From: an uncultured delta proteobacterium
GTDB lineage: Bacteria; Desulfobacterota; Desulfobacteria; Desulfobacterales; B30-G6
Length of the DNA: 64,000 nt
Direction of reading: 5' to 3'
NCBI GenBank assembly: GCA_963701385.1
Contig: CAVOZW010000006.1
Location: forward strand, 143,798 to 207,797
Shown: one piece after another, positions 1-64,000 of the stretch
Numbering within the stretch: position 1 is the stretch's first letter
Layout of the letters: every line of letters begins with the position of its first letter
Made by a program: the position numbers and the translations under genes
Notes under the pieces: model-generated
What the model saw: only the letters and a program-made list of their open reading frames with translations
The model's database searches: none
Told to the model about the DNA's origin: nothing

Positions 1-2
1 GA

Positions 3-1217
3 TTGAACACGGCCAGGGACATGGGAAAATTCATGGCGGATTATTACTATGAATTGGATGGCGCCTCAAAAAGCGGTAAGCAAAAAATTGCCTGGTGCAC
101 CAGCGTGGGACCCGCGGAAATTCTCAGGGGAATGGGTTTTCTGACCTATTTTCCGGAAACCCATTCGGCCATGCTCGGCACAACCCGCATGGCGGTGGAT
201 CTGATACCCAAGGCCAATGCCATGGGATATTCTCCGGAAATATGCTCTTACCTCACCGCCGACATAGGCGCCTTCGTGGAAGGGGTCTCGCCTTTATCCC
301 GGGCATTCAAGGGTATTGAAGGTGTTCCCAAACCGGATGTTTTGGTGTTCAACACCAACCAGTGCCGGGATGTGCAGGATTGGTTTGCCTGGTATGGTGA
401 AAAATTCAATGTGCCGGTTGTGGGCGTCCACACGTACCGGGGCGTAAAGGACGTCACCCCTTCACACATAACGTCCATCGCCAGGCAGATGGAAAACATT
501 GTCGAACCTCTGGAAAAAGTTGCCGGGCGCAAACTCGATATGGATGAATTCAAGCACGCCGTTATGTTGTCCAGAGAGTGCTCGGACCTGTGGGAAAAAT
601 GCCTTGCAGCAGCCGCGGCAAAGCCCTCTCCGATCTCTTTTTTCGATGCCACGACCCTCATGGGCCCGGCCGTCGTCGGTCGCGGAACCCAGAAGGCCAT
701 CGATGCATACACCCTGCTCCTGGAAGAGCTGGAAGAACGCGTCGCCCAAGGCGTCGGCACCATCGATCATGAGCAGCACCGCATTTACTGGGAAGGTATG
801 CCGGTTTGGGGTCGTCTGAGCATGCACTCCAAACTGTTTGCCGCCCTCAATGCCAATGTCATTGCATCTACCTACTGTAGCTCCTGGATTTTTTCGGCTC
901 TCGACCCGGATGATCCCTTCAACAGCATGGCCAGGGCCTACACCGAGCTCTTTATCGTCAGATCCGACGAATACAAAGAGCAGTACATCAAGAACAAGCT
1001 CGATTTTTTCAATATCGACGGGGTGGTCTATCACGATGCCAAGACCTGCCCCAACAATTCCAACTGCCGCTATGGCATGCCGCAACGCCTCGAAAACGAG
1101 ACCCACATACCGAGTCTCACAATCAACGGCGACTTGAACGATCTACGCCTCCTGTCCGATGAACAGACCAAGACCAATGTGGAAGCTTTTATGGAACAGT
1201 TGGAGGAGAATAGTTGA
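3..1217 (+). CDS. 2-hydroxyacyl-CoA dehydratase / benzoyl-CoA reductase family subunit (HgdA/FldB-like), probably 5'-partial
   Basis: AWCTSVGPAE, GYSPEICSY, NTNQC, IDGVVYH..C and QTKTNVEAFME motifs typical of the family. Confidence 0.85.
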   Translation: MNTARDMGKFMADYYYELDGASKSGKQKIAWCTSVGPAEILRGMGFLTYFPETHSAMLGTTRMAVDLIPKANAMGYSPEICSYLTADIGAFVEGVSPLSRAFKGIEGVPKPDVLVFNTNQCRDVQDWFAWYGEKFNVPVVGVHTYRGVKDVTPSHITSIARQMENIVEPLEKVAGRKLDMDEFKHAVMLSRECSDLWEKCLAAAAAKPSPISFFDATTLMGPAVVGRGTQKAIDAYTLLLEELEERVAQGVGTIDHEQHRIYWEGMPVWGRLSMHSKLFAALNANVIASTYCSSWIFSALDPDDPFNSMARAYTELFIVRSDEYKEQYIKNKLDFFNIDGVVYHDAKTCPNNSNCRYGMPQRLENETHIPSLTINGDLNDLRLLSDEQTKTNVEAFMEQLEENS

Positions 1218-1270
1218 TCCAAGGAATCAAGGGCAATGGCTAAAATATGGTAAAACGCGGGGAAACGAAT

Positions 1271-1401
1271 AAACATCGAACATCCAACGTCCAACATCGA
1301 ATTTTCAATGAACAGATATAGAAACAGGGCTAGCGCCCGGGTTTTTTCATTCATCATTCATCATTGAACGTTCGACGTTCGATGTTCGATGTTGGACGTT
1401 C
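1271..1401. repeat. Inverted element of AACATCG/CGATGTT 7-mer tandem repeats, no cargo
   Basis: Left arm aaacatcgaacatccaacgtccaacatcga; right arm ttgaacgttcgacgttcgatgttcgatgttggacgtt. Confidence 0.85.
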
Positions 1402-1442
1402 ATCTTTTTAATTCATCATAAAAGTAGGATAGGAGAATTGGC

Positions 1443-3523
1443 ATGTTAGACACACTATTTCAGACCCAAATCCGTCGCCGTCATCGGCGCATCCACCAAA
1501 GAACTGTCCATCGGCAATCGTGTCATCCGAAACCTGGTGGATTTTGGTTTCAAGGGACCCATTTTCCCTATCAACCCCAAAGCGGATGAGGTGAGAGGCA
1601 TCAAGGCCTACAAGTCGATACTGGATGCCGCTGACAATATCGACGTGGTCCACATGGTCATTCCAGCCAAATTCGTGCCCATGGCAGTCGAAGACTGCGG
1701 CAAAAAAGGCGTCAAAAACATCATTATCAATTCAGGCGGCTTTTCCGAAATCGGCCCCGAAGGCGCGGTCTATGAAAAAGCCTTTCTCGAGAAGGCCAGG
1801 CAATTCAACATTCGCGTGCTGGGCCCCAACTGCCAGGGAATCATCAATACGGATCCCGAGGTAAGGGCTTACTGTAATTTTACGTTTACCAAACCGGATA
1901 TCGGGCACATCTCTATCGTGGCGCTCAGTGGCGGCGTCGCAGAAGTGATCCACCAGGGATTTTCCGCCATGGGCGTTGGCACACGTATCTATGCCTCAAA
2001 CGGCAATGCCTGTGACATCACGATTCCGGAAATCATTCAATACCTCGGCGATGACGATGGTACGCGGGTTATCGTCACCTATGTCGAAGGGTTGAGGGAT
2101 CCGGCGACTTTCATGAAGGTCGCCCGCGAGGTTGCAGCGAAAAAGCCGATCCTGGCCATGAAGGCCGGCCGAACCAAGCAGGGCGCCAAAGCGGCAGCAT
2201 CTCACACCGGTGGTCTTGCCAAGGAGGATCTTGCAACAGATCTGATTTTCAAAAAGGCGGGCGTACTGACGTTCATGGACGAGGGGGAGTTGATCCAGGC
2301 TGCAGCGGCGTTTGCATCCCAGCCCATACCCAAAGGCAATCGCGTGGGCATCATCACCAATACGGGGGGCCCTGCGGTCATAGCCACCGACATCCTCGTG
2401 GGTGCCGGCGCCGAGATTCCCCCGCTGCCGCAGAAAACGGAAACCCTACTTAAAGGCAGCCTTTTCCCGGAAGCATCCATCAACAACCCGGTGGATGTTC
2501 TGGCCACGGGAAATGCCGCTCATTACCGAACCTGCATGGATGCCATGATGGCAGACGATACCTTCGATGCCCTGTACATTAATTTTGTGACGCCTTTTTT
2601 TGTCGATACGGACAGCATCGCCAAGGAGATTGCCGCGGTCAATCAGCTGGGAATCAAGCCCTTGGTCTGCAATTTAATGACCGACAAACAACAGTGGGTG
2701 ACAACGACCCAAATCCTTATGCAGGCACAGGTTCCGACCTACGCCCTGCCCGGAGAGGCCGCACGCGCCATGACGGCACTGGTGCGCTACCAGGGCATTC
2801 GTTCCCGCGACATCGGAGACCCCAAGGTGTTCGACGACGTTGAAACGGACAAGGTCAGTGACATTCTCACCCGGGCCAAAGAGGCCAAGCGCGCCTTCTT
2901 GCCGGCTGCGGATGTTTACGACATTCTGGGGGCCTATGGCATTCCCACGGCAAAATGGTCCCTGGTGACCACCGCCGAACAAGGCTGTGTCCGCAGCCGA
3001 CGCCCTGGGTTATCCGGTTGTTGTCAAGGCGGACGCCGCTTCCATCGTGCACAAAAGCGACCTGGACGCTGTGGCCCTGAATCTTAAAAATGCCGCTGAC
3101 GTTCAAAAGACCATCAAGGAAATGCGTGCGCGTCTGGAAGCCGACGACCTCGCCTTCCTGGTCCAGAAATATCTTCCCGGGGGATTGGAAGTTATTCTGG
3201 GAGCCAGGGCTGAACCGGGTCTGGGCCATTTGGTCATGTTCGGGATGGGGGGTATCTACGTTGAAGTACTCAAGGATGTGGTGTTCAACCTGACGCCGGT
3301 AACCGCCTTCGAGGCAAACGAAATGCTCGACGCCATTCAGTTGTCCCCTATTCTCAAGGGCGTTCGCGGACAAAAAGGTGTCCATCGAAAGGGCATCATG
3401 GACATCATCCAACGGCTGTCCCAGCTGGTCTCGGACCATCCCACGATCCAGGAACTGGATCTGAACCCCACCCTGGCGTTCCAAGACCGCGTGGTGGTGG
3501 TGGATGGACGAATTAGTATCTAA
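1443..3523 (+). CDS. Acetate/acyl-CoA ligase (ADP-forming), fused alpha-beta; frameshifts near 1460 and 2990
   Basis: ATG 1443 after GGAG; RPKSVAVIGAS, LGPNCQG, AASHTG, NNPVD; ATP-grasp part in ORF 2987..3523 (IVHKSD, VMFGMGG, ELDLNP). Confidence 0.9.
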
Positions 3524-3801
3524 TTTTTAATTTTGAATGTTTAATTTTGAATTACTCAGTTCATAGCTCATAGTCGTAGGTACTGAGGATATGCTGGGAA
3601 GCGAGGATGCTGGGAGCATGAACTGTGAAGCAGCTATGAGCTATCACCTATGAGCTATGAGCTGTTATCAGCATCCCAGCGTCAAGCATCAAAAAAAACC
3701 CAATAAACCCAATGAACTCAACAAACCCAATGAACTCAACGAACCCAACAAACCCAATGAACCCAACAAACCCAATGAACCCAACGAACTCAACAAACCC
3801 T
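3521..3801 (+). repeat. Composite repeat element (TTTTGAA, AGCTCAT/ATGAGCT, GCTGGGAA blocks and AACCCAATG 9-mer array)
   Basis: Core gctgttatcagcatcccagcgtcaagcatc recurs near 15720 and, inverted, near 22690-22730. Confidence 0.85.
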
Positions 3802-3816
3802 AAGAGAGGAAAGCGT

Positions 3817-5367
3817 ATGACCGCCTGGATGAATTTGGGTCAGCAGCTGAAAATGAATGCTTCCAAGTACCCCCATACCATAGCGCTGGCAGACAAAGAC
3901 CGTAAATTCACCTACCCCGAGACCAACCAGCGGGTCAATAAATTGTGTCATAGCCTGCTGTCATTGGGATTAAGCAAGGGTGACAAGGTGGCGGTGTTCA
4001 TGGAAAACTGCATCGAGATCGTGGAAATATTTCTGGCCACAGCCAAAACCGGCCTGGTGATCGTTCCGATCAATTTTCGACTCGTGGGAAGAGAGGTTTC
4101 CTACATCGTCGACAACTCGGATGCAAAAGCCTTCATTGTGCATGACGAGTTCACGCCCATGCTGGATGAGATCAAGGCGGAACTCGAGAATATCGCGCCC
4201 GACAACTATATCGTCGTCGGCGAAGCCCGCGACGGCTATCGGGCCTATGAGTCTTTCATTGAAAAAAGCCCCCATCACGAACCCCAATGCCCTGTGGCAC
4301 CCCAAGACACCTGGATCCTGATTTACACCTCCGGGACAACCGGGAAACCAAAGGGTGTCGTTCGTTCGCACGAATCTCACATTGCCTTTTACCTGATCAA
4401 CGGCATCGACTTCGGATTCAACGAGCACGACGTGTGCTTGAACGTCATGCCTTTGTGTCACATCAACTCGACCTTTTTTACGTTCACGTTCACTTATATC
4501 GGAGCGACGGTCTATATTCATCCGGCGCGTTCGTTCCAACCCGAACAAATTCTCGACATTATCCAGAAACAAAAAATCACCTTTATTTCGCTGATCCCGA
4601 CCCACTACAACCTGATTCTGAATAGTTCGCAAAAAGCCAAAAATTACGATGTCAGCTCCATTCGAAAACTGCTCTGCTCCTCCGCGCCGGTTCATAAAAA
4701 AATGAAACTGGACATCATGGGTTTTTTCCCGGGCGTGCAGCTCTATGAGGGATATGGTTCCACAGAGGCCGGCATCGTCACGGTTCTGAAACCTGAGGAT
4801 CAACTTCGAAAGTTAGGCTCCATCGGAAAAGAGTCCCTGGGAACCGATTTTATCAAGCTCCTTGATGAAGACGGTCAGGACGTCGCCCCTGGTGAGGTGG
4901 GCGAATTGTATTCCCGGGGGCCCATGCTGTTTGACGAATATTACAAATTACCCGATAAAACAGCACAAGCCTTTCAGGGAGAATGGTTCAGCGCCGGTGA
5001 CATGGCCCGCAAAGATGAAGACGGCTTTTACCAGATCGTCGACAGAAAGGACAACCTGATCATCACCGGGGGAGAAAATGTCTATCCCAGTGAAATCGAA
5101 GAAGTTGTTGGTAGCAACGATTGCGTGTTCGACTGTGCCGTTATCGGCATACCGGATGACAAATGGGGCGAAAAAGTCGTCGCTGTGGTCATTCCCAAGG
5201 GTAACGAGACGGTCGAAATTACCGAAAAAATGATCGCGGATTGCTGCAAACAACAGATGGCGGGTTACAAACGACCCAAAGAAATCCTGTTCATAAAGGA
5301 AGAAGACATGCCGCGTACGCCCACGGGGAAGATCCTGCACAGGAAATTGCGGGAGAAATTTAAATAA
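3817..5367 (+). CDS. AMP-dependent acyl-CoA synthetase / long-chain fatty acid-CoA ligase
   Basis: YTSGTTGKPKG, YGSTE, GD, IITGGENVYP, TGKI motifs; RBS GAGAGGA before ATG 3817. Confidence 0.92.
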   Translation: MTAWMNLGQQLKMNASKYPHTIALADKDRKFTYPETNQRVNKLCHSLLSLGLSKGDKVAVFMENCIEIVEIFLATAKTGLVIVPINFRLVGREVSYIVDNSDAKAFIVHDEFTPMLDEIKAELENIAPDNYIVVGEARDGYRAYESFIEKSPHHEPQCPVAPQDTWILIYTSGTTGKPKGVVRSHESHIAFYLINGIDFGFNEHDVCLNVMPLCHINSTFFTFTFTYIGATVYIHPARSFQPEQILDIIQKQKITFISLIPTHYNLILNSSQKAKNYDVSSIRKLLCSSAPVHKKMKLDIMGFFPGVQLYEGYGSTEAGIVTVLKPEDQLRKLGSIGKESLGTDFIKLLDEDGQDVAPGEVGELYSRGPMLFDEYYKLPDKTAQAFQGEWFSAGDMARKDEDGFYQIVDRKDNLIITGGENVYPSEIEEVVGSNDCVFDCAVIGIPDDKWGEKVVAVVIPKGNETVEITEKMIADCCKQQMAGYKRPKEILFIKEEDMPRTPTGKILHRKLREKFK

Positions 5368-5390
5368 ATTTGAAATAGATTTTAGGTGTC

Positions 5391-5790
5391 AGACTATTAG
5401 ACTATTAGGCTGTTAGAGATAGAATTGCGAAATCACAAAAACTTAGGGCATTTGAACTTGCGGACGAAATCGCGCTGATTACCTATCGAATGACAAAGGA
5501 TTTTCCAAGAAGAGGTCTATGGTTTGTTCCCAAATGAGAGAGCGCGGTATCGATTCCTCAAACATCGTGAAGGTGTGCCGTGAAAGTCAGGTTGAATACT
5601 TCGTTTTCTGGAAATTGCTTTAGTTCCTAAGGGAGTTACATTATCAATTCGTTGGCCCAACGTTTGGGGTATGTGGACTCGATTGATTCAGAATGTCGAC
5701 TAAAATTGTGGAGACCGAAAAAGTCTTAGCTGCGCTGCTGAGATCTATGCGCAAAACCTAACAGTCTAATAGCCTAACAGCCTAACAACC
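5391..5790. mobile_element. Inverted GACTATTA/GGCTGTTA 8-mer repeat element enclosing a four-helix-bundle gene
   Basis: Left arm agactattagactattaggctgttag; right arm ctaacagtctaatagcctaacagcctaac; mobility is inferred, not shown. Confidence 0.65.
5425..5761 (+). pseudogene. Four-helix-bundle protein (23S rRNA IVS protein / Avd-like family), many single-base deletions; absent from the ORF track
   Basis: Reconstructs across frameshifts as MRNHKKLRAFELADEIALITYRMTKDFPKEEVYGLxSQMRRAAVSIPSNIVEGCARESQVEYxRFLEIAFSSLRELHYQ..LAQRLGY..ETEKVLAALLRSMRKT. Confidence 0.85.
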
Positions 5791-5861
5791 TCTTAAACAG
5801 CTGTACATAAATTACCATAATTAACAAATTAACTACAATATTATCTAAGGAGGAGATCACA

Positions 5862-7053
5862 ATGCTTAACAAAAGCCTTTATCCCCTACGGCGGCTACTA
5901 CAGCTCACCTTTTTGCCGCTGGCAAGGAAGCATGCAGAACGAAAATTCTATTGAACTTGGCGCTGAAACGTCTAAGCGGTGGCTTGCCGAAAAAGGATTT
6001 GATGCCGGTATGTTCGACTATCTTTTTCTCGGTATCACCATCAGTCAGATCCATCAGTTCTACGCAGCGCCCTGGGCCGCCGCCTTGATGGGGGCCGGTC
6101 ATATACCGGGGTTCACTTTGAGTCAGGCCTGCACCACCGGAACCACCTGTGTCTTTCAGGCCGCCGTTGGGGTGGAAACAGGGCTTTACCAAAATGCTTA
6201 CGTCCTGACCACGGACCGCACCTCCAACGGACCGCATACGATTTGGCCCAACCCCAAGGGACCCGGTGGTGAGGTCATTTCGGAAAACTGGCTCATGGAC
6301 AACTTCAACGCCGACCCCAATGTGGGTCTTCGAATGGTAGAAACTGCGGAAAATGTCGCCAAGGAAGAAGGTATCACAAAGGAGGCCTGTGATGCCGCGG
6401 CTTTGAAACGTTACCAACAATATCTCATGGCACTGGAAAACGAACGCGCGTTTCAGAAAAAATACATGTTTTCTGCCGAAATCAAGCTGTCCAAAAAAAA
6501 GAGCATCCTTGTCGAAGAAGACGAAGGCATTACACCTGCTACCGCTGAAGGCCTGGCCGGTCTCAGACCCTTGATACCCGGCGGTGTTCTCAGTTTTGGG
6601 GCTCAAACCCATCCAGCGGATGGCAACGCGAGCATGATTGTCACCACCAAAGAAAAGGCCCAAGCGTTGAGTGCCGATCCTTCCATGCCGATTCAAGTTC
6701 TGGCCTATGGTTTTGCCAGGGAGAAAAAAGGTTACATGGCCGCGGCGCCGGTTCCGGCAACCAAAATGGCCTTGGCCAATGCAGGACTCACTATCGGCGA
6801 CATGAAGGTCATCAAATCACACAACCCGTTTATCGTGAATGACCTCAATTTCGCCAAACAGTTCAATATCGATGTCAATGAGATGAACAATTATGGCTGT
6901 TCCATGATCTACGGCCATCCCCAGGGCTCCACGGCAACGCGTCTGATAATTGAAGGCATCGAAGAAACCGTCATGAAGGGCGGCGGTTATTTTCTCTGGA
7001 CCGGCTGCGCGGCGGGTGATAGCGGGGCGTCACTGATACTCAAAATCGGATAA
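5862..7053 (+). CDS. Thiolase family protein (frameshift near 5875)
   Basis: AGGAGG RBS; QACTTG, THPADG, GHPQG, GCAAGD motifs. Confidence 0.88.
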
Positions 7054-7111
7054 ATTCGTTGCACGAATTTATTGGACGCGACTGCGTCGCTGTTTTTAAC
7101 ACCCTGAACGC

Positions 7112-7154
7112 AAGAAGGATCTTCTCCAATTGATTTGGAGGAAGATCCTTCTTT
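7112..7154 (+). terminator. Probable intrinsic (bidirectional) terminator hairpin
   Basis: aagaaggatcttctccaa-loop-ttggaggaagatccttcttt between convergent genes. Confidence 0.65.
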
Positions 7155-7158
7155 ATTG

Positions 7159-7389
7159 GACGGTTTTGTAAAATGTTCATTGAAGAACCTGGCAGCAAGT
7201 GCAGGATCATCGACCGTAAGGAATTCTGTCTAATTTGATTCGCTCGCTAACCCCGCGTCAAGCCACGGGGAATGCGCGCTGTTGCGGTTCAAGGCGTGCA
7301 AATTTTGCAATCATGAGGCGTACTTATTGTACGTTGAATGATTGTGGAATGCAGCACAACGCCGAAGTTGGACTTTTTACGAAACCGTC
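7159..7389. mobile_element. MITE-like element with terminal inverted repeats, interrupted by a second element
   Basis: gacggttttgtaaaatgttca ... tggactttttacgaaaccgtc. Confidence 0.7.
7180..7292 (+). repeat. TTGAA...TTCAA palindromic element (REP/PATE-like), copy 1
   Basis: Near-identical to 16590..16708; contains a ccccgc...cgggg hairpin. Confidence 0.8.
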
Positions 7390-7403
7390 ATTTATGACAA
7401 CCG

Positions 7404-8006
7404 CTATAGCGGCACTTGATTGACACCCACCACAACCGGCCTGCCCTTCTGGTATTCAATCCGGTTGAGCGCCGCATAGTCCTGGGGAATGTCGAACAGG
7501 TCCTTGAGCGGTTTCTTTAAAACATGGCCCAAGATGATGCGGTTTACCCCTGCGTGCGCCACCAGGAGCACGTTTCCGCTCATATCTGATACTATTTTTT
7601 GAAACACCGGTATCACCCGGTCGTGAAGTTCCTGAAAGCTTTCGCCGTTGGGTATCTTAAAGCTGTCCATGTGTCTGCCCCGTTGCGCCCAGGCGTCCGG
7701 AAACCGAAGCTTGATGCTTTGCATGGCTTGCCCCTCCCAGTCGCCAAGATGGATTTCACGTAACTGCGGCATGATGTGAATATCCGATTCAGGCAGATCG
7801 GCCACCCCTTTGGCCGTTTCCAGCGCACGCACCAAATCGCTGGCATAGACCCTTTCGAAATCGACCCGCGAAAGTTCTTTTTTCCACCATGCTGCCTGTT
7901 GCAGCCCTTTTGAACTCAAGGGGACATCTGTTTGACCGATGTAGCGTTTTTCAGCGCTGTGGACGATCTCACCATGGCGGAGGAGGTAAAGCATGCGTCT
8001 TTTCAT
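7404..8006 (-). CDS. Histidine phosphatase family protein (CobC / alpha-ribazole phosphatase-like)
   Basis: LLRHGE, SDLVRA, LREIHLGDWEG, GESF, VAHAGVNR. Confidence 0.88.
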   Translation of the reverse strand: MKRRMLYLLRHGEIVHSAEKRYIGQTDVPLSSKGLQQAAWWKKELSRVDFERVYASDLVRALETAKGVADLPESDIHIMPQLREIHLGDWEGQAMQSIKLRFPDAWAQRGRHMDSFKIPNGESFQELHDRVIPVFQKIVSDMSGNVLLVAHAGVNRIILGHVLKKPLKDLFDIPQDYAALNRIEYQKGRPVVVGVNQVPL

Positions 8007-8061
8007 GGCATATTAAGGCATCAATGATTAATAACACCGGCTCTAAGCGTTTAACCGCTTA

Positions 8062-8313
8062 TAGCCCAACTTTCAGGCTTCGGCCTTGATAGAGCGAAAT
8101 GCGTGATCCAATGGTGATTTGCGCTGTTTGAGCCAATTAGGGCACCTTGCATCAGCGCATGGTAATGAATTTTCAATATGAAAACAAGATTATTTGGCAG
8201 CCATGCCTGTTTAACAATATGGCCAGCGCTGATGTTAGGAGCCCTTGCGGCGAGTTCGCAAAGCGCCAGGGGATTATTCATTTCGCGTTCGCTGAACCCA
8301 GAAAGGTGAGTTA
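8062..8313. mobile_element. Non-coding MITE-like element of about 250 bp
   Basis: Imperfect TIRs tagcccaactttcaggcttcggc..gcgaaat and atttcgc..gctgaacccagaaaggtgagtta. Confidence 0.6.
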
Positions 8314-8528
8314 TCGTTTAAAGCAACAGGACAATTGCTACCACCCCCGTACTCGAAGTCAAGCAAGGGCAGATCCGTTTAAGCGCTGGAATTCATCATC
8401 ATATTATGATAGCTTCCCTTGTATAAATGGCTAACATCCTTTTGACCATGTTTCCAGCATTCCAGTGTTCCATTATTCCACCTTCAATTTGTGCAGGAAC
8501 CTGTTATCGATTTGCGAAAGGTCGCATA

Positions 8529-9600
8529 ATGGAACCAACGCGTTTAAAAAACATCCATGCCCCCCTGCTCACATGGTATGATCAAAATCATCGCAATCTG
8601 CCCTGGAGAGAAACGAGCGATCCTTACGCCATATGGGTTTCGGAAGTGATGCTCCAGCAGACCCAGGTCAAAACGGTTGTCCCTTATTACGGGCGTTTTC
8701 TAACCAGATTCCCAACCATTCAGGATCTGGCCGCTTCGGATCTTCAGGCCGTGCTGAAGGCATGGGAAGGTCTGGGATATTACGGCCGCGCGCGCAATCT
8801 GCATCGTTCGGCCAAAATCATCTTGACGGAGCATCAGGGCGTATTTCCTGACACATGGAAGCCTGTCCGCCGACTACCGGGTATCGGTGATTATATCGCC
8901 GCTGCCGTTCTGAGCATCGCCTTTAACGGCCCCTATGCGGTTGTGGATGGAAATGTCAAGCGCGTGCTGGCACGGCTCTTGAAAATCGACACTCCGGTGA
9001 ATCAGGCATCCGCCGGCAACACGTTTAAAAAAAATGCCGATGCTTTGCTCTACAAGCATGATCCGGGCAAATACAACCAGGCCACTGATGGAACTGGGTG
9101 CCCTGATCTGTGCACCCGCTTCTCCTCTGTGCGGCACTTGCCCGATTCAGTCGGCATGTAAGGCCTACCAATCATCCAGCGTCGACATCTACCCCAAACG
9201 CGTTAAATCCAAACAGACGCCTTTGTACAATATCGCTATCGGTGTTGTTTTGAAACACAACAAGCTGCTCATTACACAGCGCCGGGCTGATGGCCTCTTG
9301 GGCGGGTTGTGGGAATTCCCGGGTGGCAAAATACAACCCGGGGAAACATCTGCGGCAGCTTGTATTCGTGAAATCAAGGAGGAGACCGGTTTGAAGGTGT
9401 CGATTTCTCAATACTTGACCCAGGTCAAGCATGCCTACACCCACTTCAAAATTGTCGTGGATGTGTTCGTTTGTGACCATGTTTCTGGTACGGTGACCCT
9501 GGACGGCCCGGTGGACCACCAGTGGATTACACTGGAACAAATTGACGACTTATCCGTTTCCCAAAGCGAATCATAAGTTTATTCCGCACCTCAGGGAGGC
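8529..9600 (+). CDS. mutY: A/G-specific adenine glycosylase with C-terminal NUDIX domain (frameshifts near 9085 and 9550; end approximate)
   Basis: WVSEVMLQQTQV, WEGLGYY, LPGIG, VDGNVKRV, MELGALIC..P.C..CP...C, LWEFPGG, FPKAN. Confidence 0.95.
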
Positions 9601-9603
9601 GAT

Positions 9604-9790
9604 GCGGCTGGAGGCTGGGAGGCTGGGATGCTGGGAAGATAGGATGCTGGGAAGCTAGGATGCTGGGAAGCTAGGATGCTGGGAGGCTGGGAAGCTAGAA
9701 TGCGGGAAGCCCCTATGAGCTTTGAGCTATCGAGCTATGAGCTGTCATCAGCATTCCTAGCATGTCTAGGCTCCCATCATATAGCTAATC
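9604..9790. repeat. GCTGGGAA/GCTAGGAT 8-mer array plus ATGAGCT 7-mers with a degenerate inverted arm
   Basis: ggatgctgggaagctaggatgctgggaagctaggatg...; same family near 27790, 38400 and 52395. Confidence 0.85.
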
Positions 9791-9829
9791 TTATACATTA
9801 ATTTAATATTTACAACCAATAGGTATTAC

Positions 9830-10720
9830 ATGACAATCAAAGAACGCCACTTCGGCCCCATATGGTTTATCCCCGGGGAAAACAAGGGCAAATACCCCTT
9901 CTGCCATTCCATCTATATTGAAGGGCCCGGTATCCTCGTCGATCCGGCATCCGATCGAAAAAGACTCTTGGCACTCAAACAGGGACCGGGTGTAAAGACC
10001 GTCTGGTTGAGTCACTGGCATGAAGATCATTTCATGCATCTCGACCTTTTTGATGAAGTGCCGTTCATGATATCAAAGAAAGACGCCGCTCCCCTTTCCA
10101 GCCTGGAAAATTTTCTGGATGCCTACGGCATCGAGCCGGACGCACGCCAGGCGTGGCGTTCCATGGCAACCGACATCTTCCATTTTCAACCCAGGAAAGC
10201 GCATGATTTTCTGCCGATGGGTTCATCGATTACCCTGGATTCCTTGCATGTGAACGTCATCCCTGCACCCGGGCATACACCCGGAAGCATTGCCTTGCAC
10301 TTTCCCGATCACAACATCCTATTCCTGGCCGATTATGACCTGACCCCTTTCGGGCCCTGGTACGGTGACGTGGAATCGAACATCCAACAAACCATATCTT
10401 CCATTAAAATGCTTCGGAAAATACCGGCATCCGTCTTATTGACATCCCATGAAAAAGGTGTTTTTGAGCGTCCTTCAGGTTCGTTGTGGCAGCGCTACCT
10501 GGATGTGATATATGAACGTGAGGCAAAACTACTGAACCTCCTGAAAAAGCCGCGCACCATTCAGGACATCGTCGAGGCCTGGATCGTCTATCGAAAGCCA
10601 AGGGAGCCGCTTTCTTTCTATGCCTTTGCTGAAAAAGCCTTGATGTCCAAACACCTGCAGGAATTGATGCGCAAAGGTGTTGTTGAAAAGTATCATGAAA
10701 GTTACCTGAGAATTGAATGA
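9830..10720 (+). CDS. Metallo-beta-lactamase fold hydrolase
   Basis: SHWHEDH, PGHTPG, AD, TSH motifs. Confidence 0.9.
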   Translation: MTIKERHFGPIWFIPGENKGKYPFCHSIYIEGPGILVDPASDRKRLLALKQGPGVKTVWLSHWHEDHFMHLDLFDEVPFMISKKDAAPLSSLENFLDAYGIEPDARQAWRSMATDIFHFQPRKAHDFLPMGSSITLDSLHVNVIPAPGHTPGSIALHFPDHNILFLADYDLTPFGPWYGDVESNIQQTISSIKMLRKIPASVLLTSHEKGVFERPSGSLWQRYLDVIYEREAKLLNLLKKPRTIQDIVEAWIVYRKPREPLSFYAFAEKALMSKHLQELMRKGVVEKYHESYLRIE

Positions 10721-10910
10721 TCAACCCCGCAGCAAGCAGATAGGGGGTATCGATTGTTATGCCGGACCCCGTAGCGTGTCCGGTGCAGGCCTCGATAAGC
10801 ATAGCTCGGTAAGTCGTAAAGCCGGGAACATCCAGTTTATTTTTCTGAATTCCGTTTCACCGCTTCGCTGCGGCCGGAATGACGAGTCAAAAAAAACGTG
10901 AGGACATACC

Positions 10911-11298
10911 ATGCATACAAACACAGACGTCATTGACAACATGAAAAGGATTACCTTGTCTTTGGAGACAGGCCCATCCCCGAACAACATGAAGGGCAGC
11001 AAACCCGTTTTGTTCCAGTTCATATACGGCGTGGGCACCCAGGGCCTCTGTCTGTTTGAAAAGGCGCTTTATGGAAAAAAGATCGGCGAGGAACTCTTCT
11101 TTCAGCTAGACCCGTACCAGACAGATGAGATGTTTGGCCATCTCGAACCACAGTTGACCGCTATCATGCCCCTTGGAAAAACCCTGCACCTTAAAATCAA
11201 CCATAACGGCTATCGAAACAGCCGATAAGCGGGAACTGGTGCGGGCCATTGCCAAAGGCAGTGGCTCAAACGATTGTGGCTGCGGATGCGGATGCTGA
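10911..11298 (+). CDS. Small FKBP/SlyD-like hypothetical protein with C-terminal CGCGCGC (frameshift near 11200)
   Basis: FIYGVG..GL..FEKALYGKKIGEE; the alternate frame ends DCGCGCGC*. Confidence 0.6.
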
Positions 11299-11562
11299 TA
11301 TAAAATCGCCTGGCGATTTTATTTGCAATGATTGGCAAAAAATAGTATTCGATTGGCAGCTATTTTAAAGCTACATTGAAGCTATAAAACCGCATCAAAG
11401 AATCTAGAACACAACGTCAGGGCTGAGTGTCGAATTTCTTATGAATAGACGCCTCTCCACGCGGTTTTACGATTCGCGAAATGGATATACCATTTTGCTC
11501 TGAGTGCGACACCGTCGCATATGATCAATTCGCATTGCGAATTGATAGGGAGTATCGAGCAC

Positions 11563-12069
11563 ATGAAACACGAAATCACAATGAAGGTCAACGGTGATAC
11601 CTATTCCCTGGCCATCGACCCCTGGCGGACCTTGAACGAGGTCTTGAGGGAAGATTTAAACCTTACCGGCACGAAACTCGGCTGCGGATCCGGAGATTGC
11701 GGTGCCTGTACGGTGATCGTAGACGGACGCGCCATCAGCTCCTGCCTCACATTGGCCGTGGAAATGGACCGCAAGGAGATCATGACCATCGAAGGACTGT
11801 CCCCCTCCGGTGAAACATTACACCCCATCCAGGAATCGTTTATTGAAAAAGGCGCTATCCAATGCGGCTTCTGCACACCCGGCATGGAACTGTCTGCCTA
11901 TAATCTGCTCTCGCAAAACCCGCATCCCAACGAGAGAGAGATCAGAGAATCCCTTTCAGGCAATTTGTGCCGCTGTACCGGATACACAAAAATCGTGCAG
12001 GCCATTGCAGACTCAGCTGATAAAATGAAGCCAAAACCCCAACGCCGCAAGACTTTAAAAGGAAAATAA
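11563..12069 (+). CDS. Xanthine dehydrogenase family 2Fe-2S subunit (CoxS/HcrC-like)
   Basis: GCGSGDCGAC, QCGFC, GNLCRCTGY. Confidence 0.93.
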   Translation: MKHEITMKVNGDTYSLAIDPWRTLNEVLREDLNLTGTKLGCGSGDCGACTVIVDGRAISSCLTLAVEMDRKEIMTIEGLSPSGETLHPIQESFIEKGAIQCGFCTPGMELSAYNLLSQNPHPNEREIRESLSGNLCRCTGYTKIVQAIADSADKMKPKPQRRKTLKGK

Positions 12070-12071
12070 CC

Positions 12072-12986
12072 ATGCCGATTTCCAGGTTCGAATTTCATTC
12101 GCCAAAACGCTTGGATGAGGCTGTGGCCCTGTTGCAAGCAAAGGGCAGCGACACCTTTGTCATGGCCGGGGGCACCGACCTGCTGATCAAGCGAAGGCAC
12201 CAGATCATTCATCCCAAGACCATCGTCAGTCTAAAAAAAATCAATGGCTTGAACCGTATCTCATTTAGCCGCAGTAAGGGTCTCACCATCGGTGCCACGG
12301 CGCTGTTGGGAGACGTGGCCAGACATTCGAGCATTCTGAAATTTTACCCTGCCATTGCCAAAGCGGCCAACAATACAGCCAATGTTCAAATCAGAAACAT
12401 GGGCACCGTGGTGGGAAATCTCTGCAATGCGTCCCCTGCGGCTGATAATGCCCCTGCGCTTCTGGCACTGAATGCCGTGTTGAACATTGTGGGCCCCCAG
12501 GGCGAACGGGTTCTTGCCCTGGAGAATTTCTTTCTGGGACCCGGCGTTACAGCGCTTCAATCCGCAGAGGTCGTTGCATCCGTCTTGGTACCGCTGCCGC
12601 CGCCTGGATCAGGCACCACCTACCTGCATTTGTCCGCCCGGGGACGGGTCGACTGCTCCGCCGCCAGCACAGGCGTTTTTCTGGCCCTCAAAGGCGCCCG
12701 GGTTGAACAGGCCCGCATATTTATCGGCGCCTGTGGCCCCACGCCCCTGAGAATGCCCAAAGCTGAAAAGCGACTGATCGGTCAAAAAGTCACCCAAACG
12801 ACAGCCGAACAGACCGGCATCCAGGCGTCAAAAGAATCCCGACCCATCTCGGATGTGCGGGCCAATGAAGATTACCGTTTACAAATGGTGGCGGTCCTGG
12901 TCAAGCGGGCCGTACTGGAGGCGTATCAATCAGCTCATAGCTCAACGGTTCCAGACAGGCTATTGGGCTGTAGGCTGTTAGACTGA
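12072..12986 (+). CDS. Xanthine dehydrogenase family FAD subunit (CoxM-like)
   Basis: AGGTDL, IRNMGTVVGNLCNASPAAD, PISDVRA..YR. Confidence 0.92.
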   Translation: MPISRFEFHSPKRLDEAVALLQAKGSDTFVMAGGTDLLIKRRHQIIHPKTIVSLKKINGLNRISFSRSKGLTIGATALLGDVARHSSILKFYPAIAKAANNTANVQIRNMGTVVGNLCNASPAADNAPALLALNAVLNIVGPQGERVLALENFFLGPGVTALQSAEVVASVLVPLPPPGSGTTYLHLSARGRVDCSAASTGVFLALKGARVEQARIFIGACGPTPLRMPKAEKRLIGQKVTQTTAEQTGIQASKESRPISDVRANEDYRLQMVAVLVKRAVLEAYQSAHSSTVPDRLLGCRLLD

Positions 12987-13130
12987 GACTGTTAGGCGAT
13001 AGATCTACAGCTGTAGAACTTATAGGCTGTTAGACTGTTAGGCTGTAGGGTAGCAGCTAATATCTAAAGTCTAACAGTCTAATTGTCTACATAGTCTGAA
13101 ACTCAAATAGTCAATAGTCTAAGTCTAATC
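12957..13130. repeat. Empty, degenerate GGCTGTTA/CTAACAGT inverted element
   Basis: ggctgttagactg arms followed by gtctaacagtctaa arms. Confidence 0.75.
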
Positions 13131-13205
13131 GTGCACAGCCTATGTCACTGTGATAAAATACAGACAATTGAATATACCGATAAAACACGAAATAAAGGAT
13201 CCCCC

Positions 13206-15476
13206 ATGCGTAATGAATACCAAATAATTGGCCATGATATCCCCAGAACGGACGGCCGTGAAAAAGCCACCGGCAGTGCCATTTACACCGACGACATCAA
13301 ACTGCCGGGCATGCTGCATGGCAAGCTTTTGAGAAGCCCGCTGGCCCATGCCCGTATTCTCCACATTGACGTGAGCAAAGCCGCTGCCCTGCCCGGCGTC
13401 AAATGTGTCATCACCGGGGAAGACACACCCAAAATCAAATATGGCAACTGGCGATTGTTTCCGGTTACCCAGGACGAATACCCCCTGGCCGTGGACAAGG
13501 TCCGCTTCATTGGCGACGAAGTTGCCGCTGTTGCGGCGGTTGACAAGGACATCGCAGCCGAAGCCCTTGAATTGATACGCGTGGAATACGAGGAACTGCC
13601 TGCTGTTTTCGATATTCAGGATTCCCTGGCCAAGGGAGCACCGATTATCCACGAGACATCCCCCAGCAACATCAGCATCGATCGAAAAATTCAATATGGA
13701 AGCATTCAAAAAGGGTTTGCAGAGTCCGATTATGTCCGTGAGGATGTGTTTTCGGTCCACGCCGTAAGCCCGGCCTATCTCGAGCCCTGCGCATCCCTGG
13801 CCCAGTGTGAACTCGACGGCAGGATAACCCTCTGGACATCGACCCAGGTTCCCTACATCGTGCAGTGCCTGCTGGCGTCCACCCTCAACATGCGTGAAAA
13901 CGACATCCGCGTGATCAAACCGGCTGTCGGCGGCGGTTTTGGCGGCAAAATGGAGTTGCGGCCATGGGAGTTCTGTGCCGCCTTCATGGCCAAAAAAACC
14001 GGCAAACCGGTCAAATTTACCCTGACCCGGGAGGAGGAGCTCACCACCGGCCGCAGACGCCATCCCATGAAACTGCGCTCCAAGGTCGGCTTTAAAAAAG
14101 ACGGCACCCTGGTGGCAAAGGATCTGCACATCTATCTGGACGGCGGCGCCTACAATGCCATGGGTCCCACGGCCACGTTTCTGTGCGGAAATTTCGGGGC
14201 CATGCTCTACCGCTATCCCAATTACCGTTTTGTGGGGGAACATGTTTACACCAACAAGCCACCGGCCAGTGCCATGCGCGGTTTTGGCGCGCCGCAATCC
14301 CTTTTTGCGGCAGAGTCTCAGATGAATATCGCCGCCCAGGAGCTGGGTATCGATCCCATTGACTTGCGGATCAAGAACGCCATGGTCACCGGAGACGAGA
14401 TTCCGGATGTGGCCACCATATCGAGCTGCGGATTCATTGAATCCCTTGAAGCGGTCAGGGAAATGTCCAACTGGAAGAAGAACCGCCGTCGCAAAAAGAA
14501 AGGCTACGGCATCGGTATCGGCTGCTACAGCTTTATCTCCGGGGGGGTCTTCAACTGGTTCAACACCCAGTATCCCTTCTCCGCCGCCGAGGTCAAAGTC
14601 TTTTCAGACGGCACCGCCCATCTGCTGACCATGGCCTCGGATATCGGCCAGGGCGCCAACACGGTTCTCAAACAGATTCTGGCCGAGGAACTGGGACTCG
14701 AGATGGCGGACATCCGTCTGACGGCCGCCGACACCGCCATGACACCCCAGGCCGACCTGGGAACCTGGGGCAGCCGGGTCACCCTCATGGCCGGCAATGC
14801 CATTTTGCAGGCCGCCCGTCAGATCAAGGCAGAACTATTCGGTGCCGTCTCGGCCCGTTTCAACCTGAATGTCATATTCGACATGGTGTGCAAGGACGGG
14901 CGGGTATATGCCGAGGGAAAGCCCGACCGGGGGATGTCGTTCGGGGAAGCCGTGGCCTTGGTCCAGAAGGCCAATCGTGGTGAGCCCCTCATTGCCAGAG
15001 GCTATTACACGCCACGCGGCAAAGGATTGGTGACGCCGGCTTTCAGCTTTGGCGCCCAGGTGGCCGAGGTGGCCGTGGACACCGAAACCGGTATCGTCAA
15101 GGTCGAAAAAATGTATACCGCCCACGATTGCGGCACCGTCATCAACCCCATGGCGGTCGAAGGACAACTGGAAGGCTCCATTCACATGGGGCTCGGCTAT
15201 GCCTTGTCCGAAGAGTTGATCGTGGAAAAAGGCCGCACCCTCAACAACACCTTTCTCGATTACAAAATGCCCACCGCCCTGGACATGCCGCCCGGTGAGT
15301 CCGTTTGTATCGAAACCTACGAACCCGAAGGCCCCATGGGTGCCAAGGAAGCCGGTGAAGGCCTGGCCTCCCCCACGGCGCCGGCCATTGCCGAAGCCGT
15401 GTTCCATGCCACCGGGTATCGATGTATGGATCTGCCCATAACGCCGGACAAGGTACTCAAGGGGCAGAAAGGATAG
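13206..15476 (+). CDS. Xanthine dehydrogenase family molybdopterin subunit (HcrA/CoxL-like)
   Basis: VGGGFGGK, AMRGFGAPQ, DIGQG, GTWGSR, GAKEAGEG. Confidence 0.92.
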   Translation: MRNEYQIIGHDIPRTDGREKATGSAIYTDDIKLPGMLHGKLLRSPLAHARILHIDVSKAAALPGVKCVITGEDTPKIKYGNWRLFPVTQDEYPLAVDKVRFIGDEVAAVAAVDKDIAAEALELIRVEYEELPAVFDIQDSLAKGAPIIHETSPSNISIDRKIQYGSIQKGFAESDYVREDVFSVHAVSPAYLEPCASLAQCELDGRITLWTSTQVPYIVQCLLASTLNMRENDIRVIKPAVGGGFGGKMELRPWEFCAAFMAKKTGKPVKFTLTREEELTTGRRRHPMKLRSKVGFKKDGTLVAKDLHIYLDGGAYNAMGPTATFLCGNFGAMLYRYPNYRFVGEHVYTNKPPASAMRGFGAPQSLFAAESQMNIAAQELGIDPIDLRIKNAMVTGDEIPDVATISSCGFIESLEAVREMSNWKKNRRRKKKGYGIGIGCYSFISGGVFNWFNTQYPFSAAEVKVFSDGTAHLLTMASDIGQGANTVLKQILAEELGLEMADIRLTAADTAMTPQADLGTWGSRVTLMAGNAILQAARQIKAELFGAVSARFNLNVIFDMVCKDGRVYAEGKPDRGMSFGEAVALVQKANRGEPLIARGYYTPRGKGLVTPAFSFGAQVAEVAVDTETGIVKVEKMYTAHDCGTVINPMAVEGQLEGSIHMGLGYALSEELIVEKGRTLNNTFLDYKMPTALDMPPGESVCIETYEPEGPMGAKEAGEGLASPTAPAIAEAVFHATGYRCMDLPITPDKVLKGQKG

Positions 15477-15480
15477 GAGG

Positions 15481-15795
15481 CAATAATTTTTAATTCTCAA
15501 TTTTGAATTTTGAATTATATAGCTCATAGCTCATAGGTGATAGGTGAATAGGATTGCTGGGAAGCCAGGATGCAATAATCTATGAATTCTCAATTCTTAA
15601 TTTTGAATTATACAGCTCATAGCTCATAGGTCATAGGTGATAGGATTGCTGGGAAGTCTATGATGCTAGGAGGCTAGGAAGCTGGGAAGCAGCTATGAGC
15701 TATCAGCTATGACCTATGAGCTATTATCAACATCCCAGCGTCAAGCATCAGAAAAAAACCCAACAAACCCAATGAACCAACAAACCCAACAACCC
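15481..15795 (+). repeat. Composite repeat element, copy 2, with a duplicated left part
   Basis: Same block order and core as 3521..3801. Confidence 0.85.
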
Positions 15796-15804
15796 AGTGT
15801 TCCC

Positions 15805-16582
15805 ATGAAAATCGACAAGGTCATCCAACACATCGTATCGGAGCTGAGCGCCTACTGCGACAAGGCCGAGCCTGAAGGGGTTTGTCATCGGGGTATCCGG
15901 CGGCATCGACTCGGCCGTCACCTCCACCCTCAGCGCCAGGACCGGCAAGAAGGTCATGGCGCTCAACATGCCCATTTTCCAGGCAAAAAACCAGGATTCC
16001 CTTTCGTCCAGACACATCGCCTGGCTTGAAAAGACCTTTCCGAACGTACAGGGTCTCCGGGTCGACCTTTCGGATGTCTTCAAAGCCCTCGACAGCACAT
16101 TTCCGGCCGACATTCAGGACGACCTGTCCATGGCCAACACGCGCTCGCGGCTGCGCATGCTGACCCTCTACGCCTTTGCATCGCACCACCGTTTTTTGGT
16201 GGTGGGCACCGGAAACAAGGTAGAGGATTTCGGCGTGGGTTTTTTCACAAAATACGGCGACGGTGGCGTCGACATTTCACCGATCGCAGACCTTTTAAAA
16301 TCGGAAGTCTTTCTGCTCGGGAAAGCCCTCGGCATTATCGAGGATATCCTGGCGGCCCCCCCCACGGACGGCCTGTGGGCCGACAACCGTACCGACGAAA
16401 GCCAGATCGGCGCAAGCTATGCCGAACTGGAATGGGCCATGGCGGCAGTTAAAGGCCAGAAAACGAAAACCCTCACCGCACGCCAAAAAGACGTCCTGGC
16501 AATTTTTCACCGTTTTCAGGCCCAGAACCGGCATAAAATGGATCCGATTCCGGTGATTAAAATACCGGAAGAACTTCGCTGA
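15805..16582 (+). CDS. nadE: NH3-dependent NAD+ synthetase (frameshift near 15870)
   Basis: IGVSGGIDSAV, ANTRSRLRM, GTGNKVE, GFFTKYGDGG, PPTDGLW, NRHK. Confidence 0.95.
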
Positions 16583-16589
16583 GGCGAAA

Positions 16590-16708
16590 TTGAAGAATCT
16601 CGCAGCAAGCTGCGAGGAATCTTCGACCGTAAGGAATTCTGTCTAATTTAGATTCGCTCGCTAACCCCGCAGCAAGCTACGGGGAATGCGCTCGCTTTTG
16701 CGGTTCAA
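16590..16708 (+). repeat. TTGAA...TTCAA palindromic element, copy 2
   Basis: ctcgcagcaagctgcgag and ccccgcagcaagctacgggg hairpins. Confidence 0.85.
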
Positions 16709-16766
16709 TGCTGATAGATGAAAGGCGATAGCTCATAGCGGACAGAGGCAAAACGTAATATTTTCG

Positions 16767-16958
16767 GACAGGATTAACAGGATTTTACAGGATTTATTTT
16801 ATTCATTCATCATGCAATTTTTTTCAAAGCACAAATTCTCTTTTATCTTTTACAATAAGTTCAATTCGAAAGATAAGGTATTTCGCCGCAGGCGATAGTT
16901 GGTTTTACGCTTTCGTCAGGAAAGCGTAAAAGATCCTGTCAATCCTGTTAATCCTGTC
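16767..16958. repeat. GACAGGATT...AATCCTGTC 9-mer inverted element
   Basis: gacaggattaacaggattttacagg ... atcctgtcaatcctgttaatcctgtc, with internal tcgccgcaggcga hairpin. Confidence 0.85.
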
Positions 16959-17005
16959 TAATAAAAAATATTCTTGAAGACAGTCATCAGCAAGCAACAA
17001 ACCCA

Positions 17006-17506
17006 ATGAACCCAACAAACCCAACAAACCCAATCACAGGCTACGTTCCCGGCGCCATCGGCCGCATCACCGAGCTTCACGGCAGGTATTACAGCCAAGC
17101 GTGGGGATTTGGAGCGTTTTTCGAGACCAAGGTCGCCACCGAGCTGTCCGCGTTTGTGAATCGATTCGATGATCAAAGGGATGGCCTCTGGACTGCCTGC
17201 TCGAACAACCGGGTGCAGGGCGCCATTGTCATCGATGGCATCAATGCCGATTCAGAGGGAGCACACTTGCGGTGGTACATCGTTTCGAATACACTGCACG
17301 GGCAAGGCATCGGCAACCGGCTGCTATCTGCGGCCATGGACTTCTGCCGGGCACGGCGCTATCGGCAGGTGTTTCTGTGGACCTTCAAGGGCCTCGAGGC
17401 CGCCAGGTATTTGTACGAAAAAAATGGATTCACGCTAGCGCATGAACAAAAAGGTTCGCAATGGGGCACACCGGTCACCGAACAGAAGTATGTGTGTGTC
17501 CTTTAA
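17006..17506 (+). CDS. GNAT family N-acetyltransferase
   Basis: HLRWYIV..HGQGIGNRLL, LWTF..L.AAR.LYEK.GF. Confidence 0.9.
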   Translation: MNPTNPTNPITGYVPGAIGRITELHGRYYSQAWGFGAFFETKVATELSAFVNRFDDQRDGLWTACSNNRVQGAIVIDGINADSEGAHLRWYIVSNTLHGQGIGNRLLSAAMDFCRARRYRQVFLWTFKGLEAARYLYEKNGFTLAHEQKGSQWGTPVTEQKYVCVL

Positions 17507-17530
17507 ATAGAATCGCACATGAGGCGTCAC

Positions 17531-18230
17531 ATGAATATTAAACACATGCGGCAATGGGTAGTGAACTTTTTGAGCGGATGGGGTTTCTCGATCCTGGCGG
17601 CTGTTTTGATCGCAACGTCTTTCAAATCGGCCATTGCCGACTGGAACGATGTCCCGACAGGTTCCATGAAGCCGTCCATACTCGTGGGCGGACAGGGTTT
17701 TTATCAACAAACTGTCTTACGGTCTCAAAATTCCCTACACGACCCGATACCTTGCGCGATGGGGCTTTCCCGAGCGAGGTGACATCGTTGTGTTTTATTC
17801 TCCCGCCGACGGCAAACGCCTGATCAAGCGTCTGATCGGCTTGCCCGGGGATGAAATCTCCTTGCACGACAACAAACTCCATATCAACGGTAAAGCGATT
17901 GACTACCGATTGATTGAAAAAACAAATTCCGGCGGAGCAAAGGCCACACCGGAAAATCCGTATATCTACCTGTTTGAAGACCTCATGGGCAATCAACACC
18001 CCATCATGATATCGGGTGCAAAAACCACTTTCGGTTCGTTTGATCCCGTTGTTGTACCAGAAGGCAGTGTATTTGTAATGGGTGACAATCGCGACAATTC
18101 AGCCGATTCCCGGTTTTTCGGTTTTGTCGAAATGGACCAGATACTGGGGCGCGCAACCACCATTGTTCTCAGTCGCGATGGATCGTTCCTGAAACCGAGA
18201 TGGGAGCGGTTTTTCAAGAAGCTCGTTTAG
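17531..18230 (+). CDS. lepB: Signal peptidase I (frameshift near 17690)
   Basis: VPTGSMKP, LIKRLIGLPGD, MGDNRDNSADSR. Confidence 0.93.
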
Positions 18231-18439
18231 GTATCACAGTATTGGTTGTATGAACGACTTGCTAGGAAGATTGGAATGTGCGCTGTTTCGGTTCACGAAT
18301 TAATGCAGACAATTTCTCTCTTTAAAGTCGAAAGCGTAGAAACATCTATGTGTGTCCGTGGCTAATAAAATGAACCTGTTGGCAATCCTGATGTCCAGAA
18401 AACATGATTGAGAACCTAAAACCCTGGGAAAATGAATAA

Positions 18440-19117
18440 ATGGAATTACGAGAAGCCATTCTGGGCCGGCGCAGTATTCGGAAATTTTTAAAGCAAGACG
18501 TCCCTGAAGGACTCATCAAAGAGCTCCTGGCAGATTCCCAGTGGGCACCCTCCTGGGGCAACACCCAGCCTTGGGAAATCATGGTCATCGTGGGTCCCCC
18601 TCTGGAAAAATTCAAGCAAAAAAACAAAGCCGCCCTCTTTAGCGGGATCAAATCGAAACCTGAAATCCCGATGCCGGACGTGTTTCCCCCTCAACTGAAA
18701 CAGCGCTATGTGGATGTCGGCAAGCAGGTTCTGCAATCCCTCTCCATCGGCAGAAACGATCTCGATGGCCGACTCAATTATTACGGCGACATGTTTTACC
18801 TCTTCGATGCACCCGTTTTGATTCTAATTCTTTTGGACAAGCAGGTTTTGTTGGAATACGCCTTGCTGGATGTGGGCCTATACCTGCAAACATTGCTGCT
18901 GTCTGCCCACGACAAGGGTCTCGGTGCCATCGCTTTGGCGGCCAGCGTGCATTACCCGGATGTTCTGCGTGCCCTCTTCCCCATCGGCACAGACAAAATC
19001 ATCGTTATGGGGGCGGTTCTTGGCTGGCCGGACCGCGAAGCCCCCGTAAACCGTTTTGAACGACAGCGAATTGATTGCAAAAAAACCCTTTGCTGGGTAA
19101 ATGGATCCCCCGGTTAA
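18440..19117 (+). CDS. Nitroreductase family protein
   Basis: RRSIRKF, APSWGNTQPW, A..KGLG. Confidence 0.9.
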   Translation: MELREAILGRRSIRKFLKQDVPEGLIKELLADSQWAPSWGNTQPWEIMVIVGPPLEKFKQKNKAALFSGIKSKPEIPMPDVFPPQLKQRYVDVGKQVLQSLSIGRNDLDGRLNYYGDMFYLFDAPVLILILLDKQVLLEYALLDVGLYLQTLLLSAHDKGLGAIALAASVHYPDVLRALFPIGTDKIIVMGAVLGWPDREAPVNRFERQRIDCKKTLCWVNGSPG

Positions 19118-19168
19118 ACCCGTTGTATTCTACGACAAGCGCTATATTTGATAGTATCGGAGAAGATA

Positions 19169-21251
19169 ATGTCCAATTCGATAGAATGGAAAAAAACCCA
19201 CTGTGCCAGAATGGACCATGGGGGATGTGCCCTGCTGGTGGGTGTCAAGAACAACCGCATCGTCAAAGTCAAAGGTGATCCGGACGGCTTTTTAAACAAG
19301 GGCTACATCTGCCCCAAAGCCATCGCCTCCCCCGATCGTCTCAATCATCCTGCGCGTCTCAAATCACCTTTAAAACGTGTGGGCGGCCGCGGTCAGGGAC
19401 GCTGGGAAAAAATTTCGTGGCCGGATGCCATCCATGAAGTGGCCGCCAACCTGAACCGGGCCAGAGAATCACATGGTGCCCGCAGTGTGGCCTTCTGCCA
19501 GGGAATGCCCAAGGGACTCGAACACTTTGTTCTCATACGGCTGGCCAATCTTTTTGGTTCTCCCAACCTGGTCGCCACGCAGGACGTCTGTCATGCACCC
19601 CGGGAGATCAGTGGTATCCACACCTGTGGCTTTTATCCTGTTGCTGATTTTCATCATCCAAGCAAGCTGGTCATCCTCTGGGGAAGCAATGTCACGGACA
19701 CCAACGAGGAGGGTGAAATTTGCAGCCTGCTGCTTGAGCAGATCAAGCAAGGTACCCAACTGATCGTCGTTGATCCCAGAAAGACCGCCCTGGCCAAAAA
19801 AGCCAAACACTGGCTGCAGATCAAACCCGGAACAGACGCTGCACTGGCGCTTTCGTTTCTGAATGTGATCATCCACGAGCAGCGACATAACCAAGATTTT
19901 GTTGCCGAATGGACGCACGGATTTGATGAACTGGCCGCGCATGTCAAGACCTTTGCCCCTGAAAAAATGGCTGACATAACGGGTATCCCATCCAAAAAAA
20001 TCCGGGCCGCCGCCGTCGATTATGCGGCACTTCATCCAGCCGCCATTCAGTGGGGAAACCCCATCGAACAGACCGTCCACACCTTCGATGCGACCCGGGC
20101 ACTGGTCTGTCTCATGGCCATTTGCGGCAATCTCGATATCCCCGGCGGCAATGTTCATGCCCAGGACCCGGATCTTCTCGGTTTGGGCGAGTTCGTTCGC
20201 GCAGACAAGATTCCGTCCAAAAGAAAAGAGATGATCCACGCCCATCATCACACCATACCGCAGACTCATGACCGTCCCACCGGCATTTTTTCGCCAAGCA
20301 GTCCTGACGGAGGTACCCTATCCGCTAAAGGCAGCCTATTTCCAGTGTACCAACCCCTTGCTGACTTACGCGGACAGCCGCATGACCTTCGCGGCCCTAA
20401 TGAAACTGGATTTTGTGGTGGTGGCCGACCTTTTTATGACGCCCACGGCCTGTCTGGCCGATATTGTCCTGCCGGTGGCAAGCCAGTTCGAATTCGACGA
20501 CATCGGCCATTACGGTATCGGGCACGGATACATATTGGCACGTCCCAAAATTGTCGATCCACCGGCATCCTGCTGGCCGGACATCCAGATACTCAATGAA
20601 CTCGGAAAAGCGCTCACACCTGAAGAATACTGGTATCCGACCGCGCACGGTCTTGTGGCGTCGGTGCTCTCCCCTTCTGGCTTGACCTACGCTCAGTTTG
20701 CAGAAAAGGGCTACCTGAAGGGGCCGGATCGATTTCGCAAATATCGCACCGATGGGTTCAAAACCCCGAGCGGAAAAGTGGAACTCATGTTGACACGCGC
20801 CGATCGATACGGCGTGAACGCTTTGCCCGACCACAAGCAGGACCCCCAAGACAAGGATCCGTCATACCCTTTGATATTAACGAGCGCCAAGGACCGATAC
20901 TATCTGCACTCTTCCTACCGTTGGGTGGACAAGCTGAGAAATTCGAGCCCCAGGCCGATGGTCGAACTTCATCCCGAAACTGCCGCCGCCTATGGGATCG
21001 AACACGACGACGTGGTGATCATCGAGACCCGCAACGGTTCCATCACCCAATTTGCCAAGATCGCGGATACCATCATGCCCGGGGTGCTGAACGCCGCTTA
21101 TGGGTGGTGGTTCCCGGAATCATCGGCCAAAGAACAGTTCGACTGGCAGCGCTCAAATTTCAACATGCTGACCACAACCGATCGTCTGGGGAAGGAATTC
21201 GGGACGCCCAATCTCAAGGGAATCAACTGCCGTATTCGCAAAAAAAAATGA
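19169..21251 (+). CDS. Mo/W-bisPGD oxidoreductase, acetylene-hydratase-like (frameshift near 20265)
   Basis: N-terminal Fe-S region (C...GGC..GYICPK), RLKSPLKR, IKPGTDAALAL, TPTACLADIVLP, GFKTPSGKVEL, HSS. Confidence 0.85.
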
Positions 21252-21326
21252 TTTCTCTGTAAGGAAATAACAAACTTTTTCATCACGAAAACGCGAAAGT
21301 ATTTAACGGTTCCAAGGAGCAATGAC

Positions 21327-22603
21327 ATGACCGATGATCTCTTGGGAAAAGCAAAACGCTATCGCTGGTACATTTTCTGGATACTCGCACTTGGATATGT
21401 TCTGGTCTATTTCCATCGGCTCTGCCCTGCGGTCGTGGCGGTGGATATGATGAAGGATCTCAATACGACGGGCGCTTTGACCGGTTTTTTGGGGGCGGCC
21501 TATTTCTACCCTTACGCGGCCATGCAATTGCCGGCCGGGCTCCTGTCAGACTCCTGGGGACCCCGCAACACCATCACCCTCTTTTTTGTCGTCGCATTTA
21601 TCGGATCCGTCATTCTCGGTCTGGCACCATCCGTCTCCCTGGCCATCTTTGGACGGACCTTGGTGGGGCTTGGCGTTGCCATGCTTTTTGTACCGACCAT
21701 GAAAATTCTGGCAGAATGGTTCCATATCAAAGAATTCGCCACCATGACCGGTATTCTCATGGCTCTGGGAGGCGTGGGCAGCCTGATCGCCGCCACACCT
21801 CTGGTTTGGGTCAGCAATTGGATCGGCTGGCGGCAATCTTTTATTCTCGTGGGCATTGTTACACTGGTCCTGGCAATACTGGTGTACCTGATTGTCAGGG
21901 ATCGGCCGGCCATGATGGGATGGCCCTCGCCTGCCGGAACACCCAAGACCCCCCCCCCAGCCCATCCCACTCATGGCAGGTGTCAAAAAAGTCCTGACCA
22001 CTCCCTTTTTCTGGCCGGTGGCGGTCTGGTTTTTCTTTGACTGCGCCATCTTTTTTTCGTTCGGTGGCCTCTGGGGTGGTCCGTATCTTATGCAGGTCTA
22101 CGGCTACACCAAAGCCCAATCAGGGCATATTCTCTCAATGCTGGCCGTAGGCATGATCATCGGCAGCCCCCTTTTGAGCTACTTTTCGAACAGCGTGGTC
22201 AAATCGAGAAAGATTGTCGTGATGATCGCCAGCACAATTGTCTTGTGCCTGGTCATACCACTGGCCTTCTTTACGGCGGCGATCCCCCTCCTTGGGCATT
22301 ACATCATCTGCCTGGGGCTGGGAATGTTTTCCAGCGCCATTGTCGTTATCGGATTCACCACCAACAAGGAACTCTTTCCGGTCCAAATGGCCGGAACCGC
22401 CACAGGCATGATCAATTTGTTCCCCTTTTCAGGGGGCGCCGTGTTTCAGCCGGTTCTGGGTTATGTGCTGGAGAAACAAGGCCGTATAGAAGGCGCCTTC
22501 ACCCTCGAAGGCTACCAGCAGGCATTTCTGGTTTTGTTTGCCTGCAGCTGTCATTGCCTTGATCGCCAGTTTTTTCTTTAAAGAAACACTGCAAAAAGAT
22601 TGA
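21327..22603 (+). CDS. MFS transporter (frameshifts at the poly-C near 21955 and near 22545)
   Basis: QLPAGLLSDSWGPR motif A; multiple hydrophobic helices. Confidence 0.9.
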
Positions 22604-22619
22604 AATCTTTTTGCAGTTA

Positions 22620-22860
22620 ATGGGGTTATGGGGTTTGTTGGGTTCATTGGGTTTTTGTTGATTGGGCTTGCTGGATCTGTAGAGTTTATCTTTGATGCTT
22701 GACGCTGGGACGCCTGGATGCTGATAACAAGCTCATAGCTCATGGCTGATTAGCTGATAGCTGCATTCAAGATTCAAAGCATCATAGCCTTCAGCAATTC
22801 AGCTATCCTATCAGCTATGAGCTATGAGCTGTCAGCTGCCGCGCATTCAAACTTGAATTT
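22620..22860 (-). repeat. Composite repeat element, copy 3 (inverted)
   Basis: gggtttgttgggttcattggg ... gatgcttgacgctggga..atgctgataac..gctcatagct. Confidence 0.8.
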
Positions 22861-23058
22861 CTCTCAATATTGGTTATAGTGATAAAATCGTTACACGATT
22901 TTATTGAAAACGACTTAGTCGCTCCAGAGTGAAAAACAAAAATCCGTATCTTTAATGTGATTTCAACCTGCGCTGCTAATCAGTAGGCAATTGAAATTAA
23001 AAATAGCGGCAACGCCGCGTACAATAAATTCGCCCAGCGAATTTATGGAGGAACGTCG

Positions 23059-23508
23059 ATGAAACTCAAACAAATCACCATTTCCATTGAAAACGAACCC
23101 GGTCGACTTCTGGAAGTGACGCAGGCACTCGGCAATGCCGGTATCAATCTCAGGGCACTCAACCTGGTGGACACCGGCGCCTTTGGACAGCTGCGGCTGA
23201 TTGTTTCCGATGTCAGAAAAACCCGTCATATCCTGATGGGCCTGCAAGCGGCAGCCCATGTCGAGGAAGTGGTTGCTGCGGAGATCGAGGACAAATCCGG
23301 CAGCCTGGCATCCATATTGAAGCCACTCCACGCGGCGAACATCCATATCGTTTACATGTATGCCTTCATCGGCTTGTCGTCCGACAAGGCGGTCATGATC
23401 TTCAAGTTCAGCAACAACGATAAGGCGATCGAGCTGCTTCAAAAGATTGGTGTTCGCATACTGGACGCCAAAGCCTTCGGCATCCTGGAGTCGGGGAATA
23501 ATCATTAG
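23059..23508 (+). CDS. Tandem ACT-domain protein
   Basis: QITISIENEPGRL..L.NAGINLRAL, INIxYMYAF-type second ACT domain; GGAGG RBS. Confidence 0.88.
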   Translation: MKLKQITISIENEPGRLLEVTQALGNAGINLRALNLVDTGAFGQLRLIVSDVRKTRHILMGLQAAAHVEEVVAAEIEDKSGSLASILKPLHAANIHIVYMYAFIGLSSDKAVMIFKFSNNDKAIELLQKIGVRILDAKAFGILESGNNH

Positions 23509-23595
23509 GCTGTTAGGCTGTAGACTAGTAGACTATTAGGCGCCTACAGCCTAACAGTCTAATAGTCTACAGCCTAATGGTCTACAGCCTAAATA
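23506..23595. repeat. Empty GGCTGTTA/CTACAGC inverted element forming a single hairpin
   Basis: taggctgttaggctgtagactagtagactattagg-cg-cctacagcctaacagtctaatagtctacagccta; starts on the TAG stop of the ACT gene. Confidence 0.88.
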
Positions 23596-23623
23596 CCTAT
23601 TTTTTTATTTTGAAGGTTAAAAT

Positions 23624-25948
23624 TTGAACAAGCAACCATCTATTGACTCCCACGGTCTGGACAATGCCGGCCATTTGGAAGCCTGCGATATTCCCCAGGA
23701 CCGCTATCGTGTGTTTATCCAGGATGTGGCCGACGCTTTTTTTGAAACCACCATCCAGGGCGATTTTGTTTTCTTCAACGATGCTCTGTGCCGGATCATG
23801 GGCTATCCCAGGGCGGAAATCGAACGCCAAAACTTCAGACGATTCATGGACAGCGCCAATGCCGAGTATGCCTTCGCAAGCTTCAACAACATGTTCGAAT
23901 CAGGCAAGGGCGTCAACAATATCCTGTGGGAAATTATACGAAAAGATGGTGACACCCGCATCCTCGAAATCAATGCCAACCTGCTGGAGGATACAAACGG
24001 CGCCAAGGTCGGCTTTCAAGGGATTGCCAGGGATGTTACGGACAAGGTCAATGCCGAGCAGGCCTTGAAAGCCTCGGAGAAAATGGCCCAGGAGCAGTAT
24101 ATGGCCAGCCGCAGGGCTGAGCAGCGCTACCGCTCCTTCTTGGAATTTTTGCCCATTCCGGTGTTCGTTTTCAATATGGACGGCACGGTTTACTACCTCA
24201 ACCCCGCCTTTGAAAAAACCTTCGGATGGACCCTCGACGAACTCAAGGGGAAACATATTTCCTTTGTGCCGGACGATCAGAAGGAAAAAACGCGTTTGGG
24301 AATTCAAGAGCTTCTCGAGAAAAAGAGACTTTACGGTTTTGAAACCCAGCGACTCACCAAAGACGGCAAACTTTTGGATATCGTTCTGGATGGGGCCATT
24401 TTCTATGACAGGGACAATCAGCCGGCCGGCCAGGTCGTCACGCTGCATGACGTCACCCAGGAAAATCGCGTATCCAGCATCAACCGGGCACTTTTCAGAA
24501 TCGCCCAGGCGCTCTACGAATTCAGGGGCTTGGACGAACGGCTGCAATTTATCGCCCAAGAGGTCAAGGGGCTCATCGACAGCAGCGGTGCCATGGTCAT
24601 TCTGGTGGATGACAAAACAGACGAATTCTTTTTTCGTGAGGCGGCCTTTGAAAATGAGATCACGGGCAAAAAGGTAAAGGAAATCCGCTTTCCTTTAGAC
24701 AAAGGTGTTGCCGGTGAGGTTTATCGCACCGGCAAACCCCTGATCGTCAACGACACGTCAGACAGCCCGCTCATTTTTAGAAAGGTGGATGACCAGGCCG
24801 ACATGCAGACAAACAGCATGCTCGATGTCCCCATCCATATCGCGGGGCGGATGATCGGGGTTCTGTGTATCGTCAACAAGAAAAGCGGTCCCTTTGACCA
24901 GACAGACGTGGATTTGGTAAGTGCCATCGCCAACATGGTGGCCCTGCCTATCGAAAACGCCCGCATCAACGAAGCCCTTCGAAAGTCCTATAAGAATGTC
25001 AAGAACCTGAACCGCGCCAAGGACCGCGTCATTCACCATCTCTCCCATGAGCTCAAAACGCCCGTGTCGGTTCTGTCTGCGTCTTTGAACCTGTTAAAGA
25101 AGAGATACCAAGGGCCTGATGCCCAGGGTCTTTCAAAAATCCTGGACCGTGCGGAGCGAAACCTCAACCGGATCCTGGACATGCAATACGAAATCGAAGA
25201 CATCATGGGTCAACGCGACTATCAGAGCCATCGCCTGCTCTCAACCCTGTTGAATGCCTGCCAGGACGAGCTGGAAGCCATGGTGGCAGATGAAATCGGG
25301 TCGGAACGATTGACAGACCGTTTGCGTCATCGTATCGACAGCCTGTTCGGTCCCCGGCACATGACGTCCGAACAGATCGAACCCGGGCCTTTTTTGGCGG
25401 CTCTTTTTGAATCGTTGCGAGCGCGCTTCGCCCATCGTAGTTTTGACATCCAAACGCGCTTTGATGCCACAGACGCCATATGGATTCCCCCGGAGGTTCT
25501 GTCCAAAACTGCAGAGGGACTTATCCGCAATGCCGTTGAAAACACGCCCGACGGTGGACGCATCGTCATATCCCTGACCCAGGGGTCGAAGGGGCCTGAA
25601 TTCGAGGTTCAGGACCATGGTGTGGGAATTTCGGAAGAGAACCAACGCCTGATTTTTGAAAATTATTTCACGGCTTATGAAACTTCCCAATATGCAACCC
25701 GAAAACCCTATGACTTCAACGCCGGCGGCAAGGGCTTTGATCTCATTCGCATACGAATTTTTTCCGAAAGGTACCACTTCCAGCTGAAAATGACATCCAA
25801 ACGCTGTCCCCATCTTGCTGAGGGGCTTGAATCAGCCCCTGGCAGCATCGCTGCTTGTGAGCATTGCAAAAAAGATTCAGATTGTCTATCATCCGGAACC
25901 ACCATGACGGTACTGTTTACGCCGGCGAAGACCTTATCGGCTCTATGA
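23624..25948 (+). CDS. PAS-PAS-GAF sensor histidine kinase
   Basis: Two PAS domains (GIARDVT, LHDVT), GAF (LDVPI..IGVL..VNK), SHELKTP, NAVENT, DHGVG. Confidence 0.92.
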   Translation: MNKQPSIDSHGLDNAGHLEACDIPQDRYRVFIQDVADAFFETTIQGDFVFFNDALCRIMGYPRAEIERQNFRRFMDSANAEYAFASFNNMFESGKGVNNILWEIIRKDGDTRILEINANLLEDTNGAKVGFQGIARDVTDKVNAEQALKASEKMAQEQYMASRRAEQRYRSFLEFLPIPVFVFNMDGTVYYLNPAFEKTFGWTLDELKGKHISFVPDDQKEKTRLGIQELLEKKRLYGFETQRLTKDGKLLDIVLDGAIFYDRDNQPAGQVVTLHDVTQENRVSSINRALFRIAQALYEFRGLDERLQFIAQEVKGLIDSSGAMVILVDDKTDEFFFREAAFENEITGKKVKEIRFPLDKGVAGEVYRTGKPLIVNDTSDSPLIFRKVDDQADMQTNSMLDVPIHIAGRMIGVLCIVNKKSGPFDQTDVDLVSAIANMVALPIENARINEALRKSYKNVKNLNRAKDRVIHHLSHELKTPVSVLSASLNLLKKRYQGPDAQGLSKILDRAERNLNRILDMQYEIEDIMGQRDYQSHRLLSTLLNACQDELEAMVADEIGSERLTDRLRHRIDSLFGPRHMTSEQIEPGPFLAALFESLRARFAHRSFDIQTRFDATDAIWIPPEVLSKTAEGLIRNAVENTPDGGRIVISLTQGSKGPEFEVQDHGVGISEENQRLIFENYFTAYETSQYATRKPYDFNAGGKGFDLIRIRIFSERYHFQLKMTSKRCPHLAEGLESAPGSIAACEHCKKDSDCLSSGTTMTVLFTPAKTLSAL

Positions 25949-26279
25949 AAAGAAAGATTTAGCCGCCCGTTCGCTTTGCGAACTCGACGGACGCAGACAA
26001 TTCGACCTGCGGTTACCATATGCGCGGGCACATCGTCTCAAAGTTCATTGGGATAAGCCGGATGAACAACGAGAATTATTTTTCTTAGGCGGATCTTGCC
26101 TAAGAAAAAGTGATGGATTTGTTTGGCCATGTCGGCCAGACAAAAGTCTGCGATTGTCTGCGAGCCTGCCCAGTGAAATTCTGCGAAGCAAACTCTCTTT
26201 GAAGGATTTCACCGGGTGAATCTGCGGCAAAAAAATGTACCAGTTGCATAAATAACTGTTTAACGAGAAATTGATGCAC

Positions 26280-27104
26280 ATGAAAAATACAGATTCAAAT
26301 CCGGAAATTTTTTTCCAAAAACTCAACGTTGAGTTTCTCGTTCACGAGCTCAAGGACCCCATTGCGGTGATCGAAACCGGTGCGCGCACCCTGATCGAAA
26401 AACAGGCTACATTCGGATCACTGTCACCCCGGCAGGAAAAGACCATGAATCGGATCATTCGGAATGCCCGCAAGGCACGCGAAATGCTTTACAGCCTGTT
26501 GGAGGTGGGGCGCTCCGAAGCAGGCAGTTTTGCCTGCAATTCCTTCAACCCCGTCGAAACGGCTTTCGATGTGCTGGCAAATTGTCTGGAAATGCAAGAT
26601 CCGTTGATTGGCGAGAAAATGCACCCACAGCAGGACATGGTCCAAGCACTGGCGCATCTTCATTCATCAGGCATTTCTTTGTCTTTTGTGCCGGATCTGT
26701 ATCAGATGGTGATACATCAGGATCAGGTCAAGTATCGTCAAATTATCGGAAATTTAATAAAAAATGCCCTGCATTTCCGGCGGGAACGTATCGACATCAC
26801 GATGGATAAAGACAACGATTTCCTGTTGGTGGCGGTGATAGACGATGGCCCCGGTGTTGAGCCTGAGCATTGCGAGTCCATATTTGAACGCTATTCTCAA
26901 GCAAATGAATGCACCATCAGCACGCGTCAAGGGCATGGTTTGGGTTTGGCCGGCGCCCGCATTATGGCACGCTGCCTGGGGGGTGATATTGACCTGACAT
27001 GCAGCAAAACAGAAGGAACCAAATTTCAGTTGCGGCTACCGATGGATCGGGTGAACGGAGTAATTCTTAATTTTGAATGTTTAGTTTTTGCTGAGAAGCG
27101 TTGA
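26280..27104 (+). CDS. Histidine kinase without a sensor domain
   Basis: VHELKDP, NLIKNA, DDGPG, GHGLGL. Confidence 0.9.
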   Translation: MKNTDSNPEIFFQKLNVEFLVHELKDPIAVIETGARTLIEKQATFGSLSPRQEKTMNRIIRNARKAREMLYSLLEVGRSEAGSFACNSFNPVETAFDVLANCLEMQDPLIGEKMHPQQDMVQALAHLHSSGISLSFVPDLYQMVIHQDQVKYRQIIGNLIKNALHFRRERIDITMDKDNDFLLVAVIDDGPGVEPEHCESIFERYSQANECTISTRQGHGLGLAGARIMARCLGGDIDLTCSKTEGTKFQLRLPMDRVNGVILNFECLVFAEKR

Positions 27105-27229
27105 TTAAAATCTCTGCAAAATGCAAACATCTTGGATCTCTTGAACCCTTGGATCCTGGAACCCTTTCTCCCAACTGATTGGGAGAAGAGCCGTATAATT
27201 CTTATCAATCTTATCGTGGGGGAGTAATA

Positions 27230-27781
27230 ATGACTGGAAAGACTTTTCTGGCGGGCAAATCGATCTTGGCGGTGGATGATGAAGTGGACATTCTGGAAAC
27301 CATCGAGGATATCCTGGAAGAAACCAAGTTGGATACGGCAGGAACCTATGAAAGCGCATCCAAAAAAATCCGAAAAAATACCTATGATTTGGTAATTCTC
27401 GATATCATGGGGGTCAACGGTTTGCAATTATTGGAAGAATCTGTTGCGAGAGGGTTTCCGACCGTCATGCTGACCGCCCATGCCATCAACCCGGATGCGC
27501 TGATGGCTTCCATTCGCAAGGGCGCCATCTCCTACCTCCCCAAAGAGTCCCTGGCCGACTTGGATGACCTGCTGGATGACATTCTGGGGGCCTATGAAAG
27601 GGGTGAAGCACCATGGAAGTTGCTTTTTAATAAACTGGGGGCCTATTTTGACGAACGCTTCGGTGCCGACTGGAAGAAAAACGACCAGGCCTTCTGGTCT
27701 GATTTCGATCAAACCTATGAAATCGGTAAAGGCATCCAGGAACGCTTGAAAAAGGATAAACGTATATTGGATAAATTTTAG
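27230..27781 (+). CDS. Response regulator (receiver plus short C-terminal extension)
   Basis: VDDE, ILDIMG, MLTAH, YLPK. Confidence 0.9.
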   Translation: MTGKTFLAGKSILAVDDEVDILETIEDILEETKLDTAGTYESASKKIRKNTYDLVILDIMGVNGLQLLEESVARGFPTVMLTAHAINPDALMASIRKGAISYLPKESLADLDDLLDDILGAYERGEAPWKLLFNKLGAYFDERFGADWKKNDQAFWSDFDQTYEIGKGIQERLKKDKRILDKF

Positions 27782-28014
27782 CAACAGAATGCTGGGAGGC
27801 TGGGAGGCTGGAGCTGTGAGGCTGGTGAGAGCAGATAATTTTGCGAAGGTTTAAATTTTATAATTCTTGAATTATGAGAGTCACAGGTGATTTGTTTTAT
27901 GAATCTATTTTCATACTTCACGATGTCAATTCTTTCTTTAACCACCGATCTCATTGATAGTTATCAAAATTTCATCTTTTGTCTATCTACCTAAATCAAC
28001 TTCAATTAGATGAA

Positions 28015-28240
28015 TGTTGTATTTCGCCGCAGGCGATGGATAATTTGCGATTTCGTCTGGAAATCGCAAATAATCATGCCTGCCCAGTTAAATTCGAAGA
28101 AAATTTGACCGGGGTCAATCCTGTTAATCCTGTCTAGATATTGAGCGGAAAACCGTAATACCGCTATAGCAGCCTATCACCTATCAGCTATGAGCTATGA
28201 GCTAACTAATTCAAAATTCAAAACTCAAAATTAAAAATTG
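28015..28240. repeat. Right half of the CAGGATT element followed by AGCTAT and TTCAAAA repeat arms
   Basis: tcgccgcaggcga, aatcctgttaatcctgtc, tattgagcggaaaacc (also near 33240), agctatgagct, tcaaaattcaaaactcaaaa. Confidence 0.75.
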
Positions 28241-28243
28241 CTC

Positions 28244-29074
28244 CTATAGCATCTTGTCCGCCAGCTCCTTCATCAGCTTGGCTGCCACCATGGCTGTCAT
28301 GCCGTTGATGTCCCGCACGGGGTTGTACTCCACGATATCCGCCCCCACAATAGGCGCCTTGAGCTTCTGTATCACCGTAATGATATCCCGCGTCCTCAAA
28401 CCACCCGGTTCTAAATGAGATACCCCCGGGGCATAGGCCGGGTCCAAAACGTCTAAATCGATGGATATATACAACGGGCCGCTAAATCGAAGTGTGGACA
28501 AACCTTTTGGCCATGATTTCATATCGATGACCTTGACATTGAATCGATCGGCTTGCTCCTGCTGGTGGGGTGTCATGGTTCGAATGCCCACCTGCACCAA
28601 TTTTTTGATGAGCCCCTCTTCCATGATCCGGGCAAACGGACAGGCATGCGAATAGCGGTTGCCATCCAGTTCATCATACAGATCCGGGTGGGCATCGAAA
28701 TGCAGAATACTGAGATCCGGAAAATGTTTTTCATAGGCTTGTATGATGGGCAGCGTCACGGCATGATCGCCCCCCAGAGACAGGATCCTGACCTGCTTGT
28801 CAAGCAGTTCCTGATAAATGTGCTCGATGTATCCCGACACATTCATGCCTTTCTTGAGTTCCAGGTCGCCCACGTCGTAAAAGTTACTTTCCTGGGCCAG
28901 ATCCCTCCCGCTCTCCGTGCACGTGTTGGTGGCATCGGAATTGTAAGCCTCCCGGATCTTGACCGGCGCCTTGGCCGCCCCTTTCAAAAAACTAGAGTTG
29001 TCGTCATAAGGAATCCCCACAACTGCCACGGATTTAGTATTTTGTTTCTGTCCTAATATATCTTTTAAATTCAT
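28244..29074 (-). CDS. speB: Agmatinase
   Basis: GGDHA, DAHPD, SHACPF, SIDLDVLDPAYAPG, DIVEYNP. Confidence 0.9.
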   Translation of the reverse strand: MNLKDILGQKQNTKSVAVVGIPYDDNSSFLKGAAKAPVKIREAYNSDATNTCTESGRDLAQESNFYDVGDLELKKGMNVSGYIEHIYQELLDKQVRILSLGGDHAVTLPIIQAYEKHFPDLSILHFDAHPDLYDELDGNRYSHACPFARIMEEGLIKKLVQVGIRTMTPHQQEQADRFNVKVIDMKSWPKGLSTLRFSGPLYISIDLDVLDPAYAPGVSHLEPGGLRTRDIITVIQKLKAPIVGADIVEYNPVRDINGMTAMVAAKLMKELADKML

Positions 29075-29120
29075 ATTGTTCTATCTTTTTATTAATACAT
29101 TACTTTATGTTTATTTATTA

Positions 29121-29390
29121 GACAGGATTAACCCGGTCCGATTTTCCGAACCTACCGGGCAGGCAGGATTTTACAGGATATTATTATTCTTTATCACTTT
29201 CCAGATGAAAGTGATAAAACCAAATCCGCTTCGCGGAAAACACCTCATGATCAGAGATTATCTGCCAAGCACCTATTTACCCAATATTATTTTCAAAGCA
29301 TGCAAATAGTTTTTCGCCGAAGGCGATGGAAATTTTGTGATTTCTTCTGGGAATCACAAAAAAAATCCTGTCAATCCTGTCAATCCTGTC
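29121..29390. repeat. GACAGGATT...AATCCTGTC element
   Basis: First about 150 bp nearly identical to 32968 onward. Confidence 0.88.
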
Positions 29391-29487
29391 AAATATTTTC
29401 CTCTCATACCTATCAGCTACGACCTATGACCTATGACCTATCAGCTGCTATATAATTAAAAATTAAAAATTCATAATTGCCACAGGC

Positions 29488-30831
29488 TTAAAGTCTCCAA
29501 AAATTCACATCCATCTTCGCAACCGCTACCGGATCGAACACAGCCTTCACATCGATCAAACAGCCCCCGGGAATCAATTTTTTCACAATATTTTCCAAGG
29601 ACTGCTGCTGGTAAAACGAATGCGCCACCGCCACCACCAGGGCATCCAGATCTTTTAATTCCTCGAACGATGCCAGTGCAACACCGTAAAATGCCCTGGC
29701 CTCGTCCGGATCAGCCGTGGGGTCATGCACCAGCACCTCGATGCCATAAGAAGTTAGTTCCGCAACGATGTCCGGTACTCGGGAATTTCTCAAATCCGGG
29801 CAATTCTCCTTGAAGGTCAGTCCCAGAACCCCGACCCGACTTTCTTTGATGTGAGAACCGGCTGCGATCATCATCTTGACGGTTTTTTCGGCGATGAACT
29901 TGCCCATGTTGTCGTTGATGCGGCGACCGGCCAGGATGATCTCCGGGTGATACCCCACCAACTCGGCCTTGTGCGTCAGATAGTACGGATCCACACCGAT
30001 GCAGTGCGCCACCCACCAGACCCGGGCTGAAGCGCAGAAAATTCCACTTGGAACCGGCCGCCGCCAGAACATTGACCGTATCGATCTTCAGCTTATCGAA
30101 AATAATGGCCAGTTCGTTGATCAAGGCGATGTTGATATCGCGCTGGATGTTTTCGATCACCTTGGCAGCCTCGGCTTCTTTGATGCTGCCCGTACGATGA
30201 ACACCGGCACTGACGATGGATTCGTATAGTGTCGCCACGGCATCCAGGGTCTCAGGATCGTCCCCGGACACCACCTTTTTAATCTTGGTCAGGGTGTGCT
30301 CCTTGTCGCCCGGATTGATCCGCTCCGGCGAATATCCCACATGAAAATCCTTTTTCCAGGCAAAGACCCGATGCCGCTTCGAGGATGGGGACGCAAACTT
30401 CTTCGGTGGCCCCCGGGTAGACAGTGGATTCGAAAATCACCACCGCACCCTGTTTCATGTGCTTACCCACGATCCGTGAGGCCGACATCAGGGGGCTCAG
30501 GTCTGGCTGGCGGGCGGCGTCGATGGGTGTGGGTACGGCCACGACAATGAAATCCGCATCCTGTGATGGTCGCCGGGTCCGTTGTCACTGTCAGATGCTG
30601 GGCAGCCGAGAATTCAGCGGCGGTCACTTCACCGGTAACGTCGATCTGTTTGCGCAACCGAGCGACTTTCTTCTGGTTCAGATCAAATCCGATGGTTTTG
30701 ATGGTTTTGCCAAAGGTCACGGCCAGGGGTAAGCCCACATAGCCCAGGCCGATCACAGCGATGGTCGCGTCGCTGATGCGACGCTCTAATTTTGAATTTT
30801 GAATGTTTAATTTTGAATTAACTGTATTCAT
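29488..30831 (-). CDS. UDP-N-acetylhexosamine 6-dehydrogenase (WbpO/TviB-like), three frameshifts
   Basis: [66 protein letters not shown]. Confidence 0.93.
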
Positions 30832-31010
30832 TTATCTCCTTGTATTTGTTCAATTAGTTCATCTTCATACGTTTATCCCTCGGCGATATTCGATGGTTAA
30901 GCATATCACTCGAATCCTGGACCCCTGGAACCCTCGGATCCTTTAGATAATCTTTTCAAGATGATCCGAATTAATAACTCAAAATTAAAAATTAAAAATT
31001 CGCATTCGCC

Positions 31011-32109
31011 TCAGGCGAATGCGCCCCCGCCTCCCCCCAAGGTATTCAGTACCAGATCGTGTAAATTGCTGCTCCGTGAAGGCATCCACGCCTGGGCGAC
31101 CTCGATCGATAGACTGAAAAGAAAGCACAGCGCCACTGTGGCGATCATGGCATACTGGTCGGGAAATCTGCCCCTTCGCCCAAGCACAACCATCAAAACA
31201 GCTCCCAAAGGCACAAAGCCCAACAGGTTGATCAAAAAGTCGCTGAAAACGTTTTTGTCCGGTCTTAACCGCGTCCAGGACAGACCCAAAATCTGTTTTT
31301 TCAAAATCGGCATTCGTGGCGGGACATGCAGTGCCTGCCGCCCCCTGCCATGGTCTTGAATCATTTCCCCCTGCCCCTCATCAAACAGATACAGGTGCAG
31401 GGGATCGTCGATTTTGGCGATGGCCAGGCTGCCGTTCGCTTTCCAGTCCTGAAAATGCATGCCAGCCTGTTCTGGGGAAAGGGTTTTGTCGTAAATAGCC
31501 AGCCCCAGCAGTTGACCGGACCAGGAATGCTCTCCGTAGACCGAGTTTCCCAAGGTCAACCATGCTGCGGGCCCCGGGGGAATGTAGAGCTTCAGTTTGG
31601 GGTTCCTCTCGACCGCGACGACCGTCGACATAGATGCTGGTGCCGTTGGCATCCGTTGTAATGGCCAGAAGGGTTGGTGCATCCATTTGAGATCCGAGTT
31701 TGACCGAAATTCGGGGATCCCGCCGTGTGTGTTCGAAATCATTCCCCTTCATCACAATAATGTAGGGGCCCCACTGTCCCACCAGCACCTGGTCCTGATC
31801 GCTGCCACTGTGCAGGGACAACAAAAAACGAAATCCCTCTTTCTGATGTTCATCTGCCGTGAAGGCCACTTCCAGTGAAAAGCGCTGATCCCCTTTCGCA
31901 TCCGGTCGGCTCTCCCGGCCGGGGAGTTGGGTGTATGCCAGCCCATACTGGCTGAAATGAATGCCGGCCTTGCCTTCTATCCACCCCACATGATTCATAA
32001 AATCATACGCCTTGGGTCTCAATCCAAAGTAAACCATGCCCAGCAGAATAACGAGCAGCAGCCAGCCCCACAATCGATGACTTGGCCGTTTTTCAATGCT
32101 AGAGATCAT
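31011..32109 (-). CDS. Membrane protein with LamG/concanavalin-like domain and C-terminal VanZ domain (frameshift near 31620)
   Basis: N-terminal TM; SIYVDG, WSG....AIY...LS; D..INLLGFVPLG, SLSIEVAQAWMPSR.S...DLVLNTLG. Confidence 0.8.
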
Positions 32110-32315
32110 GTGTTAAACTCGTATGCGCGGGTGCTGGGAAGATGGAAGGAATTGAAATTTTTAATTTTTGATTGTTTATTAGGTTATGCGGTTTAGACCT
32201 GATATTGACGAGAACCGTTCGTCGCCAGCCAGTTTCGGGGAATGCGCCGTAGCCATTGACCCCCGCTGCTCCTGCGGCGCAGCCGCCCATAAATAAAATC
32301 GCCCGGCGATTTTAT

Positions 32316-32882
32316 TTACCAGTAAAAACCCACCAGCCCGGTCACCCCCCGCCGGTTGTCGTAATCGACCATAAAAACCAGCTGCCAGTCTAAGACCTCC
32401 GGAAAAAATCCCAGACCGACGCCGTACAGGGCGTTTGAGACGGTGTCCGAGGACGCTTCGTAATACCGGCCCGTGGCAGGCGATCGAACGATGTCGCTCT
32501 CCGTGACCACCGTGGCCCCGCCGATGAGGTTCAGGTACAGGTTGTCCACAAACATCCGGGTACCGATCTTGACATAGCCCCCCACCTCGGTTCCTTTGTA
32601 CTCGGTGCCGTCGTCCACGCAGCCGTCGTTGGGGCATTCCGATTCGATGGTGTTGTTTGGCAGTTTCTTGTCGCCGTAAGGAATGATCGGGAACCCCACC
32701 GCCAGCAGCAGCTCCAGGTCCCCCAGCTCGATGCCGAACTCGCCGGTTTCAAAGGAGACGTTCTCCTGCTCCCCTTCCCCACCGTACCCGCCGCCCGCTG
32801 CCAGGTATCCGGCAAGAGCAACGGGAGCAAAATCGACTGTCGACACGAACACGGCCAGTAGCGCTACAATTTTTAATCCCAT
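32316..32882 (-). CDS. Exported hypothetical protein, probable small outer-membrane beta-barrel
   Basis: Signal peptide, amphipathic strands, C-terminal VGFYW aromatic end. Confidence 0.6.
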   Translation of the reverse strand: MGLKIVALLAVFVSTVDFAPVALAGYLAAGGGYGGEGEQENVSFETGEFGIELGDLELLLAVGFPIIPYGDKKLPNNTIESECPNDGCVDDGTEYKGTEVGGYVKIGTRMFVDNLYLNLIGGATVVTESDIVRSPATGRYYEASSDTVSNALYGVGLGFFPEVLDWQLVFMVDYDNRRGVTGLVGFYW

Positions 32883-32967
32883 ATCTGCCTCAACTTTTTC
32901 TATGCGTTCATTGGATCCATGCTTTATCCTTCTATTTGAATGGATTCAATTTATATGATTTTTTTCA

Positions 32968-33235
32968 GACAGGATTAACCCGGTCCGATTTTCCGAACCT
33001 ACCGGGCAAGCAGGATTTTATTATTCTTTATCACTTTCCAGATGAAAGTAATAAAACCAAATCCGCTTCGCGGAAAACACTTCATGATCAGAGATTATCT
33101 GCCAATCCTGTTAATCCTATTAGACTCGAACATGTAGTTTTCAACGCGCTGTAAATCGTATTTTTCAGCGAACGCAATAGTCATGCCTGAAATTTCGACT
33201 GAAACTTAACTCCGGTCAATCCTGTTAATCCTGTC
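32968..33235. repeat. GACAGGATT...AATCCTGTC element
   Basis: Matches the 29121 copy; right end matches about 28115-28150. Confidence 0.88.
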
Positions 33236-33272
33236 TGATATTGAGCGGAAAACCCTAAACCGCTATCCCCTA

Positions 33273-35623
33273 TCAGCTATCCCCTATCAGTATGAGCTGA
33301 ATAAAGCATGTCGGCCAGTCATCCAGGTCCACCGTCGGCAGGTCCTCGTCCGCCGAAACCGTCACCACGGCGTCATCCGTGTCTTCAACGGCATCCCCCA
33401 CCCTGACCTTCAATTGAAAAGTCAAGCATTCACCCTCGTCCCCTCCCAGAGGTGTCACAAAGCTGGCCGTGGCGCTGTCGGCATCCTTTAAAACGACTGC
33501 CGGTCCATCCACTTGCGTCCAGGCGTATACGGCGATACCGTCTGGATCGTAGGTGCCGGACCCGTCCAGGGTTACCGCCAAGTCGGCCGACGCCTCGATG
33601 TCCGGGCCCGCATTGGCCATGGAAGGGTATGTCAAGGTCGACCCCACCGCAACGGGTGGCGTGGCCGCTGGGATGGCTTCGATGACCGGAAGATTAAAAT
33701 CCTCTCCTTTGTCGTAAATAAGATCGGCAATGGTCTCGGTATCCGTGGTACCCCACCAGTTGTCAGACAGAGTGAACTCCGGGTTCGGTGATACCGGGTG
33801 GCCAGCCGTATAGGTAGACGGCCAGTCCACCGTTTGTCGACACATCAAATTGGTTGGCGTTGACCTTGAGATCGTAACCGGCACTGGCGTCGGCGAGATT
33901 TATGGCTATGATGCCGGCAGTATCCTCCGCTACAGCGCAGCAGATTGCTTTGCACACTGACCAAGGCCTTGCGGTCCAGGTCAAAGGAGTTGAAGGCCGA
34001 TAGAAGCACGGTGCTGTCCTCTAGGATACAATCGGTCGGATCCAGGGATCTGAAAAGGGCCGGATAAGCTCACCAAAAATGGTGATGGTGACAGTGTCCT
34101 GTGCCTCAAGCCCCTGGTTGTCCACCACCGTCAGCGCAAACGTGAATGCTTCCGGATCTGCTCCTATTGCGGGTACGGAAAAGAAAGGACGCACCGTTTC
34201 AGCGTCTTCCAAGTTGACGCTGGAGCCTTCTGTTTGTATCCAGCTGTATGTTGCGATGCTGCCGTCCGGGTCAGACAGAAGGACCCGTCGAGTTCCACGG
34301 ACGTCTCCTGGAAAACAAAAAGATCCACACCCGCATCGGCAGTGGGTGGGATGTTGGTGTCAAAAACCAGAATATCCACGCTGTCGGTGGCCTCCAGACC
34401 TTCCGTGTCCGTCACCGATCACCTCAAAGGTGAAAACCTCTCCTTCAGGCGCAAGCAGGGGTGCCGAGAAAGTGGGGTGGATCACCTGGTCATCGCTCAG
34501 CGTAACATCACGTGCCGGCGGTCTGCGTCCACAGATAGCCGCAATACCCTTGTCCGGGTCAAAGGATCCCACGGCGCTGAGCTGCACTTCCGCGCCGATC
34601 TCTACGGCCTGGTCGGCCCCGGCGCTGGCCACTGGCGGTATGTTGGTGCCGATCACGAGGATTTCCACCGATTCGCGTGTCGGTCAAACCGTCGTCGTCT
34701 GTTACGCTTAGATCAAAAACAATGGTTTCTGTAGCAGCGCCCACGATGGGTGCGGTAAAGGTACCAAAAGGTGAATGGGGATCTTCCAGGTCCACGACGG
34801 TCCTGCCGTTTGCGTCCATGTGTAGGCGGCGATACCGTTGTCTGTGTCTACCAGATCCATGCGAAGGTTCATCGCGGCGCCGATCAGTTGCGGGAGCATC
34901 ATTGATTATGGTGTTGCTTTGCACCACGATGTCGTTTGAACTGGTGCGAATATCCATACCCTGGGCATTGTCGATGAGGAAGTTGTTTTGAATGAGCGCG
35001 CCCTCGAGGTTTAGACGGATGCCAACGGCGTGGTTGTGGATCCGGTTGGACAAAATCTGCAACCGTCCACTCAGGGTCTGGGCCAAAAGGATGTCGGTGG
35101 CTGAAATGCCGACGCTGCTGCCGTAACGAATCGTGTTATTACGGATCATGGGTTGAGCCGAAAAAGTCTGAACACAGGCGGCACCGTAGGACGTGGTGTT
35201 GCCAGCGTATTCAATGACGCAGTTATCCAGAATGCAACCGGATGATGTACTGTCGTCCCAATCCTTGCTCGAATCCATAAAGAGAAGGCCCCCCCAGGGG
35301 GAAAGTCGGTCTACTGCAGTAAAAATAATGGGGTCGTCCACGGTGCCCTGTGCATTTAGGGTGCCCTCCACCAAAAGGAAGGAGCCTTCGGCAGCATTTA
35401 CATTGCGCTGGAAACGCACGGTCACACCCGGCTCGATGGTCAACGTGGCCTCTTCGGACACCCGGATATTGCCGACAACCCGATAGGGGCTCTCGGAAAG
35501 CGTCCAAGTGGTGTCTGTGTCGATGATACCGCTCACATTGGCGGCTGAAGCCGGACGGGAGACAAACAAAAGGATGTAAAAAATCGTCAAAAGAAGGCAC
35601 AAACCGAATCTGCATCGAAACAT
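33273..35623 (-). CDS. Secreted beta-helix plus PKD/REJ-like repeat protein with CF tail (several frameshifts)
   Basis: Signal peptide; DTTWT..SPY, LTIEPGVTV, GT.DDPIIFT; repeated PP.A.AG.D..V.L.G..S.DPDG; ends TCFIQLILIGDS. Confidence 0.8.
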
Positions 35624-35951
35624 AGAAATACCTCAGTTCGTCTTGATTAAGCGTTTGGGAGGTTTGTTAGAACCTTGGCTGAAGTTTGCATATCTTATAT
35701 TTAATTTGAACGATTATCAAGTTTGAATTCTATCAAGGCAAAGGGAGATGTTGACATTAGGCACTTTTGCGTCTCGGTATATAGCGTATCGTTGGGTGAT
35801 CGTTTTGAAAAATGGCTAAGTCCGAAAATTTCACGCTCCTATTGATTGTCCAGTTTCATGGGTTATATGAGCTATGACCTATAACCTAAATTTACTATGT
35901 ATATCAATTTTTCAAAGAACGTCCATCGTCTCCAATTCATCGTTGATCAAG

Positions 35952-35971
35952 TGGTATCAATGATGATACCA
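35952..35971. promoter_or_regulatory. Perfect palindrome, probable HicB operator
   Basis: TGGTATCA-atga-TGATACCA ending 7 bp before the hicA ATG. Confidence 0.65.
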
Positions 35972-35978
35972 TGTTTTC

Positions 35979-36173
35979 ATGCCCAGAAAGATTAGAGAAC
36001 TGATTAAGGAACTTGAACAGGCTGGATTCTTCAACCGGGGCGGTAAGGGAAATCACCGGAACTTCATTCACCCAAAAGGCATTGTGATTACGATTTCTGG
36101 AAAAACGGGTGAAGATGCCAAGCACTATCAGGAAAAAGAAGTGAAGTATAAAATCGAGGAGTCTCAAAAATGA
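35979..36173 (+). CDS. hicA: HicA family toxin
   Basis: 64 aa; ELIK.L..AGF..GKGNHR.F.HP. Confidence 0.9.
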   Translation: MPRKIRELIKELEQAGFFNRGGKGNHRNFIHPKGIVITISGKTGEDAKHYQEKEVKYKIEESQK

Positions 36174-36502
36174 AAGAAAGAGATCGCTATTTGAAGATTG
36201 TAGAATGGTCGGAGGAAGACCAATGCTATGTTGGCTCAGTGCCTGGCTGGATTGGCAAATGCTGCCATGGGGATAATGAGGAGCGCGTTTATCGTGATCT
36301 ATGCAAAATCGTCGATGAATGGATTGAAATTTATAAAAAAGAAGGCATGCCCCCTCCTGCAGCAACAGCAGGCAAAAAATACTCCGGGAAATTTCATCTT
36401 CGAATCGGCTGTGAGTTGCATCAAGCCCTCGCAATCCGCGCCATGCAAACAGGAAACAGCTTGAACAATCTTTGTATAAAATTAATAAAAAACTGTCTTT
36501 AA
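36170..36502 (+). CDS. hicB: HicB family antitoxin
   Basis: WSEEDQCYVG, HG, YSGKF.LRI..LH..LA..A...SLN; ATGA overlap with hicA. Confidence 0.9.
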   Translation: MKERDRYLKIVEWSEEDQCYVGSVPGWIGKCCHGDNEERVYRDLCKIVDEWIEIYKKEGMPPPAATAGKKYSGKFHLRIGCELHQALAIRAMQTGNSLNNLCIKLIKNCL

Positions 36503-36622
36503 TTTTGGCCCTGTTCGGCATTACGCTACGTATACTTGGCCTTATTTTTTAGCAATGCTATTGTTGTTTATGCGGATATTTAGCGATAGCGATCGGAGGT
36601 GTCAATGTTATTGGAAAGAATT

Positions 36623-36705
36623 TTGAACCGCAAAAGCGAGCGCATTCCCCGTGGGTTCTGCCGCACGGCAGAACATTCCCCACTGCTTGCGGCGGGGAGC
36701 TTCAA
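36623..36705 (-). repeat. TTGAA...TTCAA element, shorter inverted variant with an inner palindrome
   Basis: ttgaaccgcaaaagcgagcgcattcccc is the reverse complement of the end of the 16590 copy; inner gttctgccgcacggcagaac. Confidence 0.8.
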
Positions 36706-36778
36706 ATATCAATTTTTCAAGGAATGTCCCCTTCTACTATCCTACGATAAAAGGTCAAATGTAGACTTGACCCCTTTT

Positions 36779-37163
36779 TTACCACAGGCACGATACGCCA
36801 TAGGATTCAAACAGGTGATCCTTGGTGATCACCGTCAGTCTTTCTTTCAAGGCTTCGGCTATGATTAGACGATCAAAGGGATCACGGTGAATCAGCGGAA
36901 GGGTCACGGCCGAAATGGCGGTGGTGAAACCAATCGGAATGGGCATAATGCTTAGCATCTGCATGGCTTCAGGTATGAATCGGTTGGGTATATCCGGTAG
37001 TTGAACACGATTGAGACGCTGGAGCATAGCAATCTCCCAAGCACTGGCGGCGCTCAAACCAAGTTGATACCTTTTCTCAACAACAAGCTCTCGCACGCGT
37101 GTCGATAGTGATTGCGGATTTCCAGCCATCCACAGGAATGTGTGTGTCAAGAAGATAATGCAT
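36779..37163 (-). CDS. vapC: PIN-domain VapC toxin (frameshift near 37140)
   Basis: MHYLLDTH.FLW, SAASAWEIA, HRDPFDRLIIA. Confidence 0.9.
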
Positions 37164-37407
37164 CGTCTTCTGCTCCCGGCCAGAAATCGTCGATAATTCG
37201 ATCAGGAAGGGGGGATTCAAGATCGTGATTGAATTGTATTTTCCCGGCATATTTACCCAGTTGTCTCTTTTCGCCAGGCTCCACGACCGGAACAAGTTTC
37301 ACCAGCGGCCGCCCGGATTTGGCAATAATGACTTCATCCCCTCCTAGCACTGCCGGAATGAGTTTGGAAAGTTTTGTTTTTGCTTCGTGAATGCCGATTT
37401 TCATCAT
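37147..37407 (-). CDS. Phd/YefM family antitoxin
   Basis: IHEAKTKLSKLI..G.EVIIAK.G.P.VKLVP. Confidence 0.9.
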   Translation of the reverse strand: MMKIGIHEAKTKLSKLIPAVLGGDEVIIAKSGRPLVKLVPVVEPGEKRQLGKYAGKIQFNHDLESPLPDRIIDDFWPGAEDDALSS

Positions 37408-37445
37408 TTCTCCTCGTTAAGATGGATAAATTCATCTGACAATTT

Positions 37446-37474
37446 AATTAGTTTAGTTGTAAACTAAGCTAATT
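37446..37474. promoter_or_regulatory. Inverted repeat upstream of phd-vapC, probable operator
   Basis: aattagtttagttgtaaactaagctaatt. Confidence 0.55.
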
Positions 37475-37602
37475 TTTTTGATTTGTCGAGCAGGCTTTGT
37501 AATAAAGACGAAGTGGTATTGGAATGGATATTGGAAACTACCGCAAGCAATAGTCAAATGTAGATTTGACCCCTTTTCTCGTGGCATAGGCGTGGATTGT
37601 TA

Positions 37603-38001
37603 TTATACCCAATTATCGATTTTTAGGTTCGGTGTTCGAATAAACTCTTTTTCGTTGTTGGTGACCAGCGTACAATCGATCGAAAGTGCGTGGGCGGCGA
37701 TTAGCATATCGAGAGACCCAATAGGCGTACCCTTCTTTTCTAAATGGGCCCTAAGGTCGCCATAATATTGGGCGGCTTCATCGCCATAGGGCAATATTTC
37801 CAGTGGCGCAACAAACTGGGTTAAAGCCATTTGATTCTGTTCAGGCTTTGAACTTTTTGAAACACCATATAAAAGTTCGCTCAGTGTGATTGACGAGATA
37901 CCGATTTGTGAAATCTCAGTCTGGCAAAAACGTTCTATTACATCGGGTGGTTTTCGCTTAATGATATAAATACAAATATTTGTATCAAACATGAATTCCA
38001 T
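37603..38001 (-). CDS. vapC: VapC toxin (tRNA-fMet endonuclease-like)
   Basis: DTNICIY, SSITLSEL.YG, PIG.LDMLIAAHA, LVTNN.KEF. Confidence 0.93.
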   Translation of the reverse strand: MEFMFDTNICIYIIKRKPPDVIERFCQTEISQIGISSITLSELLYGVSKSSKPEQNQMALTQFVAPLEILPYGDEAAQYYGDLRAHLEKKGTPIGSLDMLIAAHALSIDCTLVTNNEKEFIRTPNLKIDNWV

Positions 38002-38228
38002 TAGAAATTTTCCCGTGAATCCTGCTTGGGTTGATCTCTGCTATCCATAAAGTCATCGGTAAACTGATCCAGGCTATTGACTAATGAGGACCATGGATCA
38101 TCTTTTGGCAAAAGGACAACCATTTTGCCGATTTTTTTTATAAAAACATCATTGCCAGAAAATCTGAAATCTTTTGGCAACCTTACAGCTTGGCTTCGAC
38201 CATTAGTGAATATTTTTGCAGTTTGCAT
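38001..38228 (-). CDS. vapB: VapB antitoxin (AbrB fold)
   Basis: AKIF.NGRSQAVRLPK.FRF. Confidence 0.93.
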   Translation of the reverse strand: MQTAKIFTNGRSQAVRLPKDFRFSGNDVFIKKIGKMVVLLPKDDPWSSLVNSLDQFTDDFMDSRDQPKQDSRENF

Positions 38229-38339
38229 GACATACTCCTACGTTGCGTTGATAGATACCAGAGTATATATCATGGTGTGCGGAATGTCAAGAATCGTTTT
38301 TCAAAGGAGGATCCCAAATGTCAACTTATAATATGATAT

Positions 38340-38495
38340 CGCCCTATCAGCTATCATTCATTCAAAACTCAAAACTCAAAATTAAAAATTCTCTCACCCC
38401 CAGCATCCCAGCTATCACCTATGAGCTATCTCCTATGAGCTATCTCCTATGAGCTATGAGCTATGAGCTATTATCAGCTATCCCCTATGAGCTGA
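38340..38495. repeat. AGCTATG/CCTATGA 7-mer array with TTCAAAA and CCCAGCAT blocks
   Basis: cctatgagctatctcctatgagctatctcctatgagctatgagctatgagcta; overlaps the stop of the gene ending at 38474. Confidence 0.85.
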
Positions 38496-41400
38496 ACAAA
38501 GCAGCCGCTGCTGCCCGAGCCTTCAGGTGTTGTGCCGGCAGGTGGCACAAGGGGTGGATCGATCGGCAATTCGATGTTGCTTGTGCCGGAATCCAGTTGG
38601 AAGGTGTATTCCGGCGATGGGTTTTGATCATCCTCAACGATGTCATGGCTGTTTCCGGAGGCATCCACCGAAGCGACTCCGGACGAAATACGGTACATCC
38701 ATCTCGATGTTGGTGAGTATCACGCGGTGCTCGCGGGTCAGTTCAGAATTGTTTTCGCTGTAGTCATAGTCCCCCCATTCCTGGCTGGAGGTGCCATAGC
38801 TTACCTGGCTGTTTCCGGGCTCGCTGGTCTCCCATTCAAGCAGCACGGCTTTTTCAGCTTCATCCAATTCGATGCTGACCTGGGAAATCTGGGGCGCGTC
38901 CTGATCCGGTGACGTGTCGGTGGTAAAGGAAAGTTCTTCGAATGGGTTGGCCGTGTCTACGTCGGAAAAGGGACCATTTCCGTGGGCATCGGTGGATGCC
39001 ACACGATAAAAATAGCTTGTTTCCGGTTGCAGGCCCGTAATCGTCACATGATGTGTGGTCGTCATTTCGGAATCGTTGGCACAGTGTGCATAGTCGCCCC
39101 AGGCCTGGCTGGAGACATCGAACTGCACCAGGCTGTTGCCGGGCTCATCCGTTTCCCAATAGATAAGGGCGGTTGAGTCGGTCAGGTGCATGATTTCGAC
39201 GTTCAAGATGACCGGGGGCGCTTCATCCGCCACAGCGCTTGTCAGGAAATGATCTACGACTGGACGGGTTGTTGGCAGTATCGTTTACACCGGGACCGTT
39301 TCCAGCCACATCCATGGAACCCACAACAAAGGCATAACGCGTGCTTGGCTAAGAGCCCTGAAAGGGTAACCAGGTGTGTTTTTACCATGGCCATGTCTTG
39401 AATACTGTGCGTAAATGCGCCCCATTCGGCATCGGCCAGGCCATACTGCACCTCGCTGGTGCTGGGTTCATCCGTCTCCCACACGATAACCGCTGTCGCA
39501 TTGTCGATATTGAGCACCTGGGGATTGTCGATTATTCTGGGCGGCGTATCATCGGGTGGCAGTGCGGCTATAAAACTTTGCTCGGCAAAGGGGTTGTTGG
39601 TCTCTGCAGGATCGGAACTGGGGCCATTGCCGAAGGCGTCGGTGGATCCAACCCGAAAATAGTAGCGCTGGCCTTGCAGGAGATCTGTCAAAATAACCGT
39701 TTGATTTTTCGATAATTCATCGCTCATACTGACGTGGGTGTATTGGTCCCATGTGCTACTGAATCTTCCGTATCGCACCTCGCCGATGCTGGCCTCGTCG
39801 GTTTTCCAGGCGATGGCGACGGAGATCGTATCCGCTTCGTTGGCCGCCAAGGCCCTGATAGCGCTGTCGAGGGTCCCGGGTTGGTCGGGGGGGCTGGGCA
39901 CAAACATCAAGACGACCGTCGGCGGCGAGGTGGTGGTGGGCTCCGCCTCATCCGGCATCGGTTCTGTATTGAAAGCCTGCTCCGCTGAAATCGCTGGGCC
40001 GTTGGCCACACTGTCCCAGGAGCCCACCCGGAAAAAGTAGGCTGTATCCGGAGTCAAATCCGTCAATGTCACGACATGCCGGATGGCCAACTGGGTGTCG
40101 TTTGCCGCGTATGAATAGATGTCCCAATCGCCCGCTACGGTGTCGAATTGCACCTGGCTGTCACTGACCTCATGGGTGGACCACTCGATGGTGGCGGTGG
40201 TGTCGCTTTGATCGGTCACGGTGGGCCATGCATATGAACTGCGGGGGCGACGTGTCGATACCCGACAGGGTTGTAAAACGATACTCATCTGATATCACTT
40301 GGTTTCCAGATGTGTCGGTAGCGGCAAAGCGGTAAAAATATTCCGTGTCTGCGATGAGACCCGTCAGTACCAAGGTGTGCGTCGTCACAAACGCATCGCT
40401 GCTTTGATGCAGGCTATAATTGTCCCAACTGCTGCTGTAGATGTCATAGCGGACGTCGCTGTCACTTTCTTCATTCGTTGTCCACTGAATCACGGCACTG
40501 TTTTGGGTAATATGTGATTTGCTGGACGACATAATACCTGGCGGCGTTGTGTCGGTCTCCGGTGGTGGCGGCGTTACCGGCGCCGGATTTGTCGTAAAGG
40601 AAAACTCACCCGATATCACGGCATTTCCGGCCGCATCGCTGGATCTGACCTGACAAAAATAGGTCGTATCCGCTGACAACCCGGTGATCGTCATACTGTG
40701 GTTGGTCACCAGGCTGGTGGCAACTTGTTGGCTGGCATAGTCGCTCCAGGCGCTGCTGTCCGACATCATAGCGGATCTCGCTGTCGCTAACTTCGTTGGT
40801 GCGCCAATATACGTGGCGGAATTGGATTCGATCGCCGTTGCCGAAGGCAGGATCGTCAATATCCGGCGCCGTGGTGTCTTGTTCCGGGGGCGGTGGGCTG
40901 TCGGGTGCCTCATCGGTGGTAAAGATAACCTCATCCGAGGTCACGGCATTTCCGGCCGCATCCCGTGATCTGACGCTGTAATAATAGGTCGTGCCCGGCG
41001 ACAAACCGGTGAGGGTCATGCTGTGGTTGGTTACCAGGCTTCCGGCCGTTTGTCGGTTGGCATAGGCACTCCAGGTGTTGCTGCTGACATCATAGCGGAT
41101 CTCGCTGTCGCTGACTTCGTTGGTGCGCCAATAAATGGTGGCACTATCGACGTCGACATGGCTTGCTGAAGGCTGGACCGTAAACTGCGGCGCCGTGGTG
41201 TCAGGATCCTTGAGGGTGGTAAAATAACGTTCATTGAACGTCACCGTATTGCCGGCGGCATCGCTTGAGCGCACCCGGTAATAGTAGGTCGTATTCGACA
41301 ACAGACCGGTCAAGGCAATGCTGTGGTTCTTGACAAAACTCGAAGACGTTTTTGTGTGCTCATAACTTCCCCAGGTGGTGCTATTGACACCATATTGCAC

Positions 41401-42835
41401 GACACTGTCACTATTTTCATTCGTTGTCCACTGAATCACGGCCCCGCTTTGGGTAATATTGATTGACACTGTACGAGGTGATCACCGGTGCGGTGGTGTC
41501 CGGCGGCGGGGGCGGTGGTGTCTCATCCGTGCTAAACGAAAACTCACCCGAGGTCACGGCATTTCCGGCCGCATCGCTGGACCGGACCCGAAAATAATAG
41601 GTCGTACCCGCTGACAGGCTGCTTAGGGCAATGCTGTGGCTGGTGACAAGACTTGCGGACGTTTTTGTGTTGCTGTAATTTCCCCAGCTCGTGCTGGTGA
41701 CACCGTACTGCACCACACTGTCGCTGGCTTCGTCCGTTCGCCAGGTGATGCTGGCGCTGGTTTCACCCACACTGCCTGCCGCGGGCGGGACCGTGATCAC
41801 CGGTGCGGTGGTGTCCGGCGGCGGGGGCGGTGGTGTCTCATCCGTGGTCAACGAAAACTCACCCGAGGTCACGGCATTTCCGGCCGCATCGCTGGACCTG
41901 ACCCGAAAATAATAGGTCGTACCCGCTGACAGGCTGCTTAGGGCAATGCTGTGGTTGGTGACAAGACTCGCAGACGTTTTTGTGTTGCCGTAATTTCCCC
42001 AGCTGGTGCTGTTGACACCGTATTGCACCACACTGTCGCTGGCTTCGTCTGTTCGCCACGGTGATGGTGGCGCTGAGTTTCACCCACACTGCCTGCCGCA
42101 GGCGGGACCGTGATCACCGGTGCGGTGGTGTCCGGCGGCGGGGGCGGTGGTGTCTCATCCGTGGTAAACGAAAACTCACCCGAGGTCACGGCATTTCCGG
42201 CCGCATCGCTGGACCGGACCCGATAATAATAGGTCGTACCCGCTGACAGGCTGCTTAGGGCAATGCTGTGGTTGGTGACAAGACTTGCGGACGTTTTTGT
42301 GTTGCCGTAATTTCCCCAGCTGGCACTGTTGACACCGTACTGCACGACACTGTCGCTGGCTTCGTCCGTTCGCCAGGTGATGCTGGCACTGGTTTCACCC
42401 ACACTGCCTGCCGCAGGCGGGACCGTGATCACCGGTGCGGTGGTGTCCGGCGCTGGCGGCGGGGGCGGGACAGGCGCATCACCCGTGGTAATTTCTACTG
42501 AATCGTCACTTTCATTACCCTGGTTGTCCACGGCGGTGCACACAAAAAAATAGTCTTGATCTTGGATTGATATCGGGGATGCTGATGGTCCACTGCGGGT
42601 TGCTAGGATCGGATAGACTGTCGACAGGGATGTGTTTTCTGGCCGATGCGCTGAAATTACCGGACGACGTGCTCCAATAAATCCGGTATGCAACCACTTG
42701 GTCGTTGGGATGATTCGCATCCCATTTGAAGCTGTAGTCGGCGGAGAAAGCAAATGGCACCAGTCCGAATAAAATGAATACAAGCCATACCGAACGTAGT
42801 GGCTAGACTTAAATAGCGTATAAATAGCGTGTCAT
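38474..42835 (-). CDS. Large secreted FN3 / purple-acid-phosphatase-N-like repeat protein (about 12 repeats) with CF tail; multiple frameshifts, start approximate
   Basis: Repeated I.W.TDE.S.S.V.YG...W..Y...H...L..L...T.YY.RV.S.DA.GN across ORFs 41938, 41417, 40606, 40170, 39254, 38643; ends GSSGCFVQLIGDS. Confidence 0.85.
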
Positions 42836-43420
42836 TGCATTTCCAATAATATCATATGGGTTTAACGTAAGGAGATAACAGAAATCACAATCCAATCGTT
42901 CATCTCGTAAAGAGTCGAACTTACGTGCAGGAGTGCCAGCATAACTCTTTCAGATGACAACGTTAGATGGCCGTTTCATCATCAACACGAATGAACGATT
43001 GGCTTTAGGGGGTGTTGCGACTCGAAAATAATTTTTCCCTTATTAACGATATTTTTAACCGTTGTGTCAATGGAATAATCCCTCTATTCCATAAAAAAAG
43101 CCCTGTCTTGAATCGACAGAGCTTTATATTTATATTTCTAACTATATTTATAGCTTATCTTATTATTTCAATCCGTTTTATTAAAGAAAAATCAACACTT
43201 CAAATCTGCTATCTCCTTAATATTGCTTCGTTTCCAAAATATCAATTTTCCAAAGAACGTCCCCACCAATAATGAAGATGATTTCACCGGGGTTAAACCT
43301 GCCTCCATCAGCTATGAACTGTTGTGAACTCAAAATTAAAAATTTAAAATTCAAAATTGAATATCACTCCGGCTTCCTACCACCTATCACGCTATCAGCT
43401 ATCAGCTATCAGCTATCAGC

Positions 43421-55476: not shown

Positions 55477-57273
55477 TCAGAAATTCGTGGAACTCCACTT
55501 CGGGTCGGCCAGCGTGCCCTGCAAAGTGATTTCGAAGAGCTTGCTGACGGGCAGAAACACCGTCTGGAGAATCTGCCCCGCAAAGGTCCTTCTTTTTCAA
55601 GAAGCGAAGCTGAACGCCGAAATCTATCTGGCCGTCGGCCGATCATCTCGCCGTCGGCCTTCAGGCTCAGCACATCGCCCTCGATCCGCAGGTCGTCCGT
55701 CTGGATTCTGCCCTCCGGAACATCGAAGGACTTCGTCACATCCGTCTGGCGCAGGATGTAGGCTACGCCGGGCACGATCCTGGCCAGCCTGTCCGACAGC
55801 CCGCCGAAGAGCGGAATGCGAAAAATGTTTCCGCTGCGCACCCGGACGTAGCCGGCCCCGTCGACCGTTCGCGCCAGGCCTTCGCCGGCCTGGCCTTCGA
55901 CCTGCAACCACCCGCCCACCGTGCCCCTGTAACCGTCCTTGGCGGTGAGGTGCACCACGATGGCCTCGACGAGCCGACGAAAGTCCGCGTTCTCCACCGC
56001 GCCGCTCACGGCATAGTGCCAACGCGGATCGCCTTCCTCCAGGAGAAAGTCGGCGTTGCCCTCGGCCGTGCCGCCGTAAAAGGATCCGCGGCCATCCCGC
56101 AGAAACCAGGCCCCGCCCGACCGCTGAAGGTACAGCGAACACTGCTGCCAGAACAGGCGCCAGTAGCCGATCGAGGCCGCCTCGGCGACGGCCGAATACT
56201 CGCAGCACTCGGCCGACACGTAGCTCACCATTCCGTCGCCGTCAGGCGCACGGAGTCATACGGAAGTCGCGAATCGCTTCCGGCCCCGACGGAAAAATGA
56301 GCTGCGCCAGCGCCTCCGGCGCGAGCGACGACGATCCCGAGAAACGAACCGTCCGATCCATCAGATCCACCAGCAACCGCACGCGTGCCGAACCTTCCCG
56401 CCGATACACGTCCAATGGATCGAGCGTTACGCGAGCCCGGTTGTGACGTAAATCCAGATGCACATCGGCATCGCCCGCGGCCAGCGGCACGCCATTGTAC
56501 GTCGCCTCCGCCGTCCGGAAACGCCCGTCCACATCCAGTCGCCAGGCCGGTCCCAGCCTCCCACTGAACTCGGCCGCCATGCGCGGGCCGCTCTTCTCAA
56601 AGGAGAACGCCTCAATGAAATGGACCAGACCGGTCAGGTCGATCTGCCGCAGGTAGTCCACCAGTTCGACGGGGTCGAAAAACGAAACCAGGTTCCCTTC
56701 GTATTCGCACGTACCCTGCTGAAAGCGGAACCGGCCCGTCACGGGTCCGTGCGCGGCCCCTTTCCCCACCACGCCCGCGATCCCCTCCAGCCGGAGGCTT
56801 CCTCCGCCCGAAAAGACCTCGCAGCGAACGTCCGGCAGCCAGATGCCCGCCAGATCGAAACGGATCAGCCGCAGCCGCACCATCCGCTCCGCTTCCGGCC
56901 CGGCCGGCGGATCCGTCCCGTCGCAGGCCGAACGGCTCGCCCGTTCACTCCGCAGCCGCCCGTCGACTATCGTGACACCCTTGACCCATCCCGATTCCCG
57001 GCCGGGCAGACCGAAAGTCACCCGAATCGAATCCGCCTCGAAAAACGCCGCATCGACGACGCCCTTGCGAAAGAGCCGGACGCGGCGCAACATCAGCCCG
57101 CGCGGCGGGTCCAACCACATCCGGCCGATCTCGACGTACTTGTCGGGGCCCAACAGCAGAGCCCGGCCTTCTCTCGGGCAAAACGGGGGAACCCGATCCA
57201 CCACAGGTAGCCGATCAGCCCCGCGGCCAGCGCCGTGACCCCCAGGATATCGTACCGCGATCTTGCGCGCCAA
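55477..57273 (-). CDS. AsmA-like protein (frameshifted)
   Basis: N-terminal anchor, beta-rich, C-terminal G.G...IF.IPLFGGLS pattern. Confidence 0.6.
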
Positions 57274-57321
57274 TGGACTGCTCCCTCGCGAACCGCCCGG
57301 CTGGGTGCACGCGGCCGCCTC

Positions 57322-59237
57322 TCAACGAACCGTCGATACCTCGTCGGCCGCGACGAGGTTCCGGCCCAACAGGCCGACCAAGTCTCTGGGCAGCACGAAG
57401 ATCATGTCCTGCCCCTGCACCATGGCATAAACCCCGTCGGTTCCCGCGAGGAAGCCGATCATCAGTGTCTTGCGAATGCCTTGCGCGCTGCTTACGCCCA
57501 TCGTCAGTTTCATGCTCGGCGGATCCAATCCGTAGGAGGCCAGACCGTCCCGCGCCTGGCCCTCGAGGCGCATGGCCTTCAGGTTCGCGACAGCCCCCAG
57601 AACGCCCTGAACCGCGTCAGCTTCGACGTGTCCGGCCGCCGGCAGGACGAGACGCCATACCCCCGACTCGTCCTTGCGTACCGTCTGCTCTTCGTCGCCT
57701 TTGGAAAGAGTGATGGTCTGCACGGTGGAGGGCGCCAGGCGCATGATCACCCGGTCGGAGTAGACCACCGGGTCAACCCAGCGCGACACCGCATCGGGAC
57801 GGGGCGGAGCGAGGGGCGCTGGCCTCCCGGCTCATAGCGTCCGGCCAACAGGTCCGCCAGCCCGGGGCTGTAGATCTTCAGGATGGTGCTTTCGCCCGGG
57901 TACCCGCGAAGAAGACCCCCGTGCCGCCAAGCTCGTTTCCGATCTGCAGGCGCAGCGGCGCGAGGCCTTCCGCGGCCTCCTCCGGTTTCGCCGATTCGTC
58001 ATCCCCCTCGCGGCCGGCGCGGCGGAAGGAATCGTCCGCGCAGCCTCCGCCGCGCGCCCCGTTGCGGCCAGCCCGGTCGCCGCGGGATCCTCGTCCGCGG
58101 CCGCCGAGAACTCCTCGATCCTCAGCGCCAGCAGCCGCTTGAGCAGTTCGGCCACAACCTGACCGTCCGCCTTCCAGTTTCTCGGCTCCGCGATGAACCA
58201 CTCGCCCTCCTTCTTCCGCCGCAGTTCCAAGCGCTGATCCTCATCGCTCAGGCGCACATACGACACCTCCCCCGCCGCCAGGGGGAACACGGTCTGATCG
58301 CGAAACGCGTCGGCTTTCACGCCGAGGGCATCCACAGGGCGCTCTCCACCACATACACGGACTCCCCCTCCCCGGTCCTGGCGTACACTTCGCCGCCGAC
58401 ATCGGCCACCGGCTTGCCGAAAAGCAGCTTCTTGCCGATGGCCTCGTTCGCCTCCCAAACCGTGACCTGCACCGCCGGTTCGGCGAGGCCGAAGTCAATG
58501 CCGGTCTTGTCGACAAAACGCAACGCCTGCGCGCCGTAAAGCGTTCGCAGCAGTTCCACCACTCGGGCCGAACTGAGCCGCGCGTTCTTCGCGGGCTGCT
58601 CCATCACCCACTGCCCGCCTTGCCTGGTCATGCGAATGAAGCCGCCGGCCGCCCGCTGGATCTCAAGGGTCGGCAGCGACGGTTTCGATGTCGCCGTGGA
58701 GCAACAGCCGATCCCGGAGTTCCTCCACGGAGGAAGGGAGCGCCCGCAGCACGTCGCTCGAGGTGGCCATTACGTCGTTCTCCGACGCCCAGCTTGACGT
58801 ACAGCGTGCTGGCCATGGGCGCGTCGCGCCCCAGGAGGAGACTCCAGGTTCGCTCGCCGTCGGCGAACATGACCAGGGCGCGCGGGGCCGGGCCCAGTCC
58901 GTAATCGGCCAGCGTCAGCCCTCGGTTCTTGCGCTGCTCCTCCGAAATCGAGTTCACCCTGGGCAGGGAGTCGAGCACGTTGAGAATGCGGTTGATGGCG
59001 CTCGCGGAGGCCCGCGCCTTGATGGGTTTAACCAGGAACCAGCCCTGGGAGTCTCTCGCACTCCACGGAAAAATCCCCCCGCCCCATCGAAAGCCGCGTA
59101 ATCTGGTCCATCGCGAACCGGACAACGGTCTGGCGCACCCCGGCTCCCGAGCAACCGCTGCCGATAACGAGCCAGAACAATGAGCCCGGCCAGCGCCAGG
59201 GCAACGAGGAGGAGTCGCAGCGTGGTCTGAATCGCAT
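57322..59237 (-). CDS. DUF4340 repeat protein (frameshifted)
   Basis: Repeated W....P...A...V..LL..L..L and L..YGL..P units; follows a GldG-like gene. Confidence 0.75.
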
Positions 59238-59269
59238 ATCGCTTCCAAACGGTTCTTCGCCGGCGAGCG

Positions 59270-60853
59270 CTACCGCACCCGCATGAACCAGACGCCAAGC
59301 CCGAGAATGGCCACGGAGGCCGGCAGGATGCCGACGAGGATCACGAACGCCCAGGTCGCCTGCCGATCGTCCATCTCCAGCCTCGCCTTGTCGTACAGCT
59401 TCGGGCCCACGGCCATGAGCGCCTCGCGCTCGAGCAGCCAGTTCAGGGCACTCATGAAGAAATCTTCGTTCCCCCCGGACGCGCGTTCGTTGACGATGAA
59501 GTCGGAGTCGCCGATCACCACCAGGCGGGTCGCCTTGAGTTCGACCTTAACGTCCTTGATCGAGCCTTTCTCGACGGCCGCCGCCACGGGAATCGGACCG
59601 CGCACGTCGCGGTCGGCGTCATACTTCGGCGGCTCCTCCTCGGAGGAGGCCTCCATCCAACCGTTCTCCGAGCTGGCGGCCAGCACGGTCACCAGCGGCC
59701 GATCCTCCGGAGCGCCGCCCTGCGGCTCGGCCCCCTCGAGGGGCAGCACCGCCGTCGGCACGTACAGAACGGTCGTGATATCCTTCAGCCGCTTCGTCAA
59801 CGGATGGGCGCCGTATCGCCGGATGTACAGCTCTTCGCCGGTCCCGGGCAGCGGGGAAACCCCGTTCTCGCCCAGCCGCAGGACCAGCGTGCGCTCCACG
59901 ACGCGGTTGCCTGGAATCCGCAGACCCCATTTCTCCATCAGCGGATCCAGGCCAACCGTATAGCCGGCGTCGAGCAGGATCATCATGTTGTTCCCCGTGC
60001 TCAGATAACGATCCAGCAGCGCCACCTCGGCCTTGTGGAACGGCTTGCGGGGACCGGCAATGACCAGCAGGTCGCAATCCTTCGGCACGCCGCCAGCCTC
60101 CGTGAGGGAGAGTGAGCCAACGTCGATGTTGTCCAGGCGCATCGTTCTGGCCAGAGCCGAGTAACCCGAGTGCGGTTCGTAGTCTTCGATGTGGTGCTCG
60201 CCGTGGCCCGTGACGAAGAGGACCGACGGCCGCTTCCCCTCGGTCACGGCGAGGATCGCCGACGAGAAGGCCTCTTCGCCCCGAAAGGCGACCCTTTCCC
60301 TCCGCGGCGGCACGCCGCTGGCCATCGTCCGGTAATCGTAATCGGCCAAACTGTAGTCCACGATATCACGCTCGGGAACGGACTTGCTCCGGCCCCCGGA
60401 CTCGAACACGACCACGTCGGCCGTATGCAGGTTATACTTGCGCTGGAGCGCCTCGGCCCGCCCAGATCCCAGTACAGGATCGACGTACTCGACACTCACC
60501 CGGTGCGCGCCCTCTCTGGCACGGTCGGCGTACTCCTCCAGAAGCAGAAGGACATCCCGCAGCGTGGCCTGCTGCTCGGCCTGCTGCTCCGGCGTCACCC
60601 GGTACACGACGAAGACATCGACATCGGCCTTCAGGTCGGCCAGCATGCTGCGGCTCTTTTCCGACAGCGTGTAGAGCCCGGACCGGCTGAGATCCTGCGC
60701 ACGTAGAGGTAGCGGTTGGAAATGTAGTTGATCGTCGCCAGCAATCGGCCGCCGCCAGCAGAATGGAGACCGAGACGTTCACACCGGTAGCCAGCCGCTG
60801 TGGCCAGCCCAGCGGCCCATGCCGCGGCGCGCCTTGCCTTGGTTCACAGCCAT
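59270..60853 (-). CDS. GldG-like ABC-transporter auxiliary protein (frameshifts at the 5' end)
   Basis: YTLS..S, VDP, GEE.F.SAI, F.TGHGE, LVIAGP, RLVVIGDSDF, N.DFF...NWL, C-terminal TM. Confidence 0.85.
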
Positions 60854-61582
60854 CGCCGGGACTCCAGTACTTTCACGGTGCTGAACAGCGCAAGCGCCGT
60901 CCCCGAGACGTACAACACGACGGTGCGGCTGTCGACCACACCGCGCGCGAATTCCTTGATGTGCTCGAAGGACAAGAGCGCATGCAGCAGGCGCCCCACG
61001 GCGCCCCGGGTCATCTGGCCCAGCACGCCCACGACGAGAAACAGGATGCACAGCGCCGCGAAAGTGCCGATAGCCGCAACCACCTGGCTGCGCGTGAGCG
61101 CCGACATGAGCACGCCCACCGCCACGTAGAACGCCCCACGAGCAGCACGATCGCGTAGCCGGCGGCGACCGGCCCCCAATCGAGCCTCTCGATACCCGTG
61201 CTGAGCCCCTGCAGGAATTGAGGACGTGCAGGACCGTCGGCGCAAACACCGCGACGTACAGCGTCAACGCGGCCATGTACTTGGCCAGAACCACCTCCGT
61301 CTCGGTTACCGCCGCCGTCATGAGCGTCTCGATCGTACCGGAGCGCTTCTCTTCCGCAAAGAGCCTCATCGTGCCCACGGTGGCCACCATCATCACCATC
61401 AGCCACAAGGTGGGCAGCCAGAACATCGGAACATGCAGCCGCACCGGCTCTCCCGGCTGATCGTGGACTGCGCCGAATCCGGCCCCCGTAATAACGAGCA
61501 CCAGGAACATTGTCACGTAAGCGGCCGGACCGGTCACGTACGACGACACTTCCCGGCGCCATAAGACGAAGAAAGCCCTCAC
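60844..61582 (-). CDS. GldF-like ABC-2 permease (frameshifted)
   Basis: RE..SY...[41 protein letters not shown]. Confidence 0.88.
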
Positions 61583-62524
61583 GCGCCGCCCTCCTCGCCG
61601 CGGGTCACCGCGGCGAACACGTCCTCGAGGTGGTTCACCCGATCCGCGTGCAATTCACGCAAAGGCCATCCGCGGCCGGAAGCCACGGCAAAGAGGTCCT
61701 GCAGAACGTCCGCCCCTTTCTCGCACTCCACCCTCAGGCAACTCCATTCGCCGTGCGCCTCGCCGGAGACCTCCACGACGCGGGGCAACCGGCGGCACAG
61801 GTCCACGATCGGCTCCAACGGCCCTCGCGTCTCTCCGCCACGTACCGCACGTTGCCCTTCAGCAGGCCGATCAGATGCTCGGGCGTATCGGAAGCCACGA
61901 TGCGGCCCACCCGCATGATCAGAACGCAGCTGCCAGTACATTCCCACTTCCGAGAGGATGTGGGTGGAAAGCAGCACGGTGTGGCGTTCCGCGAGGCTCT
62001 TGATCAGGCCGCGCACATGGCGCACCTGGTTCGGATCCAGGCCGATGGTCGGTTCGTCCAGGATCAGCAGTTCGGGGTCGTGGATAAGACTGTCCGCCAA
62101 TCCCACCCGCTGCCGGTAGCCTTTCGAAAGCCGTCCCACGAGGAATCGGGAGACTTCCGTCAGCCCGCAGACTCCATACGCCTCGTGCACTCGCGCGCTC
62201 CGCGCTCTGCCCTTCATGCCGCGCAGCTCCGCGCCGATCGCAGGTATTCCTGCACCCGCATCTCGGGGTAAAGCGGCGCGGCCTGGGCGGGTCGCGAACC
62301 AGGCGCCGAATCGCCAGCGAATCACGCACAACGTCGAGCCCCGCAATCTTCACCGTGCCTCGAGTCGGCGGCAAATAGCAGGCTAGGATCCGCACCGTGG
62401 TGGTCTTGCCGGCGCCGTTCGGGCCAAGAAACCCGACGATTTCCCCTCGCTTGATGTCAAAGGATATCCCGTCCACCGCCACGGTCCGGCCGTAGCGTTT
62501 GGTCAACTCGCGCACTTCAATCAT
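61579..62524 (-). CDS. GldA-like ABC transporter ATP-binding protein (frameshifted)
   Basis: [37 protein letters not shown]. Confidence 0.92.
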
Positions 62525-62601
62525 GACTGTCCGGTCCGATTCTCGATCCACCGCCGCGGGAGTGGAAAATATGCTTTTCTCGATTGCGTTCTTCACCCAT
62601 T

Positions 62602-64000
62602 ATGGACCTCCAGGACACCGAGTCAAGAACCGGCAACATGAAGCCACTGGAGGAGCTGTGCATTGGCCGGCGCCGTCTGCCACCGGGCTCTGCTCGCCGA
62701 ACGACCCGATCGGTGCGGGAGGAGCGGCGGCACTCCGCTTCCCCCTATTCGGAAAGGCACCTTCGCTGTCTATGGGCCGACGCATCCTGCCGGCTGCCCC
62801 GGCTCCGCACGACGGCGGGCGAAGCCATCGTAGTAGAGAACCCCGGCCGCTGGAACCTGGAGGCCGGTCCGGATTCCCTCGACGCCTCCCTGCGACTTCG
62901 GCCCCGACCGGCGGCGGATCTCCGGCGACGTGGAGATTCACATCCGCCCCTCGGACTGGGACCGGCACGGGCACGGAGACGATCCCCGCTACGAGCGGGT
63001 GGTCGCCCACGTGACCTACTTTCGACGGTCCGCCGCCCGCCGCCGGGCTTCCGCCAGCGCGAGCATTCCGCTGGCCGCCGATCGGCCGCATGCCCTACTT
63101 CTCCTTCGAGAGCATGGACACGACGGCCTACCCCTACCTGCAACGCCAGCCCCCGACGCCATGCGCCGAAAGGCTCGCGGGCCGGCCTGCCGAGGACATC
63201 GAATCGCTTCTGGAATCCGCCGGCGAGGAACGGCTGCGCCGCAAAGCCGAGCACCTGGCCGCCGCGATCGAGCAGCGTGGAGAGGAGCAGGCGCTCTACG
63301 AGGAAACATTATCGCCCTTGGGCTACAAGCACAACCGCACCCCCTTCCGCCAGCTCGCCGGGCGCGTCCCGCTTCACACGCTTCGGGAAGAGACCAAGCC
63401 GGATCCGCCGGACCGCTACGCCTTGCTCCTCGGCGTGGCCGGGCTTATGCCCCTGAAGTTCGCTCCCGCGTGGGACGCGGAAACACGGGCGTATGTTCGG
63501 CGGCTCTGGGACGTCTGGTGGAAGAAGAAAAGGCCGCCTGGGAACCGCGGGTCATGCCGCCACGGCTCTGGCGACTCAGCGGACTGCGGCCGCAGAATCA
63601 TCCCGTGCGGCGCATCGCCGCCGCCGCCGCCCTTCTCCAGCCCCGCGACCTGGCTCGACCGCATCCACGCCGTCAGCGAAAACGAACCGGCGGCCTGGCT
63701 CGCGCAGATTACGGCGATCCTCGCCGCCCTGCCCGCCGGCGGCTACTGGTCCCGCCGCCTTGGCTTTTCCTCCGCGCCGCGCCCGCAGGCGATCGCGTTG
63801 ATCGGCCGCGGCCGCGCGGCGGCCATTGTCTCGAACGTGGTGGCGCCTTTCGCGGCGGCCACCAGCGGCCTGCCGCCACCGGCGCGGATATCCTCCGCCG
63901 TCTTCCACCCGAACAGGACAACCACGCCGTGCGCTTCGCGGCCCACATGCTCCTGGGTAGAGACCATAACCCGCGCCTCGCCCGAACCGCCTTGCGTCAG
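62602..64000 (+). CDS. DUF2851 family protein (frameshifted, 3'-partial, start uncertain)
   Basis: SERHL..LW, PGRWNLEAGPD, GDVEIH..DW..HGH..DP.Y..V..HV, LGY..N..PF..LA, RPQNHP.RR. Confidence 0.75.

Follow-up and report, generated by a model that had tools for sequence, protein, structure and literature searches.

The spacer between an acyl-CoA ligase gene and a thiolase gene in the window, the whole stretch of 64,000 nucleotides that was analysed, holds a small gene-like sequence enclosed by two short tandem arrays in inverted orientation, and we asked what kind of unit this is and what its arrays and its protein do. The initial annotation had taken it for a four-helix-bundle gene packaged between the arrays and, together with two hairpins of the same repeat family that carry no gene, for the filled and empty states of a cassette system whose stems define an excisable, invertible or RNA-processed unit. 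The features concerned are the following, the hairpin at 23506 having been recognised by its fold and by comparison of its ends:

3712 to 5367, plus strand: upstream host gene, an AMP-binding acyl-CoA ligase, co-oriented
5387 to 5417, plus strand: left arm, about 3.4 tandem 8-mers of the AGACTATT / AGGCTGTT type
5425 to 5761, plus strand: PF05635 pseudogene (23S rRNA IVS protein, four-helix-bundle), placed by alignment to the intact ortholog of genome G001, with an ancestral TTG start (5425) and an ancestral TAA stop (5759-5761)
5757 to 5791, plus strand: right arm, the complement of the left one, with about 4.4 tandem 8-mers
5932 to 7053, plus strand: downstream host gene, a thiolase, co-oriented
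12957 to 13130, no strand assigned: imperfect, composite hairpin from the same 8-mer family, flanked by the genes for the FAD and MoCo subunits
23506 to 23595, no strand assigned: arms-only hairpin of the same 8-mer family as the element at 5387

The inverted arrays are real. A repeat finder paired 5387-5416 with 5758-5787 (30 nt, 83% complementary, 341 nt apart), TRF reported period 8 with 3.4 copies at 5391-5417 and with 4.4 copies at 5757-5791, and the right arm has the TAA at 5759-5761 in its first unit, as first described and as is also the case in G001, G003, and G012. The intact gene that had been placed between them, however, did not hold up. The interval between the arms has stops in all three frames and its longest plus-strand ORF is 34 aa; the copy is absent from a PF05635 profile scan of G000, the genome of the window (95.3% complete; 25 matches), was also missed by tblastn of the same genome (57 loci), and is detectable solely when its DNA is aligned with the intact G001 ortholog. 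In that alignment 9 of the 11 gaps have a length that is not divisible by three, and the RxxxSxxxNxxE stretch of the family is broken by gaps. Several other ORFs of the window are split across overlapping frames (1450-3084/2987-3523, 8427-9158/9001-9573, 19118-20596/20235-21248, and 21252-22037/21916-22578), such that single indels could be assembly errors; however, about nine frameshifting gaps in 340 nt is far above this background. We therefore call the sequence a pseudogene.

Neither an intact outer terminal repeat nor a target duplication is recognisable at the window copy, so that its assignment to a family, called family B here, rests on the homology of its arms, its ORF, and its inner termini. 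The AGGTG before the left arm is a remnant of the inner left terminus of family B (intact ends read GTAACTACTCAGGTGGATAG...), and the CAACCT at the end of the right arm is a remnant of the inner right terminus, which reads CCTAAACAACCTGAGTAGTTAC in intact copies. We consider that 5387-5791 probably descends from a small non-autonomous DNA transposon of the MITE-like, mobile-insertion-cassette kind and is now a relic, dead and immobile, whose present effect is most likely an imperfect 30-bp hairpin in the operon transcript and nothing more.

In G001, the same acyl-CoA ligase/thiolase spacer contains the same arms around an intact PF05635 gene of 121 aa (L027:2647-3009; E = 7.7e-32, 110.1 bits against a cut-off of 33.8). 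By sequence comparison its product matches the PDB entries 2GSC (E = 3.5e-25) and 2RLD (E = 2.6e-5), each of which was deposited with five chains. A motif containing RxxxSxxxNxxE has been reported for the protein family (PMC3936711); this part of it is present as RRAAVSIPSNIVEG in the ORFs of G001, G003, G012, and G117, and N, G, and E are nearly invariant in an alignment of family proteins. The protein is under strong purifying selection, with dN/dS of 0.056-0.103 in six pairs of intact copies.

The ligase-thiolase interval is polymorphic among close relatives. The cassette is found there in G000, G001, and G005, in the last as an internally deleted copy with no recognisable target duplication, and the spacer is without a copy in G004, G006, G007, G008, and G009; G005 and G006 are sister genomes with support of 100/100. 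Rather than being fixed at one locus regardless of its arms, the cassette lies at different loci in different genomes: between ABC permease and ATPase genes in G003 and G012, where G000 has a decayed relic, and at a third site in G007. The relic of the window aligns arm to arm with the G001 cassette, with the deleted G005 copy, and with the G003 and G012 cassettes. The window copy would go back to an insertion between the ligase and thiolase genes in a forebear of some members of the genus, followed by decay.

A genome rich in repeats could place a small gene between two arrays by chance, and G000 has 1699 TRF rows of period 20 or less (103 rows, with periods up to 500, in the window) as well as many gene-less hairpins. 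Nevertheless, 14 of its 17 near-full copies reach a bracket score of at least 14, against 5 of 3000 random placements. At loci from many phyla, collected with a 5-sequence alignment as query, a score of at least 12 was reached by 53/75 and a score of at least 18 by 33/75, against 10/657 and 2/657 of the shifted controls; these loci and copies include paralogs and kin and are thus not independent counts, and flanking genes were taken as long open frames. The same cassette with the same arms also recurs in other genomes and phyla. Chance is already refuted by the controls, and we give it next to no credence; the gene and its arms form one cassette, as had been proposed. The association of the arms with such genes across the genome was likewise found, yet 57 of the 74 pairs of array and inverted array in G000 enclose no detectable four-helix-bundle sequence. 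In the literature consulted, mostly outside subscription journals, PF05635 genes outside rRNA are not described as bracketed by arrays or as transposons.

How the cassette moves was read from its ends. An intact member consists, in order, of an outer terminal inverted repeat, a 7-8-nt tandem array, the ORF, the inverted array, and a second outer terminal inverted repeat, the ORF starting just behind the left array and stopping in or near the right one. An A/T-rich target, duplicated over 8 bp, borders intact members on both sides. In family A, the element family studied in G000, the ends are sharp, with about 75 of them on the left and about 60 on the right, whereas the middle is covered by 5-9 copies only; the ends pair up in 44 copies, which measure 173-540 nt and most commonly 303 nt, and the 8-bp duplication was found in 25/35 complete copies against 16/1190 mismatched flank pairs. 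For family B, a metagenome scan with the 20-nt left end matched at least 120 stretches, and 80 loci were examined. The matches listed contain 81 left ends, 33 of them paired with a right end 81-614 nt away, and 19 of these 33 paired copies have the duplication (0 of 1056 control pairs).

Among the same listed matches, the four longest family B copies (439-614 nt) carry four-helix-bundle homology, several shorter ones retain ends, arms, and ORF stubs, and the shortest, of 81 and 98 nt, are ends and arms alone; the repeat unit is kept on both sides in 30 of the 33 paired copies. The 14-nt end of family B occurs in 39/301 genomes of the class with up to 180 per genome (in G341), and two of the five burst genomes searched, G270 and G260, have many ends and no intact gene of the family B clade. 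Transposon ends, target duplications, copy-number bursts, and a deletion series that runs down to arms-only miniatures are thus shown for the relatives of the window copy. The series from filled to empty that had been postulated does exist in family B, and it arises by transposition, with no transposase found inside. Mobile insertion cassettes, or passenger MITEs, are built in this way: a passenger gene lies within terminal inverted repeats that target duplications flank, and the elements lack a transposase and are mobilised in trans. Intact copies of families A and B resemble them in terminal inverted repeats and target duplications, of which the window copy retains just the inner remnants AGGTG and CAACCT, and the cassettes also share the passenger gene, the missing internal transposase, and the many internally deleted copies; they differ in that one small protein family invariably supplies the passenger, wrapped in its own inverted arrays, whichever outer ends are present.

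The cargo-less hairpins of the window bear on a different mechanism, in which a recombinase encoded elsewhere would excise, invert, or insert cassettes at the stems, as in integrons or invertible elements, and the hairpins would be empty sites. Both belong to the 8-mer family, as claimed, and both fold far better than shuffled sequences: -53.7 kcal/mol for 23495-23605 (z = -8.87) and -75.4 kcal/mol for 12945-13145 (z = -5.35), with 0/200 shuffles as good in each case. The first begins on the TAG of the ORF 23059-23508, and its right end, CCTAAATACCT, matches the inner right terminus of family B and is followed by a T-run. It is situated between an ACT-like ORF and a PAS/GAF kinase gene, and the second between genes for xanthine-dehydrogenase-type FAD and MoCo subunits, so that the element and both hairpins all lie between co-oriented genes, in agreement with the initial annotation. 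Neither hairpin has recognisable outer ends or target duplications. The part of the claim in which these hairpins had once been filled found no support, given that the four-helix-bundle gene is present in 0/11 orthologous spacers of relatives (7 for one locus and 4 for the other; best tblastn E 0.43). The orthologous spacers of both hairpins hold other short-repeat hairpins, and in G002, G005, and G008 the spacer of the hairpin at 23506 has stretches of the same 8-mer family beside them, between which they may be nested; this, like the existence of gene-less hairpins of the family, speaks for the stem mechanism.

The terminal repeats and the 8-bp target duplications lie outside the arms, and this argues for transposition and against excision or inversion at the stems. 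Moreover, the arms differ between cassette lineages, so that there is no common recombination site, and neither a recombinase or integrase nor a reverse transcriptase was found among the 54 window ORFs scanned at E <= 1e-5, as the initial annotation had also noted. Contigs from four metagenome runs, in short pieces that cover the element poorly, gave joints from 5416 to 5757 in X2 and X6, in which the shorter side is 26 letters, and one contig gave an opposite-strand joint. These joints are short and ambiguous, the probable source of those in X2 and X6 being arms-only hairpins at different loci or in different organisms, and no evidence of excision, inversion, or circles was found. We regard recombination at the stems as highly improbable and retain transposition as the explanation of the series.

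A DDE transposase supplied in trans would move the element. For family A, the mover may be ISL3-like, because the end starts with GGCTCTTC (the right end on the reverse strand reads GGCTCTTCTCCC) and the duplication is 8 bp; in Microcystis, ISL3 elements and their MITE are described in PMC11448079, in the portions we cite, with ends starting GGCTCTTCG and with 8-nt direct repeats. The family B end, GTAACTAC..., is without the GG start, unlike ISL3 ends. A search of G000 for the ISL3 transposase (PF01610) gave 0 matches, and in the searches made no transposase with matching ends was found for either family. Long elements bounded by family A ends occur in G000 only where the copy has taken up an IS110-type transposase or a reverse transcriptase of a group II intron; the reverse transcriptases of this kind, which lie outside the window, are nested insertions in family A copies. 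All 12 ORFs chosen behind the 48 unpaired family B ends among the matches listed are ordinary host genes.

What the arrays do is a separate question, for which we weighed three answers. In other mobile elements, such as Tn7, Mu, and En/Spm, subterminal repeats are bound by proteins that the element encodes. The arrays may likewise be putative cognate recognition sites of the encoded protein, a reading that we put slightly short of an even chance, and it is a more tentative step to suppose that a four-helix-bundle oligomer binds them as the element's own factor for end pairing, transposition control, or message control. The repeat unit co-varies with the protein clade: at least two AGRCTR upstream and at least two YAGYCT downstream are present at 17/28 loci whose protein is at least 63% identical to the query, at 0/9 loci of 55-62% identity, and at 0/38 loci below 55% (0/47 in all). 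Such co-variation, however, is also expected from plain co-inheritance of adjacent DNA. The metagenome element L181 combines the outer ends of family B with GAGTCAG-type arms and an ORF start of the 'DLVVWQ' type, the same pairing of arm and ORF that is found, with different outer ends, in G000 at C11:156402. Within the order, 7/201 genomes have the strict family B 8-mer pattern, and the clade protein (at least 63% identity) is present in these 201 genomes as 13 full-length copies and one partial copy; the arm units are too different between lineages for these numbers to give a clean 2x2 test of arms against protein.

Binding by the protein is also favoured by the strong purifying selection on it and by its gene being the only ORF of the longest elements. 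The arms are retained in the 30 of 33 deletion derivatives mentioned above, among the matches listed, although this could instead reflect hairpin-guided end points of the deletions. The arrays have about 3-5 units and the two related structures five chains, and a Xanthomonas protein is described as a homopentamer in the relevant part of PMC4990558. Against this reading, the burst genomes G270 and G260 have no intact gene of the clade.

Alternatively, the main role of the arrays would be to fold read-through RNA of the operon into a long stem around the ORF that RNase III cuts, much as happens to rRNA intervening sequences. This would render an insertion harmless in a transcribed spacer, in a tRNA cluster, or in rRNA, and would release or regulate the ORF message; such a role is compatible with transposition at the DNA level. 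By analogy with the rRNA insertions we judge this possible, with roughly a third of our confidence behind it. The closest known case is the helix-45 intervening sequence of Coxiella burnetii with its S23p gene, for which the sections of PMC4990558 used here describe a 28-bp terminal stem, tandem heptamers before the ORF, and cleavage by RNase III in vitro. The window element matches this build: its ORF, of the same PF05635 family and prone to decay, is placed in the loop of a stem of terminal inverted repeats, has heptamer-type tandem repeats before the start, and runs in sense orientation within the host transcript. It differs in its site, an intercistronic spacer of a protein-coding operon and not a helix of the 23S rRNA gene, and its family differs from the Coxiella sequence, as far as the latter is described in that source, in having outer terminal repeats, 8-bp duplications, and bursts of miniatures.

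In an RNA fold of 5375-5805 the arms base-pair with each other, yet this 431-nt fold as a whole is no better than shuffled sequence (z = -0.90; 19/100 shuffles equally stable), and Rfam at gathering thresholds detected no RNA family in the window. Cassettes are mostly found in short spacers in the orientation of the flanking genes, both neighbours being co-oriented at 40 and both opposed at 7 of 71 loci (19 and 2 of 41 family A copies), one G000 copy lies between two tRNA genes, and the start region and stop of the ORF are at the inner edges of the arms, all as expected for a folded transcript; however, ordinary genes are co-oriented with their neighbours about equally often. The mismatches in 72 arm pairs also show no strand asymmetry, since 130 are compatible with G.U on the sense strand and 134 on the antisense strand, with no excess of G.U over A.C in the sense RNA. 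In addition, the repeat unit is conserved across phyla despite saturated synonymous sites (dS 1.3-2.7), and pairing alone needs no such conservation. The third answer, that the arrays are a by-product, seems unlikely to us.

Taking the putative cognate sites a step further, we propose, with rather less than even confidence, that PF05635 proteins and the 7-8-nt arrays around their genes are cognate pairs, in which an oligomer would bind the arrays, whether in the form of DNA ends or of a stem in the RNA. With the protein as the element-encoded factor, a cassette of about 450 bp could then be moved or processed by borrowed enzymes of the host or of insertion sequences, the arms-only hairpins and the hepta- and octanucleotide repeats scattered over many bacterial genomes would be its non-autonomous progeny, and the rRNA intervening sequences of the classical type would have arisen when transposons of this class inserted there.

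Other known systems resemble the element in part. The 187-nt MITE of Microcystis aeruginosa derived from ISL3, with one copy in a 23S rRNA gene according to the portion of PMC11448079 drawn on here, is also a non-autonomous stem-loop with 8-nt direct repeats, and its ends, as is the case for the right end of family A, start with GGCTCTTC(G). It differs in that its putative ORFs are only two, of 21 and 11 aa, and that tandem-repeat arms go unmentioned in that portion, and the family of the window differs in its end, GTAACTACTCAGGT, and in the negative G000 search for an ISL3 transposase. The four-helix-bundle protein is homologous to Avd, the accessory protein of diversity-generating retroelements (DGRs), which has a related fold and family as summarised in part of PMC10053308; the window, in contrast, is without reverse transcriptase, template repeat, and variable repeat, and the cassette context is that of a transposon and not of a DGR. 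From integron cassettes the element differs in the lack of an integrase in the window and in arm sequences that vary between cassette lineages.

The origin of ORF-bearing rRNA intervening sequences and the role of their four-helix-bundle protein have been open since the early 1990s. The gene-in-hairpin unit described here occurs mostly outside rRNA and has the ends of a transposon, next to which 8 bp of the target are duplicated. It passes from phylum to phylum, with gutted and arms-only copies left in its wake, and intact and gutted relatives are found in many bacterial phyla. It accounts for the small 'four helix bundle protein' genes annotated in unrelated operons, e.g., cas operons (PMC3936711), into which they are wedged. 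With a protein, a putative cognate array, and outer ends, it offers a testable system, and it may explain where some of the short tandem-repeat hairpins crowded into the intergenic DNA of certain bacteria come from.

The element at 5387-5791 of the window, between an acyl-CoA ligase gene (3712..5367) and a thiolase gene (5932..7053), has two 30-nt arms (5387-5416 and 5758-5787), 83% complementary and spaced by 341 nt, which consist of 8-mer arrays (5391-5417, period 8, 3.4 copies; 5757-5791, period 8, 4.4 copies). The initial annotation had described here a four-helix-bundle gene bracketed by arms; the observation was correct, but the gene is dead. The longest plus-strand ORF between the arms has 34 aa, there are stops in all frames, and the copy was absent both from the scan of the genome (G000) for the 23S rRNA IVS protein family, PF05635 (25 matches), and from the 57 loci found by tblastn with nine of G000's own copies as queries. 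It is recognisable at the DNA level only, in an arm-to-arm alignment with the intact 121-codon gene in the same spacer of the genus relative G001. This alignment contains 11 gaps, nine of which have lengths not divisible by three. The G001 product clearly belongs to PF05635 (E = 7.7e-32) and is a relative of 2GSC, a protein of solved structure (E = 3.5e-25). The TAA noticed earlier in the right arm is the ancestral stop (5759-5761), inside the first unit of that arm, and of the inner termini only AGGTG and CAACCT are left. Single indels might be assembly errors, as the window holds other split ORFs; however, about nine indels per 340 nt cannot be explained in this way, and the copy is an old, immobile relic.

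Genes of the window apparently split between overlapping frames, by real frameshifts or assembly indel errors
1450-3523, ADP-forming acyl-CoA synthetase-like gene
8427-9573, MutY-like gene (HhH-GPD and NUDIX)
19118-21248, molybdopterin oxidoreductase
21252-22578, MFS transporter

At the 5' end of the ligase reading frame, a 9-nt/27-nt tandem repeat of the AAACCCAAC type (3696-3800, about 11.7 copies) reads MNSTNPMNSTNPTNP..., and the true start of the gene is probably downstream of it. The 9-mer is seen again at 15756-15796 and 16995-17033.

The content of the ligase-thiolase spacer differs within the genus.

Ligase-thiolase spacer in relatives
G001, intact cassette
G005, cassette as in G001, minus about 156 nt internally
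G002, left arm, then contig end
G008, a different hairpin, GAACATC heptamers with about 170 nt of other cargo
G006, GAACATC array only
G004, G007 and G009, without any such element

In a tree of ligase plus thiolase, G005 (filled) and G006 (no copy) are sisters with support of 100/100, and the six-genome clade that includes every filled state and several of the unfilled ones is resolved no further. From these varied states and the tree, the spacer has been turned over repeatedly. The comparison of this interval, which the initial annotation had proposed, thus found it polymorphic; its state is neither fixed nor the pattern of a simple single gain. At a second locus, flanked by genes for an ABC permease and an ATPase, a cassette of the same arm family with an intact 121-aa ORF is present in G003 and in G012, a different genus, while G000 has a gutted relic there; G007 has a further partial copy at a third site. 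Purifying selection on the intact copies is strong (dN/dS 0.056-0.103; six pairs, dS 0.47 to 2.7). GAACATC-armed hairpins with about 170-270 nt of cargo were seen twice in G008 (the spacer, locus L031 about 1116-1621, and C6:184867-185287); the cargo has no four-helix-bundle homology, and these hairpins look like a second type of element with repeat arms within the genus. Six short GAACATC hairpins, with gaps of 34-78 nt, occur in G000.

The stems had been taken as the borders of the unit; however, in both cassette families, A and B, ends and 8-bp duplications were found outside the arms. Relative to the family A reference copy (C17:316443-316929 of G000, 487 nt), about 75 copies in this genome cover the left end and about 60 the right end, but only 5-9 the middle; 44 copies are paired, sized 173-540 nt, most commonly 303 nt. 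The ends are imperfect inverted repeats (left GGATCATCTCC...; right, on the reverse strand, GGCTCTTCTCC...) about 30 nt beyond the arms, and an 8-bp A/T-rich target duplication flanks 25 of 35 complete copies (control with mismatched flanks, 16 of 1190 pairs). The only longer stretches between family A ends are those with nested elements, and since several copies are broken at one point of the right-end mini-hairpin, the family A element may be a preferred target.

ORFs nested between family A ends, by their look in sequence
C18:122054-124161 and C1:246219-248122, 432-aa ORF, IS110-family transposase
C9:319232-321575 and C11:69635-72151, 433-449-aa ORF with YADD, group II intron reverse transcriptase

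Two family A pieces lie in the window.

Family A pieces in the window
27095-27193 (+), right-hand fragment flanked by genes for a histidine kinase and a response regulator, with ORF tail, right arm and right terminal repeat ...TTGGGAGAAGAGCC
30905-30968 (-), solo left end

The window copy is assigned to family B, whose well-kept copies have the outer ends GTAACTACTCAGGT[GA]GATAG ... ACCTGAGTAGTTAC. A metagenome scan with the 20-nt left end matched at least 120 stretches, of which 80 loci with 81 left ends were listed. Among these listed matches, 33 of the 81 left ends have a right-end partner at a distance of 81-614 nt, with the repeat unit on both sides in 30 of the 33 pairs and an 8-bp duplication in 19 (0 of 1056 control pairs). 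The four longest pairs listed (439-614 nt) have four-helix-bundle homology, several shorter ones retain ends, arms and short remnants of the ORF start and end, and the forms of 81 and 98 nt consist of ends and arms alone. From these paired-end copies we conclude that a filled-to-empty series exists, via transposition and internal deletion; the cassette with filled and empty forms was therefore rightly proposed, but not what bounds and moves it. Of 301 genomes of the class, 39 contain the 14-nt family B end; in one family it is present in 14 of 15 genomes, and a single genome has 180 matches. The reversed pattern, used as a control, matched only singly and here and there. G000 and G001 are without a match to this end. 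Among five burst genomes, intact genes of the family B clade were found in G341 (two) and G263 (two), one partial gene in G292, and none in G270 and G260.

No transposase of the elements' own was found inside them, the long family A stretches holding nested elements only, and 12 ORFs picked from behind 48 unpaired family B ends among the matches listed were all host genes. A report on Microcystis (PMC11448079) describes ISL3 elements and a 187-nt MITE that share 8-nt direct repeats and ends whose first letters are GGCTCTTCG, one MITE copy being within a 23S rRNA gene. Family A resembles these in its 8-bp duplication and in its right end, which starts GGCTCTTC, so that our best guess for its mover would be an ISL3-type enzyme acting in trans; no ISL3 transposase was found in G000 (95.3% complete).

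The two cargo-less hairpins of the window, previously read as empty states, are strongly structured (RNA fold z = -8.87 for 23495-23605 and -5.35 for 12945-13145; for each, none of 200 shuffles folded as well) and lie between co-oriented genes, as described. The absence of a recombinase or reverse transcriptase also held among the 54 window ORFs. Both hairpins are built of family B 8-mers, a unit that few genomes of the order contain (7 of 201; 31 matches in G000, 29 in G001), and the right end of 23506-23595, CCTAAATACCT, resembles the family B inner right terminus. Neither hairpin has recognisable outer ends or duplications. The orthologous spacers of relatives hold other short-repeat hairpins, which in G002, G005 and G008 adjoin 8-mer-family stretches and may be nested between them, and none has a four-helix-bundle gene. 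The window hairpins may be decayed arms-only miniatures.

Most of the PF05635 copies examined in G000 lie between inverted short tandem arrays whose unit varies by lineage: AAGGATTC-type 8-mers, GGAGTCR, AGCTACC and GAATATC 7-mers, and TCGATA 6-mers. A tRNA gene lies on either side of the AGCTACC-armed copy. No bracketing arrays surround a tandem gene pair on C21. Using the local complementarity of left and right flanks as a bracket score, 14 of 17 near-full G000 copies (including paralogs, about seven independent lineages) reached at least 14, against 5 of 3000 random placements. The arrangement was also found across phyla, in the best 80 loci at one genome per species (labelled KSB1, Ignavibacteria, Brocadiaceae, Bacteroidales, Nitrospira, Akkermansia, Dehalococcoidia, Planctomycetota and others; proteins 40-76% identical to the query). 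Among the 75 with enough flank, 53 scored at least 12 and 33 at least 18, against 10 and 2 of 657 shifted controls. The unit AGRCTR/YAGYCT brackets 17 of 28 loci whose protein shares 63% or more identity with the query, and none of the 47 more distant loci; the repeat unit thus goes with the protein clade. When array/inverted-array pairs in general were searched in G000 and their cargo tabulated, much as had been suggested for the arms, four-helix-bundle sequence was detectable inside 16 of 74 array/inverted-array pairs (17 with the window copy), and 57 were without it. Inverted arrays of a 9-mer (ACAGGATTA / ATCCTGTCA), 140-230 nt apart, were seen at several loci and may be another repeat-armed element family.

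Loci of the ACAGGATTA / ATCCTGTCA arrays
Window, 16768-16958, 29164-29392 and 33104-33234
G000, C2:7991-8316 and C6:136453

A 315-nt tandem repeat (41478-42452; 3.1 copies, 95% identity) lies amid very large minus-strand ORFs with fn3 / purple-acid-phosphatase-N-like domains (38646-49039).

The arms might act as a processed stem in host transcripts. The rRNA IVS of Coxiella has the same build, and its stem was cleaved by RNase III in an assay in vitro (PMC4990558). Co-orientation with both neighbours (40 of 71 cassette loci, with 7 opposed to both; 19 and 2 of 41 family A copies) agrees with cassettes being expressed from host transcripts and tolerated in them, but it is similar for ordinary genes. 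Mismatches in 72 arm pairs have no excess of sense-strand G.U (130 vs 134), and therefore nothing singles out RNA. On balance, we place slightly higher the recognition of the arms by the encoded four-helix-bundle protein. The repeat-unit sequence is kept across phyla although synonymous sites are saturated, and it accompanies the ORF clade even under different outer ends: locus L181 and G000 C11:156402 have common GAGTCAG-type arms and a 'DLVVWQ'-type ORF start. This conservation and pairing point to recognition that depends on the sequence, with the encoded protein as the simplest candidate, but joint inheritance of neighbouring DNA would be explanation enough. Cognate binding and stem processing are not mutually exclusive. 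For PF05635 cassettes outside rRNA, no description of a transposon nature or cognate-array architecture was found in the literature searched; the window locus is probably a decayed instance of such a PF05635 armed-cassette transposon.
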